Assembly (NCBI GenBank): GCA_964464605.1
Contig: CAYXJN010000009.1
Span: forward strand, 1-64,000
Length of the DNA stretch: 64,000 nt
Reading direction: 5' to 3'
DNA from: an uncultured Ignavibacteriales bacterium
GTDB taxonomy: Bacteria; Zixibacteria; MSB-5A5; GN15; FEB-12
Made by a program: the position numbers and the translations under genes. Under the pieces are notes generated by a model that saw only the letters and a program-made list of their open reading frames with translations, had not been told where the DNA came from and ran no database searches. Below are positions 1-64,000 of the stretch, one piece after another; the first letter of the stretch is position 1, and every line of letters starts with the position of its first letter.

Positions 1-1179
1 CATGAGGTTCCGGTATCAGTCGAGACATGCAAACCGGCCTCCTGCCCCGCTAAATACAAACGACCACTAACAACGGCGAAATCACTGATCGTCCTGTTTG
101 CGCCAACAAACTGAGTAAAACCGGAGTTGGTAAAACTGTTTCCAAAATTAGTTGATATCGCCAACCCGGTCGAAGCACCCGTCGCGCTCGCCCGTGTACC
201 GGCGAATATGGTACCCCCTAATTCAACTATAGAAGAAAGCGTTACACCGGGAAGGCCATTGGCAGTTGTGCGAGTGATATACGGGCCGCCGGTTTTTGTT
301 CCGCGCGTGAATCCTTCTTCGGTTGCGTAGTACACCCAATTGCTATCACCGCTGCAGACATCACAGAAAGCGATTTGGTTCACTCCCTTCGCCGACGGCT
401 TCACCTGCGGTTCAGCAAAAATATACTGAAACAATCCATCAGCTGAACCAACCCATAAATAGAGTGAATCCGGATGCGAGGTATCAGCAGCACAGGAAAA
501 TTCGAGATTGCGCAGTGAAGGGGCTTCGGTCGGCGTATTGTATTGAATCGAGTCATCAGCCGAGGGATACAACCGCCGCCAGTTAATGCCGCCATCACGA
601 GAGGCTAACAATCCGCCGGCAAAGGCACTAAAGAACACCCAGTCGGAATTAACCGATGCTCCCCCTTTGCCGGTGATATCATATATCGTTCTATCACCGC
701 CAAATACGAACGGGATATCGAGACCGTCTTCACTGAAATCGATCTGTGTCCAGGTAAAACCATTGTCATCGGAATAGGAAACCCCGTCGGACAATGTTGT
801 CAACGCGCCTAAAATCATTTCACTATGATTCGTCGCGACCCACAAGCGGCCATTGGGGGAACCGTACAGCGCCGAAACGTTGACACTCGGTAATCCGTTT
901 CCTTGATTGGCCAACAACCAGGTTTGTCCGCTGTCGGTGCTGAAGTTCAGCCCTTTGCTTCCGCCCAGCCAAACGGCGTTGTTGTGGACAATAATATCGA
1001 CCACAAAATTACCACCGATACCGGTGTCGGGAGGGGCCACAAGTGACTTGGGAATCAACTCTCCATTCGCAATCGATGCCAATAACAAACCGGCAATGCC
1101 TGCTGTACCCAAAAACCGGGACAGGCGAAAATTGCGAATCAGTGTTTTAAAACGGGAAAAAAGAGATGGTAACTGCAAG
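1..1179 (-). CDS. Secreted BNR/Asp-box repeat protein, partial (C-terminus lies beyond window start); TTG start
   Basis: Manual reverse-strand translation gives an uninterrupted frame from a TTG at 1177-1179 (TGA stop 8 codons upstream) to the window edge. N-terminus MQLPSLFSRFKTLIRNFRLSRFLGTAGIAGLLLASIA looks like a signal peptide. Three S-x-D-x-G-x-T-W Asp-box motifs (STDSGQTW, SDDNGFTW, SRDGGINW). Missing from the ORF track because it has no in-frame ATG and no stop inside the window. Confidence 0.55.
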
Positions 1180-1281
1180 AGATCTACTTTCGTTTGTCTT
1201 CAATTTTCTTTTGAACAATCCGTCTATAGTACCTCTTTGCCTTTCTTGTGCGCCAGTGAAAAGTTTTAATCCGTTATAAGC

Positions 1282-2670
1282 TTAAACTCTGCTTTTTACA
1301 GCCGGTTCCCGGCCTGCCGGTTTAACGGCAGCCTGCTCAAAGGTAACCGCTTTCAGGCAGGAGTCAATATAGAAGTACTGGTCCCTATGAAAGGGGACAA
1401 ACAGCAACTCGACGACTGACTGCTCTTCTGTTACTGTAAAATCAGTATTTCTACCGGTATTAACTGCCGCCTGCCGGGCCAAACTGGCCTGAAACAGCGC
1501 CAAAGCCTCGCTAAACGGCACCTGAACCGGAAACATGGGATATTTTGCTTTGGTCAGAACTGCCCAATTACAATGCGCCATCCCCCCGCTCATCCGCTGG
1601 GAAAGCCGGAACATTGCCTCATAATTACCGGATCGGAAAGCAGGTAGAATCCGCTTTTCCGAACCTGCCAATACCCAAAAGGGAAACCAGATATCCGGCT
1701 CCGACGCGTTTGCTTCAGCCAGTGAAATTCGTATATCGCCCGGAATCCCATTTTCCACTGCAATTCGTTCATCGCAATGGGTACACATGTAGACCAACGA
1801 CTGCTCCTGCGGCAGAGCATTTCCGCAATTCGGACAGCGATGAAATGTCAGGTGAACCTGATACCCGCCTGGAAATATTTGTTCGGTATCTGTTACTTCG
1901 TTTTCATCGATGATGTTTGCAGTACCTTTGGTAACGTCACCGCTCAGGAGATCGACGACAAAACTCCGTTTTTGTTTATCCCCTGTTGATTCGTATATCG
2001 CGTACGGGAAAAAGATCAGCGATGCTGACAAAGGGAAAAGCCGGTTGCTGTTTTTCCCGAAATCCGGAATCGATGTTTGCGATAATGCCTGCGAAATTTT
2101 TGCCGCTTGTTCTATTGCCTGTTCTGCTGAGCGATTTATCGGAATACAGGTGACACCGTTTTCCAGCTTATCTGCTGCCAGTGGATAAAGCGTCATATAT
2201 TTTGTGCGGAGTCCAATCGAAGCCGGAATGTCATTGTATATAGCTGCGGGAATCGTCGTTGAAAAGGGAGTAAGCGTAACCCGCTGCCGCGGTGTTTCTA
2301 CTACATCAACAGCTTCGGTGTCACCGATTTCGGAAACGACCTCTCTGCGCTCAATCTCATTGCGGATTTTCAAAAGAATCCCATCAAGATTCCAGTAGGG
2401 GAATAAAATGCGTTTGCGCATTAGCCCGTTCGGTAATGGCTCCCCCTGCACTTTGCAAAAGCGATCGATGGCAAAGCGCTCTTCCCGCTCGGAAATTGTT
2501 GGTTTAAAATAGAAAGCGGCTGAATGATGCGGCACTATCAGCCGAAGCGGTGAACGACAATGGTCGCACTGCGTAACAAAAAAATCGGCACCGAAATCGA
2601 CTGAAGCGCCACAGCCGGGACAACTGGTAGCAATTTTGAACCCGGCCGGCTGCATCGACATATGTATCAA
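1282..2670 (-). CDS. Hypothetical 462-aa protein with two zinc-ribbon motifs (CPGCG..CDHC and CPNCG..CTHC)
   Basis: Long ORF, 14 nt downstream of the SPFH gene on the same strand. Two CxxC..CxxC pairs, no TM segments. Possibly analogous to YdjG-type zinc-ribbon partners of SPFH proteins. Confidence 0.6.
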   Translation of the reverse strand: MIHMSMQPAGFKIATSCPGCGASVDFGADFFVTQCDHCRSPLRLIVPHHSAAFYFKPTISEREERFAIDRFCKVQGEPLPNGLMRKRILFPYWNLDGILLKIRNEIERREVVSEIGDTEAVDVVETPRQRVTLTPFSTTIPAAIYNDIPASIGLRTKYMTLYPLAADKLENGVTCIPINRSAEQAIEQAAKISQALSQTSIPDFGKNSNRLFPLSASLIFFPYAIYESTGDKQKRSFVVDLLSGDVTKGTANIIDENEVTDTEQIFPGGYQVHLTFHRCPNCGNALPQEQSLVYMCTHCDERIAVENGIPGDIRISLAEANASEPDIWFPFWVLAGSEKRILPAFRSGNYEAMFRLSQRMSGGMAHCNWAVLTKAKYPMFPVQVPFSEALALFQASLARQAAVNTGRNTDFTVTEEQSVVELLFVPFHRDQYFYIDSCLKAVTFEQAAVKPAGREPAVKSRV

Positions 2671-2684
2671 TAATCGAAGTTTTC

Positions 2685-3665
2685 TTACTTCGAGTTATCT
2701 TTCTTATTCGTTTTCTTGGGTGATGATTTTTGTTCCGACTGCGCCGCATCTTTCATCATCTGTGGCATCATCATCCCGACCCCGGTCATCATTCCCATCG
2801 CCGATCCCAACTCACCAGCTGTGCCGGATTTGCCGAGTCCTTTGGCCATCTGGTATTTCATGAACCGGTCGATATCGCCGACTGCTTCCATTCCGGAGCG
2901 CTCGTCTATCATCTTTGCCACTTCATCCGGCGGCGTAATCGAGGCGATATAGAAATCGACTAACTCAAGTCCGTATTTGGTAAATTCACCCCGGACAATC
3001 CCCTTAAAATCTTCAGCCAACTCCGTGTACTGGGCAGGAAGATCCAATAGTGAACTCAACCGCTCACCGAGGAAATCATTCATCCGGGCGATAATGACAT
3101 CCCGCAGGAAATCATCTATCAATTCTTTCGTGTACAATGCCTGACGGCCGACGACGGTATTCAAAAACTGAACCGGGTCAGCGAGACGCATACTGTACGC
3201 CCCATGTGCGCGCAATCGGACAAGTCCGAGTTCTTTATCTTTGAAGACGACCGGATGTTTTGTCCCCCATTTCATATCAATAAAGGTCTTCAGATTGAAA
3301 AAATAGACCTCAGCTCGAAACGGCGAAGTAAACCCGAACGGAAATGACAGCAAGCGCGTTAAGATCGGGATATTCCATGAGGTCAGGGTATGCCGTCCGC
3401 TTGAGAACCGGTCTGCTGATTTTCCATCCTTGAAGAATATCGCCTGCTGGCTGTCACGGACAATTAACTGCGCGCCGATTTTGAAATCGGCTGACCCTTC
3501 CTGCGGAAGCCGGTAGACTAATTCCGACCCGGTCGGGTCGACCCATTCGATAATTTCCAGTAAAAGTGACATAGGTAATTTGTTCTCCTGAACCCTGCGT
3601 TTTCCTTCATTGTCGGCCGTTCGGATTTGCTTCTTAAGTGCCGGAATGAATACTGATTGACCCAC
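2685..3665 (-). CDS. SPFH/band-7 domain protein (COG4260 / YdjI-like, 'virion core protein-like')
   Basis: 326-aa ORF with an SPFH-like core followed by a Met/Gly-rich segment (GSAMGMMTGVGMMMPQMM) and a Lys-rich tail. Members of this family usually carry a C-terminal zinc ribbon, which here is encoded by the next gene. Confidence 0.65.
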   Translation of the reverse strand: MGQSVFIPALKKQIRTADNEGKRRVQENKLPMSLLLEIIEWVDPTGSELVYRLPQEGSADFKIGAQLIVRDSQQAIFFKDGKSADRFSSGRHTLTSWNIPILTRLLSFPFGFTSPFRAEVYFFNLKTFIDMKWGTKHPVVFKDKELGLVRLRAHGAYSMRLADPVQFLNTVVGRQALYTKELIDDFLRDVIIARMNDFLGERLSSLLDLPAQYTELAEDFKGIVRGEFTKYGLELVDFYIASITPPDEVAKMIDERSGMEAVGDIDRFMKYQMAKGLGKSGTAGELGSAMGMMTGVGMMMPQMMKDAAQSEQKSSPKKTNKKDNSK

Positions 3666-3691
3666 TAAGTGCAGAGTGTGTATAATACAGC

Positions 3692-5293
3692 ATGAACCAG
3701 CGCTGTTCCCTTGCTGTCACCTTCACGTTTTGCACTATTCTCTTTTTGGGTATAATCGGTTGTGACAAACTGGTCACCGAAGAAATCATTGAAACCAATA
3801 CCGACCCGACCTTGGGACAAGCCTGTTTAAGCTGTCACACCGACAACAATAACCTGATACTTCGCCCGAAGGCGCAGTGGGAAAACTCAGCCCATTTTGC
3901 CTCGTCAGAGTTGATCGATGCTATCGTGACCATTAACACCAAAACGCGCAACGTCAGCGCCTGCGGTCCGCAGTGTCATACCAATGAAGGCTATATTAAG
4001 ACCTTCGACAGCATTAACGTAACGCCGCTCGGTTATTCCGCCATTGGCTGCAATACCTGCCACCAGCCGCATACCGGCCCTTATGCGCAATGGGATATTG
4101 ATACCCTTCGCGCCCTTGCCGATTTTACCGTACTGAGCAACGACTCGGTCTTTCGTATGGGTAAAGCGAATATGTGCGTTCACTGCCATCAAGCTGTTAA
4201 CCCGCCACCCACCGGAACCGCCGATGTGTTCTTATCAGCCGATGCGTTCGGACCGCACTCCGGCACACAGGCAGATGTCTTAAACGGAACAGGCGGTGTT
4301 CGTTTCGGAACGATTACCAACAGTGGCAGCAACCATAGGACGGCAGTAACGCAGAAAAACGGATGTCTTTCCTGCCATTTTGGAACAGGTCAGGGATATG
4401 ACTACGGCCAGCACACGTTCCGCCTGCAAAATGAAGATGCCTCGTTCAACTATGTCGCCAACTGTAATGTATCGGGTTGTCACAACGCCGCTCCGATTAC
4501 CGACTTTTACGCAGCAGCCTCTATCGATTCGATTAGAACGATGGCGGATTCACTCAGACGGGTCCTTACCAGTCTTGGCTATGTTAAACCGGATAGTGTT
4601 TCCTTTGCCGCTGACTCGACGTTAACCGCCCGTGAAGCGAAAATTTTGTATAATTATCTGCTCTATCAATTAGACGGCTCCGAAGGAGTGCATAACCCGG
4701 AATACATGGAGCAGATATTAACGCAGACCGTTGCCCAAATTGATTCACTTGCCCCCGTCGCCCGTTTTACGACCACCGACACCAGTGGGTGCTCCCCGTA
4801 CAGCGCCACATTCGATGCCTCTGCCTCATGGGGTTCAAACCTCACCTATCACTGGAATTTCGGCGACAATGATTCTGCCACCGGACTAGCCCCGACGCAT
4901 ATGTATGACACTGCCGGAGTCTATACCGTACGTTTGATAGTCAACAATCTCGGCGGTCTTGATACGTTGCTGCAAATCGGCCGGGTAATCGTCGGTTCCG
5001 TTCCGGTTGCTTTAGTAACAACTACGGACACCAATGTTGTCGCCGGAACACTTATTACGCTCAACGCCCCGACATTCAATATTGTGTCTAATGACTGGAG
5101 CATCACCGATTCACTCGGCACACCGGTTATCGATACCACCACAACCGGCAGCGTGTTACAGATTACCCTCAACGACCCCGGATTCTATTCCGTGATGTTG
5201 ACCTCAACAAATGTGTGCGGCAGTGATGACACCACCCACGTCAACCTGATTCAGGTAACATCCACACTGCTCGGCAAATTGATCGGCCGCTAA
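3692..5293 (+). CDS. Multihaem cytochrome c lipoprotein with C-terminal PKD domain
   Basis: Signal peptide with lipobox (LFLGIIGC). Four canonical CxxCH motifs (CLSCH, CNTCH, CVHCH, CLSCH) plus variants CGPQCH (CX3CH) and CNVSGCH (CX4CH). PKD-like signature WNFGDNDSATGLAPTHMYDTAGVYTVRLIV. Confidence 0.75.
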   Translation: MNQRCSLAVTFTFCTILFLGIIGCDKLVTEEIIETNTDPTLGQACLSCHTDNNNLILRPKAQWENSAHFASSELIDAIVTINTKTRNVSACGPQCHTNEGYIKTFDSINVTPLGYSAIGCNTCHQPHTGPYAQWDIDTLRALADFTVLSNDSVFRMGKANMCVHCHQAVNPPPTGTADVFLSADAFGPHSGTQADVLNGTGGVRFGTITNSGSNHRTAVTQKNGCLSCHFGTGQGYDYGQHTFRLQNEDASFNYVANCNVSGCHNAAPITDFYAAASIDSIRTMADSLRRVLTSLGYVKPDSVSFAADSTLTAREAKILYNYLLYQLDGSEGVHNPEYMEQILTQTVAQIDSLAPVARFTTTDTSGCSPYSATFDASASWGSNLTYHWNFGDNDSATGLAPTHMYDTAGVYTVRLIVNNLGGLDTLLQIGRVIVGSVPVALVTTTDTNVVAGTLITLNAPTFNIVSNDWSITDSLGTPVIDTTTTGSVLQITLNDPGFYSVMLTSTNVCGSDDTTHVNLIQVTSTLLGKLIGR

Positions 5294-5304
5294 TCAGAAA
5301 ATTA

Positions 5305-5350
5305 CCTATAAAAAAAGCCGCTCACTGGTTAGTAAGCGGCTCGTTTTATT
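5305..5350. terminator. Bidirectional rho-independent terminator between the convergent cytochrome and etfA genes
   Basis: AAAAAAA-AGCCGCT-(12-nt loop)-AGCGGCT-CGTTTTATTT: a 7-bp GC-rich stem with A-run upstream and T-run downstream. Confidence 0.6.
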
Positions 5351-5361
5351 TGCGAGAAAAT

Positions 5362-6324
5362 TTATCGACCGAATTCAGCTTTGAATTTCTTGGTCAAGGC
5401 CGGAACAATTTCGAACGCATCCCCGACAATCCCATAATTGGCGACCGAAAAAATCGGTGCATCTTTATCTTTGTTGATAGCGACAATCGTTTTCGAAGTC
5501 CGCATCCCCACCAGATGCTGAATCGCACCGGAGATACCGACCGCAACATAGAGTTTCGGATTCACCGTACGTCCCGTTTGCCCGACCTGATGCGCATACG
5601 GCACCCAGCCGGCATCGACGACCGCGCGTGACGCGCCAAAGGCCGCGCCCAGTGAATCAGCGAGGTCCTTGACAATCGGCAGGTGTTCCGGTCCGCGCAT
5701 TCCGCGACCGGCGGATACAACAATATCCGCTTCCGTTAAATTCATCGTTCCGCTTGATTCACTCTTCGATTCTTTTACCTCTGTTTTCCCCTGCACCAGT
5801 TGGTCGGATACGTGTCCTGTGACAACGGAACCGTTACCGCTTTTGGATTCAGGAAAAATTTTTGGACGAACCGTCACAAAAAACGGCCCGCTGCCGCTAT
5901 TAGAAATCTGCGACATAACTCCACCGCCAAAATGCGGACGGCTGGCAATAATGTTTCCGTTTTCAGCGCGTAATCCGGTAACATCTGAGGCCATCCCGGC
6001 GTTAAGTTTCGCTGCAAGACGTGAGAACAATGCCTTGCCGTAAAAATTCGCCGGAGCTAACACCACAGTCGGTGAAAGTTTCTGAATCTGGTCGGCAATG
6101 ACATTCGCGTACAATTCATCGTTAAAAAACTTCAGGCTCGCATGAGAAAGAGCGGTAACCGCTCCCCCACCGGCTGCAGCAACTTTTTCAGCGAGCGGCA
6201 CGGCGTTTTCGGCTAAGACGAGTGAAACCGTTTCGCCGCCGAGTCCGTTGGCAGCAGAAATCAACTCAAAGGTCGCTGACAAAAGCTGTCCATCCTTTTG
6301 CAGGGCAATGATCAATGTCTTCAT
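5362..6324 (-). CDS. etfA: Electron transfer flavoprotein alpha subunit
   Basis: C-terminal EtfA signature LYVAVGISGAIQHLVGMRTSKTIVAINKD. Start placed at the internal MKTLIIAL (ATG 6322-6324) with GGAGA upstream; the longer ORF N-terminus has no homology. Confidence 0.85.
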   Translation of the reverse strand: MKTLIIALQKDGQLLSATFELISAANGLGGETVSLVLAENAVPLAEKVAAAGGGAVTALSHASLKFFNDELYANVIADQIQKLSPTVVLAPANFYGKALFSRLAAKLNAGMASDVTGLRAENGNIIASRPHFGGGVMSQISNSGSGPFFVTVRPKIFPESKSGNGSVVTGHVSDQLVQGKTEVKESKSESSGTMNLTEADIVVSAGRGMRGPEHLPIVKDLADSLGAAFGASRAVVDAGWVPYAHQVGQTGRTVNPKLYVAVGISGAIQHLVGMRTSKTIVAINKDKDAPIFSVANYGIVGDAFEIVPALTKKFKAEFGR

Positions 6325-6586
6325 GTCTGGTCTATGTTTCTCCGAAGTAATGTTCTTTGCCGGGGAATATACATACCCGAATTGGCCGGGGCAACGGGCA
6401 AACCTGTTTCGTTTTGGAACAGCCCTTTGTCCGGCAGGCAGTATAGTCATCCCCCTATTCTTTCCTTTAAGTTTTGTTCCCGCTTGCCGATAAGGTAACA
6501 GGAAACCGCCCGCGGCTCAGGCAGGGAAATAGCCCGTGAGCGTCGGTCACAGATTGAAAGTTAAGTTTATTTGAAAGGATAGCGCT

Positions 6587-7279
6587 ATGCCTGAAATCGT
6601 CGTCAAATACGAAGATAAGGTGGTCGAGCGAATTGTAACGGAAAAGAAACGTATCTCAATCGGTCGAACCAACGAAAATGATGTCGTCTTGGAAAACCGT
6701 GGTGTTTCCCGCAAGCACGCTACGATCGAATTCAACGATCAGGCTGCCGTTATCATCGATAACGAATCCTTGAACGGTACATTCGTAAACAACCGGAAAA
6801 TCACCGAAGAAATTCTTCGCAATGATGATGTTATCACCATTGGCAAATATTCGCTGATCTATCATTCGCAGGCGGTGGCCGGCGGCGGTGAAGGAGCCGA
6901 AATGGACGGCACCATGGTGCTGAACACCAAAAAACATAAACAGCTTATCGAAAACGATAAAGTCGAACGTCAGATCGTTACCAAACATGGCGGCCCGGTA
7001 TTGTTAGGCGAAGAAAACGCCGAGTTCTCCGAATTCCGCGTTGACCGCGACGTGCTGACATTCGGCAAAGCAAAATTCGTAAACGTGAAAGCCAAAGGCT
7101 TCTGGATGTCCGGCTTGCAGGCCAAGTTAGTGAAAAATCCGGATGGCCATTACTCACTGGTCAACATCGGAAAAGCTGGTAAGACGTTTGTGAATGGAGA
7201 GCCGATTGAAAATGAAGTTCTGCGTAACGGCGACCTCATTACCGTCGGTAAGAGCACCTTTAAATTTCTTGAACGATAG
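6587..7279 (+). CDS. FHA domain-containing protein (two FHA-like modules)
   Basis: ISIGRTNENDVVLENRGVSRKHATIEF...NGTFVNNRKI is a classic FHA. A second FHA-like segment at the C-terminus (LTFGKAKFVNV...NGEPI...GDLITVGKSTFKF). Confidence 0.8.
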   Translation: MPEIVVKYEDKVVERIVTEKKRISIGRTNENDVVLENRGVSRKHATIEFNDQAAVIIDNESLNGTFVNNRKITEEILRNDDVITIGKYSLIYHSQAVAGGGEGAEMDGTMVLNTKKHKQLIENDKVERQIVTKHGGPVLLGEENAEFSEFRVDRDVLTFGKAKFVNVKAKGFWMSGLQAKLVKNPDGHYSLVNIGKAGKTFVNGEPIENEVLRNGDLITVGKSTFKFLER

Positions 7280-7287
7280 ATAATACA

Positions 7288-8016
7288 ATGCTGTGCGCCT
7301 TGATATCGGATATCCATGGCAACCTGGAGGCCCTGACGGCAGTGTTGCGCGACGTGGAACATTTTCATGTGGACGCTATCCACTGCCTCGGTGATGTTAT
7401 CGGGTACGGTCCCGATCCCGGGCCGTGCGTGGAACTCGTAAACACAACCTGCGACATAAAGCTCATGGGGAATCATGAACAGGCTGCCTGCGGCATGTTG
7501 TCGGTTGAAACCTACAACCCCGCCGCCCGCAAGTCCGCGTTATGGACAATTGAGCAGCTCAGCGATGCCCATTTCGACATGATTCGTCGCTACCGAATAG
7601 ATGCGCACAGAGAAAACATGTACCTCGTTCACGCCTCACCGTACCATCCGGATGAATGGCGCTATATCCTTTCCCCTGAAGAAGCGCTGCTGGCCTTTTC
7701 CTGCTTTGAGGAACAGATTTGTTTCAACGGCCACACGCATTTGCCGGTTATCTTTTCGGAATCACCGAACGGTGATCCACGCCTGCGGGTCGGACATAGT
7801 TTTATGCCGGATGAACATACCCGCTACATAGTAAACATAGGTTCCGTCGGCCAGCCCCGTGATAAAGATCCCCGCGCCTGTTATGCGTTATATGACAGTA
7901 CGGAGGAAGAAATTATCTATCGGCGGGTCGAATACGATATCAAAACCGCTCAACAAAAAATGGAAGCTGCCGATTTACCAGAAGTACTGATAACCCGGCT
8001 TTCTCAGGGACGTTAA
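7288..8016 (+). CDS. Metallophosphoesterase / PPP-family Ser/Thr protein phosphatase
   Basis: Motifs DIHGN, GDVIGYGPDP and GNHE of calcineurin-like phosphoesterases. Sits between the FHA gene and the Ser/Thr kinase gene. Confidence 0.75.
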   Translation: MLCALISDIHGNLEALTAVLRDVEHFHVDAIHCLGDVIGYGPDPGPCVELVNTTCDIKLMGNHEQAACGMLSVETYNPAARKSALWTIEQLSDAHFDMIRRYRIDAHRENMYLVHASPYHPDEWRYILSPEEALLAFSCFEEQICFNGHTHLPVIFSESPNGDPRLRVGHSFMPDEHTRYIVNIGSVGQPRDKDPRACYALYDSTEEEIIYRRVEYDIKTAQQKMEAADLPEVLITRLSQGR

Positions 8017-8026
8017 CGAGGATTTT

Positions 8027-10477
8027 ATGCGAAAGTATTCATCGTACATTCTTTTCTTGCTGATAACGATTCTGGTCAGCCTGCTGTATTTGAACAACTT
8101 CGGTCCGCTCGTCAGCTTACAGCGTTCGATTCATGACAGCTTGTGCTCCATCGCCGCTCCGGAACAAACCGGTAAAAGCGTCGCCTTAGTCACTATCGAT
8201 AAAAAGGCGCTTGAATCCTACGGCGAATGGCCCTGGAACCGTGACCTGATTGCCGATTTAACCGCCGCGGTCGACAGCGGAAAGCCGAAAGGCATTCTGC
8301 TCGATATGGACTTAAGCGAAAACTCACAGCAGGATTCGGCCGGATATACGACGGTCCTTGCTGATCAGATCAGCACCATCGGTCACGTTATTCTTCCCTA
8401 TGAAATCGCCCTTGCGCAGTTCCGCAGTAACAAGACCAGCAAACCGGAACATCTGTTCCAAAATTCGATTCTGGTAGACAATCCGCTCGGTCTTATGGAG
8501 GAAGGCTCATCACTGCAGGCTCGCAAAGTGTTCCTTCCTGCTGAACGGCTTTTGGATGTCAAACCGGCCATTGGATTCGAATATGTTCAATCCGATGATG
8601 ACCGGGTTGTTCGCTATCAACCGCTGGCGGTGAATTACGACGGGTATTACTACCCATCTGTTGTTTTACAGTCGGCGGCCATGTCACTCGGGGTTCACCC
8701 TGACCAGATTAAGATTATCGAAAATCAGGAAATCCAGCTGGGCGGCAAACGGAACATTCCGATCAACCAGTTTACCGCCAGCTACACATTGTATCCGTCG
8801 TCGATGAATTTCCCGAAATACTCCGCGGCCGAAGTGCTTGAAGACGGCTTCAACTTCTCAAACCTCAAGGACAAACTGGTAATTATCACCGTTGACGACC
8901 GTAGCCAGGTTGAATACTATGCGACATCACTCAGCAACGAAACTCCTGAATATGTTATCAAAGCTGCGGCCATTGACAATATCATCAGCAATAATCTGGT
9001 CAGTGTTCGCAAAGATGGTCAACCGGTTGACTTGATGATTCTCTTCATTTTTGGCGGTCTCTGCGCGTTTCTGTTGCCCCGCTTAAAAATGCAGTTACGC
9101 ATGGCCGTACTCGGTGGTGCAATGTTGCTTCTGTGCGGAATCAGCTATTATATGTTCAGTTCGCAGCTGACCTTGTTTACCAATATCTTTTTCTTCTTGC
9201 AGTTGGCTTTCTTTACTGTCGCCGCTTGGTTGGTTGATTCCAGTCTCATCGCCGGCCCCGCTACCGCCAGCGCAACACCGCAGCGAAAAGCTCCGCCGAA
9301 AGTCAAGAAAGACAAAACGCCCACCAACGCCGATGGAGATACACCGGTACGTGAAGTACGAGCCAAAGCCTCCGACCCTGAAAATATTTCCACTGCGCAT
9401 ATCGACCAGCCGGATCACAGCGCGCTGGGCAGTTCAATCGATATCGATCTCTCAACTGTCGGCGCCGAAGCTGCCGATCGCAAGTCTTCCTCCGGCAAAC
9501 TCAAAAAGTCGCCTGAGATTATTTCTTCTTCCCCGTCCGGTTCATACAAAGCAGTCGGCAACGACTACAATCCGGATGATGAACTCGAATTGGATAGCAA
9601 CGACAGTGGCAACACCGAAATGCCGTCCGCCGAAACGATCAATGTCAAGAATCTCGGCCGTTATCAGATTCTCGGTACGCTCGGCAAAGGTGCAATGGGA
9701 CACGTCTATAAAGGTGTTGACCCGGCCATTAACCGTCCGGTCGCGCTCAAGACGATTCGGTTGGATTTCGTGAACGATCCGGAAGAAATGGAAGAATTGA
9801 AAGAACGCTTGTTCCGCGAAGCACAGGCAGCCGGAAAACTTTCGCATCCGAACATCGTAACGATTTACGACGTCGGCTCCGAAGGCCCGCTGCAGTATAT
9901 CGCTATGGAATATCTTGAAGGTCAGACGCTTGAAACGCTGATCAAGAAGAAAACCCAGTTCAACTATCGTATTATTTCGCAGATTATCATGCAGATTTGT
10001 TCTGCCCTCGAATATGGTCACAGTCAGGGTATTGTTCACCGGGATATCAAACCGGCCAATATCATGGTGCTGAAAGATTACTCGATCAAAGTCATGGATT
10101 ACGGTATTGCCCGAGTCGATTCCCATTCGATGACCAAAACCGGTATCGCTATGGGTACGCCGAATTATATTTCACCGGAACAGCTGCAGGGCAAATCGAT
10201 CGATCAGCGCGCCGACTTGTTCTCGCTCGGCGTGGTGATGTACGAACTGCTCTTGGGACGCCGTCCGTTCCGCGGTGAAAATATCACCTCACTTATCTAT
10301 GCAATTTTGAATCAGGAACCGGAACGCCCGTCGACTATCAACCCGCAGATTCCGCTTCTGTTCGATCATATTATTACCCGCTCGCTAAAGAAGAACCCAA
10401 GCGAACGGTATCAGCGCGCCAAAGAAATCAGCGCCGATCTCTCCGATTTCGTGGAAGCTTTCGCGGTTAAGAAATAA
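8027..10477 (+). CDS. CHASE2 sensor domain-containing Ser/Thr protein kinase
   Basis: N-terminal TM, CHASE2-like periplasmic domain (YGEWPWNRDLIADL) and three more TM helices. Pro/Ser-rich linker, then a Hanks kinase domain (GKGAMGHVYKG, VALKTI, HRDIKPANIM, DYGIA, GTPNYISPE). Confidence 0.85.
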   Translation: MRKYSSYILFLLITILVSLLYLNNFGPLVSLQRSIHDSLCSIAAPEQTGKSVALVTIDKKALESYGEWPWNRDLIADLTAAVDSGKPKGILLDMDLSENSQQDSAGYTTVLADQISTIGHVILPYEIALAQFRSNKTSKPEHLFQNSILVDNPLGLMEEGSSLQARKVFLPAERLLDVKPAIGFEYVQSDDDRVVRYQPLAVNYDGYYYPSVVLQSAAMSLGVHPDQIKIIENQEIQLGGKRNIPINQFTASYTLYPSSMNFPKYSAAEVLEDGFNFSNLKDKLVIITVDDRSQVEYYATSLSNETPEYVIKAAAIDNIISNNLVSVRKDGQPVDLMILFIFGGLCAFLLPRLKMQLRMAVLGGAMLLLCGISYYMFSSQLTLFTNIFFFLQLAFFTVAAWLVDSSLIAGPATASATPQRKAPPKVKKDKTPTNADGDTPVREVRAKASDPENISTAHIDQPDHSALGSSIDIDLSTVGAEAADRKSSSGKLKKSPEIISSSPSGSYKAVGNDYNPDDELELDSNDSGNTEMPSAETINVKNLGRYQILGTLGKGAMGHVYKGVDPAINRPVALKTIRLDFVNDPEEMEELKERLFREAQAAGKLSHPNIVTIYDVGSEGPLQYIAMEYLEGQTLETLIKKKTQFNYRIISQIIMQICSALEYGHSQGIVHRDIKPANIMVLKDYSIKVMDYGIARVDSHSMTKTGIAMGTPNYISPEQLQGKSIDQRADLFSLGVVMYELLLGRRPFRGENITSLIYAILNQEPERPSTINPQIPLLFDHIITRSLKKNPSERYQRAKEISADLSDFVEAFAVKK

Positions 10478-10500
10478 CCGTCACAACAGGAAAAACAAAT

Positions 10501-10530
10501 CGCCGCTGGAAACAGCGGCGTTTTTTATTT
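10501..10530. terminator. Bidirectional rho-independent terminator
   Basis: CGCCGCTG-GAAA-CAGCGGCG hairpin followed by TTTTTTATTT and preceded by an A-run. Lies between the convergent kinase gene and the 10549 minus-strand ORF. Confidence 0.7.
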
Positions 10531-10548
10531 GTCAATTTGATGACTAAA

Positions 10549-11001
10549 TCAATCTTCGTCGGCCGGCGGCAGGAGCAAGTCTTCAACCAACGACATCGCC
10601 ACGCCGGACAGCATTACTTCCACCCCAAGCTGGGTGAAATCAGATGAAATGAGATCCCGATTCAGTGATGCATACAACGAACAGGATGCTCCCCGTTCGA
10701 CAACTAATCCGGAAAGATTGTGGCCGGTGTCGGCAACGAACGTAACTTCTCCGAGCTCTTCCGATACCACATAGCCGGTACAGTTGTGCACCTGCAAATG
10801 AGAATTACCGGTATAAACGACCACAAGCATCCCACGCGTTTTGCCAAGGGTTACCTCCGGATACACCTCCAAAGCGAGGGTTCGTTTTTCATCCGCGTTT
10901 TCGACACGGATACGGAAATGATCCCCTTTATGGGATGCATCCTTAGCCTGCAAAACGGCGGCTATTTTATCCGCGTCTGCTTGTGTGAACGAAGAAGCCA
11001 T
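10549..11001 (-). CDS. Hypothetical protein (150 aa)
   Basis: ORF tightly packed after tatA on the same strand (18-nt gap). No motif recognised. Confidence 0.45.
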   Translation of the reverse strand: MASSFTQADADKIAAVLQAKDASHKGDHFRIRVENADEKRTLALEVYPEVTLGKTRGMLVVVYTGNSHLQVHNCTGYVVSEELGEVTFVADTGHNLSGLVVERGASCSLYASLNRDLISSDFTQLGVEVMLSGVAMSLVEDLLLPPADED

Positions 11002-11019
11002 AACGTGAGGTTCGGCGAT

Positions 11020-11226
11020 TTAGTGAGCGGAGGTTTGATCGTTCTTGTTGGACGCTGCCGGCGGATTGCCGCCTTTGGCATCATCAACTTCTTCTTTCAT
11101 CGCCCGCTTAAATTCCCGAATACCTTTCCCCATATTCTGCGCAATTTCAGGGAGCCGTTTCGCGCCGAACAATAGCAGAATCGCTACCACGACTAACGCC
11201 AGTTCCCAGGGACCCATGCCAAACAT
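11020..11226 (-). CDS. tatA: Twin-arginine translocase subunit TatA/E
   Basis: 68 aa: N-terminal TM (LALVVVAILLLFG), then amphipathic helix (AKRLPEIAQNMGKGIREFKRA). Typical TatA. Confidence 0.85.
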   Translation of the reverse strand: MFGMGPWELALVVVAILLLFGAKRLPEIAQNMGKGIREFKRAMKEEVDDAKGGNPPAASNKNDQTSAH

Positions 11227-11251
11227 TACAATCCTCCAATACGGTTAGTGG

Positions 11252-11518
11252 TTACAAATACCACCATCTGAAGTATACAATGACGCCAATCACGCACAAG
11301 ACCGAGACAAAATTGATTTTCAACATCAGTCCGACCGTGAATGAAATAGCGTAAAAATCGACTTTCATCGTTTCAAAGCCGACGGAAATAGACTTGGTAA
11401 AAAGCATCTTCGCCGCCCCTTCAGGCAGGTAGGTGCCGATAATATCTCCAATCAATCCGCCGATTACCGCTCCCAGCAAAAGAGCGATAATAATAAACGT
11501 AATTTCTCTCGCTTTCAT
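11252..11518 (-). CDS. Small membrane protein, DUF4321-like
   Basis: Start taken at MKAREITFIIIALLLG; its ATG overlaps the purQ stop (TAATG). Two predicted TM helices. Confidence 0.5.
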   Translation of the reverse strand: MKAREITFIIIALLLGAVIGGLIGDIIGTYLPEGAAKMLFTKSISVGFETMKVDFYAISFTVGLMLKINFVSVLCVIGVIVYFRWWYL

Positions 11519-12228
11519 TACTTCCCTGCTAAACTCGGGGTCGCCAAAGCGGCGCGTACCGAGGTAAATATCCGTAATCCATCCGTGCAACCGAGAATAT
11601 CTTCAACCGCCCGCTCGGGATGCGGCATCAATCCGACCACATTTCCTTCGGCGTTGCGAATACCGGCGATATTATGCGTCGAGCCGTTCGGGTTGCCAGC
11701 TTCGGTCGGTTTACCAGAAGCATCGACATAACGGAATACGACTTGTCCGGAATCTTCCAAACGGCGGATATCATCGCCGAAGTGGTAGTAGTTCCCTTCG
11801 CCGTGGGCAATCGGTATACGGAGAACATCTCCGATATTCAGACTGCTGGTAAACGGCGTGGCCGTGCTTTCGACCCGGATACGGACAAACTCGCAGGCAA
11901 AACGCAATTGGGCGTTCCGAATCAGAGCGCCGGGCAATAAGCCGCTTTCGGTCAGCACCTGAAAGCCGTTACAAATGCCCAAAACAAGCCCGCCAGAGCG
12001 CGCAAACTGAATTACCTGTTTCATAAGCGGGGACTGTGTGGCAATCGCGCCAGAACGGAGATAATCCCCATAAGAAAAGCCGCCAGGCAGGATAACCAAG
12101 TCGACATTGTGTAAATCTTCAGATTTATGCCAGAGAAACTCGACCTCTTCCTGAAGGATATCCTTCACGGTCGCGTAGGAATCATAGTCGCAATTGGAGC
12201 CGGGAAACCGGACAACGCCGACTTTCAT
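11518..12228 (-). CDS. purQ: Phosphoribosylformylglycinamidine synthase subunit PurQ (glutaminase)
   Basis: MKVGVVRFPGSNCDYD...GICNGFQ...HPER: class I glutamine amidotransferase catalytic Cys/His signature of PurQ. Confidence 0.9.
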   Translation of the reverse strand: MKVGVVRFPGSNCDYDSYATVKDILQEEVEFLWHKSEDLHNVDLVILPGGFSYGDYLRSGAIATQSPLMKQVIQFARSGGLVLGICNGFQVLTESGLLPGALIRNAQLRFACEFVRIRVESTATPFTSSLNIGDVLRIPIAHGEGNYYHFGDDIRRLEDSGQVVFRYVDASGKPTEAGNPNGSTHNIAGIRNAEGNVVGLMPHPERAVEDILGCTDGLRIFTSVRAALATPSLAGK

Positions 12229-12470
12229 TTGTCTATCTCCACGGAAAACTGCTCGATAACCGGGTTAACCAGAAGCTTTTTGGATATATCATCCACAGTG
12301 GCTTTAATATCGCCAACGGAGTTCTCTACTTCAATCTCAAAAAACTTACCGGAGCGGACTGAGGCAACATTGCCAAAGCCCATCTGCCCCAATGCTTTCT
12401 GGATAGTTACACCCTGGGGATCGAGTACCCCGTCTTTTAACCGAACAAAAACTGTCGCCTTCTTAGTCAT
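12225..12470 (-). CDS. purS: Phosphoribosylformylglycinamidine synthase subunit PurS
   Basis: 81-aa protein immediately upstream of purQ, overlapping it by 4 nt. Typical PurS length and sequence. Confidence 0.85.
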   Translation of the reverse strand: MTKKATVFVRLKDGVLDPQGVTIQKALGQMGFGNVASVRSGKFFEIEVENSVGDIKATVDDISKKLLVNPVIEQFSVEIDK

Positions 12471-13239
12471 CCTGATATGTCCGTTCCTCTTCCCGTGTAC
12501 GTCCGTACACGCGGCCGGTTACCTTGCCGACTCCGCGTGAAGTTAACTTAAAACCTTCTTTTGCCATCCCCCATAATATATAGAGTGCAAAAAGCGGAAA
12601 CAACATCAGTCTCGGATTAATAAGTAAGAGAACTCCGGCCAAAACAATGATAGCCAGCCGGATACGGCCGGCCGGAGAATCGAAACGATCCGGCATGCTT
12701 TCGTATTCGACATGCGAAACCATCAAAAAAGCGAAAACAATAATCATCGTCACCAGTATTTCCGTGTACTGCAAACTCTGCCAAACCTGATTGGAGAAAA
12801 TTATGTAAGACACAATACCGATCGCCGCAGCCGGAACGGGCAGGCCGAGAAAGTTCTTTTTCTCTTCTGAGTCGGCCATCAGGTTGTAACGGGCTAAACG
12901 GTACGAAGCCGCCATAATATAGATAACCGAAAGGATCCAAAACCATTTTCCCATATGCTCAAGCACCTGCGTGTAAACCATCAGCGCCGGAGCGATACCA
13001 AACGACAGAAAATCGGCAAGGGAATCAAGCTCGACGCCAAACGCTGAAGTCCCGCCGGTTAATCGGGCGATCTTGCCATCCAATAAATCAAGAAACCCGG
13101 CCAGAAGAATAAACCAGCAAGCAGTAATTACCTGTCCTTCGACGGTCGAAAGAATCGCCAAAAAGCCGCACACCACGTTACCCATGGTGAACGTGCTGGG
13201 GAGCATTCCTCTATAATTGCGCGTTCGTACTTCGTTCAT
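12463..13239 (-). CDS. pssA: CDP-diacylglycerol--serine O-phosphatidyltransferase
   Basis: CDP-alcohol phosphatidyltransferase motif DGKIAR...G...GVELDSLAD; multi-TM. Confidence 0.85.
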   Translation of the reverse strand: MNEVRTRNYRGMLPSTFTMGNVVCGFLAILSTVEGQVITACWFILLAGFLDLLDGKIARLTGGTSAFGVELDSLADFLSFGIAPALMVYTQVLEHMGKWFWILSVIYIMAASYRLARYNLMADSEEKKNFLGLPVPAAAIGIVSYIIFSNQVWQSLQYTEILVTMIIVFAFLMVSHVEYESMPDRFDSPAGRIRLAIIVLAGVLLLINPRLMLFPLFALYILWGMAKEGFKLTSRGVGKVTGRVYGRTREEERTYQDD

Positions 13240-13915
13240 TGCTCGTTCGATTCGTATTCACCGGTTCAGCCAGAAACCCGATTACCGTTTCTCCGCCAAC
13301 TACCCGGTCACCGACATTTACTTCTACTTTACTGTCCGAGGGGAAGAATAGTTCCGCCCGTGAACCGAAACGTATCATTCCAAAGCGTTCCCCGCCGGTC
13401 ACCCTATCCCCTTCTTTTATACGACAAATAATCCGCCGGGCGATAAGCCCTGCTATCTGTTTCACAACTACCACGCGGCCGTCGGCGGTTTTGATACCGA
13501 TTTCGGTCTGTTCATTCTCCTCAGATGCTTTATCGACAAAAGCGGCTAAGAACTTCCCAGCGTTGTATCGGTACGATGATACCACTCCCGACACTGGCAC
13601 CCGGTTGACATGGACATCGAATACATTCAAAAAAATAGAAACTTTGATAACTTCACCGCTCATCTGCGGATATGACTGCAACCGCTCGACACCGATCACT
13701 TTTCCGTTGGCCGGTGAAATGAGCGCATACGGTGATAGTGATGCCGGAATCGTATTTGGATCACGAAAGAAATACGTAACGAACACGGTCAGCATCGCCG
13801 TTATCGAGCAGAGCACAATCAAGGTGACGCTATTAAACCGATACGCCGCCCAAAAGAGTCCGGCGGTTACGACAAGAAAAAGCAGAATGAACGGAACACC
13901 TTCGCGGGCAATCAT
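13211..13915 (-). CDS. psd: Phosphatidylserine decarboxylase (short-form proenzyme)
   Basis: GERFGMIRFGSR self-cleavage (GS) region and N-terminal TM. Overlaps pssA by 29 nt. Confidence 0.85.
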   Translation of the reverse strand: MIAREGVPFILLFLVVTAGLFWAAYRFNSVTLIVLCSITAMLTVFVTYFFRDPNTIPASLSPYALISPANGKVIGVERLQSYPQMSGEVIKVSIFLNVFDVHVNRVPVSGVVSSYRYNAGKFLAAFVDKASEENEQTEIGIKTADGRVVVVKQIAGLIARRIICRIKEGDRVTGGERFGMIRFGSRAELFFPSDSKVEVNVGDRVVGGETVIGFLAEPVNTNRTSNERSTNAQL

Positions 13916-15207
13916 CGACCGAACACCCGCTTAAAGATGGTCGGCACATGTTTAGTGTACGGCTGTAAAGAAAAACAGGCATCGATATCAGCTGCACTGA
14001 GATGTTTGCTTATTTCCGGATCGGCTTTCGCAAGTACATGGAATGAACTTCGTTCATTAAGCGCACGTAGTGCGTTGCGCTGTACCATCCGATATGCCAT
14101 ATCCCGTGAACCAACTTTTGGTGTGAGTTTCAGCAATACTCGCTGCGAAAAAACCAATCCACCGCCGAAGAAGATATTTTCTTTCATCCGGTCTTTGTTG
14201 ATCTGCAAACCGCTTAAAATACCAGCAAATTTATGCAAGGCGTAATCGACTGCAATAGTAGCATCCGGCACAATCACCCGCTCAACCGAGGAATGCGCGA
14301 TATCCCGTTCATGCCAGAGCGGAACATTCTCCATGGATGACAATGCATATCCTCTAACTAATCTGGCAAGGCCAGTGATTCGTTCGGCGGTAATCGGGTT
14401 TCGTTTATGCGGCATGGCGGATGAACCTTTTTGTCCTTTGCTGAACGGTTCATACATCTCACCGATTTCGGTGCGCTGCAAATTCCGGATCTCAGTCGCG
14501 AATTTTTCAAGCGATGACATCAAAATTGCAAGCGAAGTCAAATAATAGGCGTGGCGGTCTCGCTGCAGCACCTGTGTTGATGCTTCGGCCGGGCTCAGTT
14601 TCAATTCCCGCAGAACTGCTACTTCAACTTTCGGATCGAGATTGGCAAAATTACCGACTGCGCCGGAAAGTTTGCCCACCGCCATCATTTTGGCGGCGTC
14701 GTTGAACCGCTTTCTTCCGCGCGACAACTCTGCATACCAAACGGCGAATTTTAATCCGACTGTTGTCGGTTCGGCTAATACACCGTGCGTACGACCGATA
14801 CAGGGAGTCAGTTTATATTTGTTCGCGAGTTTTTTGATGAGTGAAAGCGTATCCCCGATTTTTCCGTCGATAATTTCCGCCGCCTGTTTCATCTGAAGTG
14901 ACAACGCGGTATCGACAACATCCGAAGATGTCAGTCCATAATGCAGATATTTTCCGGCTGTGCCGATTTCTTCGGAAACTGCGGTGGTGAAGGCAATCAA
15001 ATCATGGTTCACTTCCCGCTCGATCTGATTGATTCGTTTAACCGAAAATTTCGCCCACTTTTTCATTGTCTGGTAGGCCGCTGTCGGGATAATACCCATT
15101 TTCGCCTGTACTTTGGCGGTTGCCAATTCAACCTGCAGCCAGGAATTGAATTTAGCCTCTTCCGACCACAACGCCCCCATCTCCGGTAATGTATAACGAG
15201 CTATCAT
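13912..15207 (-). CDS. purB: Adenylosuccinate lyase
   Basis: 431 aa. Fumarate-lyase family with the typical PurB N-terminus [20 protein letters not shown] and the SSAMPHKRNP signature. Confidence 0.9.
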   Translation of the reverse strand: MIARYTLPEMGALWSEEAKFNSWLQVELATAKVQAKMGIIPTAAYQTMKKWAKFSVKRINQIEREVNHDLIAFTTAVSEEIGTAGKYLHYGLTSSDVVDTALSLQMKQAAEIIDGKIGDTLSLIKKLANKYKLTPCIGRTHGVLAEPTTVGLKFAVWYAELSRGRKRFNDAAKMMAVGKLSGAVGNFANLDPKVEVAVLRELKLSPAEASTQVLQRDRHAYYLTSLAILMSSLEKFATEIRNLQRTEIGEMYEPFSKGQKGSSAMPHKRNPITAERITGLARLVRGYALSSMENVPLWHERDIAHSSVERVIVPDATIAVDYALHKFAGILSGLQINKDRMKENIFFGGGLVFSQRVLLKLTPKVGSRDMAYRMVQRNALRALNERSSFHVLAKADPEISKHLSAADIDACFSLQPYTKHVPTIFKRVFGR

Positions 15208-15854
15208 CAGCCTTTATTGGCCTTCTTATAATCAGCGAGAAACTTTTCCAGTCCGATATCGGTCAGCGGATGCTTGATCAACTGCGCGATCACGCTGTAC
15301 GGCATGGTAGCAACATCAGCACCGATAAGCGCCGATTCTACGATATGCATCGGATGGCGAACCGAGGCGACCAGCACTTCCGTTTCGTAATGATAATTGC
15401 GGTAAATCGTCACGATCTCTTCGATCAGCTTCATTCCGTGCGTGGAAACATCATCAAGCCGCCCGATAAAGGGTGAGACATAGCTTGCACCCGCTTTTGC
15501 AACCAACAATGCCTGCGACGGAGAAAACACGAGTGTCGCATTGGTTCTGATGCCTCGGCTATGCAGCGTTTTGATCGCTTTGAGCCCTTCCAAAATCGTC
15601 GGGATCTTGACCACGATATTGTCAGCGATTTTAATCAGCTCATCCGCTTCTTTAATCATACCGGCATAATCAGTCGAAATTACTTCCGCCGATACCGGTC
15701 CGGGAACGATCTTACAGATTTCAGCGAGAATTTCTTTGTAGGGCGCGGTCTCTTTGGCGGCAAGCGAGGGGTTAGTCGTTACGCCATCCAGCACCCCCAT
15801 TGCGGCAGCACTGCGGATTTCATCCAGATTGGCGGTATCAATAAAGAATTTCAC
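15207..15854 (-). CDS. tal: Transaldolase / fructose-6-phosphate aldolase (short TalC/FsaA type)
   Basis: 215 aa, [14 protein letters not shown]...; short-form transaldolase family. Confidence 0.8.
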
Positions 15855-16624
15855 GGGGTATCTCCTTCATAACCGACCGACACCAGATATAACCCCTGTG
15901 CCGGAGCGGTAAAAACAACTCTTCGTCCATGTGGTGAGCGCATAATATCGGCGAAATCGGGCAAAGTCAAGTTGCCGGGATTGGCATCCTGCGTGTCGCT
16001 TGAGAGGTTAACCATTCCGCCAACCAATGACCGCACCATGCCGTGCAAAAACCTGTCTCCCCGAATTTCATAACTGAGCAAATCCCCATACCGAAACCAG
16101 CGGGAATAATAAATCGTGCAGCGGTTATCTTCTTTAAGTGATGTTTTCACGCAGAACGGGCTGAAGTCATGCTCTCCCAAAACCAGCTTCGCCGCTTCCT
16201 GTAATCGCTCGAATGATAGTCCATAAAAATATTCCCACCGAAACGCGCCGTATAACGCTGATTTTTCGGTGCTGATCAAATACCGATAGCGGCGAAAGGT
16301 CGCATCACGCCGGGCATTGAACCAATCAGCAGCTTCGCTGCTTTTTTTGATGCGAATATCCTGCGGCAAAAAATAATTGAGCGCTTCTTTGTAGCGATGC
16401 GGCTCAAGCGGATGTTCCGTTCGAAAATTAGCCACTTGCCCCAATGCATGTACACCGGCATCGGTACGCCCGGCGCCGTTCACCATTATCTTTTCACCGA
16501 CAACTTTTTCAAGGGCGTTGGCTAATTCGGCTTGAATGGTCGACGGGGTATTCTCTTGCCATTGCCAGCCGGAGTAATTGCCGCCATGATACTCGATCGT
16601 CAGTTTGATATTACGCTTTGCCAT
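15851..16624 (-). CDS. truA: tRNA pseudouridine(38-40) synthase
   Basis: Start placed at [23 protein letters not shown], the TruA N-terminal signature. The longer ORF start would overlap ecfT by 38 nt. Confidence 0.85.
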
Positions 16625-17420
16625 AGCTGGTAAACAGATAAAGAGCAAAAAAGATTACCGAGAAAACAAAGAGTACAACCCAATCAAGCGCTTGCATACG
16701 GCGCTGAGCGTAATGTGTCCGTTTTCCTGTTGCCTGATATCCGCGCGCTTTTAAGGCAATCGCGGCGGTATCTGCCCGTTCGGTGATACTGACCAAAAGC
16801 GGCGTTATGATCGAACCGCTGTTCTTGATTCTCGCGAACATCCCGTTTGAAAAATTGACGCCCCGTACGCGCTGGGCATATACGATAGTCGTGAATTCTT
16901 CGTACAACACCGGCACAAACCGCATCGACATAAACAAAAGCAAAGCGATATCTTCAACCGGCACTTTGAACATACCCAGAGGGCGGAACAACTGTGAAAC
17001 CGCATCCGCCATTTCAGAGGGTGAAACCGTTAACGTTACCAGTACCGCCGATAAAAAGAAAAGCACAACGCGCAGCGAGTAGAGAACACCGGTAAGCATA
17101 GATTGATCAGTAATTTTTACACCGATAACAGAGCCGATCTGCATGCCGCTCTTTTCAGCGAATATCAGGTGCAAAACAAAGGTTATCAGCACGGCAATTA
17201 GTAACGGAATTGCGAACTTCATCACCGCTTTCGGTTTTAACTTCAGGCTAAAAAAACCGATAACCAGTATCGCGGAGCTGACCGCATGGAACAAAATCGA
17301 AACACTCAGTACGGATAACACAACCAAAAGCACCGAGACTAATAACTTCACGCGCGAATCAATCCGGTAAATCCAGGAATCCCCCGGCGAATACAAACCG
17401 ATAAACTGAACGTGTGACAT
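16611..17420 (-). CDS. ecfT: Energy-coupling factor transporter transmembrane component EcfT (CbiQ family)
   Basis: Multi-TM protein with a CbiQ/EcfT-like C-terminal region (ITERADTAAIALKARGY). The ecfT-truA adjacency is a conserved arrangement. Confidence 0.7.
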   Translation of the reverse strand: MSHVQFIGLYSPGDSWIYRIDSRVKLLVSVLLVVLSVLSVSILFHAVSSAILVIGFFSLKLKPKAVMKFAIPLLIAVLITFVLHLIFAEKSGMQIGSVIGVKITDQSMLTGVLYSLRVVLFFLSAVLVTLTVSPSEMADAVSQLFRPLGMFKVPVEDIALLLFMSMRFVPVLYEEFTTIVYAQRVRGVNFSNGMFARIKNSGSIITPLLVSITERADTAAIALKARGYQATGKRTHYAQRRMQALDWVVLFVFSVIFFALYLFTSYGKA

Positions 17421-17447
17421 AGAAAAGAATATACGAACGAATGCAGG

Positions 17448-17591
17448 CTAACGGGAGAGTTTCTCTTTTTTCAGTGTACAACTCGGACAGCCATGACTGT
17501 CTTCCGGCTTACTCGTAGACCGTCTGAAATAGCGAAACAGATAAACACAAGCTGCGAGCACGACAAGGATAACGACACAGTTTTGTATCAT
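17448..17591 (-). CDS. FeoB-associated Cys-rich small membrane protein (47 aa), absent from the ORF track
   Basis: Manual translation gives MIQNCVVILVVLAACVYLFRYFRRSTSKPEDSHGCPSCTLKKEKLSR: one TM helix plus a GCPSC motif. The ATG lies 1 nt after the feoB stop (TAG-C-ATG). Confidence 0.55.
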   Translation of the reverse strand: MIQNCVVILVVLAACVYLFRYFRRSTSKPEDSHGCPSCTLKKEKLSR

Positions 17592-17592
17592 G

Positions 17593-20007
17593 CTACCATC
17601 CTATTGCCGAGAAAAATTGATAAGTTGCCAGCGCCGCAAGATAGGCAAGTATCGTCATATACAAAAACGTACCGATAGCGTATGACCACCGCGCTGTTTC
17701 CTGCTTGATCGTTACAATTGTCGCGCCGCACTGACAGCAGAGCGCGAAAAAGACCATTATCGACAAGGCAACCGCCGGGGTGAATACCGGCTGGCCGATT
17801 CGATCCCCATGATCCCACGTCGCTGTCTGCATTTTTGACATCAGTGATTCGGAGGATTCATCGACATCCGATCCCAAATTGTAAATCGTTCCCAACACCG
17901 CGATAATAACTTCTCGCGCCGGGAATGAGGCCAGCGCCGCCATCGTGATACGCCAATCCCAGCCGAGTGGTTCAAATAGCGGTTCAATAGTATGCCCCAA
18001 CCGCCCAAAGTACGAATTGCGAATCTGCTCCCCCGCCGCCGCATGAGCGAGTGAATCAGTTTGGTTGGTGTAGGCGATTCCGAGTTCACGCTGTTCATAG
18101 AGCAGGTTAATTTCGGATGTGAGCAGCGGATAGAGTGCTATAATTGAATCCCGCGCTACGAGCAACCCTTCAGATGATGACTGTGCCGTGAACAAATTAC
18201 GCGCGTTATTGAGCAATTGCGCATCGGTTTCTGATTTCTCTGTCGTTGTCTGCTGGATACTGTTTTCCAATTGCGTATCGGCGGCAATAAAAGCTGTGCT
18301 CGCCTGTAATGCCGCTTCATCATACTGTTGTTGAATCTCGGTCGAGCGCGGGTAATAACTCGCAGCCCAGATAACAATCGTAATAGCCAGAATAATTGTT
18401 CCGGCCCGGGTAACGAATGCTCTGGTGCGATTAATAACTCGGGTGGTTACCGAACGGACAGTTGGCAATTTGTACGTTGGCATCTCGATAACAAAACTTC
18501 CCCGTTCAGTACGAAAAAGCAGCTTGTTCATCACAAACGCTGCAATCACTGCCGCTAAAACACCAAGCAGATAGAGCGCACCCAACACGAGTCCCTGCAA
18601 ATTGAACACGCCGCCGTAGCTTTCATACGGAATAAAGGCAGCAATCATGATAGCATAGACCGGCAAGCGAGCAGAACAGGTCATGAGTGGCGCGACCATG
18701 ATCGTTATCAGCCGCTGTCCCCTGTCTTCAATTGTCCGCGCCGCCATAATACCGGGAATCGCGCAGGCAAATGAAGAAAGCATCGGAATGAGTGATTTAC
18801 CCGACAATCCGCAGAAACGAAACAACCGATCGACCAAAAAGGCCGCGCGGGTGACATAGCCTGAATCTTCAAGAATAGAAAGAAATATGAAAAGAATCGC
18901 AATTTGCGGGATAAAGATAATAACCGCACCCACCCCGCCGATAATGCCATCGGTTACCAATGAGCACAACGCTCCTTCCGGCATTGCCGCACCGACGGTG
19001 TCGGCAAGCCAGCCGAAGAAGGCATCGATCCATTCCATAAATGGCTGTGCCCAACTGAAAATAGACTGGAAAATCAAACCGAGTATCAGTACCAAAATAA
19101 TCGGACCAGCAACCGGATGTAAGAGCACAGCATCGAGTTTGTTCGACAACTCTTTTCGATTCTGCTGTTTTCTGCTGACTGTACACTTGAAAAGTTCTTC
19201 CGCCCGATGAATTAACGGTGTCGTTTCTGCCGCAGATAGTGAACCGTACTTACGAGTAAGCGTGAGCCTTGCGTCGTTCAGCAGTTTCTCCCCTGCTTCA
19301 CCGGTTCGGGTTATATACTTTCGCTCCGTTTCAGAATCGACATCAAACAATATGCGTACATAATCAGCACGGGTACGATTCGTTTGCGGCTCAAGTGCCA
19401 TAATCTGCTGAATGATTGCTTCGGCGGCCGGGTCCTGCATCGCGACCGTTGCCGCGCTGCGCCGTTCCAAAAGCTGTGTGACTGAATCCTGTAACTCTTT
19501 TATCCCTTTATTACGATTCCCCTGCACCGGAATAATCGGCACACCGAGTTCTTTGGAAAGCAAATCGATATCTATCGACAACCCTGTTCGCTCGGCGATA
19601 TCCATCATATTGAGTGCGACTACGACCGGTGCTTCGATTTGCTGCACCTGCAAAAGGAAAAAGAGTGACCGCTCTAAATTGGATGCATCAAGCACACAGA
19701 TAATCGCATCGGGATGCCCTCCCTCCAATTCACCCGACAGCGCGGCGATAGCAATCCGCTCATCCGGTGAAAGCGGCGCAAGCGAGTAGGTACCGGGAAT
19801 ATCGAGCACTTCATAGGTCAGTGAATTGTTCGTCCCTCGAAGAAACCCGGAAGTTCGCTCGACCGTTACGCCGGGATAGTTGGCTACCCGCTGATTTAAC
19901 CCGGTAAGGGCATTAAAGAGTGTCGTTTTTCCGCTGTTCGGATTTCCGCACAGGGCTATAAGAGGGTGTTGACGTTTGGTAGACGCAGTCGTCTGAGGTG
20001 TGGGCAT
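17593..20007 (-). CDS. feoB: Ferrous iron transport protein B
   Basis: N-terminal GTPase (GNPNSGKTTLFNALTG), gate region and multi-TM permease domain; 804 aa. Confidence 0.9.
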   Translation of the reverse strand: MPTPQTTASTKRQHPLIALCGNPNSGKTTLFNALTGLNQRVANYPGVTVERTSGFLRGTNNSLTYEVLDIPGTYSLAPLSPDERIAIAALSGELEGGHPDAIICVLDASNLERSLFFLLQVQQIEAPVVVALNMMDIAERTGLSIDIDLLSKELGVPIIPVQGNRNKGIKELQDSVTQLLERRSAATVAMQDPAAEAIIQQIMALEPQTNRTRADYVRILFDVDSETERKYITRTGEAGEKLLNDARLTLTRKYGSLSAAETTPLIHRAEELFKCTVSRKQQNRKELSNKLDAVLLHPVAGPIILVLILGLIFQSIFSWAQPFMEWIDAFFGWLADTVGAAMPEGALCSLVTDGIIGGVGAVIIFIPQIAILFIFLSILEDSGYVTRAAFLVDRLFRFCGLSGKSLIPMLSSFACAIPGIMAARTIEDRGQRLITIMVAPLMTCSARLPVYAIMIAAFIPYESYGGVFNLQGLVLGALYLLGVLAAVIAAFVMNKLLFRTERGSFVIEMPTYKLPTVRSVTTRVINRTRAFVTRAGTIILAITIVIWAASYYPRSTEIQQQYDEAALQASTAFIAADTQLENSIQQTTTEKSETDAQLLNNARNLFTAQSSSEGLLVARDSIIALYPLLTSEINLLYEQRELGIAYTNQTDSLAHAAAGEQIRNSYFGRLGHTIEPLFEPLGWDWRITMAALASFPAREVIIAVLGTIYNLGSDVDESSESLMSKMQTATWDHGDRIGQPVFTPAVALSIMVFFALCCQCGATIVTIKQETARWSYAIGTFLYMTILAYLAALATYQFFSAIGW

Positions 20008-20012
20008 CGGTG

Positions 20013-20285
20013 CTATTTTTCAAGACTAACTAAAATATGCGCGGCATCTGCTTTCCGAAGCGATAAGGAACAGGGACCGAAAGCGACATGCATCGGATCA
20101 TCAAACAGCGCCGTCCGAATGACGGTAACCGGCCGACCGGGCAATACCCCCATCGCAATTAGGCGGCGCGCTAAGGCTGATTCCTGACGAAACCCGACTA
20201 CTTTACCGGATTGCCCCGGCTGCATTTCATGCAGCTGCGTGTGACGCTGCGCCGTTATCGAATCGATAAAAAGGGTGTCAACCAT
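20013..20285 (-). CDS. feoA: Ferrous iron transport protein A
   Basis: 90-aa FeoA/SH3-like protein (GQSGKVVGF..., LIAMGVLPGRPVTV), immediately upstream of feoB. Confidence 0.8.
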   Translation of the reverse strand: MVDTLFIDSITAQRHTQLHEMQPGQSGKVVGFRQESALARRLIAMGVLPGRPVTVIRTALFDDPMHVAFGPCSLSLRKADAAHILVSLEK

Positions 20286-20751
20286 GATGCAAGACTCTCC
20301 GTGAAATTTTCTCCGGTTGTGAAGTAACGGTCAATTCTTTCGTCTGCTTTTCCCGGCAGGAGCGGCAGTATCCCTGTACTTCCACTTTGTAAGAATCCGG
20401 TGTGAAATTGTCATTCTTTGTTTTTGGTTCGAGATACGGAAGAATATCAGACAAATCAAAATTCGAAACCTGTTTGCAGCTTAGACAATACAGATGCCCC
20501 TGCGGTGTGCGGGTTAATCGGTCGTAACGGGTGATACCGTCCCCGACACTCACTTCCGTTGCCAACCCCACTTCGCACATCAGTTTCAGATTCCGCCAGA
20601 CAGTGCTGTAACCGAGCGTACGATCAATTTTTCGCACCCGGTCATACAACTCATCCACAGAAACATGATTTCCCAACTCAAAAAAGGAACGGAAAATCAG
20701 CTCCCGCTGGGGAGTCATTTTGAATCCTTTGGTTTTGAGAAATTCCCGCAT
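20278..20751 (-). CDS. fur: Fur family transcriptional regulator
   Basis: MTPQRELIF...HxH-like metal site and two CxxC pairs (CLSC, CRSC). Overlaps feoA by 8 nt. Confidence 0.8.
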   Translation of the reverse strand: MREFLKTKGFKMTPQRELIFRSFFELGNHVSVDELYDRVRKIDRTLGYSTVWRNLKLMCEVGLATEVSVGDGITRYDRLTRTPQGHLYCLSCKQVSNFDLSDILPYLEPKTKNDNFTPDSYKVEVQGYCRSCREKQTKELTVTSQPEKISRRVLHHG

Positions 20752-20771
20752 CAGTACGATGCGCTATGCGA

Positions 20772-20790
20772 AATGAAAATGGATTTCATT
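20772..20790. promoter_or_regulatory. Candidate Fur box (AT-rich 19-bp palindrome) upstream of the fur-feoAB operon
   Basis: AATGAAAATGGATTTCATT is a perfect inverted repeat (AATGAAA/TTTCATT around a 5-nt centre), about 20-40 nt upstream of the fur ATG. Confidence 0.4.
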
Positions 20791-20918
20791 GCGGGAATAT
20801 TCAGACTCTGGGCAGGAATGTCAAGCCTTGCCGCCTGAAATTGGCAGGTTAACGCAACAGCGTAATTTATTGAATTGTAATTGGTTAGAAAGGCAAGTTG
20901 AAAGTCGTCGGAAAAACT

Positions 20919-23825
20919 TTACTTAATTAGAGACATTTTCTTGGTGATTGACTTGTCGTTGACGGAGAGACGGTAAAAATAGACCCCGGATGCCACACTC
21001 GTATTGGCGTCATTTGTACCATCCCAGATTCGCGTATGCGTTCCGGCAGGCAATTCTCCCGCGTGTAAAGTCTTCACTTCCTGCCCCAAAAGGTTGTAGA
21101 TATGCAGTGAAACTTCTGAACGAACCGGAAGAGAAAATTGAATTGCGGTAGTCGGGTTGAACGGATTCGGGTAATTTTGTTCAAGTGAAAAACCGGAGGG
21201 CAACACACCGTTGTTATCATCACCCGTACCGGTTGGAATATCCATCCGGTTGCGCGCTGCAACGGTGTGGTCGATTAATTCATCAACAGAGCTTCCAGCG
21301 ACAACCGCGAAGGTTACGGCCGTCGAATCATTCGGCATTATCGAAAACGGTCCGGCGGAAATTAACAGCATATTATCATTGGTCGCGCCGTTTCCGGTCG
21401 AAACACCCTGATATGAAATCAGATTGAACTTATCGGTATTGGTAAATCCGCGTTTTTGACTGCCGTTATTGATTACCTGATAGCCGCTAACGTTTTTCAA
21501 ACCGGCTAAACCGACAAAGGCGTTTCCGCTTCCCTGATATAACAGACTCAGATCATTATGGAACTGCGCCGCTTCAGAAAACCCGAAATCGAAATCAGCC
21601 AAAAATCCGAAATGCAGATTCGTCAGTTTTTCAAGCGAGTTGTTTTTGATATAGACCGTAAACAGAACTATTCCCTCTTCATTGAAGTCCTCATAGCTCA
21701 CTGTTTTCTGATGAATCGTTATCGGTATCGAAATAGCGGCGTTGCCATCGGTGAACGAGCATTCCTGAATCGTTTCTCCATCCGGGGTGGATGACTGCTG
21801 TAATGACTGGGTCGGCACAAAATCCGAGCGGGTAAACTGCCCTTGTGCGTTTCGGACTGAAGAGGCCAACTGCAGCGCATTACGGCCGACGATAATACCG
21901 GATTCATACAGGAGATTCTGGCTTTGATCATAACGCAAACCGACTCCGCCGACATTGTAGCAGGAATGCGGCGCGAGACCATACTGACCGAAATCGGAAA
22001 CGGTGAACTGCATACGATCAGTTACATGGTTGGCCATTGTCCCAACCGGCGCAACACCGGCAATGATCGAAAAGCTTAACGTATCGAACGGAGTACCATT
22101 GGTACCGAAGAGTTCGATCTGTAACGGTACCGCTGAACCGTTTGCGGCGTCGGAGTCGATTTGAATCTGAAACGGCACTAAGTTGATCGCTGTCGTACCG
22201 CCGATACCGAACACAAATGCCGCTGATGCGGCTGAAACCGCTGCTTGTGTCGTATCATTCGAAATCAGCGTTCCGGTAATAGCGTCAACATTTCCCGCCG
22301 GATTCTGCAGCGTAATCGTTAAGGAAACATTTTCACCCGGCATAGCGATACCGTCTCCGAGTATCGTCGAACCGACGATAGAGAACTGGGCATTGGCCGG
22401 AATTGGAAGGTATTCAATCAACCGGGAAGCATCCGGCAGCCCGTTACCATACGCATTATCTTTTCCTATCGGACCGAGATCTTTACAGGAGAGCACCAAG
22501 GCGCGTTTGATCTGTTCCGGAGTAGCATCCGGATTGTACTGGCGCATCAGCGCAACTAATCCGGCGATAAACGGTGCTGCCATCGAGGTACCGCTCATAT
22601 ACTGATAGGCACCACCTTTGTATGAAGAACGGATCGAAATACCTGGCGCGACAACTTCCGGTTTGATTTTTGTGGTGTCACAGGAGGACGGTCCGCGACT
22701 TGAGAATCCGGCGATAACCTGGTTATCATCTACCGCACCGACCGCAAATGAATTATAGGGCGTGGTGGCGCGATCAGCCGGGGAACGAAGTGACTGCGGA
22801 TTCGGCCCTTCATTACCGGCGGCAAAAATTGTCACGATACCTGCCGCTTCGACATTGTCGATAACACCCCAAAACGCAGCATCACAGGGCGCGAATAATC
22901 CTTTCGGAATCCCCCAACTGTTAAGAATGACATCGGGAACGTCATTGGTAGTGTTGATATCACCATCCGGGTTCAGCGTCCACTGGAATGCTTCGATAAT
23001 ATCCGAAATCGTCGTGCTTAACGGACGTCCCTGATCGATAATACCGGCTGAAATCCACTGAGCACCGGGCGCAACGCCGATAGTATCGCTGCCGCTTGAA
23101 CCGACCATGACACCCATCGTGTGGGTACCATGTCCGGCGCGGTCACCCGGCAAACTGTCAGGCTTAACTTTTGAGAACCACGCGGTATGCAGATCGGTAC
23201 TGTTGCCGCGCCATTTGGACTGTAAAGCAGGATGTCCTTCTTCCACACCGGTATCGAAAGAACAAACCAACCGCCCCTGTCCTTTTAAACCGCGCATCCA
23301 AAGTGCGCCGACATTTAACAGGGTATGTTGCGTGGAAACTGACGAAGCCAAATCCGGGGCTGCCTGTTCGGAAACAGGCGCATCAAAACTAAGCGCGACA
23401 TTTTCGATTATCTCTTCAACGCCGACCATCTCCCGTAATTCAGCGATCGCCGATAACGGCAAGGTGGCGCTGTAGGCTGGGACTATCCAGTGCTTTTCGA
23501 CAAAGACTGTTGAATGTGTAAAAAGATATGATTCGACGGTCGATTGATTAGTAGCACGGCTTGCCTGCAACCGCTGAACGACGCTGCGAATTCTTTGCGA
23601 GCGGGTTAATGATTCATCTTTGCTGATTTTCGCGGTCGCCATCAGATTATCCGCTGATGGCTCCAAAAAGATAACGACGGAAACAAGACTATCGCTATTT
23701 GAAGCCTGCGCGGTAAGTGACTGGTCGAGTTTGGGAGACAGGTATGCCGAGGCAGACAGGTTTACCGCTGCAAGCAGACCGAAGATTACTGATGTTATGA
23801 TGACCGATATGGCCGTCTGTCTCAT
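20919..23825 (-). CDS. S8 family subtilisin-like serine protease with T9SS C-terminal sorting domain
   Basis: Signal peptide. Catalytic triad motifs SFDTGVEEGHP (Asp), HGTHTMGV (His), GTSMAAPFIAG (Ser). The last ~88 aa (NYPNPFNPTTAIQFSLP...VYFYRLSVNDK, coordinates ~20922-21185) match the Por secretion tail. Confidence 0.85.
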   Translation of the reverse strand: MRQTAISVIITSVIFGLLAAVNLSASAYLSPKLDQSLTAQASNSDSLVSVVIFLEPSADNLMATAKISKDESLTRSQRIRSVVQRLQASRATNQSTVESYLFTHSTVFVEKHWIVPAYSATLPLSAIAELREMVGVEEIIENVALSFDAPVSEQAAPDLASSVSTQHTLLNVGALWMRGLKGQGRLVCSFDTGVEEGHPALQSKWRGNSTDLHTAWFSKVKPDSLPGDRAGHGTHTMGVMVGSSGSDTIGVAPGAQWISAGIIDQGRPLSTTISDIIEAFQWTLNPDGDINTTNDVPDVILNSWGIPKGLFAPCDAAFWGVIDNVEAAGIVTIFAAGNEGPNPQSLRSPADRATTPYNSFAVGAVDDNQVIAGFSSRGPSSCDTTKIKPEVVAPGISIRSSYKGGAYQYMSGTSMAAPFIAGLVALMRQYNPDATPEQIKRALVLSCKDLGPIGKDNAYGNGLPDASRLIEYLPIPANAQFSIVGSTILGDGIAMPGENVSLTITLQNPAGNVDAITGTLISNDTTQAAVSAASAAFVFGIGGTTAINLVPFQIQIDSDAANGSAVPLQIELFGTNGTPFDTLSFSIIAGVAPVGTMANHVTDRMQFTVSDFGQYGLAPHSCYNVGGVGLRYDQSQNLLYESGIIVGRNALQLASSVRNAQGQFTRSDFVPTQSLQQSSTPDGETIQECSFTDGNAAISIPITIHQKTVSYEDFNEEGIVLFTVYIKNNSLEKLTNLHFGFLADFDFGFSEAAQFHNDLSLLYQGSGNAFVGLAGLKNVSGYQVINNGSQKRGFTNTDKFNLISYQGVSTGNGATNDNMLLISAGPFSIMPNDSTAVTFAVVAGSSVDELIDHTVAARNRMDIPTGTGDDNNGVLPSGFSLEQNYPNPFNPTTAIQFSLPVRSEVSLHIYNLLGQEVKTLHAGELPAGTHTRIWDGTNDANTSVASGVYFYRLSVNDKSITKKMSLIK

Positions 23826-24080
23826 TACCTTTCCTTCCTCGCCAGAATTACCAACCTCTGAGCAAGGGGGATGCCAACATCAGGCTTTTCAGTCCGCTTT
23901 TAGCCGAAGCCTATCGATGCTCGTAATGCATTGCAGAACAACAGGTTAAACGGTTACCACAAACGCGCTTTTCTTGCATACCGACCTTCCGGAAAATGCA
24001 TAGCCTGCTTTGAATTGCCTACTTTGCAATCGGTGACATAATGGACGGTTTTATAGCTCAAGCTTTCTATATTCTCTCCA

Positions 24081-26249
24081 ATGAGCGCTGAAACACTCAA
24101 ACGAGTTCTCAACTGCCACGGCTGCTGGATCATTCCCCTTTTTGCCTTAGCCTTTCGCTTTGCCTATTTGGCCTGTTATTCTCATTTGCCTGACTGGGAA
24201 TTACTCACGGTCGACAATTACTATCATCATCACTGGGCAGAATCGATCGCGGGCGGGAATCTTGTCGGCGATACGACCTATTTCCGCGCACCGCTCTATA
24301 TCTGGTCTCTCGGATTTCTCTATTGGTTGTTCGATTCTTCATGGTGGGTAGGAAGAATTTTCGGCATCGTAGTTGGCGCGGCATCGGTCGGTATGACCTG
24401 GATGTTAGCCTATCGTCTTTTTTCTCCTCGAACAGCAACTATTGCGGCATTGATACACGTGATCTGCCCGATTGCACTTTACCATGACGCCGAACTGCTC
24501 ACTGATTCCTTTTTCACCCTGACATTACAAATCGCGCTCTATTGTTCGCTTCGCTGGTTCGATGCGTTTGATGTGCGTAATGCTCTATGGGCAGGGCTCA
24601 CGCTTGGAATGGCCGCCATAGCCCGTCCTACGGCATTAGTATTAGTACCGCTTATTGTCGTTTTCGTTACCTGGCAATTCAAACATCGAAAACAGATGTT
24701 GGCTCAAATTGCATTGTTTGCAGCCAGTGTCGGGTTGATAGTAAGTATTACGTTGATTCGCAATCTGATAGTCGCGGATGATCCGGTGCTGATTGCTTCA
24801 CAGGGAGGAATCAATTTTTTTATCGGCAATAATCCGGATACCGATGGCGTCTCGGCGGTCATGCCTCCTCCCCTCGGCACAACCTGGCAATTGGCGGAAG
24901 TAAAACAGATCGCAGAGCAGACTGAGGGACATGTACTAAAACCGGGAGAGATATCTGATTATTGGTTTTCACAGGGGCTACACTGGGTTCGTGAGAACCC
25001 CGGAACGTTTCTGAAAAACTTCGGCATTAAACTCTATCGCCAGATAGCCAATTTTGAAATCCCGAACCAGCGGGACCTGAACCGATTTTTAGAAAAACTT
25101 CCCTTTCCGTTTCACTTGCCGATCACCTTCGGGATGCTTTTCCCCTTCGCAGTTTGGGGGATTCTGTGCGCATGGAACGAGAACACGAAAGCGCAGTTGT
25201 TAATCTTGACCCTTGTTCTCTATCTGTTTACCTCCGCCCTCTTTTTTGTGAACAGCCGTTTCCGACTTCCGTTGTTGCCTATCTTTTTCATTTTCGCCGT
25301 ATTCGGCTTGCTATTGTTCATACAGCAGATTCGCACGGAATCACGCGCTGCGTTAAAAGGTGCGCTCTGTCTTGTACTATGCGGTCTCGTTTCCTTTTCC
25401 TCCTTGTTTCCGCTCCCGGCATTAGCAAAAGTACAGGAACCGCTGGCAAAAGCGAGTCTCTGTATCGCCGAACGGCAATATGCCGAAGCAGTCGCAGCCG
25501 CACGAGAAGCTGTTTTGCACAATGATTCAACCATGAACAGCCACTTGCTCCTCGGCGTCGCTCATTTACGAAACGGAAATACCGATTCCGCATTGTTTCA
25601 CCTAAAGCAGGAAACCGCGCTTTTCCCCGACAACGAAAAAGGGCATATCAATCTTGCCTCTGCCCTGCAGGTCGCCGGAAACAGCAAAGATGCACTGATA
25701 GAAACACGAACAGCACTTTCGTTAGCCCCCTATGATCTCACTGTCAACCAACTGCTTGTTCGATTGACTGTTCCAGATACAACATTACCGATCACAGCTG
25801 TTTCTGCTATTGCCGATTCGGCGATGCAACGCACGAATGACAACCCATCAATCGCCGCCGAAATCGCCGTAGCCTTTACGCAGCGAAAAGAAAACAATCT
25901 CGCTGAACTTTTTTTACGCCGGGCTCTGCGATCAACACCTCCGTCTATTGAAACAGATGATGCCGCGTTTGAGCGCTACCATGTAAACAGCACGGAAAAC
26001 TGGAACAAGCAGTTAGCAAACATTCACTTCCAACTCGGGTTCCTTGCCGGACTGGCAGGTCGATATACGGAATCAATTGAGCAGAGCAAAATGGCAATTG
26101 CAAAGGATTCATTATTGCGAGATGCCTATATCAATCTTATCAGCGGGTATATTTCTACGGGACAAACAAGCCGGGCAGATTCAGTGTTACAGACTGCGCG
26201 TATCCGTTTCCCCCGCGATATCCGCTTGCAGCAGTTCCGATTCCCATAA
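24081..26249 (+). CDS. GT39/ArnT-like membrane glycosyltransferase fused to C-terminal TPR repeats
   Basis: About 12 TM helices at the N-terminus with a PMT/ArnT-like architecture. The C-terminal ~300 aa are TPR-like repeats (LLLGVAHLRNGNTDSALFHL...). Confidence 0.6.
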   Translation: MSAETLKRVLNCHGCWIIPLFALAFRFAYLACYSHLPDWELLTVDNYYHHHWAESIAGGNLVGDTTYFRAPLYIWSLGFLYWLFDSSWWVGRIFGIVVGAASVGMTWMLAYRLFSPRTATIAALIHVICPIALYHDAELLTDSFFTLTLQIALYCSLRWFDAFDVRNALWAGLTLGMAAIARPTALVLVPLIVVFVTWQFKHRKQMLAQIALFAASVGLIVSITLIRNLIVADDPVLIASQGGINFFIGNNPDTDGVSAVMPPPLGTTWQLAEVKQIAEQTEGHVLKPGEISDYWFSQGLHWVRENPGTFLKNFGIKLYRQIANFEIPNQRDLNRFLEKLPFPFHLPITFGMLFPFAVWGILCAWNENTKAQLLILTLVLYLFTSALFFVNSRFRLPLLPIFFIFAVFGLLLFIQQIRTESRAALKGALCLVLCGLVSFSSLFPLPALAKVQEPLAKASLCIAERQYAEAVAAAREAVLHNDSTMNSHLLLGVAHLRNGNTDSALFHLKQETALFPDNEKGHINLASALQVAGNSKDALIETRTALSLAPYDLTVNQLLVRLTVPDTTLPITAVSAIADSAMQRTNDNPSIAAEIAVAFTQRKENNLAELFLRRALRSTPPSIETDDAAFERYHVNSTENWNKQLANIHFQLGFLAGLAGRYTESIEQSKMAIAKDSLLRDAYINLISGYISTGQTSRADSVLQTARIRFPRDIRLQQFRFP

Positions 26250-26253
26250 AAAA

Positions 26254-26278
26254 AGACCGGTCAGAAACCGGTCTTTTC
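26254..26278. terminator. Bidirectional rho-independent terminator
   Basis: AAAAAA-GACCGGT-CAGA-AACCGGTC-TTTT between the convergent GT39 gene and the lipoprotein gene. Confidence 0.65.
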
Positions 26279-26299
26279 AAATATGCTTTCGAAAAAGTA

Positions 26300-28570
26300 C
26301 TATCGGAAATTCACATCTACTAATTCAGGATGTTCCGAGAGATACTTTTGTTCTTCTTCAGCCAGACGGCGCTTGTAGTTTTCCCGCTGAACATCTTTCG
26401 ACATCGGCATCGGCGCGTCATCATAACGAAGCCGTGCGGTAGGTGACGCATTACCTTCGTCGCTCAACCAATCCATAACGGAGTTGAATACCGTCTGCAT
26501 GGAAGTCTGTTCCATTACGACCGGCGTGAAATTGAAATGTACCGTGCGATACAAGCCGGTATTAAACCGATGGGCACACGGGGCACCCTGGAATGAATAC
26601 GGGCCGCCCAACGGATGTTGGTTTTCATAATATGAGCGATACAGGTACAAGCCTTCCGTTCCCGGCGTCAAACGCTGCGACCAGTTAACTTCCGGCAGGG
26701 CAGGTGCACCACGAAGACCATGTGCCGGGTCGCCAAGCCACGCCAGCGACGTGTAAATGGTATCAATTGGGTTACCATCTTCGTCAGTAATAACGTTCGT
26801 AAAGTTTCCAGACCATGAAGCAATGGCAGGGTTACCTAATCTCGCCGAATCAACAGAAACATCCGGCCAGCCCGGGTCTCCGGCTAACAATGAAAACCCG
26901 CCGACAAAATCTTCAATTCTGAAAATCGGGCAGACGGCATAGTTAAAGGCGTGACAGAAAAAGCCACCATACGCCATACCAACTACGCCAAAGTAGGTTG
27001 TATAGCCGGGGTTGCGCGGGGTAAGAATAAGCTCAGTTGCTTCATTGGGACCAGTCGGCGTTCCAACAGAAAGCGGCGAACGCGCGGTAACCCAGGCATT
27101 AACACCACCGTCAATAGCCGTAAACACCGGCGTATAATAATTTGCCTGGAAATCCAAGTTTGCTGCTGCAGTATTGTCGTTATACAGAATAACTACTTTG
27201 TGACTTAAGAGCCATGATATAGGGATTCGTCGGCCAGCGCCATAACGCTGAATACTGACATAGTCTCCAATACCGGTCAGCGTATCCATCACCGTATCGA
27301 AGACAACAGTAGGATCCCACGACGTCATGGCATTTTTGAAATATTCTTTAGTCGCCTGCTGGGAAATGGTCGGAGAATACAATGGATTCCCGCGAAATGT
27401 AAAGTCAACGACAATAGCACTGCGTTCATACCGTGGATCGATGACGTGAACGAAACGATAAGTCGGCACTAAATCAGGCACCTTGGCATCATCCCGACTG
27501 CGCAGCCAGAATAGGAACTGACGCTGGGTAGTGGTGGAACTGGTAGAATTGGCAAACACGTTATAGATCGTATCTGCTGTTTTCGTTACCCAACTATCCC
27601 CGTCAAATGAACTTGCAGCTAAACGATATTTCCCGGTGACCGGTGCGGTATCACTGACGAATGCGGGAGCGTTTGCCAGGAATGTTTCCTCGAAAACCCC
27701 ATAGTCGGCTCCAAAAATCTGGGCGATTCTGTTGGTATTGGCAACCGTTACCGTTACGGTATCGCAATCGGTGCTGTCCTCATTACAGTTAATGAGTGTA
27801 TCACCGATATCGAAAACTTTACCTTCACGAGTAACGAACCTTTTCACCACAAACTGCGTCCGCAGAGTAGTGACTTCTGCATCCGTATATGGTCCAAACA
27901 GTTTCCACTCGAATTCAAACGGCGGTGGATCAGACGGGTAGTCGATCGGGTCTGTCCCTTGCCAGTTAAAGCGAACACCGGTAATGATACCGCCTGCAGT
28001 CGGAGCATTCACATAGGGAGCATCTTTCGTTCCGGTCAAACTATTGAAGAGTAATGTTTGCGGCGGATTATCGTTACGGGAGAACAAGCGATATTCGACA
28101 TCAGAGGACTGACCCTCATTGTCATACGCCTGAATAAAAACATACTGTGATACGAATGAGAGTACCGGGTCAAGTGAATCCGCAACCAGAGAAATCGATA
28201 CCTGTGTCTGTTGGCTGTTCACACCGGTGGGGTCGACTTCAAGGTATACCCAAGCCGAAGAATCCGCGGCGGCGATATACTGCTCCGGCGTTTGCGCACC
28301 GAGCACAGAAACAGTAGCGACATGATAGCGATAGAAGGAAATCACACCGTCGACATCGGTGCCGTACCAATACACAACCGGGTTACGCGAAAATTGCTGG
28401 CCATCCGGCGGAATATTAACGAACTGAACAGACGGTTTGGTATTTGCCTTTAAATCACCGCTCAAATTCTTGGCGCATCCGGAAAACAGAACCGCGATCA
28501 TGGTCGCGACAAACAGAAGTATGCCCAGGAGCGGTCTGATATATGAATGAGTAAATGTCCGTGTTATCAT
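26300..28570 (-). CDS. Large hypothetical lipoprotein (756 aa), third gene of an outer-membrane module
   Basis: Signal peptide with lipobox LFSGC. No recognisable catalytic motifs. Lies 22 nt downstream of the PorV-like gene. Confidence 0.6.
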   Translation of the reverse strand: MITRTFTHSYIRPLLGILLFVATMIAVLFSGCAKNLSGDLKANTKPSVQFVNIPPDGQQFSRNPVVYWYGTDVDGVISFYRYHVATVSVLGAQTPEQYIAAADSSAWVYLEVDPTGVNSQQTQVSISLVADSLDPVLSFVSQYVFIQAYDNEGQSSDVEYRLFSRNDNPPQTLLFNSLTGTKDAPYVNAPTAGGIITGVRFNWQGTDPIDYPSDPPPFEFEWKLFGPYTDAEVTTLRTQFVVKRFVTREGKVFDIGDTLINCNEDSTDCDTVTVTVANTNRIAQIFGADYGVFEETFLANAPAFVSDTAPVTGKYRLAASSFDGDSWVTKTADTIYNVFANSTSSTTTQRQFLFWLRSRDDAKVPDLVPTYRFVHVIDPRYERSAIVVDFTFRGNPLYSPTISQQATKEYFKNAMTSWDPTVVFDTVMDTLTGIGDYVSIQRYGAGRRIPISWLLSHKVVILYNDNTAAANLDFQANYYTPVFTAIDGGVNAWVTARSPLSVGTPTGPNEATELILTPRNPGYTTYFGVVGMAYGGFFCHAFNYAVCPIFRIEDFVGGFSLLAGDPGWPDVSVDSARLGNPAIASWSGNFTNVITDEDGNPIDTIYTSLAWLGDPAHGLRGAPALPEVNWSQRLTPGTEGLYLYRSYYENQHPLGGPYSFQGAPCAHRFNTGLYRTVHFNFTPVVMEQTSMQTVFNSVMDWLSDEGNASPTARLRYDDAPMPMSKDVQRENYKRRLAEEEQKYLSEHPELVDVNFR

Positions 28571-28592
28571 GATTGTTTATCTCTTCCTTTTA

Positions 28593-29546
28593 TCAGAATG
28601 CCATGTTGAGCGTGAAACGGTGCACTTCAGTCAGGATACCGAAATCCTGAAATGCGTAATCGACACGCAATTCCCGCTCTTCACCGAACGGCACGCGAAG
28701 ACCGCCGCCGAGGGTGAAACCGTCAACATCGTAATTAAACCGACCGCCTGCGCGCAGGGCGACAAACTCTTTGAATATCCATTCAGCGCCGGCATTGAAT
28801 TTTTCAAGATTATCGGACGGATGCGAACCTTCAGCGGAGAATGTCAGTACATTGTCCGCCTGTTCAAGCACGTTAATCGATCCGCCGAACTTGAAGTTAA
28901 TTGGCAGCGGATAGGCATTGTCGATGAACCGCATATCCGGACCGAAATTAGTAATCGCCATGCCGATACGGAAATTACGGAAACCGGTGTTGTAGCTGGT
29001 ACCGACATCGGCTGACCAGCCGTTCGCACCGTAATCATGAGCGCGCTCAAAAATACCGCGAACGGTAAATCCGACTGAGAAGCGATCGGTCAAATACCGA
29101 CCGTAGCTAATACCTGCTGCAAGCGCGTTATAGGCAAATGAACGTCCGGTACCGTTGATGGTACCATCTTCGTAGGTCGTTTCAATCATATCACCCGATG
29201 TCAAACCGGTGGCACTGAAAGCCAGCACACCGCCGATAGACTCAAGCGGCAATCCGAATGCGGCAAACCCGAAACCGACATCAGCCGGCATCGCCACATA
29301 CGAAACAGCCATTTCTTTGCCGTACAGGGTAGTCAATCCGGCGGGATTATAATAAACTGCGGTAATGTCATCTACGACAGCGGTAAATGCTTCTGCCATT
29401 CCCATAGCGCGGGCAGATACGCCAAGCTCAAGAAACTGAGCGCCGGTAGTTCCGACTTTCGCCTGTCCAAAGGAATCACTTGCCGCAAACAGCAGCACAC
29501 CGAGTATCGGCAGCGCTATACTGCGCGACCATTTCCGGATACGCAT
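28593..29546 (-). CDS. PorV/PorQ/FadL-like outer-membrane beta-barrel protein
   Basis: Start placed at MRIRKWSRSIALPILGVLLFAASDSFGQA (signal peptide). Motifs ARAMGMAEAFTA and VYYNPAGL recall the PorV/PorQ/UPF0164 family; ends in a C-terminal Phe. Family assignment is from memory only. Confidence 0.4.
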   Translation of the reverse strand: MRIRKWSRSIALPILGVLLFAASDSFGQAKVGTTGAQFLELGVSARAMGMAEAFTAVVDDITAVYYNPAGLTTLYGKEMAVSYVAMPADVGFGFAAFGLPLESIGGVLAFSATGLTSGDMIETTYEDGTINGTGRSFAYNALAAGISYGRYLTDRFSVGFTVRGIFERAHDYGANGWSADVGTSYNTGFRNFRIGMAITNFGPDMRFIDNAYPLPINFKFGGSINVLEQADNVLTFSAEGSHPSDNLEKFNAGAEWIFKEFVALRAGGRFNYDVDGFTLGGGLRVPFGEERELRVDYAFQDFGILTEVHRFTLNMAF

Positions 29547-29623
29547 AGTTTTGCTGCGGATTCGTCGAGAAGATATCATACGATTCTCCAACTCTTCTGT
29601 CACAAACATCATCATATTCATGG

Positions 29624-32600
29624 TTAGAGATTAACCTCCAAACCGAGGCGAATCTGGCGGCCATAGTCCCAGTTACCCGGGTTTGCATCATACTCGGTGC
29701 CACCGTGCACAACGTCGTTCTGCACTTGCTGGGTGTCGGGGCGGCCGGTGCTGGCATACACTGAGTTTACATTTCTGCTATTGAAGATATTTTCAATCCA
29801 GACAATGAAACTGTAATCGATTCCGACGAAGTGGAAATCCTTATTGAAGCGAACGTCAAAGTTGACGATAGCGGGTTTGCGCAGTGAGTTGCGCTGAATA
29901 TCTTCACCGACGTTGGTCACGATACCCGGATAGTTACGATCCGGCGTGAACGGACGGCCGCTTTCGATAATCGTTTCAACCGACAATGACCAGCCGTTCG
30001 GTATCCGCATACCGAACATACGCGGCTTCACCGTGCTCGGAATGTAGACCTGCACCGCGCTCTTTAAGGAGTGGCGCACATCGTTATCCAAAGGCGCTTC
30101 GGCAAGCGGTTCACGGGACAATTCAAACGGGGTACCAAATTCACGGGAAGCTTCCGACGCTTTCCCGAAGGCAAACGCGTACGTATAGCTGACAGAGCCG
30201 TTCACGTATCCGCCGCCCCGTTTTTCAATCGTCAACTCGAACCCGCGGCTGCGGCCGTAGTCGGAGTTTTCGTAACGCTGTTTCTGAATATTTTCAATCG
30301 TCACGCTCTGACGGTTGATCTTGTCGAATTCATCTTTGAAGTAACCGGAAATGTCAGCCGAGTAGGTTTCGCTGATTGCATATTTAACACCGAATGAATA
30401 CTGAACGGTCTTTTGATAATCCAGATTGTAGTTTCCGATAACCGTGTTTGCATCGACCGAAACGGTGTTACGACGGAACATCTGCTCCAATTCCGGAAGC
30501 TGGAAGAAGTGTCCGTAGTTGAAGTAGACTTTCGCTTTGTCCGAAATTGGATAGGAGAACCCGACACGGGGAGACAATTTCTGACGATCACCCAGAATAA
30601 TACCGGAGCTCAAATCGTCATTTTGAGCGACAGGAACCAGTTTGTCTTTATCCTGAATAAAGAAGTCCCAGCGCAGACCCAATGATGCAATCATTGAACC
30701 GTATTCCACTTTATCGCGGAAGTATACTGTTCCCGCCCACGGCTCATAGGCAAAGATATCACGGAAAGAACCGCGGTCGGCATACGGACCACCGTCGTTA
30801 CGACCGGTGTACGCCAGGTACGGCGCTTCGATTTCTGTCTGCTCAAAATCAAGTCGCCGAATTGCGGTACCGGCTTTGAGTTCGTGACGTCCTACCTGCC
30901 AGAAGGTCTTCAACTCGGCGCGATAGGTTTTGGTCTTTTGCTGGTGCCAGACGGCATCGGTACTGTAATTCAACGGATCAAGGAAGCTTCCGGATCCGCC
31001 GTAATCATAAATTCCGTTACCATTCTTATCGGTGTACGGTTCACCGTCATCAAATCGCTGATTTGGTGCATCATAAATACCGTTACCATTGCGATCAAGG
31101 TACGGCACACCTAATGACCAGAGACTTCCCGGGCCATTGTGTAAACCGTCATGGTTCAAGTCCTGATTTTCCGGACCAGTCGAACGGATGAAAATATCGA
31201 CGCCGTTATCAAAGAGCCCGTTTCCGTTGCGATCGGTAAACGGTTCGCCGAGGATTGAATCACCGTCGATGTACGGTTCCGGCGTACGGTTATTGATCGG
31301 TGAAATACGTTCACCGTCCAAAATGCCGTTTCCGTTTTTGTCCTGAAGATAATCCCCTTCATCCCATACGCCGTTTTTATTCAGGTCAATGAACGCTTCA
31401 CCTTCAAGGTTATCGAGCTTGCCGTTATCATTAAAACGGAAGGATGACGGTGTCTGGGTGCCACCTTGCGCATTTTCTTCAATTAAGGCTTCGCCGAACG
31501 TATAGGCCGGACCGGTAAGGTCGGTGCCGTAAATAGCGGTGTCGGGGAAGATATTGATGACCGGTTCCGGTGCATCATACACGCCGTTTTCATTTCTGTC
31601 TTCATAGGTTTCCCATTCGTAATCAAACAGGAAATCATCAGGATTCAAGCCTTCACCCGGGTTGTTCGGGTCACCCGGCTGCTGGAGGAATTCGGCGTCA
31701 TTATATGAGAGCACTAATTCATAGTTCAAATTACGACGAACGGCCTGTGAAACTTCCATTGAAAGTGTCCGCCAAGCGTCCCGGTATACCGGAGCGGTAC
31801 GAGCTGAGTACCGGTAGTTCCAGTCGAAATACTGCCCTTCAGTCTGTGAGCGCTTGTATGAAAGAATCAAACGCAGGTCCTGACGGGGACGGAATTTCAG
31901 GTTCGACATATAGTAGTAGCGATTGATGCGGCGTTCCGGAATTTCAAAGCTCAACAGCTTGAAGTTTTCGTACGGACGATACGTAATGTCGGTGTTGTAA
32001 TCATCATACTGAAAGACACCGTCATTCTTTTCCATTTCCGCATACAGGTAATAGGTAAATTCTTTGTCCTCAAGAAACTTCATGCCCAGTGCCGGAAAAA
32101 CGCGTTTGGTTAAAATCGGATCCGGACCGGAAATAGAGAACCGGACGAAGTCACTGTTACGGGAATATTCATTGAGCGTCTTGTTGCCGAAATCGTCAGT
32201 GATATACTGCGCGTTGATACGGGTATTATCTTTATCACCGGTCTGCGTGGTGATTTTCACAACGCCGGAGAGCGCGTCACCGTATTCGGGATCGAACCCG
32301 TCTTTAATAACGGTGAATTCCTGAATCGAGCCAGATACTAACGAAAGGTTTGCACCTGCCTGCTGACCTAACCCACCCAGCAGATTGTTAATCGGCACAC
32401 CGTCAAGAATGTAGGCAACTTCACCGGCGCGACCACCGCGAATGAAAACCTGTCCTTGTGAGTTCTGCACCACACCGGCGACCTGCGTTAATAACTGGTC
32501 AACCGTCGTTACCGGCTGCTGTTTGATCGTTTCTTTGCTGATACTTTTTTCGTTGTTGGTCACGAATTTGTCGATGATATCCTTCGTGCCTTTGACGGTA

Positions 32601-32968
32601 ATCGTCTTACCGATATCAGTCGCTTCTGTTTTGGCAAGCTTCTGATTCATTTCCGTCGTCAAGTCAGTCTTAACTTCGATATCGGTAACTTCGATTGACG
32701 AGTATCCGATGTACGTAACTTTGACGGTGTAAATACCCGGTTCAACGCGCAAAATGGTGAATTCACCGTTCACGTCTGTTTTCGCACCGAGCGCTTTGCC
32801 GACGATAATAACAGACGCGCCGTATACCGCTTCACCCGTCTCTTTGTCGACAATCTTTCCCTTGATTTGCCCGTACGCGGCTGCGAAAACCGACACCGGC
32901 ATACATGCAGCAAGCACTAATACCAGAACGGCGGCTACTGCTGTGTGAATCCCTGACCTAACTTTCAT
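29624..32968 (-). CDS. TonB-dependent-receptor-like outer membrane protein (CarboxypepD_reg + plug + barrel) with inserted thrombospondin-type-3-like Ca-binding repeats
   Basis: Signal peptide. N-terminal CarboxypepD_reg-like fold (GKIVDKETGEAVYGASVIIVG...DVNGEF). Plug motif (VFIRGGRAGEVAYILDGVPIN). Five or more D-x-N/D-G-N-G-x-x-D repeats between residues ~450-650 (DRNGNGLFDNGVD, DKNGNGIYDYGG...). GGAGGT RBS 8 nt upstream. Confidence 0.65.
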   Translation of the reverse strand: MKVRSGIHTAVAAVLVLVLAACMPVSVFAAAYGQIKGKIVDKETGEAVYGASVIIVGKALGAKTDVNGEFTILRVEPGIYTVKVTYIGYSSIEVTDIEVKTDLTTEMNQKLAKTEATDIGKTITVKGTKDIIDKFVTNNEKSISKETIKQQPVTTVDQLLTQVAGVVQNSQGQVFIRGGRAGEVAYILDGVPINNLLGGLGQQAGANLSLVSGSIQEFTVIKDGFDPEYGDALSGVVKITTQTGDKDNTRINAQYITDDFGNKTLNEYSRNSDFVRFSISGPDPILTKRVFPALGMKFLEDKEFTYYLYAEMEKNDGVFQYDDYNTDITYRPYENFKLLSFEIPERRINRYYYMSNLKFRPRQDLRLILSYKRSQTEGQYFDWNYRYSARTAPVYRDAWRTLSMEVSQAVRRNLNYELVLSYNDAEFLQQPGDPNNPGEGLNPDDFLFDYEWETYEDRNENGVYDAPEPVINIFPDTAIYGTDLTGPAYTFGEALIEENAQGGTQTPSSFRFNDNGKLDNLEGEAFIDLNKNGVWDEGDYLQDKNGNGILDGERISPINNRTPEPYIDGDSILGEPFTDRNGNGLFDNGVDIFIRSTGPENQDLNHDGLHNGPGSLWSLGVPYLDRNGNGIYDAPNQRFDDGEPYTDKNGNGIYDYGGSGSFLDPLNYSTDAVWHQQKTKTYRAELKTFWQVGRHELKAGTAIRRLDFEQTEIEAPYLAYTGRNDGGPYADRGSFRDIFAYEPWAGTVYFRDKVEYGSMIASLGLRWDFFIQDKDKLVPVAQNDDLSSGIILGDRQKLSPRVGFSYPISDKAKVYFNYGHFFQLPELEQMFRRNTVSVDANTVIGNYNLDYQKTVQYSFGVKYAISETYSADISGYFKDEFDKINRQSVTIENIQKQRYENSDYGRSRGFELTIEKRGGGYVNGSVSYTYAFAFGKASEASREFGTPFELSREPLAEAPLDNDVRHSLKSAVQVYIPSTVKPRMFGMRIPNGWSLSVETIIESGRPFTPDRNYPGIVTNVGEDIQRNSLRKPAIVNFDVRFNKDFHFVGIDYSFIVWIENIFNSRNVNSVYASTGRPDTQQVQNDVVHGGTEYDANPGNWDYGRQIRLGLEVNL

Positions 32969-33245
32969 CGTCGTCTATTACCTCCAACTTTCGGTTGGCA
33001 TCTCATCTCATACCTATAAGTGATTTCTACAGCGTGGGATACAGCGGTTTCTTAGAACCGAAACAGAGTACTGTTTGAAATCTGTAACGTTACCAAAAAA
33101 CGGGGGTTAGAACCTTTTGTCTCTATCACCCATCTGCTTATCTCACAGCCAGTAATAGTATTCTGACAGGCGGTAGGCCGTCAAGCGATATTTTCCTATC
33201 ACCGGCAATCACTTGTGAAAATGACTCCCCAGACCGCCGATTTGT

Positions 33246-34031
33246 TTAATCGGGAGACCGCTTGCTCAGTAGATCCCCCCGAATTTGAACCAGCCGGTTG
33301 GCCAAAAATTCCTCTGCGCGACCCGACAATACGGCATCTTTTGCCCTTGAAACGCCAAACTTTCCGCTCATGGTTGATGCGAATAATCTGGAGAGCGTTT
33401 CGAATTCAGCCGATGTACTCTGTTCAAGTGATTGCATCCGCTCAACCGTTTCCGGCAGCCGTAAAGCAGGATGCGACGCAACTCCATGCAGCTTAATAGC
33501 TCCGTGCTGAAAGAAGACCTGCTGTGTCACCCTGGCAGCCGATGCCACCACCTTAGCCTGCTCAGAAACGATTTCATAGCGCGCCTGTGATGCAAAACAG
33601 GGGGCCTTGTGCAAATCATCGGAAACGCCCGCAAACCGCTTTGTTGCCCGCAAAAACTGCGCTTGCAGCCCGGTTTGGTTAATAAATGAAACGAGTCCCT
33701 GAGCAACTGTCGCCGCTATACCCGATGATTTTCTTGTACCCGCGGTATCCAGATTGATAGCGATCGCATAGGTTAATTCTGAAGTGTCATGGTACAGCGC
33801 CCGCCCGCCGGTGATTCTTCGGATGACCGGAGTCACCCCCACCTGCTGCCAATCAAGTGCCGATTCTTTGTTTTGATTATAACCAATCGTAATAGTCCCC
33901 GGCAGCCAGGAATACGTTCGTAACAATACTGCACCGGATTGTTGCGAAGCCTGCCACATCAGCGCTTCGTCGAACGCCATGTTAAAAGCGGGTTCCGCCT
34001 CAAAATGCCTGAAAAACTGAACGTCAACCAT
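33246..34031 (-). CDS. Lipoate-protein ligase / octanoyltransferase family protein (BPL_LplA_LipB)
   Basis: RRITGGRALYHD motif of the biotin/lipoate A/B protein ligase family; 261 aa. Confidence 0.7.
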   Translation of the reverse strand: MVDVQFFRHFEAEPAFNMAFDEALMWQASQQSGAVLLRTYSWLPGTITIGYNQNKESALDWQQVGVTPVIRRITGGRALYHDTSELTYAIAINLDTAGTRKSSGIAATVAQGLVSFINQTGLQAQFLRATKRFAGVSDDLHKAPCFASQARYEIVSEQAKVVASAARVTQQVFFQHGAIKLHGVASHPALRLPETVERMQSLEQSTSAEFETLSRLFASTMSGKFGVSRAKDAVLSGRAEEFLANRLVQIRGDLLSKRSPD

Positions 34032-34105
34032 GCAGAAAATATAAGAAATGAATATGAGCAGGGAAACGTGGTCTTATGATAAAAATGGGAATCTACAAAC
34101 GCGAA

Positions 34106-37060
34106 TTACTGCTGTTTTTCAGCGAATTGATCTGGATCGATATTATGCTGCTTGAGTTTCAAGCGAAGGGTCGACTCCGGAATATTCAAACGGGCCGCTG
34201 CATGTTTTTTCACGCCGCCTGATTCCTGCATCGCTTTCATAATAAAGCGGCGCTCATGATTGTTCAGATAATCATACAACGTGAAGGATTCCGAGAAAGT
34301 AACCTCCGAGCCATTGCCATTACCGTTTCCATTACTGGAGTGAGTAATCGGAACTGGAGCAACGCAGGCGCTTGAATCGATACGGGTCGAGAGCAGATTG
34401 GTGCCGATCTCTTCCGCATCACCGGATAACAAAACCAATTTCTTAATTTCATTGTCCAGTTCACGGATATTGCCGGGCCAGTCATAGGCAATCAATTTCT
34501 GCAGCGCTGCCGGATGTAACCGTTTTCCGCTGCCGGAAAGCAGGTTGGCAATAAGAAGTGGAATATCCTCTTTTCGTTCACGCAAGGGGGGCAGACGGAA
34601 ACTGAGGGCGGAAAGACGATAGTACAAGTCCTGACGGAACTGTCCACTTGCCATAAGTTCTTTTAAATCACGATTGGTTGCCGAAATAACGCGCACATCC
34701 ACCTTACGCGGCTGCGTTTCACCGAGGCGAACGATCTCTTTGTTTTCCAACACCCGGAGAATTTTGGCTTGAACATTAAGCGGCATATCGCCGATTTCAT
34801 CAAGAAAGAATGTTCCGCCGTTCGCTTCTTCAAAAAGTCCGGCTTTGTCTCGGTCGGCACCGGTAAATGCTCCGCGATGATACCCGAATAGTTCGGATTC
34901 AAGCAGTGTTTCCGGAAGCGCGGCACAGTTGACTGAAATAAAGCGGCTTTCTTTTCTGTCTGAATTAAAATGAATCGCGCGGGCTAATAGGTCCTTTCCG
35001 CAGCCGGTTTCCCCTTCGATACTGACGGAAATATTCGAATTTACAATCTGGCGAACCTGTGCGAGAATATCGAGCATTTCCCTGTTCTGCGTAATGATAT
35101 TCGGGAAGGCTACTTTCTCCATCAACTGCGTGGTCAAGCGGCGGTTGTCTTCAAGCAGGCGGTTCTTTTGGAACTCAGTGAACTTGTAGGCGATCAGGTC
35201 GGAAAATCCTACCGCAAAATTCAATTCGACCTGACTGAACGTATTAATGCTATTGGTATTCGTCAGTTTGTCGAGATACAAGAATCCGCTGCTGCCGTCG
35301 CTTAATGTAAACGGCACAACTAAAATACAAGCCACTACCACCGGCATTTCGGCAAATAACTCTTTGATGAATGGGTCACGGCGGCAATCAATGAGCAGCG
35401 TCGGACGGGTTTTCGAAATCTCCTGTCCTACCAGCCGCTCAAATCCGGCTTTGAATTTCTGTTCACCAGACGGGGTCATATCGAACGTCGACACTAACAC
35501 GCGCTGACCAGCTTCCTGCGCAAGCATAATGGCGCGGTCAGAACCGGTACGAACCCGGACGATTTCGAGAATATTTTTGAGTTCCCCTTCTTTAATCTGC
35601 GAATACTCAGCGGGGGTAAACAGATTGCCAAAAATCTTGTATTCATTTTCAGAAGAAATAGAAAGCGCCACCGCCTGTTCAGACAATGTGGTTAACAATC
35701 TATTCACTGCGCGCACCCGGGCGGATTCATCAAGTGCTGAGAAGATACGTTCCGCGCGGCTCAAATGACGGAATCCTGAACCAAGGTCTCCACCCTGACA
35801 GGAGAGCATACCGGTACGGAATTCGGTTTCCGCAATCCAGTATTCCGATTTCAACTGTTTGAACAAACGAATAGCCTGTTCACCGACACTCCGCACATGC
35901 TCGCGAGAGGCATTGCGGTCGGTCATCAGAATATCGATAAAGGAAACATGAGCGCGGGCATATTCGTACGGGTCACCCAATTCTCTCAATAGATCAAGCG
36001 CCTGACGAATATATTCATTGGCATCATCCTGCTTATTCTGGGCAGCGAAGACACGCGCGATCGCATGTTTCGCCATGGCTATTTCCGCTTTTTCACCAAG
36101 TTCAATCGACAAATCGAGCGCTTTTTGCGCGTACTTCATCGCTTCGCCGACATTATCTAAAGCGAGTTCAACTTCGGCCAAACGGCGGACGGTCTGCGAA
36201 ATCAACGCCGAATTCGGAGCAAGCAACGTTCCTTTGCTGTAGGCATCGTTCAAGATTGCTTTAGCGCGGAAATACTCCCCTTTTTCATAGGCCAGTTCAC
36301 CGGCGTACTCAAGGTAAATAATCGCTTCACGCTTGGCATCGATACGGGTTATCACGACATGCGCTTTATCCAACTGCTTGCTTGCCAGCGCAAACTGACG
36401 GCGGCGAAGGGCAAGATACCCGAGCGATAACAAGTTCGCCGCCTGCGAGAATTCTTCGTTATGCGCTTCCGAATAACTGAGCGCTTCCGTTAATGCTGTT
36501 TCCGCTTCCGGCCATTCCCCAAGCTGTAAGCGAATACGGCCAATATTACCGACTATCTGTAAACGTTTGCGCGGATTGTTTTGCACCAACTCAAGCGCTT
36601 CGGTCAAAAATCCAAGCGCCATCCGGTATTCACTTCGAATGAACGCGACACGACCGAGTTCATTTAACGAATCGACCTGGCCGACCTGATCGGATGCCCG
36701 ACGAAACGCCGCAAGCGCATCCCGCGCGCGAATATCTGCGTTACGAAGATCACCGACCGCACTGTATGATTTGGATAAATGACGCTGAACGGCGCCGTAA
36801 CGACGATTTAAGGGAAGATCAGCAAGTATTCTCGCTGCTTTCAGACCGGACTCAATGGCTTGGCGATAATGCCCCTCTATATATGACTTCTCCGCCTGCA
36901 AAAGCAGGAAAAGACCAAGCTCATGTTCGCTTGCAGCAAATTCTGCTTCAGTCAACAAAGACAGATCAGTAATAGCAGCCTGATTCTGGTGCTGACGAAA
37001 AAGCTCTTCGATCGCTAAAAGGCGACCATCAAAGGACAACGACTGTGAGGGTGAGGCCAT
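34106..37060 (-). CDS. Sigma-54-dependent transcriptional activator with N-terminal TPR-repeat sensor region
   Basis: About 450 aa of TPR-like repeats. AAA+ sigma-54 interaction domain (GETGCGKDLLARAIH, GAFTGA, DEIGDMPLNVQAKILRVLE). (NG)4 linker, then a C-terminal Fis-type HTH. Confidence 0.85.
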   Translation of the reverse strand: MASPSQSLSFDGRLLAIEELFRQHQNQAAITDLSLLTEAEFAASEHELGLFLLLQAEKSYIEGHYRQAIESGLKAARILADLPLNRRYGAVQRHLSKSYSAVGDLRNADIRARDALAAFRRASDQVGQVDSLNELGRVAFIRSEYRMALGFLTEALELVQNNPRKRLQIVGNIGRIRLQLGEWPEAETALTEALSYSEAHNEEFSQAANLLSLGYLALRRRQFALASKQLDKAHVVITRIDAKREAIIYLEYAGELAYEKGEYFRAKAILNDAYSKGTLLAPNSALISQTVRRLAEVELALDNVGEAMKYAQKALDLSIELGEKAEIAMAKHAIARVFAAQNKQDDANEYIRQALDLLRELGDPYEYARAHVSFIDILMTDRNASREHVRSVGEQAIRLFKQLKSEYWIAETEFRTGMLSCQGGDLGSGFRHLSRAERIFSALDESARVRAVNRLLTTLSEQAVALSISSENEYKIFGNLFTPAEYSQIKEGELKNILEIVRVRTGSDRAIMLAQEAGQRVLVSTFDMTPSGEQKFKAGFERLVGQEISKTRPTLLIDCRRDPFIKELFAEMPVVVACILVVPFTLSDGSSGFLYLDKLTNTNSINTFSQVELNFAVGFSDLIAYKFTEFQKNRLLEDNRRLTTQLMEKVAFPNIITQNREMLDILAQVRQIVNSNISVSIEGETGCGKDLLARAIHFNSDRKESRFISVNCAALPETLLESELFGYHRGAFTGADRDKAGLFEEANGGTFFLDEIGDMPLNVQAKILRVLENKEIVRLGETQPRKVDVRVISATNRDLKELMASGQFRQDLYYRLSALSFRLPPLRERKEDIPLLIANLLSGSGKRLHPAALQKLIAYDWPGNIRELDNEIKKLVLLSGDAEEIGTNLLSTRIDSSACVAPVPITHSSNGNGNGNGSEVTFSESFTLYDYLNNHERRFIMKAMQESGGVKKHAAARLNIPESTLRLKLKQHNIDPDQFAEKQQ

Positions 37061-37122
37061 TGTATGTCCTTATTATTGTCTTATATGCTCAGTGCTTACG
37101 GCTGCAACCGATAGGCACTTGG

Positions 37123-37497
37123 TTACTTCTTAACTCCTGAAACAGCAGTCGATTTGACTGCCGACTTCTCATCCGTAGCAGGAAGCACCGTCGTGCTCTT
37201 TGCTACCCAATTTGCGTACACGCTCGTCATAAATCGGAACGTGAAACCGTTAATTGAGAACATCGTACCCAAACCGGAACCGCTTTCGGGAACAACCAGT
37301 CGGGTCATCGGACGTGGCGTTGTACCGTCACCGGTACCACCACTACCGCTGCCACCGTTGCTACCCGAACCTTGACCGCCTGCAGGAGATGAATCACCAT
37401 CCCAAGGATGCTCACCTGCCCAAACAACTGGCTGGCACACCAATGAGACTATCATCAGTATGAGCGGGATAATCATTTTTAATTTACTGATTTTCAT
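37123..37497 (-). CDS. Small secreted Gly/Ser-rich protein (124 aa)
   Basis: Signal peptide MKISKLKMIIPLILMIVSLVCQPVVWA, followed by a low-complexity GGQGSGSNGGSGSGGTGDG region. Lies immediately upstream of the sigma-54 activator on the same strand. Confidence 0.5.
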   Translation of the reverse strand: MKISKLKMIIPLILMIVSLVCQPVVWAGEHPWDGDSSPAGGQGSGSNGGSGSGGTGDGTTPRPMTRLVVPESGSGLGTMFSINGFTFRFMTSVYANWVAKSTTVLPATDEKSAVKSTAVSGVKK

Positions 37498-37620
37498 ATA
37501 TCAGCCTCCGACACAGCGGCGACTCCGTCGAGCGCCTGCCTAAAGATTATTTTTCGAAACATATTAGGACGGCAAATACGAATTCCAGAATGAGCTTCAA
37601 GCGCAGGTTTTGCCAAGAGT

Positions 37621-37649
37621 ATATTACGAAATGGCTAATTCTTTGTCAA
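37621..37649 (-). promoter_or_regulatory. Candidate sigma-70 promoter (TTGACA-17-TAATAT) upstream of the small secreted protein / activator genes
   Basis: Minus strand reads TTGACAaagaattagccatttcgTAATAT: a near-consensus -35/-10 pair with 17-nt spacing, about 120 nt upstream of the ATG at 37497. Confidence 0.35.
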
Positions 37650-37696
37650 GCAGTATTTGCGCAGGCGCAGAAGCTGCGAAATTGTCTGCTATTTGA

Positions 37697-38743
37697 TCAA
37701 CGCTGTGAGGTTGTAAAAAGGTTCCGAATCGCCTCAAACACCATATCTACCGATAGTTCCTTCATACAAGCCATGAAATTTGGTCCCGATAACGGGCAAG
37801 TGTTTTTGAGACAACTTATACAGGGGAGCTCACTTCGGTAGAGTATTTGGGCATTCCAAGCCAAAGGGACTGTAGCTTGTGGGTCCCCCGCCCCAAACAA
37901 TACAACAATCCGGCTTCCTACCGAAGCTGCCAGATGCGCCGGTCCGGAGTCATCCCCCACAAACAGCCGCGCCATCGACATAAGAGCGCCAACTTCCCTG
38001 AGCGTATTTTTCCCCGCCAGATTTACGAGCTTAGCACTTCCGACCGCCTGGATAATTGCCTCACCTATAGCATTGTCCTCTTTAGAGCCAACCAGAAGGA
38101 TGTGGTATCCGTATTCATCCAAAAGCCGTCTGCACAGAGCCGTGTAGTTTTCCTGTCCCCATCGTCGGGAATCCGCTTTGGAACGGAAGCCGATAACGAA
38201 ATACGGGGCATCCTGACCGACATCAAATGAAACGAGCAGCTCCTTGGCCGCGGCAATATCCTCATCACCTAAGAAAAGTTTGGGACGGGAGTACGTAAGC
38301 TCTGCTGCACTTCCTCGTCTGAGCAGATTGAAATAGAGTTCACTGCGATGCACGGAGTTCATCGGCTCCGGAAGCGGTAGCGGCTTTGTTAACAGCAAAC
38401 GACGCCCATCGGCAATATACCCGACCCGTTCTTTTACTCCTGCCAACTTGAACGCAGCGGCAGAACCGAATGAAGGGGGCAGTACATAACCGACATCGTA
38501 GGTCTTTTTTTCAAGCAATGCTTTGATCTTAAAAATAGCGAGCGGCCCATGCAAATGCGCCGGCGGAATCGGCACAACATGATCTATGGAAACATGATTG
38601 GTGACGAGCGATGATAAATGGTCAGGGATTAAAACGGTCACCTCGGAGCCGGGATACGCCTCACGAGTTTCGGTTATCATCGGCAAGGCCATGATAAAGT
38701 CGCCGAGATGATTCGGTGTGCGAATGACTATCTGTACGGCCAT
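37697..38743 (-). CDS. Glycosyltransferase family 9 (LPS heptosyltransferase-like)
   Basis: GT9 architecture: MAVQIVIRTPNHLGDFIMALP N-terminus and GDDSGPAHLAAS C-terminal motif. Confidence 0.8.
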   Translation of the reverse strand: MAVQIVIRTPNHLGDFIMALPMITETREAYPGSEVTVLIPDHLSSLVTNHVSIDHVVPIPPAHLHGPLAIFKIKALLEKKTYDVGYVLPPSFGSAAAFKLAGVKERVGYIADGRRLLLTKPLPLPEPMNSVHRSELYFNLLRRGSAAELTYSRPKLFLGDEDIAAAKELLVSFDVGQDAPYFVIGFRSKADSRRWGQENYTALCRRLLDEYGYHILLVGSKEDNAIGEAIIQAVGSAKLVNLAGKNTLREVGALMSMARLFVGDDSGPAHLAASVGSRIVVLFGAGDPQATVPLAWNAQILYRSELPCISCLKNTCPLSGPNFMACMKELSVDMVFEAIRNLFTTSQR

Positions 38744-40203
38744 TAACTGGTATACTTGCTCTCAAGATCGACGCGATCAAGCAGATATTTTTGTAACTCC
38801 TCAAGGTATGCCTGCCGTGCGGCATGATAATCGACCCGGCTGGTGTGATATTGCACGACCGAAACCTGGCCGTCTTTGAAGCGAAACTCCGCGATATCCA
38901 GTTTCTTTTTAGTGAGATCGATTTTATGTCTGAGAACATCGAGCTTTTTGAATGAAACATCCAACCGGCCCAATAAATTAGTCAGTTCTGTTTGCGCCGT
39001 TTTTTTGGCTCGTTCCAGTTCGATTTTGCTTTTTTCCGCGCTCAGTTCGGCGGCTTTCACTTCGGCTGCTGATGCTCCCCCATCCCAAATCGGTATGGAA
39101 AGATTCAGACCTATCTGCCAATTACTCGTTCGTATTTCATCATCCGGTTCTTCATCGGAACTGACTGTGCCGCGTCCAAAGGCGTAACTCGCCGCCAGAT
39201 TACCGGAAATCCCGTGTCCAGAGGCAGCAAACTTGGCCGCACGGCGGGATTTTTCATATTCCGCCAGCGCTTTTTGTACCGGTACTGCTTGTTCCCAATT
39301 GGCAAGCAAAGCTGTCTTTTCTTCGTTGGTCAGATTCGGCGGGGCATCCGGTATATGTAACGATATTTCTTCCGCATCCGGCAATTCGAGCATCGTCGCC
39401 AGATCACGGCGGGTCTGACCGGTTTTGTTTTCGGCATCGGTAAATTCCAGTTCCGCATCCAACCGTTTGGCTGAAGATTCCAGCGATGTTTCTTCCGGCA
39501 CGACCCCATCCACCATTTTCATCGAATCAATCCGGCTTTGATCCCGCGCCGCAATCGATTTGTCTTCGGTCGTTTCTCTATTCAGCGCCGCCAGCAAAAC
39601 ACCGAAATAGGCATTGATGACCTCTTTTTTCAACGCCGCTGATTGCTCTTTGGCCGCGAAAGTAGCGATATGGTATTCATCCCGACGCATTCCCAAATCA
39701 TGTTTTGGCTGGGATGGAGTCAGCAAAGGTTGTTCTAAATTGAAGTCGAACAAACCTTGCCGGGTAACTTCATCCGCCGTAGAATTCAAATCATTCCAAA
39801 ACGGGTATTGCGACTGATTGCGGAGAAGATTCGCCCGGGCAGTAAAACTTCCTCCGGTAATCAGGCTTTGTTTTAACTGAATGTTCGATGTCAAATCCAA
39901 ATCAGTGGTCTTAATGAGGGTTTTTTCCGGCAACCCGCCGTAAAAGCGGAATGATTGATCGTACGAATACGCCGGCACTTCCGCATTCAGTGATACTTCC
40001 GGCACATAAAAATTAATCCGCTTGGCGAAATAGTTTCGTTCCGCGACTTCCACATCCCCTTTAATCGTCGCTCCCCGGCTGGTGTGATTGACGGCAAGAT
40101 CAATCGCGTCATTCAAGGTCAAATCTCTGGCCATACTCACACTATTGATTGAGAGCATGCACACAAGCGCTACACATACGTTTTTCTTCATACCCTTACT
40201 CAT
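38743..40203 (-). CDS. TolC-family outer membrane efflux protein
   Basis: Start placed at MSKGMKKNVCVALVCMLSINSVSMA (signal peptide); the ATG overlaps the permease stop. TolC-like tandem repeat organisation (LTLNDAIDLAVNHTS...). Confidence 0.8.
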   Translation of the reverse strand: MSKGMKKNVCVALVCMLSINSVSMARDLTLNDAIDLAVNHTSRGATIKGDVEVAERNYFAKRINFYVPEVSLNAEVPAYSYDQSFRFYGGLPEKTLIKTTDLDLTSNIQLKQSLITGGSFTARANLLRNQSQYPFWNDLNSTADEVTRQGLFDFNLEQPLLTPSQPKHDLGMRRDEYHIATFAAKEQSAALKKEVINAYFGVLLAALNRETTEDKSIAARDQSRIDSMKMVDGVVPEETSLESSAKRLDAELEFTDAENKTGQTRRDLATMLELPDAEEISLHIPDAPPNLTNEEKTALLANWEQAVPVQKALAEYEKSRRAAKFAASGHGISGNLAASYAFGRGTVSSDEEPDDEIRTSNWQIGLNLSIPIWDGGASAAEVKAAELSAEKSKIELERAKKTAQTELTNLLGRLDVSFKKLDVLRHKIDLTKKKLDIAEFRFKDGQVSVVQYHTSRVDYHAARQAYLEELQKYLLDRVDLESKYTS

Positions 40204-41503
40204 ATCGTAATGCCTCGATAACATCCTGCTTTGCCGCCCGCCGTGCCGGGTAAAAACCGAACATGATTCCGACCGATGCCGACACAAACACCGCCAGAAT
40301 AATGGAGAAAAAAGAAACGACCGTTTTCCACTCGGCATAAAAGGAAATCGCTTTGGCCAACAAAAGTCCGAGCGTAACGCCGATGGTGCAGCCGATCATG
40401 CAGATTACCACCGCTTCAATTAAAAACTGCCGCATAATATCCCGCTGGGTTGCTCCCACCGCGCGGCGAACGCCGATTTCACGGGTGCGTTCAAGCACCG
40501 TTGCGAGCATGATATTCATAATCCCGATTCCACCTACCAATAGTGAAATGCCGGCTATTGCCCCCATGACGATATTAAAAATCTGCTGTGTTTTTTCGGT
40601 CTGGCGTAACAATGATTCCGGCACGACAATCTGATAATCGGCGACATTAAAATGACGGCGCGCCAGTATCCGTTCGACTAATTTAGTGACTGCTTCGACT
40701 GAGCTGATATCAACCGCGCTGACGGTTAACTGATCGATTTCCGGGTCATTATATTTTTGTACTTCTTCTCCCTCATCCCCACCCATGCGGAACGAAAAAC
40801 CTTCGTTGTTCGTTTCCCGTATCCGTTCAATTTTTTTCAAGGCGGTGGTTAGCGGGATATAGACATCATCATTGAGATTTTTTAACTCGAATCCTTCGAC
40901 TTTGCCACGTCCGATATATTTATCGGTCATCACGCCGATAACCGTAAAATTCAAATCCCCCACCCGCACCTGTTTTCCTATCGGATCGGAAAAGGCAAAC
41001 AACGCTCGCTTGGCGTTTGCCCCTAATACAATGACATTCGATGCGGTATTATTATCTGACTCTGTTATAAACCGGCCGCGTTCGACATCGACCGATGAGG
41101 CCAGCATAAATGATGGTGTGGTCGATACGATTCGCACCGATGCTTCATACGAACCGTTGTAAATCGTCGGAATAGCTTCAAAGCGCTGTGGAACGACAAT
41201 AGTAACTAAGTCCGTAAACTGGGCAATGTTTTCTGCATCAGCAATGCACAATCCCGGCGAACGGGCCAATGCCTGATCGGAACTTCTTCCTTCATCCGGC
41301 GGCACGGCGTTCACGATGACATTATTAATTCCCAAAATAGAAATCTGCTCAAGCGCTTCCCGTTTTGCTCCCTCACCAATAGAAAGCATGGAGATAACGG
41401 CCGAGACGCCGAAGATAACTCCCAACATAGTCAGTGAGGTTCGGAGTTTATGGGTCTTAAGCGAATCGAAGGAAAGCTGGAAAAGCGGACGGAACTCCAT
41501 CAA
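40196..41503 (-). CDS. ABC transporter permease, MacB/FtsX family (no fused ATPase)
   Basis: N-terminal TM, a large MacB-type periplasmic domain, and three C-terminal TM helices with FtsX-like topology. Confidence 0.8.
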   Translation of the reverse strand: MMEFRPLFQLSFDSLKTHKLRTSLTMLGVIFGVSAVISMLSIGEGAKREALEQISILGINNVIVNAVPPDEGRSSDQALARSPGLCIADAENIAQFTDLVTIVVPQRFEAIPTIYNGSYEASVRIVSTTPSFMLASSVDVERGRFITESDNNTASNVIVLGANAKRALFAFSDPIGKQVRVGDLNFTVIGVMTDKYIGRGKVEGFELKNLNDDVYIPLTTALKKIERIRETNNEGFSFRMGGDEGEEVQKYNDPEIDQLTVSAVDISSVEAVTKLVERILARRHFNVADYQIVVPESLLRQTEKTQQIFNIVMGAIAGISLLVGGIGIMNIMLATVLERTREIGVRRAVGATQRDIMRQFLIEAVVICMIGCTIGVTLGLLLAKAISFYAEWKTVVSFFSIILAVFVSASVGIMFGFYPARRAAKQDVIEALRYE

Positions 41504-42753
41504 GAGCCTTTACGTCCGCGTCCGCCGGATGGCGCTGGAGCGCCTTGCTCAGTGGTATTCAATTCCGGTTTAGTCGCTTTATCACCGGGCAATTGCTGCT
41601 GCTCGATAGTCGGATCGATCAAACAGATCTGCTCATCCCCTTTGAGTCCTTCGATAATTTCGATCCGCATATCATTGCGTTCACCGACTTTGACCGGCTG
41701 CTTTTTCTTGTTGGATAAATAGACCACCGATTCCCCATCCCGCTCGAACACCGCTTCAAGCGGCACCGTTACGACATCAGGACGGGTATCGAGAATTATT
41801 TTGGTAGAAGCAGACATCCCAGGTTTGAGCTTATCATCCCCGTTGGTAATGCCGACTTCGACATCGAACACGTTGATTTTGGAATTGTATTCTTTCTTCC
41901 GGGCGAGGGTCCCTTTTTTGATGATCTTACCGGTGTAGACATGATCCGGAAAGGCATCGACAATAATCGAGACTGCCTGATCCACATTGACTTTGCTGGC
42001 ATCAATTTCAGAAACGGTCGTGCGGATAATCATTTCGGACAAATCAGGCAGATTGATAAGCCCCTGACCCGGCCATGGGGAATCCCCTTCCTGTACTTTC
42101 GATGTTCCGCTCCCTTTCCAGGTTTCCAAATAGACAACCATACCCGGAATCGGCGCTTCGACCGTGGTCTGCCCCATTTCCCGCTGGGAAATGGTCAGCT
42201 TATCTTTGGCACGGGAAACTTCCACTTCCGCTTTTTCCACATCAGCTTTTAACTGATCGAGCTTTGCTTTGTAATTTAGCTCGGCAAGCTCAAGCTCCAT
42301 TTTGGCTTCTTCGGCCACGCGGGGAGCCTCATGCTTTTTCTCATCATAATTGCGGCGGGAACGCTCCAGTTCAAGTTTCAGCTGTTTTTCCTGAATGGTG
42401 TGTTCCTGTTTCGCCCGTTCCAAAGCTGATGTTTGAATTTTGAGATTCGATTCATTATCCGCCAGATCGGCTGTTTGCTTAGTGGCGTCAAACTTGATTA
42501 CCGCGTCCCCCTGTTTGACCATACTCCCTTCCGGAGCCAGCCAGACAATCTGTAGATCCCGAACGCGAGGGGCAGTTAAGGTAAAGGCTCGCTTGGCATC
42601 GACTGTTCCGGTTTCGTTAAGCGCGATAACAAATTCCCCTTTTTCGGCTGCCGTCGTCGGAATTTCGTAGTCACGGGTGAACAGGGCGTTAACGCCGTAA
42701 TACCCCCCGAAAATGACCACCAAGACAATCGCGATTGTTACAATTCGTTTCAC
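41500..42753 (-). CDS. Efflux transporter periplasmic adaptor subunit (HlyD/MacA family)
   Basis: N-terminal TM anchor, long coiled-coil hairpin (KLDQLKADVEKAEVEVSRAKDKL...) and beta-barrel domains. Overlaps the permease gene by 4 nt. Confidence 0.8.
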   Translation of the reverse strand: MKRIVTIAIVLVVIFGGYYGVNALFTRDYEIPTTAAEKGEFVIALNETGTVDAKRAFTLTAPRVRDLQIVWLAPEGSMVKQGDAVIKFDATKQTADLADNESNLKIQTSALERAKQEHTIQEKQLKLELERSRRNYDEKKHEAPRVAEEAKMELELAELNYKAKLDQLKADVEKAEVEVSRAKDKLTISQREMGQTTVEAPIPGMVVYLETWKGSGTSKVQEGDSPWPGQGLINLPDLSEMIIRTTVSEIDASKVNVDQAVSIIVDAFPDHVYTGKIIKKGTLARKKEYNSKINVFDVEVGITNGDDKLKPGMSASTKIILDTRPDVVTVPLEAVFERDGESVVYLSNKKKQPVKVGERNDMRIEIIEGLKGDEQICLIDPTIEQQQLPGDKATKPELNTTEQGAPAPSGGRGRKGS

Positions 42754-42841
42754 ACAGTCCCTTTCCTATCACATCGGGCACGTTGTCCCGGGGCATCAGT
42801 CCTTGCCTTTGTACGAAAGTTTTGCAATCAGGTTGCAAAAC

Positions 42842-43726
42842 TTACAATTTCCAGCGGCGATGTGTCCACATCCACTGGTCGGGATATTTCGTAATGTTTT
42901 CTTCCAGAAACTGAATATATGCCCGGGTAATCCGTTCGATGTTTTCATCCTCTGTTAGAGCCGGGTCAGGATAAATCGGTTCCCCGGAAATCACCGCATG
43001 ATAATCATATCGAGTGCGCAGCAACAGTACCGGCACGACCGGACATTCGGCACGAACGGCAAACAAGGCGGGCCCTTTGGCGAAGGCTGCCTCTCGTCCT
43101 AAAAAGGGGAATCGTAATGCCCCGCTGGCCGGGGCATGCTGGTCGGCGGCTATCGCAACAAAATGATTTTTCCGTAATGCCCGCATCACTAACCCGACCG
43201 CCTTGCCGGACGGTAACGGAGTCGTACCTAATATGCGGCGATATTTGAGAAGCAGGTCATTGGTAAACCGGTTGTGCTGTTCGGCCACGATGACATCCAT
43301 TTCATAGTTGCGAAATGCTTTGGGGGCGGCGGATAATAGCTCCCAATTTCCGAAATGCGCCGTCACAAAAATTCCCCCTTTACCTCCGGTATGAAGCGTA
43401 TCCATAATCGATGCCGCTTCGTACCGCATTATCGCTTTCGCACCGGACAGACCGAGTTTGGGGAAACGGGTGATTTCGACTAACGTCCGCCCGATGTTTT
43501 GAAAAACCGATTTCGCTATCGCCTGTAATTCCGGTTCTGATTTTGTTTCTCCAAAACTTGCGCGCAGATTATCAAGCGCAACTCGACGGCGGCTCCCCCA
43601 AACTACCCATGCCGTATTACCTATACAAACGCCGAAACTATCCGCCGCTTTCGGTGACAGCAATCGGGCGAACCATCCCCCTGCAACAATTACCAGATAA
43701 ACAAAGTAATCCCCTATTGTCGCCAT
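42842..43726 (-). CDS. lpxL: Lipid A biosynthesis lauroyl/myristoyl acyltransferase family (LpxL/HtrB-like)
   Basis: LPLAT superfamily with HFGNWE motif; 294 aa. Confidence 0.7.
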   Translation of the reverse strand: MATIGDYFVYLVIVAGGWFARLLSPKAADSFGVCIGNTAWVVWGSRRRVALDNLRASFGETKSEPELQAIAKSVFQNIGRTLVEITRFPKLGLSGAKAIMRYEAASIMDTLHTGGKGGIFVTAHFGNWELLSAAPKAFRNYEMDVIVAEQHNRFTNDLLLKYRRILGTTPLPSGKAVGLVMRALRKNHFVAIAADQHAPASGALRFPFLGREAAFAKGPALFAVRAECPVVPVLLLRTRYDYHAVISGEPIYPDPALTEDENIERITRAYIQFLEENITKYPDQWMWTHRRWKL

Positions 43727-44673
43727 GGCTCATCATCATCGGCCTGCTCCGGATTATCGGGATCGCCGTAATCGAAATCTTTCGATTCCAGTTCCTCCTC
43801 TTTTTCCCAGCGTTTGTACACCGAGCGACGGCGGCGATAGGTAAGAATCACGCCGACAATCAGCACAACGGCCAGGAACATCCAGAAATAAATAGTATCC
43901 ATAAATAAGTTGGTGATAGTATACCGCTCTTTGAGCCAATCCTGGTATTCCTTTTCGAAACCGGCGTAGTTCGATCCGGTCGACTTTACCAGCGCGCTGT
44001 CTATTGTTTCTCCGGCCGATAAGGCATCGAGAAACAACATCACCCCGTTCACCTGATAACTGTCATAGAAATATTTAACCGCTAAATATGACTCAGCATA
44101 TGCGACCTGTGCTTCCCCCTCCTGAAAGCGGTTAACCATATCAATTTCAGCAAGCGGGATCGTTTGTCCGAACAACACCGCACGGCTCATGGCGAGATTG
44201 GCATCCCATCCCCATTCTGTGCTGACTAACATTGCCAGCCCTTCATCGAACCAGCGGGGGGCAACACGAAAACCGAGTTTATGCGCTAAAGCTAAGTGCG
44301 AGTATTCATGCCGTACTAACTCTTCGAGTGATTTGCCGAGATTGAACGCAAGCGGAGATTTGATAACAATCACCCCTTCCTCAGGCAATGCCGCCGCCGC
44401 TCCCCAATCCGGAAATTTGCCGCCTAGTAATGAATCGAACCGCGCAGCGGAATTGACGACGTATATCTCCGGACGATACGATAATGAATCCCGCAACCGG
44501 TGAATCAACTGTGCGCGGGTATCGATGAGAGAAGCGGTAACTATTTCCGCATCTGAAGGAGTATCGAGATGTAAAATCGCGTATTGGTGTTCAATGACTG
44601 TGTCGGCTGATAATGACTGACACAAAAGCAGCAACGCCGCCAGCCGAACAAACAGATGTCTGATGTTTCGCAC
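43714..44673 (-). CDS. Putative membrane-anchored zinc metallopeptidase-like protein (HExxH) with acidic C-terminal tail
   Basis: Signal peptide; HEYSHLALAHKL plus downstream FDEGLA (HExxH...E); C-terminal TM helix, then an Asp/Glu-rich tail. Confidence 0.5.
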   Translation of the reverse strand: MRNIRHLFVRLAALLLLCQSLSADTVIEHQYAILHLDTPSDAEIVTASLIDTRAQLIHRLRDSLSYRPEIYVVNSAARFDSLLGGKFPDWGAAAALPEEGVIVIKSPLAFNLGKSLEELVRHEYSHLALAHKLGFRVAPRWFDEGLAMLVSTEWGWDANLAMSRAVLFGQTIPLAEIDMVNRFQEGEAQVAYAESYLAVKYFYDSYQVNGVMLFLDALSAGETIDSALVKSTGSNYAGFEKEYQDWLKERYTITNLFMDTIYFWMFLAVVLIVGVILTYRRRRSVYKRWEKEEELESKDFDYGDPDNPEQADDDEPWRQ

Positions 44674-44714
44674 GGGATAAAAATAGATAATCGAACGGAA
44701 GAAGTGAAGTGCCG

Positions 44715-45767
44715 TTATTTGGTAACGGATGACTGCCGGTTTTTAATGACTGATTCTATTTTGGTTAACGCCGTCTGACAATCATCACGGGAAACATCTA
44801 AATGCGTCACGAACCGTATCTTCTGTTTGCCGAACGGAACGGCAAGTACCCCGTTTTCTTTCATTGTAGCCAGCAAATGATCGACTGAAATTGCGGAGTC
44901 GATATTCGCGATGATGATATTCGTTTCTACGCGGCTCATATCGACTTTGAAAAACGGCAGATGGTTTAAGCCTTCAGCCAAAAACTTCGCGTTTTTGTGA
45001 TCTTCTGCTAACCGCGCGATATTATTGTCGAACGCATACAATGCCGCAGCCGCTAACACCCCGGCCTGACGCATCCCGCCGCCAAAGAGCTTTCGCTCTC
45101 GTCTGCATTTCGTAACAAAATCAGCTTTCCCTAAAATCATCGATCCGACCGGCGCACCCAGTCCTTTGGAAAAGCAGACTGATGTCGAATCGAACGGCGC
45201 AACCAATTCCGCGATCGGTTTACCGGTCGCAACATGGGCATGCCAGATTCGGGCGCCATCAAGGTGAAACGCCAGATCGAATTCATTGCACACGTCCCGC
45301 ACTTTCAAAATTTCATCCTGCGGCAGAATCGTTCCGCCATGACGGTTGTGCGTATTTTCCAATTCGACAATCCGGGTAAGCGGAGTATGTAAATTTCGCG
45401 GTCTGATATGATCCCGCACGACATCAGCGGTTAACATTCCCCGTTCGGTAGTAATTAAATTGATAAGTAAACCGGCATGAACAACCGGACCGGCCAGTTC
45501 ATAATTGACGACATGGCATTCCCGGTCGCACAGCATTTCATCGCCGCGATTGGTATGCACTTTCAGGCAAATCTGATTCCCCATGGTACCACTCGGTACA
45601 TATAAACCAGCTTCCTTACCGAACAGTCTCGCAACTTTTGCCTCGAGCAGATTGACTGTCGGGTCATCGCCGAACACATCATCCCCGACTTCGGCGTTGG
45701 CAATCGCCTGACGCATCGCCGGTGACGGCTTGGTAACGGTATCAGAACGGAGGTCGATATACTTCAT
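44715..45767 (-). CDS. ltaE: Low-specificity L-threonine aldolase
   Basis: Start placed at [15 protein letters not shown] (matches the LtaE N-terminus); PLP fold-type I. Confidence 0.8.
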
Positions 45768-45805
45768 GCGGGTAATATACACATTTTGTTGCAGGTGATA
45801 ACGGA

Positions 45806-45843
45806 CAAAAGAAAAAGGTCGTCTTATGAGGCGAGACGACCTT
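45806..45843 (-). terminator. Rho-independent terminator of cspA
   Basis: On the minus strand: AAGGTCGTCT-(9-nt loop)-AGACGACCTT followed by TTTTCTTTTGT. Confidence 0.6.
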
Positions 45844-45876
45844 CTTCATAATTTCTCTTTGGGTAATAGCGCACAA

Positions 45877-46083
45877 TCAGTGTGCGAGGGTCACATTCGT
45901 CGCGCGTAGCCCTTTATCCCCTTGGGCCAGCTCGAAAAAGACTTCCTGTCCTTCCTTGAGGGTCTTAAACCCATCCATGTTAATACTGGTGTAGTGAACA
46001 AAAACCTCCTGGCTAGCATCCTCCGAGCTGATAAATCCCCACCCTTTACTGTCGTTGAAGTACTTAACCGTGCCTTTGGACAT
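45877..46083 (-). CDS. cspA: Cold-shock protein, CspA family
   Basis: 68 aa, MSKGTVKYFNDSKGWGFI..., RNP1/RNP2 motifs. Confidence 0.9.
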   Translation of the reverse strand: MSKGTVKYFNDSKGWGFISSEDASQEVFVHYTSINMDGFKTLKEGQEVFFELAQGDKGLRATNVTLAH

Positions 46084-46176
46084 AACAAACCCTCCAAATG
46101 AGGTTTAAGGTTTTTGGCAGCATTCGCAATATATGCGATCGCATTGTAGCCAGCAAGATTTTTTGTTGGGGTAGGC

Positions 46177-46809
46177 TTAGAATCCGGTTAGGACGTTGTA
46201 AAGCAATGTCATAGCAGTACCGGAAATGAGCGGGACGGTGATGTTGTCATCGTATCTCCACGGGGCTGCTTCAACCAGCGTAGCAGCAACTGCGCCTGGA
46301 ATACCGATCGAAAGTGGAATTTCCGGAGCAAAGCATGCGACGATAAGTGTCCCCGCCAAACAGCCGAGCGAACCCTCAATCGATTTATCGCCAAAGCGAT
46401 GTTTTCCCCAGGGGCGTCCGATAATCGCTGCGAACGTATCACCGACTATAATAAATGCCAATGAGCAAACGGCAATCGGTTTGGAAAACAAAAGCACAGA
46501 CAAACAGACCGACATCAGAATAAAACTCGCGCCGGTCAGCTTCCCCGCCGCTTCATGTTTGCGGATCATCCCTCCCCAAAACGGTGCAGCAATAATTCTC
46601 CATAGCGGCCAATTGCGCAGACGGGAAACATCCAAAAGCAAAACGAACAGAGTTATCGGTACCATAATACTCAACATCCCTGTTTTAGAAAGATCAAGAA
46701 GATAATAACTGGCGGGAATAATTAAGGCGCCGAGATGCGTTCCTTTACGCCAAAGCTCCTGCGTGTACGGAATCTGACTCGTATCGGTACGCTCAACGGT
46801 TGTGGCCAT
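46177..46809 (-). CDS. CTP-dependent polyprenol/dolichol kinase family membrane protein (CTP_transf_1 superfamily)
   Basis: Multi-TM protein with GDTFAAIIGRPWGKHRFGDKSIEGS, which resembles the phytol/dolichol kinase and CdsA C-terminal motif. Confidence 0.5.
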   Translation of the reverse strand: MATTVERTDTSQIPYTQELWRKGTHLGALIIPASYYLLDLSKTGMLSIMVPITLFVLLLDVSRLRNWPLWRIIAAPFWGGMIRKHEAAGKLTGASFILMSVCLSVLLFSKPIAVCSLAFIIVGDTFAAIIGRPWGKHRFGDKSIEGSLGCLAGTLIVACFAPEIPLSIGIPGAVAATLVEAAPWRYDDNITVPLISGTAMTLLYNVLTGF

Positions 46810-48584
46810 TATTCGGTAATGCGTTGATCGCGCGGACGCAGATGAATCTGCGGAAGCGGGCCGGCGGCTTTCAGTCCAAATTCGGTAAACAGCGATTGCC
46901 GCTGTCTGGCGATATGTTCCTGCGCCAGCTGCTCTTTTACGCGCATCCCTATTTCTACTGAATAGGATTCGACACTGCGAATGTCAAAGCGCTTTACCAC
47001 TTTAACAACTTCATAGCCATTTGCCGTTTTTACCGGATAAGACACTTCGCCGACCGGCGTAGTGGTAACGGCATGCCAAAATTCGGGAGATACATCTTTC
47101 TCCCCAATCGCCCCCATATCGGCAAGCGCAACCCGAACACTCGGATCACCGGGGTAGTGCTGTTGGGCTAACTCAAGAAAATCAACGCCGGAAAGCGCCT
47201 GATCCCGCAGGAAGAGTCCGAATGCAGAATCGGGTGCGATGATATGCTGCACGACATATGGTTTGTCAGTCATGAATTCATCGATATGCGCGTTGTAATA
47301 TGCGGTTATTTGCTCAGGGGTCGGTTCCACCAGCGGCGGTTCAAAAGCAAGACGAAGCACCTGCTTTTGATTAAGATGCATAAAGAATACTCTGTCCCTC
47401 GCAATATCCGGCAGGGTATCATATCCCAGTTTGCGCGTTTCCTGCACGATGCGCGCTCGCATCGCTATTTGCTGCGCCATCTCTTTTTTCATTTCGGGGG
47501 TCGAGCGTTCGACATGATATCTGTTTCGATAACCATCTTCGTACGCTCTGAGATCATCGACAAAAATTGAATCCGCTTCATTGACCGTCGCGAACCATGT
47601 GGCGGGGTCGACGACGAACACATCGGCATCAAGCAATGCATCGTTGTAGGCTATGCGTATATCCGCTTTCAGAGAATCGATCAGCTTGCCGCCGAGCGTG
47701 TTCACCCGTTCCATCTGTGCCGAACGAGCCGCCTGAATGTAGAACTCTCCCTCCATCGGCTGCAGACCCGCGGTTACCTTTTCGGTTACCATCATAATAT
47801 GCCAGCCATCTTTATCCCGATACGGCATCGATACCTCACCGGAATCGAGTGAGAAGGTAACCGAATCAAACGGGTCTAAATAGACACCGCGCGTCACCCA
47901 GCCAAGTTCTCCGCCCGTTACATCGGCATCGGCAGCATGCGAATATGTTCTGGCGACCTCCGGAAATTTTTCCGGAGAAGTAATTTGTGAACGGACAAAC
48001 AGAGCATATTCATATGCCTTTTCCATCCGCTTATCCGCCGACAACGGCCGATAGACAAGCGAATCCTTCCCGTTCACCAAATGAAGCGGCGTAATCAAGA
48101 TTGTGCTGGCGAGTACCTGCTCGGGAAGCGTGAACTGTTCCGGATGGGCGTGGTAGTAATCGGCGATAGTTTGTGAATCGACCGTCGCCGAGGTGCCGAT
48201 CTGTTTGTCGAAATACGTTCTGGTCAAGAGATCCAAATAGCGAATCCGGTAGATACGGTAAAAATCGAAGTATTTGTCCAACTGCACCTGCGGCGCTTTG
48301 AGGCCCAAAAGCGTATCGACTAAAACGCTATCGACAAACGACTGTAACCGCTCCGCTGAAAGAATTCCTCCCTTCGGCAATACACGGGACTCTTCGAGCA
48401 TGCCATACAACTCAGGCAGGGTAAGTTGATACCCCGCATTGGTCGTATACAGGACTTTATTGTTACGGTTGATCGTTTCATGGGTAACCAGCGTCGATCC
48501 GCCGCCGCACGACAACACGCCTGCCGTTACAACAAGCAGCGCGAAAAGCGACCAAGGGGTTATTCGGGAGGTATTCGTCATCAT
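46809..48584 (-). CDS. SurA/PpiD-like peptidyl-prolyl cis-trans isomerase (parvulin domain) lipoprotein
   Basis: Signal peptide with LSC. Chaperone-like N-domain and a parvulin PPIase segment (GGELGWVTRGVYLDPFDSVTFSL...DGWHIMMV). Confidence 0.7.
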   Translation of the reverse strand: MMTNTSRITPWSLFALLVVTAGVLSCGGGSTLVTHETINRNNKVLYTTNAGYQLTLPELYGMLEESRVLPKGGILSAERLQSFVDSVLVDTLLGLKAPQVQLDKYFDFYRIYRIRYLDLLTRTYFDKQIGTSATVDSQTIADYYHAHPEQFTLPEQVLASTILITPLHLVNGKDSLVYRPLSADKRMEKAYEYALFVRSQITSPEKFPEVARTYSHAADADVTGGELGWVTRGVYLDPFDSVTFSLDSGEVSMPYRDKDGWHIMMVTEKVTAGLQPMEGEFYIQAARSAQMERVNTLGGKLIDSLKADIRIAYNDALLDADVFVVDPATWFATVNEADSIFVDDLRAYEDGYRNRYHVERSTPEMKKEMAQQIAMRARIVQETRKLGYDTLPDIARDRVFFMHLNQKQVLRLAFEPPLVEPTPEQITAYYNAHIDEFMTDKPYVVQHIIAPDSAFGLFLRDQALSGVDFLELAQQHYPGDPSVRVALADMGAIGEKDVSPEFWHAVTTTPVGEVSYPVKTANGYEVVKVVKRFDIRSVESYSVEIGMRVKEQLAQEHIARQRQSLFTEFGLKAAGPLPQIHLRPRDQRITE

Positions 48585-48642
48585 ATCAAGTCAGGTAAGT
48601 TATACACTGACCGATGAAAAGCAACGCAAAAAGGGGAAGAAA

Positions 48643-50349
48643 TTATTGGGCGGCTGGGACTTCGGCGGTAACCGGTTGCTCGACATATCCGTTGAGTTCT
48701 TTGCCGTATGACTTGAACTGAATACGAAATGTTGTTCCACGACCGGCAGCGGAATCGACAGACAGAAAAAGCTGCAGCGCTGTCGCAAGCCGATGGACGA
48801 TGGCCAGGCCTAATCCGGTTCCCTGTTTTTTGGTCGAAAAGAAGGGCTGGAAAATTTTCTTCTGATGCTCTTCCGGAATGCCGGGACCGTTGTCACGAAT
48901 TTCCAGTATAACCTGGTCGGTATACTGCGCCGGATGCAGAATAAACCTGACCTCCCCCGGTTTGCCGTCGAATGCCTCGCAGGCATTTATGGCTATGTTA
49001 TACAATAGCTGCTTTATCATATCTTCGTCCCCCGTGACATAGCAGATACTTACCGGAGAATCGAATGAGACACGAACCGTTTTGTTGAACTGCGCGTGAT
49101 GAAACAAGAGTTGAATGACATCACCGATCACGTGACACAGTTCTACTTTGTTGTACAAAGGCCTGTCGATTTTGGCATAAAGCAGGAAGTCTTTCAGAAC
49201 TCTGTTAAGCCGCTGCGATTCTTTGACAATTAGCTCCATCAACCTTGAGTTTTCTCCGTCCAGCGGCATCTCTTTTTGCAAGACTTCTACCGAACCGGAA
49301 ATAGCCGCAAGCGGGTTGCGGATTTCATGGGCAATCGAAGCGGATAATTCGCCGATAGCCGCCAGCCGGTCGGCCACACGAACTTTTTGTTCCAGCATTT
49401 TCGCTTCCGTCAAATCGGAAAAAATAGCGATCACGCCGCGCAGGCCGCTTTGTTCATCGACAAGTATCGAAGTGGAAAGACCGAGCGGTATGGTTGTTCC
49501 CTGCGGCGTGGTAATGGTAATCTCTTTACGCGGGTTTGATTCATTATGTTCGACACCGTTCATTAAGGTACCGGTCAGTTCCGGCATGAATTCGGAAAAG
49601 ACATCACTGCAAAGCATCCCTTTGACTGCTTCTTCTCTGTATCCAAGTATCCGCTCAGCAGAACGGTTGAAATAGACAATCCTCCCTTCCGCATCAACGG
49701 TCAAAAGCCCTGAGTTGAGATGCTTGAGAATTTCATCCGTTTCCAACCTCGCTTTACGAAGCGCCTGAGAAGCATCGGCAAGCTGTTGATCCTGCTTTTG
49801 CAGCCGTTCGGCAAGATATCCGGCGATAAAGGCAACTAAGTAGAAAATGAGGATATGCAAAAACAGCGTGTAGAAAACATTGTCACCGGCATCTAAAATA
49901 GTTTTTAACGATTGCAGCGCTATTTCGGAACTGCCGCTTTGGCTTACCCCCATCCAGACTATAATGGTGTAGGCAGCCGACACCAGCGAAGCAACCATCA
50001 GCGTTCCGACCAACCGATAGGCAAGCGCGGCCGATACGATGGTCAAAAGGAAAAGGGCTGAATATGAAGAGCTGTAATTACCCGTTGTGTAAATGATACC
50101 TGAGTCGATTGCTATTTCAAACAGGAACTGCAGCCCGACCAAAACGCTGATGACGTTTGAAAAACGGCGGGTTTTGTTGAACGCAAGAAACAACCCGAAA
50201 GTCAGCGTCAAAACGGAATAGACCACAAACGGAAACTGCAAAAACCCGGGATACTTCATCCAGAGCACGACAAGTGAAAACAGGATGATGTAAGAAACTA
50301 TCCGAAGCGGGAGAAAGAAGCCGAGTTTGCGTACGTGAGTCATTGCCAT
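48643..50349 (-). CDS. Sensor histidine kinase (6-TM N-terminal domain, PAS, HisKA, HATPase), PilS-like by context
   Basis: H-box AHEIRNPLAAISGS; N, G1 and G2 boxes (DNGPGIPEEHQ, GTGLGL). Lies immediately downstream of pilC, as pilS does in the myxobacterial pil cluster. No adjacent response regulator. Confidence 0.8.
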   Translation of the reverse strand: MAMTHVRKLGFFLPLRIVSYIILFSLVVLWMKYPGFLQFPFVVYSVLTLTFGLFLAFNKTRRFSNVISVLVGLQFLFEIAIDSGIIYTTGNYSSSYSALFLLTIVSAALAYRLVGTLMVASLVSAAYTIIVWMGVSQSGSSEIALQSLKTILDAGDNVFYTLFLHILIFYLVAFIAGYLAERLQKQDQQLADASQALRKARLETDEILKHLNSGLLTVDAEGRIVYFNRSAERILGYREEAVKGMLCSDVFSEFMPELTGTLMNGVEHNESNPRKEITITTPQGTTIPLGLSTSILVDEQSGLRGVIAIFSDLTEAKMLEQKVRVADRLAAIGELSASIAHEIRNPLAAISGSVEVLQKEMPLDGENSRLMELIVKESQRLNRVLKDFLLYAKIDRPLYNKVELCHVIGDVIQLLFHHAQFNKTVRVSFDSPVSICYVTGDEDMIKQLLYNIAINACEAFDGKPGEVRFILHPAQYTDQVILEIRDNGPGIPEEHQKKIFQPFFSTKKQGTGLGLAIVHRLATALQLFLSVDSAAGRGTTFRIQFKSYGKELNGYVEQPVTAEVPAAQ

Positions 50350-50363
50350 TCTTAAATAACAAC

Positions 50364-50381
50364 GGCGCCCGGTGGGGCGCC
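50364..50381 (-). terminator. Possible GC-rich hairpin terminator/attenuator after pilC
   Basis: GGCGCCC-GGTG-GGGCGCC perfect hairpin. The downstream T-tract on the minus strand is weak (GTTGTTATTTAAG). Confidence 0.35.
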
Positions 50382-50428
50382 GTCGATTGGTTTTACATAC
50401 TCGTTCGTTTCAGCATCGCGAGCGCGCG

Positions 50429-51628
50429 TTACTGAATCTTCCCGATGATATCAAACATCGGCAGGTACATGGCAACCAGAATGGCGCCGATGACCACACC
50501 CATAAAGACGATAATAATCGGTTCAATAATCGATGTCAGCGCGGTTACCGCTTCATCGACTTCTTCGTCGTAGAAATCGGCAATTTTGCTGAGCATATCG
50601 TCGAGTCCGCCGGTTTTTTCACCGACTGAAATCATCTGCGTTACCATCGGCGGGAACACACCGGATTCCTTCAGCGGACCGGTAATCGTTTCACCTTCGG
50701 CAATCGACATAACGGATTTGTTAATCGCGTTAGAAATAACCAGGTTGCCGGCCGTCTTTGCGGTAATTTCAAGAGCATCAAGAATCGATACACCCGAAGA
50801 TAACAGCGTTCCAAGCGTACGGGTAAACCGGGCGATTGACGATTTGCGTACGAGCGTACCAAGTACCGGCGAGCGGAGCAATACTTTGTCGAAAGTAAGC
50901 GCACCCGATGGCGTCCGCTTCCACCAGAAGAAAATACCGCCAAGGCCGATCATACCGAGCAAGATGTACATTATGTTGGTACGCAAAAAGTTTGAGGCGC
51001 CCAATACCGCAGCGGTCGGACCGGGAAGGTCGGCACCGAGACCTGAGAACATCTTGGCAAACACCGGCACGATAAAGGTCAACATACCGAAGGTAACACC
51101 GACGGCGACGATCACAATAACCGCCGGATAGACCATTGCACCTTTTACTTTACGAATCAACCGGTCAGCCTTTTCACGGTAAACGGCCAGACGAACCAAA
51201 ATAGCATCCAGCGCACCGCCGACTTCACCAGCCTCAACCATGTTGGTATACAGCTGATCGAAAATCTTCGGGTGACGGGCCAATGCTTCGGACAACGTTG
51301 CACCACCCTGGACGCTTTCTTTTACCTGTGAGATAATTTTTCCGAATTCTTTGTTTTCCGTTTGCGTCGAAAGAATTTCCAGACACTGCACCATCGGCAA
51401 ACCTGCACCGATCATGGTAGCAAACTGACGGGTAAAGCGGGAGATTTCGACTTTCTTGACTCCCGTTCCGAACTTGATATTTATCTCCGGCGCCCGCTTG
51501 GATATATTGGTCACCATGATCTTGTTTTGACGCAGAACGCGTTCAAGGTCCTCACGGCTTTTCGCTTTCAGCGAACCCTGAACGGCGGCGCCAGCGAGCG
51601 TCTTTCCTTTGTATTCAAATACCGGCAT
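50429..51628 (-). CDS. pilC: Type IV pilus inner-membrane platform protein PilC (GspF family)
   Basis: 399 aa; two GspF repeats with three TM helices. Confidence 0.9.
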   Translation of the reverse strand: MPVFEYKGKTLAGAAVQGSLKAKSREDLERVLRQNKIMVTNISKRAPEINIKFGTGVKKVEISRFTRQFATMIGAGLPMVQCLEILSTQTENKEFGKIISQVKESVQGGATLSEALARHPKIFDQLYTNMVEAGEVGGALDAILVRLAVYREKADRLIRKVKGAMVYPAVIVIVAVGVTFGMLTFIVPVFAKMFSGLGADLPGPTAAVLGASNFLRTNIMYILLGMIGLGGIFFWWKRTPSGALTFDKVLLRSPVLGTLVRKSSIARFTRTLGTLLSSGVSILDALEITAKTAGNLVISNAINKSVMSIAEGETITGPLKESGVFPPMVTQMISVGEKTGGLDDMLSKIADFYDEEVDEAVTALTSIIEPIIIVFMGVVIGAILVAMYLPMFDIIGKIQ

Positions 51629-51658
51629 GCGACTGATCCTTCCCTTGTCCGCTACAGC

Positions 51659-52732
51659 TTAGCTGTAAGCCGGAGTTTTCTGACGCGAGAGCATTTCCGA
51701 AAGCTCCTGCGGGTTGCTTGAATATCCCATGGCGTCGTTGATTGAAATTTTGTTGGTCGTGTACAACTCGGCCAGTGACTGATTCATGGTTTTCATTCCG
51801 TACTTCTGTCCTGATTGAATCATGGAGTAAATCTGATGCACCTTGTCATCGCGGATAAGCGCGCGAATGGCAGGGGTAACAATCAGAATTTCCAGCGCGG
51901 CAACACGTCCACCGCCGATTTTCGGAATAAGGTTTTGCGAGACAATTGCCTGCAGCGAGAAGGAAAGCGAGATACGCACCTGCTCCTGCTGGTTGGTCGG
52001 GAACGAATCGACAATACGGTTGATCGATTCCGCAGCCGAGTTCGTGTGCAACGTTGCAAACGCCAAGTGACCGGTTTCGGCAATCGACAAGGCGGATTCT
52101 ATCGTTTCCAGGTCGCGCATTTCACCGACCAGCACCACATCCGGATCTTCACGCAGCGCATACTTCAGAGCCGCAGCAAAGGAATTGGTATCCGAATACA
52201 CTTCACGCTGATTTACCAGCGCCATCTGGTGGCGGTGCAAATATTCGATCGGGTCTTCAACGGTGATAATATGCACCGGACGTTCTTTGTTGATCTTATC
52301 GATCACGGATGCCAGCGTCGTCGATTTACCCGAACCGGTCGGTCCGGTAACGAGTACCAGCCCGCGCGGCAGTTTGGAAAATTCAGCGATGACTTTAGGC
52401 AACCCGAGTTCTTCGAAGGTGAGAATCTTGTACGGAATCTGACGCAGCACCACTGCCACATTACCGCGCTGCATGAACATATTGCAGCGGAAGCGGCTCA
52501 TCGATTCGATACCGAACGAAAAATCGAGTTCAGAATTCTGTTCGAATTTCTGTTTCTGCTTTTCATTCAACATGGAATAGGAAAGCTTTTTTGTCTGATC
52601 GCTGGTCAAGGCATCATGATTGAGCCGGGTAAGCTTACCGTCGATACGAACGACTGGCGGAGACCCCACTGTGAGATGGAGATCCGAAGCATTCATCTTT
52701 ACCATCTGTTCTAATAATTCGCGTAATGTCAC
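51659..52732 (-). CDS. pilT: Type IV pilus retraction ATPase PilT
   Basis: Walker A GPTGSGKST, Asp box, His box, and the AIRALIRD motif (PilT AIRNLIRE-type). Confidence 0.9.
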   Translation of the reverse strand: MTLRELLEQMVKMNASDLHLTVGSPPVVRIDGKLTRLNHDALTSDQTKKLSYSMLNEKQKQKFEQNSELDFSFGIESMSRFRCNMFMQRGNVAVVLRQIPYKILTFEELGLPKVIAEFSKLPRGLVLVTGPTGSGKSTTLASVIDKINKERPVHIITVEDPIEYLHRHQMALVNQREVYSDTNSFAAALKYALREDPDVVLVGEMRDLETIESALSIAETGHLAFATLHTNSAAESINRIVDSFPTNQQEQVRISLSFSLQAIVSQNLIPKIGGGRVAALEILIVTPAIRALIRDDKVHQIYSMIQSGQKYGMKTMNQSLAELYTTNKISINDAMGYSSNPQELSEMLSRQKTPAYS

Positions 52733-52874
52733 CTGTTGTCTCCGCTCCAGTTTGTTGGAATTCTTTACTATCGAGTATATCGGCGGAAACAGCCGATTTC
52801 TTGACTATGGAAGGGTCGATTTTAGGGAAGTAAGTTATTGAGCAGTAAAGCGGTAAAAGAGACTAAAAACAGGC

Positions 52875-54569
52875 TTAGGCAGTAACGCCGAAAACCTCAT
52901 CCACGCCGACCAGACCCTGTTTCATCTTGTCTACGGCGCACATACGCAGGCTGAACATCCCCTCCTCCAAAGCCACTTTACGGATTTCGGTATCCGGAGC
53001 TCTTTGGAGGATTAGGGCCTCAATGGCCGGGCTGATGGGCATAACCTCATACAGACCGGTACGGCCGGAACGGCCGGTCTGGTTGCATTCACTGCAACCG
53101 GTAGCTTCGAAGGCACGGATATTTCGTAGCAGCTCTTTCGGCATATTCAACCCGTCTACCTGCTGCGGCGTCAGGTTGATTTCATGCTTACAGGACTGGC
53201 AAAGCTTACGAACCATTCGCTGGGCCATAATCAGTTTGGTTGCCGAGGCAACCAGATAGAACGGAATATTCATATCGATCAAACGAGTGACCGATGAAGG
53301 CGCATCGTTGGTGTGAAGCGTCGAAAACACCAAGTGCCCCGTGAGCGCGGCACGAATAGCGATTTCTGCCGTTTCGGTATCACGAATTTCACCGACCATG
53401 ATAATGTCCGGGTCCTGTCGCAAGAACGAGCGCAAGGCTGCGGCGAAGGTTAACCCGATATCGCTTTTTACTGCGACTTGGTTGATGCCGTCGAAGTTGA
53501 ACTCGACCGGATCTTCGGCGGTCATGATGTTCACGTCTACTGTATTCAATGTCTTAAGAGCGGAATACAGCGTCGTTGTTTTACCCGAACCGGTAGGCCC
53601 CGTTACCAGAATAATACCGAACGGTGAACTCAGTTTATCCTGAAATTTCTTAAGGTCTTCTTCTCTAAATCCAAGTCGCGTCATGTCGACCATGAGCGCC
53701 ATCGGATCGAGAATTCGCATAACGACTTTTTCGCCGTAAATTGTCGGCAGAACGGACACACGCAAGTCGACCGTGCGGCCGGCGATTTTGATTTTGATAC
53801 GACCATCCTGCGGCAAACGCCGTTCGGAAATATCGAGATCGGCCATAATTTTTACGCGCGATATAATTGCCGCGCGATATTTAAACGGCAGTGGCGCCAT
53901 TTCACGCAAATCACCGTCGATACGATAGCGTACGCGAATCCGTTTTTCGTACATTTCAAGATGGATATCAGATGCGCGCGTTCTGATCGCGTCGCCGATA
54001 ATCGAGTCTACCAGCTTAACGAGCGGTTTGTCCTGAATTGCAGACAACAAATCAGAGTCGGTAGGCGCATCATCATTTTCGACGATCTCCAGCCCGCCGC
54101 TGTCGTCTTCGAGTCCTTTGACGATTTCAGAAAGACCGCTGCCATCTTTGTAAAACATGTAGATCGCCTTTTCGATGGCGGCTTCCGGCGAGATAACCGG
54201 CTGAACGGTGCAGCCCGTAATAAATTTGATGGCATCGATAACGTAAATATTGTTCGGATCGCTTATCGCGACGAGGATATTCTTATTGATCTTGGATATG
54301 GCGATGACTTTGAACTTGCGGGCAATATCAAGCGGGATGAGCTTGACGACTTCCGGATTCAACTCGATATCACTTAAGCGAAGCGCGCCGATTTTGAGGT
54401 GCTTGCCGACTAATTTGGCAACCTCATCCTCGGACTGTACGGCACCAACCTGCACTAATGCGGTTTCGAATTTCTCTTTCTTATTCCGCACTAAGGCAAG
54501 CGCCTGATCGACCTGCTCTTGTGAAACCTGACCGGCTTTTACCAGTAAGGATGCCAGTTCTGTTGACAT
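52875..54569 (-). CDS. pilB: Type IV pilus assembly ATPase PilB (GspE family)
   Basis: N-terminal GspII_E_N domain, Walker A GPTGSGKTTT, tetracysteine motif CQSC...CSEC. Confidence 0.9.
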   Translation of the reverse strand: MSTELASLLVKAGQVSQEQVDQALALVRNKKEKFETALVQVGAVQSEDEVAKLVGKHLKIGALRLSDIELNPEVVKLIPLDIARKFKVIAISKINKNILVAISDPNNIYVIDAIKFITGCTVQPVISPEAAIEKAIYMFYKDGSGLSEIVKGLEDDSGGLEIVENDDAPTDSDLLSAIQDKPLVKLVDSIIGDAIRTRASDIHLEMYEKRIRVRYRIDGDLREMAPLPFKYRAAIISRVKIMADLDISERRLPQDGRIKIKIAGRTVDLRVSVLPTIYGEKVVMRILDPMALMVDMTRLGFREEDLKKFQDKLSSPFGIILVTGPTGSGKTTTLYSALKTLNTVDVNIMTAEDPVEFNFDGINQVAVKSDIGLTFAAALRSFLRQDPDIIMVGEIRDTETAEIAIRAALTGHLVFSTLHTNDAPSSVTRLIDMNIPFYLVASATKLIMAQRMVRKLCQSCKHEINLTPQQVDGLNMPKELLRNIRAFEATGCSECNQTGRSGRTGLYEVMPISPAIEALILQRAPDTEIRKVALEEGMFSLRMCAVDKMKQGLVGVDEVFGVTA

Positions 54570-54633
54570 ACCAGTAGTCTATTCGCTCCTAACAGTCGTT
54601 GTTGCTCTCCCGAATCACACCCAAACGCGGGTG

Positions 54634-55125
54634 CTAATCCTGGAAAATATCATCCAAGCGGTTTTCCGCCTGGGAGGCAAAATCTCCGGCAAGCTGCGGC
54701 TTGCTGTTTTGATTGGAGTTCGCCTGAATCTGATTGAAAATCGCGCCCAATGCCTGTGAGGTTTCACGCGCATACAGACGCACCATGCCGATAGTCGTGC
54801 GGTCATCGAAGATCACCACAAGAATCGAGCGTTCACCCACCAGTGACATGTGGATGTGGTCCTTTTTACCCTGATGGAACAAGACCGAAAATTCCGGTTC
54901 GCCGACCAGGCGGGCGATCTCTTTCGTCGAGGCAAATGACCCCGCCAAAAGCGCCGCTAAAGCCGTCGTATCAAGTGAGTGCGTGAATCCCTGACGGGTA
55001 ATCAGGTGTCCATCCTTGTCAACCAGCAAGGCGCACTTCGCTTCGGCTTGTTTGAGCATTTTCGAGATTATCGCATCTATTGCGCGAATCTCTTCTTCGT
55101 AAATGACGAGCGAATCATCAGCCAT
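54634..55125 (-). CDS. mglB: MglB (roadblock/LC7 GAP of MglA)
   Basis: Closely resembles the remembered Myxococcus MglB sequence (LVIYEEE...LVDKDGHLI...GENEF...FHQGKKD...VVIFD) and has an acidic C-terminal tail. Confidence 0.8.
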   Translation of the reverse strand: MADDSLVIYEEEIRAIDAIISKMLKQAEAKCALLVDKDGHLITRQGFTHSLDTTALAALLAGSFASTKEIARLVGEPEFSVLFHQGKKDHIHMSLVGERSILVVIFDDRTTIGMVRLYARETSQALGAIFNQIQANSNQNSKPQLAGDFASQAENRLDDIFQD

Positions 55126-55148
55126 ATAATCCTCAGCCTCCTTACCGG

Positions 55149-56207
55149 CTATCGAATACCAAATAATCGTTTAAAGAATCCCCGCTTCTTGGCTTCCGGA
55201 CGCCGTTTGAGCGGCGGAGCCATGGCAGGACGAATCCGACCACTATCATTCATCATATCATCAGCACCTTTCGCGTCATCGAGCATAAACGGCCGCGTGA
55301 CAGTCGAGGTGGCGGATTCAGGAGTACTGCTGCCATACAAACCGGCAGCAGGGTTACGTCTTTCCGCGGTGGCAACGGAACCTTGTGAGGCTCCAGATGA
55401 ACCGGGATACGGACGGTAGCTGTCAGTGGACGTTGCCGCCGGCGCAAAGGACGGTTCGACCGGCGCACCGAACCCGGTGCGGGAAGGGGTTTCAGCCGCC
55501 GATCCAAACGGGGAGGGGGACGAAGCTGCCGCAGCGGCGGTCGGATAGCTTGGAATTTCCGGTTGCGGCGCAGGCTGCGCAACGGCAGCAGGAGCGGCAA
55601 CGGCGGACGGACGGGTGCGCGCTTTGGTCGTCTTCGCTTTTTCCAGCACCAGTTTGATAACTAATTTCAAAGTATCAAACACACCGGTTCCGGAAGGCGC
55701 AGCCGCTTCGAAATGCGGCCAGTTGTGCGTATTCAGTTTCGCGTTAAGTTCATCAACCGAAAGCACACCCGGTAAATCCCGTTTGTTGTATTGAATCACG
55801 ATTGGGACTTCATTAACGTCGTATCCGTACTCTCGTAAGTTCTCTTCAAGATTCAAAAGCGATTCGATGTTCTCATCCATTTTGTCCGGCTGGCTGTCGG
55901 CGACAAACACGACACCATCAACACCGCGCAGCACTAACTTACGGGTCGCGTTGTAATAGACCTGACCGGGAACGGTGTACAACTGAAAGCGGGCGGCGAA
56001 ACCGTTGATCGTTCCAATGTTGATCGGAAGAAAGTCAAAATAGAGCGTGCGATCAGCTTCCGTTGCCAATGAAATCAAATTGCCGCGCGTGTTCTGCGGC
56101 ACTTTGGAATGGACATACTGCAGATTGGTGGTTTTACCGGATAAGCCGGGACCATAGTACACAATCTTGCAGCAGACTTCCCGTGCTGAATAATTAATTG
56201 ATACCAT
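55149..56207 (-). CDS. mglA: MglA Ras-like GTPase with ~160-aa disordered C-terminal extension ending in an amphipathic helix
   Basis: Residues 1-195 are near-identical in motifs to MglA ([43 protein letters not shown]). They are followed by an Ala/Pro/Ser-rich tail and a terminal [13 protein letters not shown]. Confidence 0.85.
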
Positions 56208-56208
56208 A

Positions 56209-56553
56209 TCACCCGACTGCTTTCAGTTTGTTGATCGCGTTTTTGATTTCCAGCCGGATCAGGCCGATGTTGATATCCCTTTCGGTTGTCACGACTAAAA
56301 TGCCGCGACCGCCGGAATCTGTGAAAAACATCTTTCCGTTTTCCGCTTCAATCGTCACCTGACGTAAATTGCTGGTCTGCAAACGCTCGAGCGACTTCTG
56401 AATGTTGGACGTAATAGAAGCTGCCAGCGCACCGACAGTTTCTCCTTCAAACGAAGTCGAAAGATCGGCCGCGATAACGATGCCGTCATTACCGACAACC
56501 ATCGAACCGGTGATACCGGATGTCTTATTCAGTTCACTGAGTACTTGATACAT
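56209..56553 (-). CDS. Roadblock/LC7 domain protein (MglB paralogue, MglC-like)
   Basis: Start placed at [10 protein letters not shown]. Roadblock-like pattern ([16 protein letters not shown]...[20 protein letters not shown]). Its stop is 1 nt from the mglA start. Confidence 0.6.
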
Positions 56554-57556
56554 GGTATTTCTCCGCGTTCGGCGACAGCTTTTGACTGTACCGTTCTGAA
56601 ACATATTTTCTGATTATATCGAGCGCCTGGGTGATACGGATATGGAGCACATCGTCTCCATGCCGTTCCGCCACTACCAACAGGCAGGTCTGCTCATCGG
56701 CGCGGGCAATCGCCATACGCGCTTCCGGCAGAGTAAGGTCTAATTTTTCCGTCGTTTGCCAGCCGCCGCGCATCAGCACTCTGTTATTGTGCATTAACAG
56801 CTCGCATGCATACGGTGCCCATTCTTCCGGATCAACCGTACCGCGATGACACTGCGCCAGCATCAATCCTTCCGAATCGACAACCGCAGCCAATTTGACC
56901 GACCAGTCCTCGCACATATAGCGAACGGCACGTTCGAAGCCGTTGGCATCGGAATGAGAATTCGGTGCTTGATAGTAAACATCGGTTAAGCGATCAGATG
57001 GTGATGAGACCGTGTCCATAGCATGATGACCGAAGGAACTGGTATGGGCAGCGGAAGCCGGGCTCGGTTTCGGCGCTCCATTTTTTGAAAGCACGATTGT
57101 CGCCCGGCCGTTCTGGTCGTATTCACGACCGGCCATCGCCTGCGTCTGCGGCTCAAAACGGCGACGCGGCGCACCGAACATCTCTTTGAGAAAACCCATC
57201 AATAAAAACGGCGCAGGAACAGAAAGTAACAACAGTCCCGGTATATACGCGCCGAAGGCGGCTTCCATGGCATTGCCGAAATTCATCGAATAAAAAGCAA
57301 CGGCAAGCACGGCGAACAGAAAGCTCAAGCCTGCTCGGTAGACTAAACAGGTAAACGCTGATTTTAAAATAACGGAGACTGACTCAGCACGCATAAGCAG
57401 GTATGACATAACGCCGTAATACACCAGTTCTAAAAGCAGTGTTGCCGCTGAAATCTCTGCCAGTCCGGTGCCGAATCGCTCCGGAAACAACGCCAGCGTA
57501 ACGGCAAGCTGAATCCCTGCAAAGATCAGCAATTGTCGAAATGTGCGTCCATTCAT
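56534..57556 (-). CDS. Membrane protein (4 TM) with C-terminal roadblock/LC7-like domain
   Basis: N-terminal hydrophobic helices, then a C-terminal segment (KLAAVVDSEGLMLAQ...CLLVVAERHGDDVLHIRITQAL) with roadblock-like beta-alpha-beta pattern. Confidence 0.5.
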   Translation of the reverse strand: MNGRTFRQLLIFAGIQLAVTLALFPERFGTGLAEISAATLLLELVYYGVMSYLLMRAESVSVILKSAFTCLVYRAGLSFLFAVLAVAFYSMNFGNAMEAAFGAYIPGLLLLSVPAPFLLMGFLKEMFGAPRRRFEPQTQAMAGREYDQNGRATIVLSKNGAPKPSPASAAHTSSFGHHAMDTVSSPSDRLTDVYYQAPNSHSDANGFERAVRYMCEDWSVKLAAVVDSEGLMLAQCHRGTVDPEEWAPYACELLMHNNRVLMRGGWQTTEKLDLTLPEARMAIARADEQTCLLVVAERHGDDVLHIRITQALDIIRKYVSERYSQKLSPNAEKYHVSSTQ

Positions 57557-57579
57557 CGGTGTACCTTTCCGGCGTCCGG

Positions 57580-58422
57580 TTATTTATACCGAATGCGCAG
57601 TTCCTCTATTTTCATTCGCAAAGTACCCAGATTCGCTTCCGGCAGCGCCACAAACAGGAAAAATCCCCGTGCCGCACGTAACAGGTAAAACGTGAATTGC
57701 TGGGCTTCAATAAGAATTGTATCGACATCTCCGTACTTAACCCGTACTAATTCCCGCGAAACGGTGTTGCATACTTCAGCTAACGTCGCGGCACAGGAAA
57801 TCGAATCCAAATTAGAGCGCCATTCCGATTCGACCACCAAACCTTCAGTATTGAAAAAAAGCGCCCCACCCATTCCCTGAATTTCGACACCCAGTTCCAA
57901 TACTTCCCGTGCCGTAAGCACAGTAGCCATAGTGGCGTGAGTCGGACCGTCGGTCCGCTCCATTGATTTCGCAGCGCCTGGAATAACAACCCGTCCGGAT
58001 TCTTCCGGCAGTTTGCGAGCGATATCCAAAAGCTTGGTAATCTGCGGATTTCCTTTATCCGCGTCATGCAGCCGCTTCAACAGCGTAATTGCAGAATTAA
58101 ACTCCCCTTTGTAAATATAAATCTCTGCTAAAAGCAGTTCGATTGCTCTGGTGTGGCCGTCAATTTCAATCGCCTTTTGCGCTTCAATTTCCGCCCAGTC
58201 ATAAAGTCCGCGATCCAAATTGATCTTAGCCATAACGACATGCGCCGCGCCATACGACGGGTGCACTTTCAGTCCATTATGACAGACACGAAACGCCTTG
58301 TCTAACTCACCATTTTTCCGGTAAGCCTCAGCCAGCGCCGCAAATATCTGCGAGTTGGGGTCAGTCTCTAAAAGCTTCTGACATTTCACTATCCGATCTT
58401 GTACATCGACTTGTGTTGCCAT
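57580..58422 (-). CDS. TPR-repeat protein fused to a C-terminal roadblock/LC7-like domain
   Basis: Three or four TPR units in residues ~10-140. The C-terminus (GMGGALFFNTEGLVVESEW...ILIEAQQFTFYLLRAARGFFLFVAL) has a roadblock-like pattern. Confidence 0.55.
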   Translation of the reverse strand: MATQVDVQDRIVKCQKLLETDPNSQIFAALAEAYRKNGELDKAFRVCHNGLKVHPSYGAAHVVMAKINLDRGLYDWAEIEAQKAIEIDGHTRAIELLLAEIYIYKGEFNSAITLLKRLHDADKGNPQITKLLDIARKLPEESGRVVIPGAAKSMERTDGPTHATMATVLTAREVLELGVEIQGMGGALFFNTEGLVVESEWRSNLDSISCAATLAEVCNTVSRELVRVKYGDVDTILIEAQQFTFYLLRAARGFFLFVALPEANLGTLRMKIEELRIRYK

Positions 58423-58524
58423 AATGCCTGTAAGGTACCTATAGGTAAAAGGTTACTAAATTTCTAATTTTCTACAATCGGTAAAGATAGATATACCAAT
58501 ACGTTAAGTCAATTGGATTCTATC

Positions 58525-58899
58525 TCAACTGAGTGTCCGTCTCGTTTCAAAAATCCCGTACAAAAAGAGACCGGCCATACAGCCGTACATCATCGGAACC
58601 AGAAAACCGGGAGCACTGAAAAATTCCATCGTATGGAAAAGCGCCATCAACTGGCTGGCCCCCAAAACCACAAAGGCGGCCATAAACAGCTGCCAGCTTT
58701 TCGCAAGCATTCCACCGCGCACCAGAGTCAGAACTCTAAATGAACCAAGCGCACAGGCAACCGCCAAACCCAGCACGGTCAAGTTCAACAGCGAGGAGGG
58801 CTGCATTAAGGCAATGAAAGATGCGGCATGAGCTGATTCTCCTCCGCCCAACACTACCGCTCCGATAAGTAGCACACATAACCGTTTCATATCGCTCAA
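58525..58899 (-). CDS. Small hypothetical membrane protein (124 aa)
   Basis: Signal/TM MKRLCVLLIGAVVLGGG plus three further hydrophobic helices. Translationally coupled to the DUF4388 gene by a 4-nt overlap. Confidence 0.45.
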   Translation of the reverse strand: MSDMKRLCVLLIGAVVLGGGESAHAASFIALMQPSSLLNLTVLGLAVACALGSFRVLTLVRGGMLAKSWQLFMAAFVVLGASQLMALFHTMEFFSAPGFLVPMMYGCMAGLFLYGIFETRRTLS

Positions 58900-60095
58900 C
58901 CTCTCACCATTTTAACGACCCGATCTGCTCGCTTGATCGTTTTGTACAAATTGTCTTCTATGTGATACCGTTTGACTATTTCACGACGGGTAGCCAGCGG
59001 TTCCGTAATTTCTTTTTTCACCAATCCAACCGCTTCGCGGAACGGACCAACGCCTAACACCTGAAAGACAAATTCAAGATGTTCAGAGAGCATACCATCC
59101 AGACTGGTCATCAGTTTGTGGTAGCGCACATTGGGCGGAAGCGCTTTAACAGCGGTCAGGTATTTATCGTATGAAGGGCCTTCTTCTGCCTGCGGATCGA
59201 ATCCCGGGAAGTGCATCAAGAGTCCGTTTCGATATTGCGCGGTAAAGGCGGCATAGCGGCTGCTTTCGCCGACAATCGATTCGACCAATGTTCTGATTCT
59301 GAAGAAACAGGAATTGTACATGGTGAAAATAATCGCCAGCACGATATCCTCTTCATCTTCGATTTCAGTCGGGCGTTCCTCCCGCTTACCGCCTGCAATA
59401 ACCAGATTATTGACAATCAGCTTGTAGACGGCGCGGCAGGTAACGAATTCACCGATCGGAGAAACGCTGATAAGTTCCGGCAAGGTGCGCTGTCCGTTCA
59501 TAAGGGCGAGAATTTTGAATTCATCAAGCGACAGCACAATCTCTTCTTCACCGCTTTTCGGATTCCGGTTGACCGCTAATTCGATATTATCCGGCGGCAA
59601 TACTTTCTGAATCTCCACCCACTCATCAACCCGGCGGGTCCCTTCCATCAGTACGCTCATAGTCGGAAGTTCGATGATAAACGGCGTATTGGCAGGAAGC
59701 TTTCCTTCATGAAGAATGAAGTCCCCTTCATGCCAGGAGAACAGATTGTAAACGATCTCTTCAATCTGCATCCGCAAACATTCTGCAATTTCTTCTTTGT
59801 CGAACAACTGCATGTCGATAAGCGTTGAGCCGAGCTGACGGCCGGTTTGCTTATGCATGGTTATTGCGCGGTCTAAATCCGTCTTGGTGATTTTCCCTTT
59901 GGCCAAAAGCATATTACCTAAGAGATCTTCGCTTGAATTCAGCGAGGATGCATAAATAATATTCCCGACGCGGAATGCGACTTCCTTCTGACGGGTCTGA
60001 GTCCGAATCTCAAGCAGTCCGGTCTTTTTGCCGGCGGCTAATAACTGCAGAATATCCGGAAACGAAACCGTTCTAAGATTTCCTGACAAACTCAT
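58896..60095 (-). CDS. DUF4388 domain-containing protein
   Basis: N-terminus LSGNLRTVSFPDILQLLAAGKKTGLLEI is the DUF4388 signature. A second, similar segment near residue 180 (LSLDEFKILALMNGQRTLPEL). Confidence 0.6.
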   Translation of the reverse strand: MSLSGNLRTVSFPDILQLLAAGKKTGLLEIRTQTRQKEVAFRVGNIIYASSLNSSEDLLGNMLLAKGKITKTDLDRAITMHKQTGRQLGSTLIDMQLFDKEEIAECLRMQIEEIVYNLFSWHEGDFILHEGKLPANTPFIIELPTMSVLMEGTRRVDEWVEIQKVLPPDNIELAVNRNPKSGEEEIVLSLDEFKILALMNGQRTLPELISVSPIGEFVTCRAVYKLIVNNLVIAGGKREERPTEIEDEEDIVLAIIFTMYNSCFFRIRTLVESIVGESSRYAAFTAQYRNGLLMHFPGFDPQAEEGPSYDKYLTAVKALPPNVRYHKLMTSLDGMLSEHLEFVFQVLGVGPFREAVGLVKKEITEPLATRREIVKRYHIEDNLYKTIKRADRVVKMVRG

Positions 60096-60259
60096 GTGTA
60101 CGCCCTTGCCAAATAGTTACCTATACCGTCTCTTCCGTTTGACGGCATTTCCCTCTCTATATCGGGCGCTCCCCATGATAACTTAAACGAAAATCAGACG
60201 GTAACTTCACGTCGTTGCAAGGTTTTTGCAGACGGGCGAACTGAAACGGTAATCAGCGG

Positions 60260-62545
60260 TCAGTCAATCGGTTCTGCGCGGTTCAAACTGAAACGTATCC
60301 ACCCGACCTCGACAAGCGGAACGACGTTTGAAGCAGTGCTGTTTGGCGTTTGTTCTGAAAATTGCTGTTTCTGCTTGTCGAGTTGCTCAGAATATGAACA
60401 GATAATCCAATCGGCGCCGGATTTTGTAAGCGTATCCACGGCAACCGGAGCTATCGGCGTCCCCGATTGCAGAACTAACAGGGTTTTGCCGGATGATCCT
60501 TCCAATGCCGGCAACGCCTGATCCGTTCTACCGCAGAAGAGAATCTGCATACTATCAAACTGTAACTGAAATCCACTCCAAAAAGAACTATACCCGTTCA
60601 CACTTCGATTTTTTGACATACTCCCGACTTCACGAACACGCAGGGAAGAATGTAGTCCATTTTCGGTCAGCGCGTCCTGCATACTGTTAACCAGTTCAGG
60701 TGCAACGCTTATTGAATCGAGGTGGTATCGATCCGCTAATCTTCCTACATCATCGAGTACGCCATATTCGGCACTACGAACCAGGAGTGACCGCAGATGC
60801 GTTATCCCTTCATGCTTGAGTGCCGGTTCGATAATCCGCTCACCGACATCATAATCCCGTTCTCTGAGTCCGTTAATAACCAGATCAGCTTCGGTACTTC
60901 CCGCTTGCGACACAATTCCGGCAATACCACCCGGTATGGGAACAAACAATACGGTTGGGCCATCTTCATCTTTGATATCCGCTCCAATCTTTGCGGCAAC
61001 AAACAAATTGGCCAATACAACAACACCGATTACCAACACGCGACGGTACTTTCGGGAGTTGATGGCAAACGACCCGATTACGATAAGCGCATACAAACCC
61101 AATACCAGCCCGATTGGAACATCCCCCGTCGTAACCGTAAATGACAAATCAGTCGCAAACAGATGAATAAGCTGAATTGTTTTTTCTAACAACAAATTGA
61201 GCAGCGACCCGACAAAGATGCCGAGTATCGGCAAAATCAAATACGCGATCAACGTGAGCATCACGCCAATCACCGCCGTCGATACGAGCGGAATAATAAC
61301 AATGTTGCTGAGAAAACCTGAGAAGGTTACCCGTTCGTAATAGTACGCCAGAATCGGCAGAGCAATAAGCTGTGCGACAATGCAAACTACAACCGGCAGC
61401 ACTAACCACCTAAACCATCGGTAGCTGTAATACCGGCCAAAGGCGGTAGTAACCTGCGGTACGACCAACACCAATCCCCAGGCTATAGCGAATGACATTT
61501 GGGTGCCGGCATCGAACAACTGCGTCGGGTCGAAGAGCAAAATCAACAAAGCAGCCGAGGCGATGATATTATTCAAATCAACCCGACGCTCTACCATCCC
61601 GGCAATGAGAACTAATACCGCCATCAGCGATGCCCGCACCACCGATGGTTCTCCATAACACAAGAGCGTATAGATACCAACTATCACGAGTAGAATTAAA
61701 CCACGAGCACGACGAGTAAGTGGAAACAGCCAAAGCACGACGGTTACGAATAGCAGAACTACCGCTACGTTCGAACCGGAGACCGCCAACAAATGCAGCG
61801 TACCACTGTCACGAAAGTAGGTGTACAATTGTGCCGGAATGTTTCGCGTTTCCCCGATTAAAAAGCCGGAAGCTACCGCTGCTGATACCGGCGATAGTGT
61901 TTCTTCCAGTGTTTCCCGAATAGCGGTGCGAAGTTTATCGGTCTGGGCGATAACCGCGTACTTGCTTCGATTGTCGATCCGCACATCCAGCAGCGTAGTC
62001 GCGTACACCACGCCGAATATCCCTTTAAGATTAACGGAACGGATATAATCGAACCCCCAGGGCGTTCCACGTCCGCGAATCGGATAGATTACCGCCGAAA
62101 ATTCTATTCTGTCTCCGCGCTGTAAAACGGTACTGGTATCGGAAACACTGAGCAGAATGCTCCCCTCAACGCGAAACGGCAGCTTGGCAGCAAGCGAATC
62201 AAGTTCGAGTACCAACTCTGTTCTGTCTTTTTTCAAAAGCGGCCAGTCGCGAACTGTCCCCCAAATTTGGTAGCGCGTTTCCCCATCGACAAAGTTTGAG
62301 ACGTGATACGGTCCTACATCGTACATTTGATGCGCAAAATAAAATCCGGAAAAGCAAAGCAACGTGCCGCTGAAGCAGAGAATGGCTAACGTCTGCCGTG
62401 AATGCCACAAGCCCCACAATGCACTGATACAACAGAGCACTGCGAGTGCGAGAAACCATCCGGAAGGAATCCCGAATTGGTCCGCCACCAAAATTCCGGC
62501 AATGCAAAACGGCAGCAAGAAAAGACTTGGATATTTACTGAGCAA
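60260..62545 (-). CDS. comEC: DNA internalisation competence protein ComEC/Rec2
   Basis: DUF4131-like N-terminus, then the multi-TM competence domain (LAVSGSNVAVV, LSFAIAWGLV). The C-terminal ~250 aa lacks a recognisable HxHxDH metallo-beta-lactamase motif. Confidence 0.8.
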   Translation of the reverse strand: MLSKYPSLFLLPFCIAGILVADQFGIPSGWFLALAVLCCISALWGLWHSRQTLAILCFSGTLLCFSGFYFAHQMYDVGPYHVSNFVDGETRYQIWGTVRDWPLLKKDRTELVLELDSLAAKLPFRVEGSILLSVSDTSTVLQRGDRIEFSAVIYPIRGRGTPWGFDYIRSVNLKGIFGVVYATTLLDVRIDNRSKYAVIAQTDKLRTAIRETLEETLSPVSAAVASGFLIGETRNIPAQLYTYFRDSGTLHLLAVSGSNVAVVLLFVTVVLWLFPLTRRARGLILLVIVGIYTLLCYGEPSVVRASLMAVLVLIAGMVERRVDLNNIIASAALLILLFDPTQLFDAGTQMSFAIAWGLVLVVPQVTTAFGRYYSYRWFRWLVLPVVVCIVAQLIALPILAYYYERVTFSGFLSNIVIIPLVSTAVIGVMLTLIAYLILPILGIFVGSLLNLLLEKTIQLIHLFATDLSFTVTTGDVPIGLVLGLYALIVIGSFAINSRKYRRVLVIGVVVLANLFVAAKIGADIKDEDGPTVLFVPIPGGIAGIVSQAGSTEADLVINGLRERDYDVGERIIEPALKHEGITHLRSLLVRSAEYGVLDDVGRLADRYHLDSISVAPELVNSMQDALTENGLHSSLRVREVGSMSKNRSVNGYSSFWSGFQLQFDSMQILFCGRTDQALPALEGSSGKTLLVLQSGTPIAPVAVDTLTKSGADWIICSYSEQLDKQKQQFSEQTPNSTASNVVPLVEVGWIRFSLNRAEPID

Positions 62546-62561
62546 TCTTCCCCCGCCGAAA

Positions 62562-64000
62562 TCAGCGTTTGAAAATCCTGCGTCGTATTTCCGACATCAT
62601 ATCGACCCGCAAAATAATGGCAAAAATAAGGAAAAGCGACAGACCGACCACACCGGGAATGATAACCGCCAATATCCGGACAACAACGTTTCCGTCACTC
62701 GGGAACATTCCATCCAGCGCAAACCGTGCCGTGCCGAAACCAATCAGGGAAACGACGCAGAGTTTCACACTATTCACTATCAGTTGTGCCCAGTTAACCG
62801 GTACATTCCGCTGCGGAAGATACATGAGTAATAACACGCAATTGATAATACCGCCAATCGAGGTCGCCGCCGCCAATCCGGCAAAACTCAGAATCTGCAT
62901 GAGCGGATAATACAGCGCTGTATTCACCACGACTGAGATAATCGAAAAAATCATCGGCAGCTTGGCGTCATTTTGGGCATAGTAAAACGGGGTCAGTACC
63001 CGCACGGTAGCGAAGGCACAGAGTCCGTATGAATAATGCAAAAGCGCAAGACTGGTGTTAAGCGAATCTGCTTCGGTGAATCTTCCCCACCCAAAAATCA
63101 GCGAAACAATTTCCCGGCCAAAAAGCGCGAGATAAAAAGCGGATGGAATCACGAGCAGCAAATTGAGATTGATACTTTGCCGAAACCCCGTTTCCAAACC
63201 ATCGCTGTCTTTTTTCGCAATCAATTCAGTAATGCGCGGCAGCGTTACTGTACCGAGGGCAACAGCAAAAACCCCCATCGGGAAATGCATCAACCGAAAA
63301 GCAAAATTCAAATAGGAAAGCGCACCCTGCCCTAAAAATGACGCGAAAAGGGTGCTGATAAGAATATTGATTCGCCCGGCCGAAAGCCCGATGAGCATCG
63401 GCGTAAACAGCGATATCATTTTCCTGAATTCCGGATTGACAAAATCGAGCGTGAACTTGAACCGGTACCCTCGCCTATGCAGTGACGGCCACTGAATAGC
63501 AACCTGCGCAATACCGCCGATAACGACGCCAAAAGCGAGCAGATAAATCGGTTGATCCATTAAACCGAAAAAGAGCACAACCGGTAAAATCGAACCGATG
63601 TTAAACATCGATGAGGAGAGGGCCGGAATACCGAACTGCCCCATCGAATTGAGAATCCCCATGACCAAAGCGGCAACGGAAACGAGTAAAAGATAGACAA
63701 ACATGATCCGGGTCATGTCGACGGTCAGCGCAAATTTTCCCGGTTCCGAGGCAAACCCCTTGGCCATGAGATAGACAATCGCCGGCGTCAGTATCATCCC
63801 GATCACCACTATCAGCCCGGTAATCAAAATGAGCTTGGTCATGACGATATTGGCGAGTTTGAACGCCTCGGTTTCCGATTGCTCGACCAAGCTGGTTTTG
63901 AAAACGGGAACAAATGCAGAGGAAAGTGCCCCTTCGGCGAACATATCCCGCAAAAGGTTGGGAATACGAAAAGCGGCCACAAAGGCATCGGTTGCCATGC
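62562..64000 (-). CDS. murJ: Lipid II flippase MurJ, partial (N-terminus beyond window end)
   Basis: MATDAFVAAFRIPNLLRDMFAEGALSSAFVPVF matches the MurJ region after TM1. 14-TM MOP-superfamily topology. The frame stays open to position 64000. Confidence 0.8.
   Translation of the reverse strand, partial: MATDAFVAAFRIPNLLRDMFAEGALSSAFVPVFKTSLVEQSETEAFKLANIVMTKLILITGLIVVIGMILTPAIVYLMAKGFASEPGKFALTVDMTRIMFVYLLLVSVAALVMGILNSMGQFGIPALSSSMFNIGSILPVVLFFGLMDQPIYLLAFGVVIGGIAQVAIQWPSLHRRGYRFKFTLDFVNPEFRKMISLFTPMLIGLSAGRINILISTLFASFLGQGALSYLNFAFRLMHFPMGVFAVALGTVTLPRITELIAKKDSDGLETGFRQSINLNLLLVIPSAFYLALFGREIVSLIFGWGRFTEADSLNTSLALLHYSYGLCAFATVRVLTPFYYAQNDAKLPMIFSIISVVVNTALYYPLMQILSFAGLAAATSIGGIINCVLLLMYLPQRNVPVNWAQLIVNSVKLCVVSLIGFGTARFALDGMFPSDGNVVVRILAVIIPGVVGLSLFLIFAIILRVDMMSEIRRRIFKR

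What the first reader, a model, noticed from the sequence alone, without database searches (positions are those of the whole stretch)
26300..32968. Uncharacterised three-gene outer-membrane module: TBDR-like barrel with thrombospondin-type-3 Ca-binding repeats, PorV/FadL-like barrel, large lipoprotein
A 1114-aa protein combines a CarboxypepD_reg domain, a TonB-receptor plug and a barrel, but contains a ~200-aa insert of D-x-D/N-G-N-G-x-x-D calcium-binding repeats and ends in Leu rather than an aromatic residue. It is followed, with a tight gap, by a PorV/PorQ-like beta-barrel and a 756-aa lipoprotein with no recognisable domains. The arrangement echoes SusC/SusD-type or T9SS-shuttle logic but matches neither. 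It could be a novel surface uptake or secretion-anchoring system.
Basis: partly seen in the sequence, partly recalled or inferred. Interest (0 to 1): 0.7.

Follow-up and report, generated by a model that had tools for sequence, protein, structure and literature searches.

The report
Conserved TonB-receptor/PorV-like/lipoprotein outer-membrane operon
Three adjacent genes of a Zixibacteria genome encode a conserved, uncharacterised set of outer-membrane proteins (probably one complex): a TonB-type gated barrel with a calcium-loop surface domain, a PorV-like barrel and a big lipoprotein. Versions of it occur across several little-studied FCB-group phyla, and it pairs two kinds of protein not known to work together.

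Summary
Three minus-strand genes form a tight operon:
- a TonB-dependent receptor (29624-32968, 1114 aa)
- a PorV/PorQ-family barrel (28593-29621)
- a lipoprotein (26300-28570, 756 aa)

The window is from Zixibacteria. In one locus per species, PorV-like lies directly upstream of the lipoprotein in 68/72 loci and the receptor upstream of that in 60/61. The receptor and PorV-like protein are about 63-64% identical across the phylum; the lipoprotein is about 38%.

The receptor has a conserved TonB box. Its roughly 245-aa insert maps to extracellular loop 4 and carries seven DxNxNGxxD calcium-type loops (0.03-0.07 expected by chance). No thrombospondin type 3 model matches it.

The lipoprotein models confidently as two FN3/Ig-like domains plus a ThuA/GATase1-like domain without a conserved catalytic Cys.

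Relatives labelled Gemmatimonadota, Cloacimonadota, Calditrichota and TA06 keep a receptor + PorV-like core. It is often next to ExbB-ExbD-TonB and an ~800-aa protein with a type IX-style C-terminal domain.

It is not SusC/SusD, and the receptor is not a PorF orthologue. My best reading (0.45) is a TonB-powered surface uptake complex that uses a PorV-like barrel as docking adaptor. A secretion or anchoring role is not excluded. I rate it a new variant of known kinds.

The parts
29624..32968 (-). TonB-dependent-receptor-type gene, 1114 aa: signal peptide, CarboxypepD_reg N-terminal extension, TonB box, plug, 22-strand barrel
   Evidence: ORF and translation. Pfam domains. Foldseek top hits are solved TonB-dependent transporters such as YddB, PqqU, BtuB and XusA, E about 1e-17. 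Orthologues are 52-66% identical (near-full-length matches) in 61 Zixibacteria species loci.
32627..32866 (-). CarboxypepD_reg-like N-terminal extension (aa 35-114)
   Evidence: Pfam PF13715 and PF13620, E about 1e-15. PDB profile hits to the N-terminal domains of a TonB-dependent receptor (6ytc) and a SusC homologue (9hfj).
32591..32611 (-). Putative TonB box, KTITVKG (aa 120-126); family consensus x-I-x-V-x-A
   Evidence: It lies between the N-terminal extension and the plug. I122 is nearly invariant and V124 invariant in 53 orthologues, several of which read TITVTA. Its resemblance to E. coli TonB boxes (FhuA DTITVTA) comes from general knowledge and was not tested.
32261..32557 (-). Plug domain (aa 138-236)
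   Evidence: Pfam PF07715, E 1.4e-12. The family profile hits the colicin I receptor plug. It is the most conserved segment, 74% mean identity to the window protein. The AlphaFold model of this part is poor.
30956..31681 (-). Extracellular loop-4 insert (aa ~430-671) with seven DxNxNGxxD calcium-type loops
   Evidence: Motif positions and shuffle controls. The insert lies between strands at aa 413-429 and 672-691. Counting 22 strands from either end makes this loop 4, on the outer side (inference from DSSP, moderate confidence). pLDDT is 80-87 over aa 530-670. Motif number varies from 1 to 12 in relatives.
28593..29621 (-). PorV/PorQ-family outer-membrane barrel gene (342 aa as listed; probable start at Met26, nt 29546)
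   Evidence: NCBIfam NF033709 scores 185.5 bits, cutoff 90. PorQ (89.6/220) and PorV (49/250) equivalogs are not reached. Only weak PDB hit is PorV 6h3i_F, E 0.0099. Orthologues are 52-71% identical within Zixibacteria and 38-48% in other lineages.
26300..28570 (-). Lipoprotein gene, 756 aa; lipobox Cys31 at nt 28478-28480
   Evidence: Translation. 163 full-length homologues, all named 'hypothetical', none with a Pfam domain. Cys31 is invariant. AlphaFold model has pLDDT 87.5 and pTM 0.82.
27446..28435 (-). Two FN3/Ig-like beta-sandwich domains of the lipoprotein (aa ~46-375)
   Evidence: Secondary structure of the model. Foldseek hits are tandem FN3 domains and adhesin Ig domains. This is the part shared with lipoproteins of other lineages: L089 32% and L090 27% identity over about 200 aa.
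26471..27433 (-). ThuA/class-I glutamine-amidotransferase-like alpha/beta domain of the lipoprotein (aa ~380-700), followed by a C-terminal helix
33155..33184 (-). Sigma-70-type promoter of the operon (-35 TTGACG at 33184-33179, -10 TACTAT at 33160-33155), followed by a ~190-nt leader
   Evidence: The motif CTTGACTT (extended form CGCTTGAC in 48) preceded by an A-rich tract occurs about 170-260 nt (mostly 200-260) upstream of the receptor ATG in 54/60 loci, followed by TATnTT after about 17 nt. No sigma-54 element is found there. No Rfam family matches.
33246..34031 (-). LplA/LipB-superfamily gene (261 aa) immediately upstream; a conserved neighbour whose membership in the system is unproven
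   Evidence: Pfam PF21948, E 1.2e-22. It lies upstream of the receptor in 54/55 Zixibacteria loci. It is also next to the receptor or its Ton genes in L085, L088, L089 and L091 from other lineages.

Best explanation
The three genes are co-transcribed from their own strong sigma-70-type promoter. I propose that they build one outer-membrane complex.

Components:
- Core: a TonB-energised, plug-gated 22-strand barrel. Its extracellular loop 4 has grown into a calcium-stabilised domain of seven DxNxNG loops.
- Adaptor: a 14-strand PorV/PorQ-family barrel sits beside it as a docking platform. PorV and PorQ hold PorU and PorZ in this way, and the FadL-like BamG holds the surface lipoprotein BamH.
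- Partner: the lipoprotein is the surface-exposed partner. Its conserved N-terminal FN3/Ig-like domains attach it to the barrels. Its ThuA/GATase1-like domain is rich in conserved aromatic and acidic residues and lacks a conserved nucleophile Cys, so it would bind a ligand, probably a glycan or other polymer fragment.

Proposed mechanism: substrate is captured at the surface by the lipoprotein and the loop-4 domain. TonB then pulls on the TonB box, the plug moves, and the substrate enters the periplasm. This is a 'utilisome'-like importer built from different parts than SusC/SusD.

Shown: gene linkage, conservation, domain and fold assignments, the TonB-box motif, and Ton genes beside relatives.

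Inferred: that the proteins form a physical complex, that the lipoprotein faces outward, the direction of transport, and the kind of substrate.
For: 1. Operon. Gaps are 22 nt and at most 77 nt. A conserved promoter lies only upstream of the receptor.
2. Linkage in one locus per species: 68/72, 60/61.
3. TonB-dependent transporter identity. Plug and N-terminal extension by Pfam, fold matches to solved transporters, and a conserved TonB-box-like I-x-V motif.
4. Ton genes beside relatives. Relatives 30-35% identical over the aligned region sit directly beside ExbB-ExbD-ExbD-TonB in L088, L091 and L093.
5. PorV/PorQ family membership. Orthologues stay linked to the receptor in lineages labelled Gemmatimonadota, Cloacimonadota and Calditrichota.
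6. Precedents. TonB transporters with adjacent surface lipoproteins appear among the fold hits: XusA-XusB and BtuB-BtuG. A FadL-fold barrel serves as the platform for a surface lipoprotein, with bamG2-bamH2 in one operon (PMC12578637). PorV-like barrels retain partner CTDs (PMC10202324).
7. Lipoprotein fold. FN3/Ig domains typical of surface proteins, plus a ThuA-like domain.
8. Neighbours. Secreted hydrolases with type IX C-terminal domains lie next to the module in several lineages: S8 here, M6 in L003, BNR in L085. This resembles a substrate-utilisation locus.
Against: - No PorV-family protein is known in any uptake system. All characterised members act in type IX secretion.
- The receptor and PorV-like protein are the most conserved genes of the neighbourhood (63-64% against 38-56% for the others), and the promoter looks constitutive. 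That fits a housekeeping machine better than a nutrient receptor.
- No riboswitch and no sigma-54 promoter element were found upstream that would point to a nutrient; a Fur box was not searched for.
- The lipoprotein has no acidic residues in the six positions after the Cys. It therefore lacks the Bacteroidota surface-export signal (rule quoted in PMC12578637), and its outward orientation is unproven.
- The plug is poorly modelled and the receptor model is only moderate, pLDDT 63.5.
- No complex prediction could be run.
Confidence: 0.45

Rival explanations
1. Export or surface-assembly device. The TonB-powered barrel serves as a conduit or assembly factor for proteins carrying type IX-style C-terminal domains. 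The PorV-like barrel is their CTD-binding shuttle or anchor. This would be a compact relative of type IX secretion, energised by ExbBD-TonB instead of PorLM, and comparable to Oar-dependent secretion of the subtilisin-like protease PopC in Myxococcus.
For: - Every characterised PorV-family member binds CTDs in type IX secretion.
- In other lineages an ~800-aa protein 'X' is encoded between the receptor and the PorV-like gene. Its C-terminus has a typical CTD-like pattern (VVPNPY...IRVFTLAGDLV...GIYLF...KFVVLK) and weakly matches the PorZ CTD (E about 1e-3).
- Further CTD proteins follow the PorV-like gene in L085, L087 and L093. An S8 protease with a TIGR04183 domain lies nearby in 49/50 Zixibacteria loci.
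- Oar has the same N-terminal extension/plug/barrel architecture, needs its TonB box for PopC secretion, and is associated with its own dedicated Ton system (PMC6434023).
- PorF, a receptor-like barrel, is required for type IX secretion.
- High conservation and a housekeeping-type promoter suit a machine.
Against: - Nearly all known TonB-dependent transporters import.
- The receptor is not a PorF orthologue. Only the N-terminal extension and plug align, at most 78 bits, against 520 bits between two true PorFs.
- The nearby S8 gene has its own sigma-54 promoter in 55/55 loci, and the operon does not.
- In most Zixibacteria, X genes lie elsewhere, as multi-copy arrays.
- Whether these genomes carry a canonical SprA/PorKLMN system was not tested.
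Confidence: 0.25
2. No dedicated complex. The receptor is an ordinary nutrient transporter. The PorV-like protein is simply the organism's general type IX PorV or PorQ. The lipoprotein is unrelated. Their adjacency reflects inherited gene order.
For: - A seven-gene stretch (sigma-54 activator, LplA-like, the trio, a PMT_2/TPR gene, S8) is syntenic across Zixibacteria. Gene order is therefore generally well kept here.
- The sigma-54 activator demonstrably relates to the S8 gene and not to the trio. Not all neighbours are functionally linked.
Against: - Receptor-PorV-like linkage survives in lineages where the receptor is only 30-35% identical and all other neighbours differ.
- Gaps are operon-like.
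- The two barrels are conserved to the same unusually high degree.
Confidence: 0.15
3. Cofactor salvage. The transporter imports lipoate, or a lipoylated or related acyl compound, for the LplA-like ligase encoded just upstream. The FadL-fold PorV-like barrel would handle the hydrophobic ligand.
For: - An LplA/LipB-superfamily gene lies directly upstream of the receptor or its Ton genes in 54/55 Zixibacteria loci. The same holds in four of the nine other-lineage contexts examined: L085, L088, L089 and L091.
- In L085 it follows gcvT-gcvH-gcvP.
- FadL-family barrels transport hydrophobic molecules (general knowledge).
Against: - The ligase-like protein scores far below the LplA model cutoffs, 50 bits against 480.
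- A 1114-aa receptor with a 245-aa surface domain, a 756-aa lipoprotein and CTD partners is out of proportion for a 206-Da ligand.
- No riboswitch or known regulator was found.
- In the window a 277-nt gap containing a separate promoter divides the two genes.
Confidence: 0.07

Closest known systems
SusC/SusD and RagA/RagB-type uptake complexes of Bacteroidota (and the larger 'utilisomes')
   Same: A TonB-dependent barrel with a CarboxypepD_reg-like N-terminal extension is encoded directly upstream of large cell-surface partner protein(s), with secreted hydrolases nearby.
   Different: - The SusC/RagA model is not reached: 58 bits against a cutoff of 368.
- There is no SusD-like helical lipoprotein.
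- A PorV-family barrel is an added component.
- A large calcium-loop domain sits in loop 4.
BtuB-BtuG and XusA-XusB (Bacteroides TonB transporters capped by non-SusD surface lipoproteins)
   Same: A generic TonB-dependent transporter fold is paired with an adjacent-encoded surface lipoprotein of unrelated fold. Both appear among the Foldseek hits of the receptor model.
   Different: - About 10% identity.
- No PorV-like barrel in those systems.
- Their lipoprotein folds differ from the FN3 + ThuA-like architecture here.
PorV-PorU and PorQ-PorZ pairs of the type IX attachment complex; PorP/SprF with type B cargo
   Same: - Same protein family for the 14-strand barrel (NF033709 met).
- In relatives the barrel gene is adjacent to a gene for a CTD-bearing surface protein (X), as porV is to porU.
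   Different: - PorV and PorQ equivalog scores are not reached.
- The barrel is linked to a TonB-dependent receptor and Ton genes, which is not described for type IX secretion.
- In Zixibacteria the adjacent partner is a lipoprotein, not a CTD protein.
BamA-BamG-BamH of the Bacteroidota BAM complex (PMC12578637)
   Same: A FadL-fold 14-strand barrel binds the back of a larger barrel and serves as platform for a surface lipoprotein. The bamG2-bamH2 pair is encoded in a putative operon.
   Different: - The large barrel here is a plugged TonB transporter, not BamA (no POTRA domains).
- By sequence the small barrel is nearer PorV than any BAM chain: only PorV was hit in the PDB.
Oar of Myxococcus xanthus (TonB-dependent transporter required for PopC secretion, PMC6434023)
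   Same: - CarboxypepD_reg extension + TonB box + plug + barrel.
- Relatives are encoded beside a dedicated ExbB-ExbD-TonB set.
- A subtilisin-family protease is in the picture.
   Different: - No direct sequence comparison with Oar could be made.
- No PorV-like or lipoprotein partner is mentioned in the Oar passages read.
- The protease here carries a type IX CTD and has separate sigma-54 control.
PorF (PG0534), the receptor-like barrel required for type IX secretion in P. gingivalis
   Same: Same overall architecture. The N-terminal extension and plug are homologous: 29% over 233 aa, E 4e-14.
   Different: There is no barrel-level similarity to the window protein or to any of its 150 closest family representatives. 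Two true PorFs share 35% over their full length. It is not an orthologue.

Membership tests
TonB-dependent transporter | N-terminal plug domain inside the barrel | tested here: met
   Pfam Plug PF07715, E 1.4e-12, aa 138-236. The family profile hits the colicin I receptor plug.
TonB-dependent transporter | 22-strand beta-barrel | tested here: met
   The AlphaFold model has 22 long strands after the plug (pLDDT 63.5). Foldseek E about 1e-17 to YddB, PqqU, BtuB and FhuA.
TonB-dependent transporter | TonB box upstream of the plug | tested here: inconclusive
   A conserved x-I-x-V-x-A motif (KTITVKG; TITVTA in orthologues) lies at aa 120-126. Its identification rests on resemblance to E. coli boxes. 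Binding was not tested.
TonB-dependent transporter | Functional coupling to ExbB-ExbD-TonB | not testable with these tools
   No Ton genes are in the window. Relatives in L088, L091 and L093 are adjacent to ExbB-ExbD-ExbD-TonB.
TonB-dependent transporter | C-terminal aromatic residue of the last strand | tested here: not met
   The protein ends in Leu. Of the 27 orthologues displayed (53 aligned), all end in Leu or Ile except one that ends ...NLM. Relatives from other lineages end in F or W.
SusC/RagA family with SusD partner | Score at or above the TIGR04056 cutoff | tested here: not met
   58.1 bits against a cutoff of 368.25. Only the N-terminal 220 aa match.
SusC/RagA family with SusD partner | Adjacent SusD-like (helical, TPR-like) lipoprotein | tested here: not met
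   No SusD Pfam hit. The model is beta-sandwich plus an alpha/beta ThuA-like domain.
PorV/PorQ family | Score at or above the NF033709 cutoff | tested here: met
   185.5 bits against a cutoff of 90, covering the full model length.
PorV (type IX shuttle) or PorQ orthologue | Equivalog model cutoffs | tested here: not met
   PorQ 89.6 bits (cutoff 220), PorV 49 (250), PorV2 55 (325).
PorV/PorQ family | Binding of a type IX C-terminal domain | not testable with these tools
   There is only contextual support. A CTD-bearing X gene is adjacent to the orthologous barrel gene in L085, L087, L090, L093 and L094.
Type IX secretion system | Core machinery (SprA/Sov, PorK/L/M/N) in the genome | not tested
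   Of the ~42 window ORFs scanned against Pfam, none matched a T9SS core family; five gave no hit at all. Whole genomes could not be scanned.
Type IX secretion system | Cargo with a type A sorting domain | tested here: met
   The neighbouring S8 protease scores 39.9 bits on TIGR04183, cutoff 23.
PorF (PG0534) orthologue | Full-length similarity, barrel included | tested here: not met
   Only aa 14-238 align (63.5 bits). The barrel gives E 0.049. hhalign covers 204 columns only. Two true PorFs score 520 bits against each other.
Oar subclass of TonB-dependent transporters | CarboxypepD_reg N-terminal extension before the plug | tested here: met
   PF13620 and PF13715 at aa 34-114. The subclass is defined this way in PMC6434023.
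Oar subclass of TonB-dependent transporters | Role in protein secretion | not testable with these tools
   No Oar sequence was available and no functional assay is possible.
Thrombospondin type 3 repeats | Match to Pfam TSP_3 | tested here: not met
   No TSP_3 hit at E<=10 on the isolated insert. The only weak hits are an EF-hand calcium sensor (E 0.03) and SdrD_B (E 0.08).
Class I glutamine amidotransferase / ThuA-like fold | Fold similarity | tested here: met
Class I glutamine amidotransferase / ThuA-like fold | Catalytic Cys-His-Glu triad | tested here: not met
   No invariant or nearly invariant Cys occurs between aa 380 and 700 in 82 sequences. His651 and Glu626 are conserved, but their spatial arrangement was not checked.

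The most novel reading that the evidence does not exclude
The receptor + PorV-like pair is a second, TonB-powered route for handling proteins with type IX-style C-terminal domains in FCB candidate phyla. The plugged 22-strand barrel would act as translocon or assembly gate. The PorV-like barrel would act as CTD receptor. ExbBD-TonB would replace the PorLM motor. [quoted passage not shown]
Probability: 0.17. Interest if true: 0.9.

Novelty: new variant of a known kind. Interest (0 to 1): 0.62.

Why it matters
TonB-dependent transporters and PorV-family barrels are each well studied, but always in separate systems: nutrient uptake for the first and type IX secretion for the second.

Here they are fixed together in one operon. 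The pair is among the most conserved envelope genes of an entire candidate phylum. The same pairing, with Ton genes and CTD proteins, recurs in lineages labelled Gemmatimonadota, Cloacimonadota and Calditrichota.

If it is an importer, FCB bacteria outside Bacteroidota have built a SusCD-like surface capture machine from different parts, with a PorV-like barrel as lipoprotein or CTD-protein anchor. That would extend the emerging rule from the Bacteroidota BAM complex that FadL-fold barrels serve as platforms for surface proteins.

If it is an exporter, it would be a new protein secretion route.

Either way it assigns a testable role to three large families currently named 'hypothetical protein': the lipoprotein, X, and this receptor clade. 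These occur in organisms that are abundant in sediments and known only from metagenomes.

Tried and rejected
1. Ordinary SusC/SusD pair. Rejected on model scores and on the lipoprotein fold.
2. Compositional artefact for the repeats. Rejected by shuffles and by column conservation.
3. Thrombospondin type 3 identity. Rejected.
4. PorF orthology. I obtained PG0534 and a Weeksella PorF from the supplement of PMC7323717. Only the N-terminal extension and plug are similar.
5. Control by the neighbouring TPR/sigma-54 activator. Rejected. The -24/-12 element is upstream of the S8 gene in 55/55 loci and at background level upstream of the receptor (a first attempt had an indexing bug).
6. Riboswitch in the ~200-nt leader.
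   - Rfam gathering scan found nothing in the window.
   - RNAalifold on 36 leaders gave no consensus structure. The alignment is poor (25% identity), so this is inconclusive rather than negative.
7. Lipoprotein as an active amidotransferase. There is no conserved Cys in the domain.
8. Homology between the Zixibacteria lipoprotein and protein X of other lineages. None by BLASTP or hhalign.
9. PDB sequence or profile searches for the lipoprotein and X. No hits.
10. AlphaFold-database fold search. The library was unavailable.
11. Literature. No paper in the held library was found that links Zixibacteria to T9SS, and no description of a receptor-PorV-like operon turned up in the other searches.
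12. Ton and type IX core genes. None in the window.

Full report
**What is there**

The region holds three minus-strand ORFs exactly as described: 29624-32968 (1114 aa), 28593-29621 (342 aa) and 26300-28570 (756 aa).

The first gene is a TonB-dependent receptor type:
- Pfam finds a CarboxypepD_reg-like domain (aa 35-114), a plug (aa 138-236) and a C-terminal OMP_b-brl_4 match.

The second gene is a PorV/PorQ-family barrel:
- It reaches the family model NF033709 (185.5 bits, cutoff 90).
- It does not reach the equivalog models for PorQ, PorV or PorV2.
- Its only, weak, PDB hit by sequence is PorV (E 0.0099).

The third gene is a lipoprotein:
- It has a signal peptide ending LFSGC.
- It has no Pfam, NCBIfam or PDB sequence match, either as a single sequence or as an 82-sequence profile.

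Spacing is operon-like. The gap between the PorV-like gene and the lipoprotein is 22 nt. The receptor and the PorV-like gene are 2 nt apart as listed, and about 77 nt apart if translation starts at Met26, where the signal peptide begins.

**The organism and conservation**

Every close homologue of the lipoprotein and of the receptor is labelled Zixibacteria or GN15, or comes from an unnamed MAG.

A scan of one genome per GTDB species found 112 genomes with the lipoprotein, and 80 loci were kept. tblastn of the window's proteins against those loci gave the following counts, wherever enough flank exists:

| Arrangement | Loci |
|---|---|
| PorV-like gene directly upstream of the lipoprotein | 68/72 |
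| Receptor upstream of the PorV-like gene | 60/61 |
| LplA/LipB-superfamily gene upstream of the receptor | 54/55 |
| PMT_2/TPR gene downstream on the other strand | 57/57 |
| S8 subtilase downstream | 49/50 |

Median identity to the window proteins:

| Protein | Median identity |
|---|---|
| Receptor | 63% |
| PorV-like barrel | 64% |
| Sigma-54 activator | 56% |
| S8 protease | 49% |
| LplA-like protein | 42% |
| PMT_2 protein | 40% |
| Lipoprotein | 38% |

It is unusual for two outer-membrane barrels to be the best-conserved genes of their neighbourhood.

**Anatomy of the receptor**

An alignment of 53 orthologues shows a conserved motif between the N-terminal extension and the plug. It reads KTITVKG here and TITVTA in several orthologues, with I122 nearly invariant and V124 invariant. 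It looks like a TonB box; that resemblance to E. coli boxes is from general knowledge.

The plug is the most conserved segment, at 74% mean identity to the window protein.

The roughly 245-aa insert carries seven matches to D-x-[DN]-x-[DN]-G-x-x-[DNE]:
- Shuffles that keep composition give 0.03-0.07.
- The D/N/G positions are invariant or nearly so.
- No Pfam TSP_3, EF-hand or dockerin model matches the isolated insert. These are generic calcium-type loops, not thrombospondin type 3 repeats.

The AlphaFold model of the receptor is only moderate (pLDDT 63.5, with the plug poorly modelled). The barrel strands and the insert (pLDDT 80-87 over aa 530-670) are better. Counting 22 strands from either end places the insert between strands 7 and 8. 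That is extracellular loop 4, an inference from the secondary-structure string.

Foldseek against the PDB returns solved TonB-dependent transporters of many specificities at about 10% identity. They include Bacteroides XusA and BtuB, which were solved with their surface lipoproteins.

The terminal Leu is real, but it is confined to the core Zixibacteria clade. Six relatives from other lineages end in F or W.

**Anatomy of the lipoprotein**

With 82 homologues as alignment, the model is confident (pLDDT 87.5, pTM 0.82). It has three parts:
- The N-terminal half is two beta-sandwich domains. Foldseek matches them to tandem FN3 and adhesin Ig domains.
- A long C-terminal helix follows.

No Cys is conserved in the alpha/beta domain, whereas many Trp, Tyr, Asp and Arg are. 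I read it as a binding module rather than an amidotransferase.

The mature N-terminus (CAKNLSG) has no acidic residues in the first six positions. It therefore lacks the Bacteroidota surface-export signal quoted in PMC12578637. Outward orientation is plausible from the FN3/Ig domains but is not shown.

**The module is wider than Zixibacteria**

A full HMMER scan of 1.84 billion representatives gave 1031 proteins at E<=1e-30. Cluster names place the nearest non-core relatives (31-44% identity) in divergent Zixibacteria, Gemmatimonadota, Cloacimonadota, Calditrichota, TA06 and 'FCB group' MAGs.

Their contexts, compared by BLASTP:

| Locus | Gene order |
|---|---|
| L085 | gcvTHP - LplA-like - receptor - X(856) - PorV-like - BNR/CTD protein |
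| L087 | receptor - X(805) - PorV-like - two CTD proteins |
| L090 | receptor - X(802) - PorV-like - lipoprotein(559) |
| L089 | LplA-like - receptor - PorV-like - lipoprotein(670) |
| L093 | ExbB-ExbD-ExbD-TonB-TonB - cytochrome-like - receptor - X(838) - PorV-like - two CTD proteins |
| L094 | FadL-like - receptor - X(661) - PorV-like |
| L088 | LplA-like - NHL - receptor - ExbB-ExbD-ExbD-TonB - X |
| L091 | LplA-like - ExbB-ExbD-ExbD-TonB-TonB - receptor |

Points from these comparisons:
- The PorV-like proteins are 38-48% identical to the window's.
- The lipoproteins of L089 and L090 share only the N-terminal ~200 residues with it, at 27-32% identity.
- X is a separate family of about 800 aa with no Pfam or PDB match. 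Its C-terminus has the pattern of a type IX sorting domain and weakly matches the PorZ CTD. It is not detectably related to the lipoprotein.
- X is abundant in Zixibacteria too: 2292 hits, the best 120 of them 54-68% identical, all named 'hypothetical'. There it usually lies elsewhere. In genome CP070777 it forms a tandem array of four next to M16 and S8 peptidases. In loci L025 and L029 it sits between the sigma-54 activator and the LplA-like gene.
- The number of calcium-type loops in loop 4 ranges from 1 to 12 among lineages.

The conserved core is therefore receptor + PorV-like barrel. The partners are variable surface proteins, and there is a frequent physical link to a Ton system.

**Regulation**

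A canonical sigma-54 -24/-12 element (YGGCAY-N5-TTGC) lies 23-71 nt upstream of the S8 protease start in 55/55 loci, against 1/55 in shuffles. It is at background frequency upstream of the receptor, the LplA-like gene and the PorV-like gene. The neighbouring TPR/sigma-54 activator therefore most likely drives the protease, not the trio.

The trio has its own conserved promoter. An A-rich tract is followed by CGCTTGACTT, about 17 nt of spacer, and TATnTT. It lies about 170-260 nt (mostly 200-260) upstream of the ATG in 54/60 loci. In the window the -35 is at 33184-33179 and the -10 at 33160-33155.

The long leader contains two semi-conserved motifs, TGATAGGGTTGGG and CCCTCAC, before a strong Shine-Dalgarno sequence. 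No Rfam family matches. RNAalifold found no consensus fold on a poor alignment.

**How it most likely works**

I favour a TonB-powered surface complex (confidence 0.45):
- The PorV-like barrel is a docking adaptor beside the receptor.
- The lipoprotein (and X, where it is encoded in the module) is the exposed capture partner.
- Together with the calcium-stabilised loop-4 domain, it hands substrate to the plug-gated channel.

The pieces all have precedents:
- TonB transporters with adjacent surface lipoproteins.
- PorV-like barrels that retain the CTDs of partner proteins.
- The FadL-fold BamG, which binds the back of BamA and carries the surface lipoprotein BamH, with a bamG2-bamH2 operon.

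Secreted hydrolases with type IX domains sit next to the module in several lineages. That gives the loci the look of substrate-utilisation loci.

Against this reading:
- No uptake system is known to use a PorV-family protein.
- The strong conservation and the housekeeping-type promoter suit a machine.
- No nutrient-responsive element was found.

**Rivals**

1. Export or surface assembly of CTD proteins, Oar-like or type IX-linked (0.25).
   - It is supported by the exclusive association of PorV-family proteins with CTD handling, the embedded X gene, the trailing CTD genes, and the Oar and PorF precedents.
   - I tested the PorF link directly with sequences taken from the supplement of PMC7323717. 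Only the N-terminal extension and plug are homologous (29% over 233 aa). No member of the window's receptor family shows barrel-level similarity, whereas two true PorFs share 35% over their full length. The receptor is not a PorF orthologue.
2. Mere conserved synteny without a complex (0.15). It is weakened because receptor-PorV-like linkage persists where all other neighbours differ.
3. Lipoate-type salvage, suggested by the recurrent LplA-like neighbour (0.07). It seems out of proportion to the size of the apparatus.

**Novelty and limits**

No paper found in the held library links Zixibacteria to T9SS, and the other searches turned up no description of a receptor-PorV-like operon. All family members are named 'hypothetical' or a generic 'TonB-dependent receptor'. 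I rate the finding a new variant of known kinds: a TonB transporter with surface partners, and a PorV-family adaptor.

Limits of this analysis:
- No multimer prediction could be run.
- Whole genomes could not be scanned for type IX core genes.
- The AlphaFold-database fold libraries were unavailable.
- Direction of transport, substrate and lipoprotein orientation remain inferences.

Noticed in passing
window 23862-23876 (-), upstream of the S8 gene 20919-23825; also loci L003-L083: A canonical sigma-54 -24/-12 promoter (TGGCATCCCCCTTGC here) lies 23-71 nt upstream of the S8 subtilase/type IX-CTD gene in 55/55 Zixibacteria loci, against 1/55 in shuffles. It is probably the target of the conserved TPR-containing sigma-54 activator at 34106-37060.
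   Followed up: yes
window 32969-33200 (-); loci L001-L083, upstream of the receptor gene: The receptor operon has a conserved A-tract + CGCTTGACTT/-10 promoter and a ~200-nt leader. The leader has two semi-conserved motifs, TGATAGGGTTGGG and an anti-Shine-Dalgarno-like CCCTCAC. No Rfam hit and no consensus fold on a poor alignment, so a possible unrecognised leader element remains open.
   Followed up: partly
window 33246-34031 (-); L085 4777-5481, L088 5832-6635, L089 6168-6722, L091 482-1330: A divergent LplA/LipB-superfamily gene (far below LplA model cutoffs) sits immediately upstream of the receptor or its Ton genes. This holds in Zixibacteria and in four of the nine other-lineage contexts examined. 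The reason for this persistent adjacency is unexplained.
   Followed up: partly
L085 10475-13045, L087 11860-14277, L090 8182-10590, L093 11186-13702, L025 1699-4320, L095 10001-20844: A large uncharacterised family 'X' (~800-870 aa) has no Pfam or PDB match and a type IX-like C-terminal domain weakly matching the PorZ CTD. It is embedded between receptor and PorV-like genes in several phyla. In a complete Zixibacteria genome it forms a tandem four-copy array next to M16/S8 peptidases.
   Followed up: partly
window 24081-26249 (+): A PMT_2 (ArnT/PMT-type glycosyltransferase) + TPR gene converges on the lipoprotein gene. It keeps this position and orientation in 57/57 loci. A link to surface glycoconjugates was not examined.
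   Followed up: no
window 17593-20751 (-): Fur-family regulator (20278-20751) and FeoB (17593-20007) lie just downstream of the S8 gene. The same Fur-FeoA-FeoB order appears in L003. No Fur box was sought upstream of the receptor.
   Followed up: no
window 50429-56207 (-): A type IV pilus-type cluster (PilC-like T2SSF, PilT- and PilB-like T2SSE ATPases) lies next to a Roadblock/LC7 protein and a small Ras/Arf-like GTPase, a pair resembling MglB/MglA.
   Followed up: no
window 37697-48584 (-): The upstream neighbourhood is rich in envelope-biogenesis genes: GT9 heptosyltransferase, TolC-like OEP, MacB-type permease, HlyD-type adaptor, lipid A acyltransferase and a SurA-like double-PPIase protein.
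   Followed up: no
window 3692-5293 (+); L093 6381-7952: Multihaem cytochrome-like proteins turn up twice. One, with MtrC/MtrF-like and PKD domains, is in the window. The other lies directly upstream of the receptor in the Cloacimonetes-labelled locus L093.
   Followed up: no

Follow-up and report, generated by a model that had tools for sequence, protein, structure and literature searches.

A minus-strand string from a PATAN gene to pilC

The 64,000-nt window contains a string of ten genes on the minus strand (60095..50429), which the initial annotation had proposed and which was recovered in full, with all genes at the positions claimed for them and on the same strand. From 5′ to 3′, and preceded by comEC, they are:

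62545..60260: comEC, 164 nt 5′ of the PATAN gene (Competence, E = 6e-52)
58896..60095, minus: PATAN (DUF4388) protein, 399 aa; PATAN domain at aa 4–159
58525..58890, minus: small membrane protein, 121 aa from ATG; N-terminus resembling a signal peptide (AHA/AS), then three hydrophobic helices
57580..58422, minus: TPR + roadblock protein, 280 aa; TPR at aa ~1–135, roadblock at aa ~166–280 (57583..57927)
56534..57556, minus: membrane-anchored (4TM) roadblock protein, 340 aa (AlphaFold2, Foldseek, hydropathy); bundle of 3–4 TM helices at aa 1–127, disordered linker, roadblock at aa ~203–325 (56582..56950)
56209..56553, minus: soluble roadblock protein of a single domain, 114 aa; the gene begins inside the 3′ end of the 4TM-roadblock gene
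56207..55149, minus: mglA, 352 aa
54634..55125, minus: mglB, 163 aa, roadblock-type GTPase-activating protein; DDIFQD conserved at the C-terminus
52875..54569, minus: pilB, pilus extension ATPase, MshEN domain at the N-terminus (T2SSE, E = 1e-135; MshEN, E = 5e-16)
51659..52732, minus: pilT, pilus retraction ATPase (TIGR01420, 510.6 bits vs. a cut-off of 319)
50429..51628, minus: pilC, pilus platform protein (T2SSF, E = 6e-69; NF052606, 492.7 bits)

Spacings down the string are 5, 102, 23, −20 (an overlap), 1, 23, 64, 142 and 30 nt. The upper limit of 142 nt given in the initial annotation is thus correct, as is its mention of overlapping genes. The tight physical linkage to pilB–pilT–pilC likewise holds, with 64 nt between mglB and pilB and all three motor genes strongly matched to their families (PilB also to TIGR02538, 674.5 bits). 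Elsewhere in the window, an S8 protease (20919..23825) carries a Por_Secre_tail sorting domain, which lends some support to the claim that the organism has a T9SS.

Across Zixibacteria the layout is operon-like, with small intergenic gaps of a size that is fixed in 50–80 loci. Alignment of these gaps revealed conserved promoter-like boxes in front of pilT and of the PATAN and TPR-roadblock genes; two of these and a terminator-like site have the following coordinates:

58484..58512, minus: promoter-like element TTGACT-17-TATCTT (consensus scan), in the 102-nt gap 5′ of the TPR-roadblock gene
52775..52806, minus: conserved promoter-like element GTCAAG ... CCGATATA, in the 142-nt pilB–pilT gap
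50360..50385, minus: strong terminator-like hairpin of 11 bp, 9 of them G-C pairs, 3′ of pilC

Before the TPR-roadblock gene, TTGAC(A) and TAT..T blocks are conserved to at least 90% in 70 aligned gaps (85–117 nt), as are the GTCAAG ... CCGATATA blocks in 62 aligned pilB–pilT gaps (123–158 nt). No conserved sequence or promoter-like element was found in the mglB–pilB gap across 74 loci. The hairpin after pilC is the best terminator-like site within 46500..62700 and the only strong one. With three promoter-like elements conserved, these alignments point to as many as three transcription units, not a single one.

Gene order across Zixibacteria

The seven-gene MglA cassette lies directly upstream of the pilus motor genes in all Zixibacteria genomes examined. 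Scored as far as each contig reaches, gene order was unchanged in all 80 species-level loci, which bears out the conservation in related genomes on which the initial annotation had been made to depend; identity of the least conserved gene across these loci is 28–41%. The 114-aa roadblock protein and MglB are conserved as strongly as PilB (median identity across the phylum 77%, 78% and 77%, respectively), and the 4TM-roadblock and soluble roadblock genes overlap by 8 to 29 nt in 80/80 loci. The collinear block also holds rpsT, murJ, comEC, pilS and ppiC; since these genes are collinear too, order conservation is weaker functional evidence than it appears, and gene order in Zixibacteria is conserved beyond functional units. 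To our knowledge, the phylum is known solely from metagenome-assembled genomes.

PATAN protein and small membrane protein

The DUF4388 protein predicted at the head of the string is confirmed by Pfam (PF14332, E = 2.9e-32). Its C-terminal ~235 aa lack a recognised domain, and median identity across Zixibacteria is 64% (76% for the PATAN region, 56% for the C-terminal region). Within the PATAN domain lies one further feature:

59766..59924, minus: MshEN-like insert of 53 residues (24+5+24), aa 58–110

The insert matches NCBIfam NF053729 (47.8 bits vs. a cut-off of 38), and profile comparison links it to V. cholerae MshE (5htl, E = 3e-7) as well as to Thermus PilF (6f8l, E = 8e-12). Measured against the motif in PMC5013675, it retains both the spacing and the key hydrophobic positions, but both c-di-GMP-stacking Arg are replaced (L58, Q87) and H81 takes the place of Gln32. 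The insert is a possible c-di-GMP site.

The small membrane protein matches no family in Pfam or NCBIfam. Hydropathy analysis places segments at aa 4–22, 39–57, 68–86 and 96–114, and the gene occupies the same position in 69 loci, at a median of 3 nt from the PATAN gene.

MglB and three further roadblock proteins

MglB matches its M. xanthus counterpart (6izw) at 128 bits, Thermus MglB at 73 bits and Pfam Robl_LC7 at E = 5e-14. Three additional roadblock domains (one soluble, one membrane-anchored and one fused to TPRs) had been proposed beside it, and all three are supported by the combination of Pfam, AlphaFold2 with Foldseek, and hhalign. Pfam is clear for the 114-aa protein (Robl_LC7, E = 6.6e-16), for which Asgard roadblocks are the closest match among solved structures (7yh1, E = 4e-12), with no MglC chain matched. 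Pfam left the calls for the TPR and 4TM proteins unsettled, so both were subjected to separate structure and profile tests, their fold having been named beforehand as the point on which the proposal could fail.

Both folds were confirmed. In the TPR protein (TPR_14, E = 2.6e-10), the Robl_LC7 match falls under the Pfam cut-off of 23 (18.4 bits, E = 0.0019), and its C-terminal profile aligns with the roadblock profile at 97% probability (hhalign, E = 9.5e-11). The 4TM protein has no match in Pfam or NCBIfam; AlphaFold2 models its C-terminal domain as alpha-beta-beta-alpha-beta-beta-beta-alpha (aa ~206–322, pLDDT 81–89), and the top Foldseek matches of the model in the PDB are all MglB/roadblock proteins (E = 6e-7, target TM-score 0.8). 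Only 17 homologues of this protein were found among 5.8 billion proteins, and the three with an organism name come from two Zixibacteria and one unclassified '[bacterium]' MAG.

MglA carries a long tail with a putative membrane anchor

As the initial annotation had it, the GTPase is MglA: it matches the M. xanthus protein (5ymx) with 275 bits and ~68% identity. The protein divides as follows:

55623..56207, minus: G domain, aa 1–195, group-1 type (match to M. xanthus MglA)
55152..55622, minus: C-terminal tail, aa 196–352, ~160 aa, Pro/Ala/Ser-rich, predicted disordered
55401..55415, minus: RPYPG motif, aa 265–269, invariant in close homologues
55152..55190, minus: C-terminal basic amphipathic motif, aa 340–352, putative membrane-targeting sequence

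The G domain is canonical for group 1, with an intrinsic Arg finger, TVPGQ and a cognate mglB next door; 60 aligned homologues show no variation in GPGLSGKT, the R53-T54 pair, TVPGQ or NKRD. The tail (14% A, 13% P, 11% S; minimum length 146 aa, median 167) shows 40% identity vs. 85% for the G domain, and its pLDDT is mostly <50 in an AlphaFold2 model that is poor for MglA. Two stretches of it are constrained: [RK]P[YF]PG, ~80 residues before the C-terminus, is present in 120/120 close homologues (and in just 3 of 150 more distant long-MglA representatives), and G-[FIL]-F-K-R-L-F-G is nearly invariant in the same number, while the linker varies. Past this core the C-terminus continues, to end in [ILM][KR].

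A single conservative substitution separates the eight-residue core GF[F/L]KRLFG from the experimentally used membrane-targeting sequence (MTS) of E. coli MinD, KGFLKRLFGG (PMC5471200), and the hydrophobic moment of the motif is 0.62 vs. 0.55 for MinD. By this resemblance, the tail end is a putative MinD-type membrane anchor. Among the distant long MglA proteins, the C-terminal position is occupied by a basic amphipathic motif in at least 37 of 150 and by a transmembrane helix in 18 of 150; two membrane-anchoring devices at one tail position point to membrane attachment as the selected property. As a point against this, MinD in its monomeric form binds membranes only weakly through its single helix.

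A proposed membrane-based MglA switch for the pilus motor

On balance, we consider it probable, with considerable room for doubt, that the cassette is a membrane-based MglA switch module regulating the type IV pilus motor encoded directly downstream. The tail would hold MglA at the inner membrane and, with a contour length estimated at ~50 nm (~0.36 nm per residue), bring the cytoplasmic pilus base within range of the G domain; MglB would switch MglA off. The membrane-anchored and the translationally coupled soluble roadblock proteins could form a heterodimeric platform that positions or regulates MglA, by analogy to the MglB/MglC and Ragulator roadblock pairs, and the TPR-roadblock protein might link MglA-GTP to the motor as an adaptor, much as the TPR proteins SgmX (Myxococcus) and Bd2492 (Bdellovibrio). 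Extrapolating from Synechocystis PATAN domains, the PATAN protein may touch PilB and PilC, with c-di-GMP as a possible control. The module is predicted to set the place and time at which PilC is engaged by PilB or PilT.

It is somewhat unlikely, although worth serious consideration, that the extra roadblock proteins are GTPase-cycle regulators of the MglB/MglC/RomY type (co-GAP, GAP inhibitor or GEF) rather than a membrane scaffold. Myxococcus MglC binds MglB and RomR (PMC4719450, PMC10329633), Wuichet et al. noted group-1 MglA genes coupled with two MglB homologues, and the soluble roadblock protein is conserved as highly as MglB. However, fusion of one paralogue to a membrane anchor and of another to TPRs fits localisation or adaptor roles, and sequence similarity to MglC was not detected. 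The locus encodes no RomR/RomX-like partner. Regulator and scaffold views can both hold.

We further doubt that the module serves a non-pilus target as a general, membrane-associated system for MglA polarity or signalling, adjacent to pilBTC by inherited order and without direct functional coupling. Its core (PATAN, TPR-roadblock, roadblock, anchored MglA, MglB) does recur outside Zixibacteria with no pil genes within 8–9 kb, and related modules of five other lineages likewise have none nearby, so the family is not intrinsically tied to pili; unrelated housekeeping genes share the fixed order in Zixibacteria, and pilT appears to possess its own conserved promoter-like element. Against this, the mglB–pilB gap spans 32–158 nt across Zixibacteria and lacks such an element, no rearrangement parts module and pilB in 73 loci, and MglA, PATAN domains and TPR partners are documented with pilus motors in three unrelated phyla.

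Still less likely is a tail that serves protein docking or auto-inhibition, with RPYPG and the basic C-terminus binding a partner such as a roadblock dimer, PilB or MglB. Short conserved motifs in a disordered region are typical docking sites, and RPYPG is almost confined to Zixibacteria, like the 4TM-roadblock and small membrane proteins, but the terminal motif agrees with a proven membrane-targeting sequence at nearly every residue and distant homologues carry a true transmembrane helix at the same position. As docking and anchoring are not mutually exclusive, RPYPG may be a docking site inside a membrane tether.

Control of a DNA-uptake (competence) pilus, with MglA gating assembly for transformation with ComEC instead of motility polarity, is very unlikely: comEC is collinear in 55 loci and many bacteria take up DNA by means of type IV pili, but a conserved promoter-like gap parts comEC from the PATAN gene, comEC is equally near murJ (median gap 10 nt), and pilT, together with a kinase of the PilS type, points to a general-purpose, retractile type IVa pilus. 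Only in its output does this reading depart from the favoured MglA switch.

Relation to known systems

All domains of the cassette are already known. PATAN genes beside mglA/mglB were reported in 2006 (Makarova et al.) and 2015 (Wuichet & Sogaard-Andersen); in Myxococcus, MglA/MglB sort the pilus ATPases, and in Synechocystis, PilB1 and the PilC N-terminus are binding partners of PATAN domains. Our literature search found no paper on MglA in Zixibacteria. Long-tailed MglA with a terminal amphipathic or transmembrane helix is numerous in metagenomes, Planctomycetota included; the main survey of prokaryotic small GTPases left out proteins >240 aa. The most unusual feature of the locus, which the initial annotation had missed, is the ~160-aa MglA tail with its putative MinD-type anchor, and the cassette points to an unstudied, membrane-based control of where and when pili are made.

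Gene organization of the locus

The locus consists of ten consecutive minus-strand genes between positions 60095 and 50429, with comEC and murJ upstream; the genes downstream encode a PilS-type histidine kinase and an isomerase of PpiC type.

Genes of the locus and its flanks, in the order of the gene string
60260-62545, minus: comEC (Competence, E 6e-52; DUF4131)
from 60095, minus: PATAN/DUF4388 protein, 399 aa
minus: small membrane protein, 121 aa
minus: TPR protein with C-terminal roadblock domain (TPR-roadblock), 280 aa
minus: membrane protein with C-terminal roadblock domain (4TM-roadblock), 340 aa
minus: soluble roadblock protein, 114 aa
minus: MglA, 352 aa
minus: MglB, 163 aa
52875-54569, minus: pilB
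minus: pilT
to 50429, minus: pilC
48643-50349, minus: PilS-type histidine kinase (6TM_PilS, PAS, HisKA, HATPase_c)
46809-48584: PpiC/SurA-like isomerase
46177-46809, minus: 210-aa ORF, no Pfam match at E 1e-5

Successive intergenic distances of 5, 102, 23, -20, 1, 23, 64, 142 and 30 nt bore out the initial annotation, which had described a tight gene string with no gap above 142 nt. Pfam and NCBIfam models identified DUF4388 on the 399-aa protein (E 2.9e-32) and confirmed TPR repeats on the 280-aa protein; hydropathy analysis of the 121-aa protein revealed a signal-peptide-like N-terminus followed by three helices. PilB, PilT and PilC represent a type IVa pilus motor according to family models: PilT scored 510.6 bits on TIGR01420 (cut-off 319.1), PilB 674.5 bits on TIGR02538, slightly short of the cut-off of 675.65 (T2SSE, E 1e-135), and PilC matched T2SSF (E 6e-69).

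As to the flanks, comEC, which encodes the DNA-uptake channel, immediately precedes the PATAN gene, in the same order in 55 loci of Zixibacteria, an adjacency that may reflect a link between the pilus and natural transformation. The PilS-type kinase gene follows pilC and a strong terminator and is adjoined by no PilR-type response regulator, the next gene encoding the isomerase. Related loci (L007-L010) contain unannotated 204-209-aa genes after ppiC.

A group-1-like MglA with its cognate MglB

Residues 3-192 of MglA aligned to Myxococcus xanthus MglA (5ymx) with 275 bits. Its D52-R53-T54 triplet, invariant in 60 homologues, places the intrinsic arginine of group 1 beside the conserved G2 threonine, and G3 reads T78-V-P-G-Q82 (TVPGQ, not DxxGQ), again invariant in the homologue alignment. 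Group-1 MglA proteins are characterized by an arginine next to the G2 threonine, TVPGQ, an mglB homologue within four genes and a size of 150-240 aa (Wuichet & Sogaard-Andersen 2015). Here, mglB begins 23 nt past mglA (13-21 nt between the two genes in 77 loci), and MglA, extending ~160 aa past its G domain, lies outside this single-domain size range. MglB matched Robl_LC7 (E 5e-14) and aligned to M. xanthus MglB over aa 5-162, C-terminal extension included (128 bits); on a Thermus-specific NCBIfam equivalog it reached 94 bits, under the cut-off of 200. MglB is the predicted GAP of MglA.

A disordered MglA tail ending in a putative membrane anchor

MglA comprises 352 aa rather than ~195 aa, its tail having been missed by the initial annotation. 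This Pro/Ala/Ser-rich extension (minimum 146 aa, median 167) is predicted to be disordered and harbors a [RK]P[YF]PG motif (RPYPG) in 120/120 close homologues. The tail end is nearly invariant (P.MAP[SP]L[RK][13 protein letters not shown][ILM][KR]), and the C-terminus ([11 protein letters not shown]) resembles the basic amphipathic helix of MinD type, KGFLKRLFGG, a peptide in routine use for tethering proteins to membranes (PMC5471200). The last ten residues, [10 protein letters not shown](R), are almost identical to this Escherichia coli MinD sequence, the 8-residue core deviating from the MinD membrane-targeting sequence (MTS) by one conservative difference. The hydrophobic moment of the motif was at the level of MinD (0.62 vs. 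0.55) on the Fauchere-Pliska scale over the aligned 10-mer; on the Eisenberg scale over 13 residues it looked low. AlphaFold2 predicted, at low confidence, that aa 345-348 form a short helix, in a model that was poor (60 homologues, mean pLDDT 56, N-terminal half at low confidence) and informative for tail disorder only.

Judged from its sequence, MglA appears to be anchored to the membrane by its tail. MinD is a ParA-type ATPase whose membrane binding depends on oligomerization, whereas here the motif sits on a Ras-like GTPase via a long disordered linker. Our literature search retrieved no paper joining MglA to a membrane anchor.

Long MglA proteins as a wider class

HMMER, run exhaustively against 1.84 billion cluster representatives, returned 6887 matches, the best 150 of which we inspected. 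Almost all of these 150 (representatives P0258-P0407) were long MglA-family proteins, of 255-717 aa, whose tails are of low complexity. By simple criteria, the C-terminus is a basic amphipathic motif of KKKGFFxxLF type in at least 37 and a hydrophobic transmembrane helix in 18, while 122 retain both DRT and TVPGQ; these counts are not frequencies, since clusters may be represented by their longest members. A third group carries an amphipathic beta-like end, e.g. LRLVLEIRV. According to cluster names, some of the transmembrane-anchored proteins derive from Planctomycetota.

These sequences suggest that uncultured bacteria, Planctomycetota included, encode numerous MglA proteins with a tail and a membrane anchor. 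The reference survey of prokaryotic small GTPases left out sequences above 240 aa (Wuichet & Sogaard-Andersen 2015). Across the 150 representatives checked, RPYPG may be restricted to Zixibacteria. The tail might alternatively serve docking, not anchoring, of the GTPase; the presence of two different anchoring devices at one position argues for membrane attachment as the selected function.

Three further roadblock proteins

The 114-aa protein was readily assigned to Robl_LC7 (PF03259; E 6.6e-16, 58.3 bits vs. a Pfam cut-off of 23). The other two roadblock domains that had been proposed from the sequence, at the C-termini of the TPR and the membrane protein, were substantiated by other means. 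For the TPR protein, Robl_LC7 scored 18.4 bits in Pfam, under the cut-off of 23, and hhalign against the roadblock profile gave 97% probability (E 9.5e-11, 109 columns); its orthologues in L008 (from the Zixibacteria set) and L096 (the contig of a distant long MglA protein) carry precomputed Robl_LC7 matches.

The 340-aa protein yielded no Pfam hit, and a profile search of the PDB ranked dynein roadblock first at an E-value of only 0.21. Without any family hit, AlphaFold2 topology and Foldseek nevertheless agreed on a roadblock fold: the C-terminal domain adopts an alpha-beta-beta-alpha-beta-beta-beta-alpha order (pLDDT 81-89, from an alignment of 16 homologues), and its top PDB matches were all MglB, roadblock or LAMTOR (E 6e-7, TM-score ~0.8), LAMTOR2 structures among them. 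From hydropathy and the model, the protein probably has four transmembrane helices, three of them strong and the fourth weaker. The 4TM-roadblock family has 17 detectable members only.

Orthology of the soluble roadblock protein to MglC was rejected at the sequence level, there being no MglC similarity in the PDB matches: neither its sequence nor its profile retrieved a chain named MglC up to E 10, and an MglC structure is, we assume, present in the PDB.

The PATAN protein and c-di-GMP

PATAN (PF14332) spans aa 4-159 of the 399-aa protein (111.7 bits, cut-off 25) and encloses an alpha-helical insert (aa 58-110); for the C-terminal ~235 aa, no match emerged when the PDB was searched with a profile. 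The insert passes NCBIfam NF053729, a model of the MshE-type c-di-GMP motif (47.8 bits vs. a cut-off of 38), and aligns to MshE (5htl) and PilF with 24+5+24 spacing (aa 58-81, 82-86 and 87-110). Two 24-residue motifs with a 5-residue spacer and the key residues R, L, G, L, L and Q in each define the MshEN module (PMC5013675). Here, motif 1 reads L-L-G-L-I-H and motif 2 Q-L-G-I-L-Q, so that the hydrophobic and glycine positions are kept, while both guanine-stacking arginines and one glutamine are replaced, invariantly in all orthologues. Given these replacements, binding of c-di-GMP by the insert is only possible; in the literature, Arg9 and Gln32 mutants showed affinity changes of no more than fivefold (PMC5013675). 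The N-terminal MshEN region of PilB (aa 4-48) scored 25 bits on the same motif model (cut-off 38), less than the PATAN insert, and if c-di-GMP is sensed at this locus, the PATAN protein may be the better candidate.

In Synechocystis PATAN regulators, the PATAN domain binds PilB1 and the N-terminus of PilC and suffices for output, and PATAN genes adjoin mglA/mglB in several phyla. In view of both observations, the PATAN protein may plausibly contact the motor encoded next to it.

Conservation within Zixibacteria

The locus is identical on 15 metagenome contigs, and organism-named homologues belong to Zixibacteria. Loci of the 4TM family share the order rpsT-murJ-comEC-PATAN-small TM-TPR-4TM-roadblock-MglA-MglB-pilBTC-pilS-ppiC, including a 3.5-Mb genome at ~31% identity. 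Whether gene order is conserved in related genomes had been posed as a check by the initial annotation: the best 80 of 198 species-representative genomes holding a relative of the soluble roadblock protein were all collinear as far as their contigs reach. Four apparently non-collinear loci (MglA absent in L008 and L060, TPR misplaced in L052, small membrane protein absent in L070) arose from keeping one best tblastn match per query; L008 does encode MglA. As the housekeeping flanks are equally collinear, this within-phylum synteny is supportive and not decisive.

Median identities to the window proteins were 84% for PilT, 78% for MglB, 77% each for the soluble roadblock protein and PilB, 64% for PATAN, 58% for MglA, 52% for TPR-roadblock, 40% for the small membrane protein and 35% for 4TM-roadblock. 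The MglA value is split between a G domain at 85% and a tail at 40%. The 4TM-roadblock and roadblock genes overlap (-8 to -29 nt) in 80/80 loci, and junction lengths are almost fixed.

A related module outside Zixibacteria

Among the matches listed, searches with the 114-aa roadblock protein and MglA returned close Zixibacteria relatives only, as did the genome scan; relatives beyond the phylum were reached via the representative search and look-ups of the respective contigs.

Gene content of loci around distant long MglA proteins
L096: TPR+Robl_LC7, roadblock, TM-anchored MglA, MglB, PATAN-TPR-beta-propeller
L091: PATAN-TPR-propeller, TPR protein, roadblock, TM-anchored MglA, MglB
L098: PATAN, 296-aa protein, weak LAMTOR3-like (MAPKK1_Int) roadblock paralogue, roadblock, MTS-type MglA, MglB
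L092: TPR, PATAN, MTS-type MglA, MglB
L095, L097: two TPR proteins, roadblock-like protein, TM-anchored MglA, MglB (the look-up MglA proteins fall in clusters named Planctomycetota)

The Zixibacteria roadblock profile recognized outside partners at E-values of 2e-19, 2e-14 and 4e-22, the TPR C-terminal profile an outside partner at 5e-10, and the 4TM C-terminal profile the LAMTOR3-like protein of L098 at 7e-5. On these profile matches, a core of PATAN, TPR-roadblock, roadblock paralogues, anchored MglA and MglB is broader than the phylum. Features that appear specific to Zixibacteria are the small membrane protein, the fusion of one roadblock paralogue to a 4TM anchor, and the direct coupling to pilBTC.

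On an unrelated metagenome contig (L092, 5281-10977), rpsT adjoins the TPR-PATAN-MglA(tail)-MglB genes, and in Zixibacteria rpsT lies two genes upstream of the module; its presence next to both may reflect shared ancestry of the neighborhood.

Transcription units

A strong terminator-like hairpin occurs only after pilC (50385..50360). In intergenic alignments, promoter-like boxes are conserved before the PATAN, TPR-roadblock and pilT genes, and no conservation was seen in the mglB-pilB gap.

Conserved intergenic gaps
60096-60259, minus: before the PATAN gene, median 119 nt
58423-58524, minus: before the TPR-roadblock gene, median 107 nt; promoter-like consensus TTGACA-17-TATATT at 58512..58484
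52733-52874, minus: before pilT, median 147 nt

These gaps, of near-fixed length, hold blocks at least 90% conserved, and two share a CCGATAT(A)A box; from their sequence they read as promoter-like, and other regulatory roles are possible. No Rfam family matched within 50000..60500, which argues against a c-di-GMP riboswitch in the conserved gaps. Because of the three gaps with conserved promoter-like boxes, a single uninterrupted operon from PATAN to pilC is doubtful. The likeliest predicted layout comprises PATAN with the small membrane protein, TPR-roadblock to pilB, and pilT with pilC, with read-through possible; the module and the gene for the pilus extension ATPase are probably co-transcribed.

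Other genes in the window

A remark in the initial annotation that the organism has a type IX secretion system gained support from a 968-aa subtilase (20919-23825, minus; Peptidase_S8), a probable type IX cargo as it bears FlgD_ig and Por_Secre_tail. Three further genes attracted our attention:

34106-37060, minus: 984-aa sigma-54 activator with a long N-terminal TPR (MalT-like) region where the receiver domain would sit
8027-10477, plus: 816-aa membrane sensor combining CHASE2 with a Ser/Thr protein kinase domain
26300-28570, minus: 756-aa ORF with no Pfam match at E 1e-5

A proposed membrane-located switch for the pilus motor

The best-supported interpretation of the locus is a membrane-located MglA switch regulating the type IV pilus motor. 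From the domain identities, layout and conservation observed, we infer each interaction and output as follows. MglA would be tethered by its tail, with MglB acting as GAP; the 4TM-roadblock protein and the translationally coupled soluble roadblock protein would form a membrane platform, TPR-roadblock would act as adaptor, and the PATAN protein would contact PilB and PilC.

Other readings merit consideration. The module might have another target, its adjacency to pilBTC being historical: no pil genes were found within 8-9 kb in the outside loci, and in Zixibacteria the motor genes directly follow mglB. The pilus served might be a competence pilus; comEC borders the cassette, and the motor genes are of type IVa by family models. 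Lastly, the extra roadblock proteins might have roles in the catalytic cycle only, a reading to be set beside the transmembrane and TPR fusions that two of the three carry.

The building blocks all come from known families, and links of MglA to pili and of PATAN to MglA/B are already established. New are the anchored, tailed MglA, the three additional roadblock paralogues that form a fixed set with transmembrane- and TPR-fused members, the recurrence of this set across lineages, and the fusion to a pilus motor operon in one phylum. Tentatively, and with rather less than even confidence, we propose that Zixibacteria possess one elaborated form of a widespread and hitherto unanalysed class of Ras-like GTPases in bacteria: an MglA G domain, a long disordered linker resembling a hypervariable region, and a C-terminal anchor (amphipathic or transmembrane helix) on a heteromeric, Ragulator-like roadblock platform with one membrane-anchored protein, connected at this locus directly to the type IV pilus motor. 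In bacteria, such a class would correspond to the eukaryotic scheme in which a small GTPase, anchored in the membrane, sits on a roadblock scaffold.

MglA/MglB is the model for a Ras-like switch setting bacterial polarity, and current models rest on soluble MglA of ~195 aa from few cultured species. The locus appears to embody another solution, in which a long, flexible linker would tie the switch to the membrane and a TPR adaptor, a PATAN protein and three additional roadblock proteins accompany it. Should anchor and roadblock platform be borne out, they would provide a testable route from small GTPase to pilus motor, and a bacterial parallel to the Ras hypervariable-region anchor plus Ragulator that bears on small-GTPase evolution. 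Although Zixibacteria are uncultured, the short motifs (MTS, RPYPG and the MshEN-like insert) would then be testable in heterologous hosts.

Comparison with known systems

One close parallel is the M. xanthus polarity module (MglA-MglB-MglC-RomR/RomX-RomY and the TPR effector SgmX), which likewise features a group-1 MglA (equivalents of R53, T78 and Q82), an MglB with C-terminal helix, additional roadblock proteins and a partner with TPR repeats; functionally, it is linked to PilB/PilT, as is proposed for the module here. The window differs in the ~160-aa MglA tail with its putative membrane-targeting end and in three extra roadblock domains, not one, including transmembrane- and TPR-fused forms; the cluster contains no RomR/RomX gene. 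In M. xanthus, the polarity genes presumably do not stand in one string with pilB, unlike here. Thermus thermophilus, with adjacent mglA-mglB, furnishes the structural prototype of the MglB dimer as GAP (window MglB vs. 1j3w, E 3e-19; MglA vs. 3t12, E 4e-71), yet is a minimal two-gene system with a 196-aa MglA devoid of a tail, extra roadblock proteins and PATAN.

Bdellovibrio has, to our knowledge, no MglB. In B. bacteriovorus, MglA belongs to a hub at the invasive pole with the TPR protein Bd2492 and RomR, and MglA and the TPR protein are reported to control type IV pilus formation together, with a link to c-di-GMP (PMC3983030); this TPR protein lacks a roadblock domain and MglA is 197 aa without a tail. 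The Streptomyces conservon (CvnA-D) similarly unites a membrane protein, a roadblock protein and an MglA-family GTPase in one operon, and CvnB5 (3leq) matched the soluble roadblock protein at E 1e-4, but its GTPase belongs to group 2 (GTPGQ, no Arg finger), a histidine kinase serves as the membrane protein, and the system has no pilus link.

Cyanobacterial PATAN-REC proteins (PixG, PixE, TaxP1) possess the same alpha-helical insert (alpha-clip, MshEN-like) as the window protein, and in Synechocystis the PATAN domain localizes to the membrane. In place of their receiver domain, the window protein has the C-terminal region of ~235 aa, and its coupling is to MglA/MglB where theirs is to a system resembling chemotaxis. 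Finally, Ragulator-Rag and the Ras/Rho hypervariable region offer a eukaryotic analogy. Orthology is not indicated, and the putative anchor is an amphipathic or transmembrane helix, not a lipid; the likeness is one of design, namely a membrane-tethered roadblock platform for a small GTPase with a disordered, polybasic, anchored C-terminus.

What the first reader, a model, noticed from the sequence alone, without database searches (positions are those of the whole stretch)
55149..55700. MglA carries a ~160-aa disordered tail ending in a MinD-like amphipathic membrane-targeting helix
The GTPase domain (aa 1-195) is canonical MglA. It is extended by an Ala/Pro/Ser-rich low-complexity linker and terminates in [13 protein letters not shown]. 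This amphipathic basic helix strongly resembles, from memory, the E. coli MinD C-terminal membrane-targeting sequence (KGFLKRLFGG). Canonical MglA is a soluble ~195-aa protein with no membrane anchor. A built-in membrane tether would change how polarity is established.
Basis: partly seen in the sequence, partly recalled or inferred. Interest (0 to 1): 0.8.

Follow-up and report, generated by a model that had tools for sequence, protein, structure and literature searches.

The report
Membrane-tethered MglA polarity GTPase
A bacterial "Ras-like" polarity switch that textbooks describe as a free-floating cytoplasmic protein here carries a long floppy tail ending in the same short membrane-sticking peptide used by the cell-division protein MinD. 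This design is conserved across whole phyla, which suggests the switch works while leashed to the cell membrane, as eukaryotic Ras does.

Summary
Window 55149..56207 (-) encodes a 352-aa protein. Residues 3-192 align without gaps to Myxococcus MglA (E 7e-81). Residues 196-352 form an Ala/Pro/Ser-rich tail that AlphaFold leaves unstructured except for a helix at 344-349, and it ends in [13 protein letters not shown].

It is not a frameshift. The identical protein was assembled from at least six sequencing runs. All 120 best homologues (332-384 aa) keep the tail in frame. dN/dS is 0.18 in the linker, with 0 nonsynonymous against 8 synonymous changes in the motifs.

The 9-mer RGFFKRLFG also ends genuine MinD proteins, and three homologues carry the exact E. 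coli MinD core GFLKRLFG.

In 48 species genomes, mostly labelled Zixibacteria, the gene order is fixed: PATAN, hypothetical, TPR, membrane Roadblock, Roadblock, MglA, MglB, PilB, PilT, PilC. Related long MglAs in Fibrobacterota end in similar amphipathic peptides. In Planctomycetota they end in a hydrophobic transmembrane segment.

Best reading: a membrane-leashed MglA. [quoted passage not shown] I found no published membrane-anchor reading. Membrane binding itself is untested.

The parts
55149..56207 (-). mglA-long: complete ORF of 352 aa plus stop codon
   Evidence: ORF list. PDB phmmer hit to MglA, E 6.6e-81. 120 full-length homologues.
55623..56207 (-). G domain, aa 1-195. Includes the P-loop GPGLSGKT (19-26), R53/T54, and TVPGQ (78-82) with Thr78 and Gln82.
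   Evidence: Ungapped alignment to 5ymx residues 3-192. These residues are invariant in 120 homologues. dN/dS is 0.018.
55230..55622 (-). Disordered Ala/Pro/Ser-rich linker, aa 196-326, hypervariable in sequence and length
   Evidence: AF2 pLDDT below 50 over most of the stretch and no secondary structure. Column entropy is high and gaps are common. The linker is 119-208 aa in 155 homologues. dN/dS is 0.18. No tandem repeat.
55398..55418 (-). Short linear motif 1: Y-R-P-Y-P-G-S (aa 264-270)
   Evidence: Translation. R265, P266, P268 and G269 are invariant in 120 sequences. RP[YF]PG is present in 158 of 158. It always lies 68-86 aa from the C-terminus, while its distance from the G domain varies from 51 to 145 aa.
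55200..55229 (-). Short linear motif 2: [10 protein letters not shown] (aa 327-336), which is also the start of the polybasic stretch
   Evidence: Translation. M329 is invariant, and P327, A330, P331 and R336 are at least 90% conserved. M[ASGD][PA][SPA] occurs in 155 of 158.
55152..55190 (-). Polybasic run plus MinD-type amphipathic membrane-targeting peptide [13 protein letters not shown] (aa 340-352). The stop codon is at 55149-55151.
   Evidence: Translation. G343 and G350 are invariant and the other positions are at least 90% conserved. AF2 predicts a helix at 344-349. The same 9-mer ends true MinDs. It is the only match in the window, with 0 matches in shuffles.
54634..55125 (-). mglB-like Roadblock protein (163 aa), 23 nt downstream of mglA
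   Evidence: Pfam Robl_LC7, E 5e-14. NCBIfam MglB model NF052242 scores 94 bits over the full length but below its cut-off of 200. The gene is present in this position in all loci that reach it.
56209..56604 (-). Second Roadblock protein. It is 131 aa from the first ATG, but gene callers start it at 114 aa, about 56553. It abuts the mglA start codon.
   Evidence: Pfam Robl_LC7, E 6.6e-16. Called as 114 aa in independent assemblies. Synteny is conserved.
56534..57556 (-). Integral-membrane protein (340 aa) with a C-terminal Roadblock-like domain
   Evidence: Hydrophobic segments lie in aa 6-125. The profile of the C-terminal 136 aa against the neighbouring Roadblock family gives hhalign probability 91% and E 1e-6. 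A weak Pfam Robl_LC7 hit covers nearly the whole model (E 0.15). Synteny is conserved.
57580..60095 (-). Upstream part of the conserved module: TPR protein (57580-58422), 124-aa hypothetical protein (58525-58899), PATAN/DUF4388 protein (58896-60095)
   Evidence: Pfam TPR_14/TPR_19 and DUF4388 (E 2.9e-32). Same order and strand in the related loci.
50429..54569 (-). Type IV pilus motor genes directly downstream: pilB (52875-54569), pilT (51659-52732), pilC (50429-51628). A strong terminator-like hairpin follows at 50360-50385.
   Evidence: Pfam T2SSE + MshEN, T2SSE, and T2SSF. Terminator scan. Conserved order.

Best explanation
The gene encodes a genuine MglA nucleotide switch that is leashed to the cytoplasmic face of the inner membrane.

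The G domain (aa 1-195) has all the MglA catalytic hallmarks. After it comes a disordered Ala/Pro/Ser-rich linker of about 145 residues, then a polybasic stretch, then a 10-residue amphipathic helix ([10 protein letters not shown]). This helix is the same peptide that anchors MinD.

Inferred mechanism. The helix lies in the membrane interface. F344, F345, L348, F349 and I351 face the acyl chains, and the 8-9 surrounding Lys/Arg pair with anionic lipid head groups. This confines the MglA GTP/GDP cycle to a layer of roughly 10 nm (up to about 50 nm fully stretched) under the membrane. Its regulators are there too: MglB is encoded just downstream and two Roadblock proteins just upstream, one of them integral to the membrane. 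The type IV pilus motor PilB/PilT/PilC, encoded in the same operon-like cluster, is also there.

The two other invariant tail motifs, RP[YF]PG and PxMAPS, sit at a fixed distance from the anchor. They most likely act as docking sites for partner proteins of the module.

Shown: the sequence, its conservation and purifying selection, the identity of the peptide with real MinD termini, its replacement by transmembrane segments in another phylum, and the fixed gene neighbourhood.

Inferred: actual membrane binding, the geometry, the partners of the motifs, and the effect on pilus polarity.
For: 1. The G domain is MglA: an ungapped alignment to 5ymx at E 6.6e-81, with the P-loop, R53, T78 and Q82 invariant.

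2. The tail is translated and under selection.

3. It is disordered apart from a terminal helix.

4. The terminal peptide equals a MinD membrane-targeting sequence. It matches 7 of 8 positions of E. coli KGFLKRLFGG. It is identical to the C-termini of proteins scoring as true MinD. Three homologues have the exact E. coli core.

5. Physical chemistry is at least as favourable as for the E. coli MinD peptide. The last 25 residues carry +7 to +11 net charge in all 120 homologues, while the rest of the tail is neutral to acidic.

6. Substitutions keep the character of the peptide rather than its sequence. Within the family they are F to I/L/W and L to I/V. In the nearest 50%-identity clusters the peptide diverges to forms such as SFFLFRLFGKK, RFFLFRWFKK and FSLFGWLKRLGRK, still aromatic plus basic and still at the extreme C-terminus.

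7. The anchor type differs between phyla. In the Planctomycetota set 105 of 118 proteins have a hydrophobic TM-like segment in the last 45 residues. In the Fibrobacterota set 75 of 107 end in KKKGFFDGLFKKEK-type peptides. All share the Roadblock-MglA-Roadblock gene core. Their G domains are 55-64% identical to M. xanthus MglA.

8. A membrane-embedded Roadblock protein is encoded two genes upstream, and the 10-gene order is fixed in 48 species genomes.
Against: No experiment shows membrane binding.

A single E. coli MinD targeting sequence is too weak on its own and needs MinD dimerisation (my recollection of Szeto et al. 2003 and Hu & Lutkenhaus 2003, not checked here). MglA is a monomer, so affinity would have to come from the extra Phe/Ile and the polybasic run.

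The hydrophobic moment of so short a peptide is not significantly above permutations of its own residues (p = 0.24).

The same 9-mer also ends class A penicillin-binding proteins, whose C-termini should be periplasmic. The peptide is therefore a generic sticky element and does not by itself specify the inner leaflet.

AlphaFold confidence for the helix is only about 63. The function of the two other motifs is unknown.
Confidence: 0.75

Rival explanations
1. Artefact: a frameshift, misassembly or read-through in a GC-rich stretch has fused a normal 195-aa mglA to non-coding or out-of-frame sequence.
For: The tail-coding DNA is GC-rich (62-70%) and low in complexity. Long ORFs also exist in other frames and on the opposite strand.
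Against: The identical protein is on 15 contigs, six shown from different runs. All 120 homologues of 332-384 aa keep the G domain and the invariant C-terminal motifs in one frame across indel-rich linkers. dN/dS is 0.18 in the linker and the motifs show 0 nonsynonymous against 8 synonymous changes. mglB starts 23 nt after the stop codon in all loci.
Confidence: 0.01
2. The anchor is conditional, not constitutive. The helix is masked or too weak in one state, and it binds the membrane only when MglA is GTP-bound, clustered, or docked to the membrane Roadblock platform. MglA would then cycle on and off the membrane, as MinD, Arf or archaeal ArcoA do. Together with MglB this could form a self-organising polarity oscillator.
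For: A single MinD-type helix is weak and works by avidity (my recollection of the literature, not checked here). A Ras-superfamily GTPase with an amphipathic helix has just been shown to drive a Min-like oscillation in Haloferax (bioRxiv 10.64898/2026.07.23.738820). Two invariant motifs at a fixed distance from the anchor could mediate masking or clustering. M. xanthus MglA/MglB is already an oscillating system (abstracts listed).
Against: The helix is about 145 disordered residues away from the G domain, so direct gating by the nucleotide is not obvious. AlphaFold shows no confident docking of tail motifs onto the G domain. The Planctomycetota counterparts carry transmembrane segments, which cannot cycle. 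The polybasic run (+7 to +11) argues for fairly strong binding.
Confidence: 0.25
3. The C-terminal peptide and the other motifs are protein-docking sites, not a lipid anchor. The tail would be a flexible hub that recruits pilus or regulator proteins. The resemblance to MinD would be coincidental or would reflect a shared protein partner.
For: The tail carries at least two invariant short motifs that look like classical linear motifs. [KRQN]P[YF]xG motifs are enriched in diverse MglA tails: 40 of 261 against 12.4 ± 3.2 in shuffles. TPR and PATAN proteins, typical peptide or GTPase binders, are encoded upstream.
Against: The same 9-mer ends functionally unrelated proteins (MinD, PBP1A, FtsY, BamC-like) in unrelated phyla, which fits a lipid ligand better than a common protein partner. 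Close relatives keep the physico-chemical character but not the sequence. Other phyla substitute a transmembrane segment.
Confidence: 0.1
4. The tail mainly acts as a low-complexity region that drives condensation or polar clustering, or serves as an entropic spacer. The terminal peptide would play only a minor role.
For: The linker is a long Ala/Pro/Ser/Glu/Thr-rich disordered region whose sequence is free to vary. Its length is kept within 119-208 aa.
Against: The strongest conservation in the tail is in the terminal peptide, not in the low-complexity part. Pro/Ala/Ser/Glu-rich, aromatic-poor linkers are typical spacers rather than sticker-rich condensate formers (general knowledge, not tested here).
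Confidence: 0.05

Closest known systems
MglA of Myxococcus xanthus / Thermus thermophilus (PDB 5ymx, 6h17, 3t12): Ras-like polarity GTPase with the Roadblock GAP MglB
   Same: The G domain is 64% identical to M. xanthus MglA over about 190 residues and aligns without gaps. It has the same P-loop, intrinsic Arg53, Thr78 in place of the DxxG Asp, and catalytic Gln82. A Roadblock (MglB-like) gene is adjacent. It is associated with type IV pilus genes.
   Different: The known proteins are 195-196 aa, have no tail and are treated as cytosolic (PMC3000849; bioRxiv 2026.07.23.738820). This one has 157 extra residues with three conserved motifs, including a membrane-targeting peptide. It is flanked by two additional Roadblock-domain genes, one of them membrane-embedded.
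MinD C-terminal membrane-targeting sequence (E. coli KGFLKRLFGG)
   Same: It sits at the extreme C-terminus. The core G-F-[FL]-K-R-L-F-G matches 7 of 8 positions. It is identical to the termini of Ottowia, Caldimonas and Campylobacterales MinD. Hydrophobic moment and interfacial hydrophobicity are comparable.
   Different: It is attached to a monomeric GTPase through a disordered linker of about 145 aa, not directly to a dimerising ParA-type ATPase. It is preceded by a much stronger polybasic run (+8 in 25 residues). There is no homology outside the peptide, so this is convergence or motif reuse, not membership of the MinD family.
'Group II MglA2' homologues of Fremgen, Burke & Hartzell 2010 (225-327 aa, for example Fibrobacter succinogenes at 313 aa)
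   Same: These are MglA-like G domains with an extra C-terminal region. [quoted passage not shown] Fibrobacterota long MglAs were recovered here as relatives.
   Different: That paper lists those proteins as lacking an MglB partner and assigns no function to the extension. Here MglB is adjacent and the extension resolves into a disordered linker, short motifs and a membrane anchor. The later census by Wuichet & Søgaard-Andersen excluded everything above 240 aa (PMC4316618).
Eukaryotic Ras/Rho hypervariable region with polybasic stretch and lipid anchor (for example K-Ras4B), and lipid-free polybasic/aromatic C-termini such as Rit and the RGK GTPases
   Same: The layout is the same: a conserved G domain, a hypervariable disordered C-terminal region, a polybasic cluster and a membrane-inserting element at the very end. 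This comparison rests on my own knowledge of those proteins.
   Different: There is no CAAX box or lipidation; the anchor is an amphipathic helix. The linker is 5-10 times longer. There is no evidence of common descent of the tails.
Arf/Sar1 and archaeal ArcoA: small GTPases with an amphipathic membrane helix
   Same: [quoted passage not shown] For ArcoA this was shown to be required for a Min-like oscillation.
   Different: Their helix is N-terminal, adjoins the G domain and (for Arf/Sar1) is gated by the nucleotide. Here it is C-terminal and remote from the G domain.
Rag GTPases on the Ragulator/LAMTOR platform (membrane-anchored Roadblock dimers)
   Same: A small GTPase is regulated by Roadblock-domain proteins, one of which is fixed to a membrane. 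Here that is the 340-aa TM plus Roadblock-like protein. This is an analogy from my own knowledge.
   Different: In Ragulator the anchor is a lipidated scaffold (LAMTOR1) and the GTPase itself has no anchor. Here both the GTPase and a Roadblock protein appear to be anchored. No interaction was tested.

Membership tests
MglA family (group 1) of prokaryotic Ras-like GTPases | G domain homologous to structurally characterised MglA | tested here: met
   phmmer against PDB: 5ymx_A E 6.6e-81 and 3t12_A E 4e-71, residues 3-192 aligned without gaps. Identity to M. xanthus MglA is 64%.
MglA family (group 1) of prokaryotic Ras-like GTPases | TxxG in place of the DxxG PM3 motif (Thr78), intrinsic Arg finger (Arg53) and catalytic Gln82 | tested here: met
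   The sequence reads ...[10 protein letters not shown]... and ...LYTVPGQV... in register with M. xanthus. R53, T54, T78, G81 and Q82 are invariant in 120 homologues. The definition of the feature comes from PMC3000849 and PMC4316618.
MglA family (group 1) of prokaryotic Ras-like GTPases | Adjacent gene for a Roadblock/LC7 MglB partner | tested here: met
   The 163-aa Robl_LC7 protein starts 23 nt downstream (E 5e-14). The NCBIfam MglB equivalog model aligns over its full length but below cut-off (94 against 200 bits), so MglB identity is probable, not certified. The position is conserved in 48 loci.
MglA family (group 1) of prokaryotic Ras-like GTPases | Single-domain protein of about 190-200 aa (at most 240 aa in the 2014 census) | tested here: not met
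   The protein is 352 aa and relatives are 324-414 aa. The census criterion is described in PMC4316618. This is why I file it as a variant architecture and not as a canonical member.
MglA family (group 1) of prokaryotic Ras-like GTPases | GTP binding and hydrolysis stimulated by MglB; role in polarity or motility | not testable with these tools
   This needs biochemistry and genetics. Only the pilB-pilT-pilC neighbourhood speaks to it.
MinD-type amphipathic membrane-targeting sequence (a functional class, not a homologous family) | Located at the extreme C-terminus of a cytoplasmic protein | tested here: met
   The peptide spans aa 343-352 of 352. Exactly two residues follow the RGFFKRLFG 9-mer in all 48 tail-bearing MglA ORFs from the genome scan, and all 120 database homologues end the same way.
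MinD-type amphipathic membrane-targeting sequence (a functional class, not a homologous family) | Sequence pattern of the proteobacterial MinD peptide (K-G-F-L-K-R-L-F-G-G) with hydrophobic residues at i, i+1, i+4, i+5 | tested here: met
   GFFKRLFG matches GFLKRLFG at 7 of 8 positions. The identical 9-mer ends true MinDs (TIGR01968, 333-348 bits). Three homologues carry GFLKRLFG.
MinD-type amphipathic membrane-targeting sequence (a functional class, not a homologous family) | Predicted helix with a hydrophobic and a basic face | tested here: inconclusive
   AF2 predicts a helix at 344-349 with pLDDT about 63. The hydrophobic moment is 0.49 against 0.55 for E. coli MinD, and the Wimley-White sum is -1.63 against -0.56 kcal/mol. 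The moment is not above permutations of the same 11 residues (p = 0.24).
MinD-type amphipathic membrane-targeting sequence (a functional class, not a homologous family) | Sufficient and necessary for membrane localisation | not testable with these tools
   This needs GFP fusions or liposome binding. The indirect support is replacement by TM segments in Planctomycetota orthologues.
MinD/ParA ATPase family | Deviant Walker A ATPase domain | tested here: not met
   There is no ParA/MinD domain. Pfam finds only Arf/Ras. The similarity is confined to the last ~10 residues.

The most novel reading that the evidence does not exclude
Membrane-anchored MglA is a widespread and possibly ancestral way of running the MglA/MglB switch, not a curiosity. 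The anchor differs by phylum: a MinD-type helix in Zixibacteria and their relatives, a related helix in Fibrobacterota, and a transmembrane tail anchor in Planctomycetota.

In the Zixibacteria-type module the tethered MglA, the MglB GAP and a membrane-embedded Roadblock platform would form a self-organising, Min-like reaction-diffusion system on the membrane. This system would place type IV pili without RomR-type landmark proteins. The invariant RP[YF]PG and PxMAPS motifs would be the docking sites that couple the GTPase to that platform.

That would make it the bacterial counterpart of both the Ras hypervariable-region anchor and the Rag-Ragulator arrangement.
Probability: 0.15. Interest if true: 0.85.

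Novelty: new variant of a known kind. Interest (0 to 1): 0.62.

Why it matters
MglA is the model bacterial Ras-like GTPase. Its polar localisation in Myxococcus is explained entirely by protein-protein interactions of a soluble protein, and a July 2026 preprint still contrasts "cytosolic" MglA with membrane-bound relatives.

[quoted passage not shown] They were then removed from the main family census by a 240-aa length cut-off.

The data here give that extension a concrete, testable function. The tail is a disordered leash with a membrane anchor, and the anchor type differs between at least three phyla. If confirmed, a large part of the family works on the membrane like eukaryotic Ras, Rho and Arf. 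That matters for three questions: how polarity switches evolved, how type IV pili are positioned in uncultured FCB-group bacteria, and whether Roadblock-GTPase membrane platforms predate eukaryotes.

The work also yields two new invariant short motifs with unknown partners. And it shows that RGFFKRLFG is a portable membrane tag reused by unrelated proteins.

Tried and rejected
**Leads that did not help**
1. Permutation test of the hydrophobic moment on the 11-mer: not significant (p = 0.24). The peptide is too short and too biased for this statistic, so I relied on comparative evidence.
2. Taxonomy through the listing of cluster members: no organism names came back. Names came instead from genome contigs record titles and from the few named hits.
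3. Literature searches for MglA with "amphipathic helix", "membrane targeting sequence", "Zixibacteria" or "membrane anchor": no paper describes a membrane-anchored MglA. This is absence in an open-access library only.

**Explanations rejected**
4. A repeat-expansion origin of the tail: no tandem repeat found.
5. Frameshift or fusion artefact: rejected.
6. Membership in the MinD/ParA family: rejected, no ATPase domain.

**Checks that gave weak or no signal**
7. Pfam and NCBIfam on the 340-aa and 124-aa neighbours: nothing at default thresholds. The 340-aa protein's Roadblock-like domain appeared only by profile-profile comparison and as a weak Pfam hit. The 124-aa protein remains unassigned.
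8. AlphaFold gave no confident contact between tail motifs and the G domain, so an autoinhibition model has no support.

**Not attempted**
9. I did not model complexes.
Full report
**1. The observation**

The finding's coordinates cover the 3' part of an ORF on the minus strand, 55149..56207, which encodes 352 aa. Residues 3-192 align without a single gap to M. xanthus MglA (PDB 5ymx_A, E 6.6e-81) and to T. thermophilus MglA (3t12_A, E 4e-71).

The MglA hallmarks are all present: the P-loop GPGLSGKT, Arg53/Thr54, Thr78 in place of the usual Asp, and Gln82. All are invariant in 120 homologues.

Residues 196-352 form the tail. It is rich in Ala, Pro and Ser and is encoded by DNA of 62-70% G+C, with no tandem repeat. 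It ends in [26 protein letters not shown].

AlphaFold2, run with a 120-sequence alignment, leaves most of 199-329 below pLDDT 50 with no secondary structure. It predicts one short helix at 344-349.

A degenerate DNA pattern for G-F-[FL]-K-R-L-F-G occurs once in the window and never in 100 shuffles.

**2. It is not an artefact**

- The identical 352-aa product is on 15 contigs. The six shown come from different sequencing runs, all with the same neighbours.
- The 120 best hits among 5.8 billion proteins are all 332-384 aa. Almost all are about 60% identical over 100% of the query. All end in ...MAPS[LI][KR]RR...[11 protein letters not shown][ILMV][KR].
- Against the closest homologue (87% identity, locus L126), dN/dS is 0.018 in the G domain and 0.18 in the variable linker. 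The conserved tail motifs show 0 nonsynonymous against 8 synonymous changes. Against a 68%-identical homologue the motifs still give dN/dS 0.015.

The tail is therefore translated and under selection. The strongest constraint lies on its short motifs.

**3. Anatomy of the tail**

Conservation analysis resolves four parts.

| Part | Residues | Key facts |
|---|---|---|
| Hypervariable spacer | from 196 | Length varies most here: 51-145 aa between the G domain and the first motif. |
| Motif 1, x-R-P-[YF]-P-G | 264-270 (YRPYPGS) | Present in 158 of 158 family members. Always 68-86 aa from the C-terminus. |
| Motif 2, P-x-M-A-P-[SP]-ϕ-[KR]-R-R | 327-336 | M329 invariant. Begins the polybasic stretch. 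|
| Terminal peptide, [13 protein letters not shown] | 340-352 | G343 and G350 invariant; all other positions at least 90% conserved. |

The last 25 residues carry +7 to +11 net charge in all 120 homologues. The rest of the tail is neutral to acidic, with a median of -4.

**4. Is the terminal peptide MinD-like?**

A paper that used the tag gives the E. coli MinD membrane-targeting sequence as KGFLKRLFGG (PMC5471200).

I scanned one genome per species of GTDB for DNA encoding RGFFKRLFG. Three of them are C-termini of proteins that score as true MinD (TIGR01968, 333-348 bits against a cut-off of 212.9). They come from Ottowia, Caldimonas and a Campylobacterales MAG.

Three MglA-tail homologues carry GFLKRLFG, the exact E. 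coli core.

The physical chemistry compares as follows.

| Measure | Window peptide | E. coli MinD peptide |
|---|---|---|
| Hydrophobic moment | 0.49 | 0.55 |
| Wimley-White interfacial sum (kcal/mol) | -1.63 | -0.56 |

A permutation test of the moment is not significant (p = 0.24), so this statistic alone proves nothing. The case rests on comparison.

The same 9-mer also ends class A penicillin-binding proteins in several phyla, an FtsY, and BamC-like lipoproteins. It behaves as a portable, generic membrane-sticking element and not as a ligand for one protein.

**5. Distribution and gene context**

Of the 119 loci, 48 are MglA tails: 40 with the G domain in the same ORF and 8 cut by the block edge. 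As deposited, the records are labelled:

- Zixibacteria: 26
- Ignavibacteriales or Ignavibacteriaceae: 13
- unclassified: 5
- one each for FCB group, GN15, Ca. Acidoferrum and Ca. Deferrimicrobium; the Ca. Acidoferrum record is a 2.9-kb contig and may be mis-binned

In all 48 loci the gene order and strand are the same as far as the 8-kb blocks reach: PATAN/DUF4388, 124-aa hypothetical, TPR, 340-aa membrane protein, Roadblock, MglA-long, MglB-like Roadblock, PilB, PilT, PilC.

In the window the intergenic gaps are tiny, and a strong terminator-like hairpin follows pilC.

The 340-aa protein has hydrophobic segments in residues 6-125 and a C-terminal Roadblock-like domain. The support for that domain is hhalign probability 91% (E 1e-6) against the neighbouring Roadblock family, plus a weak Pfam hit covering nearly the full Robl_LC7 model. 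The module therefore contains a membrane-embedded Roadblock protein as well.

**6. The wider family**

I searched a profile of the 120 sequences against 1.84 billion representatives clustered at 50% identity. It found 2,880 proteins at E ≤ 1e-30, and the best 150 are all long, 255-717 aa. The low-complexity tail columns favour long proteins in this ranking, so it does not give the fraction of the family that is long.

Among these 150 representatives:

- About 55 end in basic amphipathic peptides (49 by my pattern plus about six picked out by eye), for example [48 protein letters not shown] and KKKGFFGGLFNKDK.
- About 19 end in a hydrophobic transmembrane-like segment.
- The rest end in other conserved elements.

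G-domain clusters track anchor type, and all are 55-64% identical to M. xanthus MglA.

Named relatives place the KKKGFFDGLFKKEK group in Fibrobacterota and Chitinivibrionales; 75 of 107 have the peptide. They place the TM group in Planctomycetota; 105 of 118 have a TM-like segment in the last 45 residues.

One example locus from each group keeps the Roadblock-MglA-Roadblock core, with TPR or PATAN genes upstream.

Orthologous switches thus carry a MinD-type helix, a related helix, or a transmembrane segment at the end of a long disordered tail. This is the strongest argument that the function of the terminal element is membrane attachment.

**7. How it most likely works**

Best explanation (confidence 0.75): the switch is leashed to the inner face of the cytoplasmic membrane.

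Inferred steps:

- The helix inserts F344, F345, L348, F349 and I351 into the interface, and the polybasic run binds anionic lipids.
- The linker of about 145 residues lets the G domain explore roughly 10 nm under the membrane, and up to about 50 nm fully extended.
- This raises its local concentration near the membrane Roadblock platform, MglB and the pilus motor.
- The two invariant motifs, held at a fixed distance from the anchor, are probably docking sites.

Rivals:

- A conditional, avidity- or nucleotide-dependent anchor that lets MglA cycle on and off the membrane (0.25). This is a refinement of the main model. It is encouraged by the Haloferax ArcoA oscillator and discouraged by the TM variants.
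- Protein docking rather than lipid binding (0.1).
- A condensate or spacer role for the low-complexity region (0.05).
- Artefact (0.01).

**8. Comparison with what is known**

The protein passes the sequence tests for MglA: G-domain homology, TxxG, Arg53, Gln82 and an adjacent Roadblock gene. It fails the "single domain of about 195 aa" criterion.

Fremgen et al. [quoted passage not shown] The 2014 census of prokaryotic small GTPases excluded sequences longer than 240 aa (PMC4316618). A July 2026 preprint calls the MglA family cytosolic.

My searches of the open-access library found no description of a membrane-anchored MglA. That does not prove none exists.

The terminal peptide works like a MinD targeting sequence, but the protein is not a MinD relative. 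The overall layout parallels the hypervariable region plus polybasic stretch plus anchor of eukaryotic Ras and Rho. The membrane Roadblock neighbour recalls Ragulator-Rag. Both are analogies from general knowledge and were not tested.

**9. Verdict**

The feature is larger than reported: three conserved tail motifs, a fixed 10-gene pilus-associated module, and the same principle in at least three phyla with different anchors.

I rate it a new variant of a known kind, with interest 0.62. It is a clear and testable revision of how a model GTPase family is thought to work, but it rests on inference until membrane binding is measured.

Noticed in passing
window 56534..57556 (-): This 340-aa protein has no Pfam or NCBIfam assignment. 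It has about four hydrophobic segments (aa 6-125) and a C-terminal Roadblock-like domain (hhalign probability 91% against the neighbouring Roadblock family; weak Pfam Robl_LC7 hit, E 0.15). It appears to be an integral-membrane Roadblock protein, and it is conserved two genes upstream of the tailed MglA in all related loci.
   Followed up: partly
loci L019, L026, L027, L029, L045, L059, L073, L075, L078, L089 (PBP1A-type); L077 (FtsY); L017, L124 (BamC-like): The peptide (K)[10 protein letters not shown] also sits at or near the C-terminus of class A penicillin-binding proteins in Bacteroidota, Acidobacteriota, Elusimicrobia and Alphaproteobacteria. It also occurs in an FtsY and in BamC-like lipoproteins. 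The C-termini of PBPs should be periplasmic, so a MinD-type helix there is unexpected and unexplained.
   Followed up: partly
proteins P0155, P0282-P0303 (Fibrobacterota relatives; context in L129 5001-6848): Fibrobacterota long MglAs (450-700 aa) carry several N-P-F-[GA]-G repeats in their tails. More generally, [KRQN]-P-[YF]-x-G is enriched in diverse MglA tails: 40 of 261 against 12.4 ± 3.2 in shuffles. A subgroup without a terminal helix ends in ϕ-D-ϕ-[KQ]-P-[YF]-x-G. This may be a shared linear motif with an unknown partner.
   Followed up: partly
proteins P0389-P0506 (Planctomycetota relatives; context in L128 5001-6053): MglA homologues labelled Planctomycetota (about 320-400 aa) have a hydrophobic transmembrane-like segment within the last 45 residues in 105 of 118 cases. 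It is often followed by a conserved HYDxHLKPxLGGG stretch. These look like tail-anchored MglAs flanked by two Roadblock genes.
   Followed up: partly
loci L007, L010, L014, L015, L050, L054, L063, L084, L094, L120: One sublineage of the tailed family (373-414 aa) follows the RPFPG motif with an extra conserved block, (R)RERRITVSDFQP. Its pre-anchor motif reads MAPS.R(V/I)(V/I)[12 protein letters not shown].
   Followed up: no
proteins P0305-P0321: A Fibrobacterota-related subset of long MglAs lacks the terminal helix. It ends instead in a different conserved peptide...AFL[ST]P[ED]E[IL]..[LF]Q......[FY]PT[RQ]R[ML]P[LM][GN]PG.
   Followed up: no
window 56534..56604 (-): The start of the Roadblock gene upstream of mglA is ambiguous. 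The first ATG gives 131 aa and overlaps the end of the 340-aa gene by 71 nt. Gene callers in independent assemblies use a later start (114 aa, an overlap of about 20 nt).
   Followed up: no
window 58525..58899 (-): This 124-aa protein lies between the PATAN and TPR genes and has no match in Pfam even at E = 10. It is nevertheless conserved in position in at least 21 related loci.
   Followed up: no
window 50360..50385: A strong terminator-like hairpin (11-bp stem with 9 G-C pairs) lies just after pilC. Together with the tiny intergenic gaps from the PATAN gene to pilC, this suggests a single long transcription unit.
   Followed up: no
window 48643..50349 (-) and 34106..37060 (-): A PilS-like histidine kinase (6TM_PilS, PAS, HisKA, HATPase) lies directly downstream of the pilus motor genes. 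A 984-aa TPR plus sigma-54 activator lies further on. Both are probable regulators of the same pilus system.
   Followed up: no
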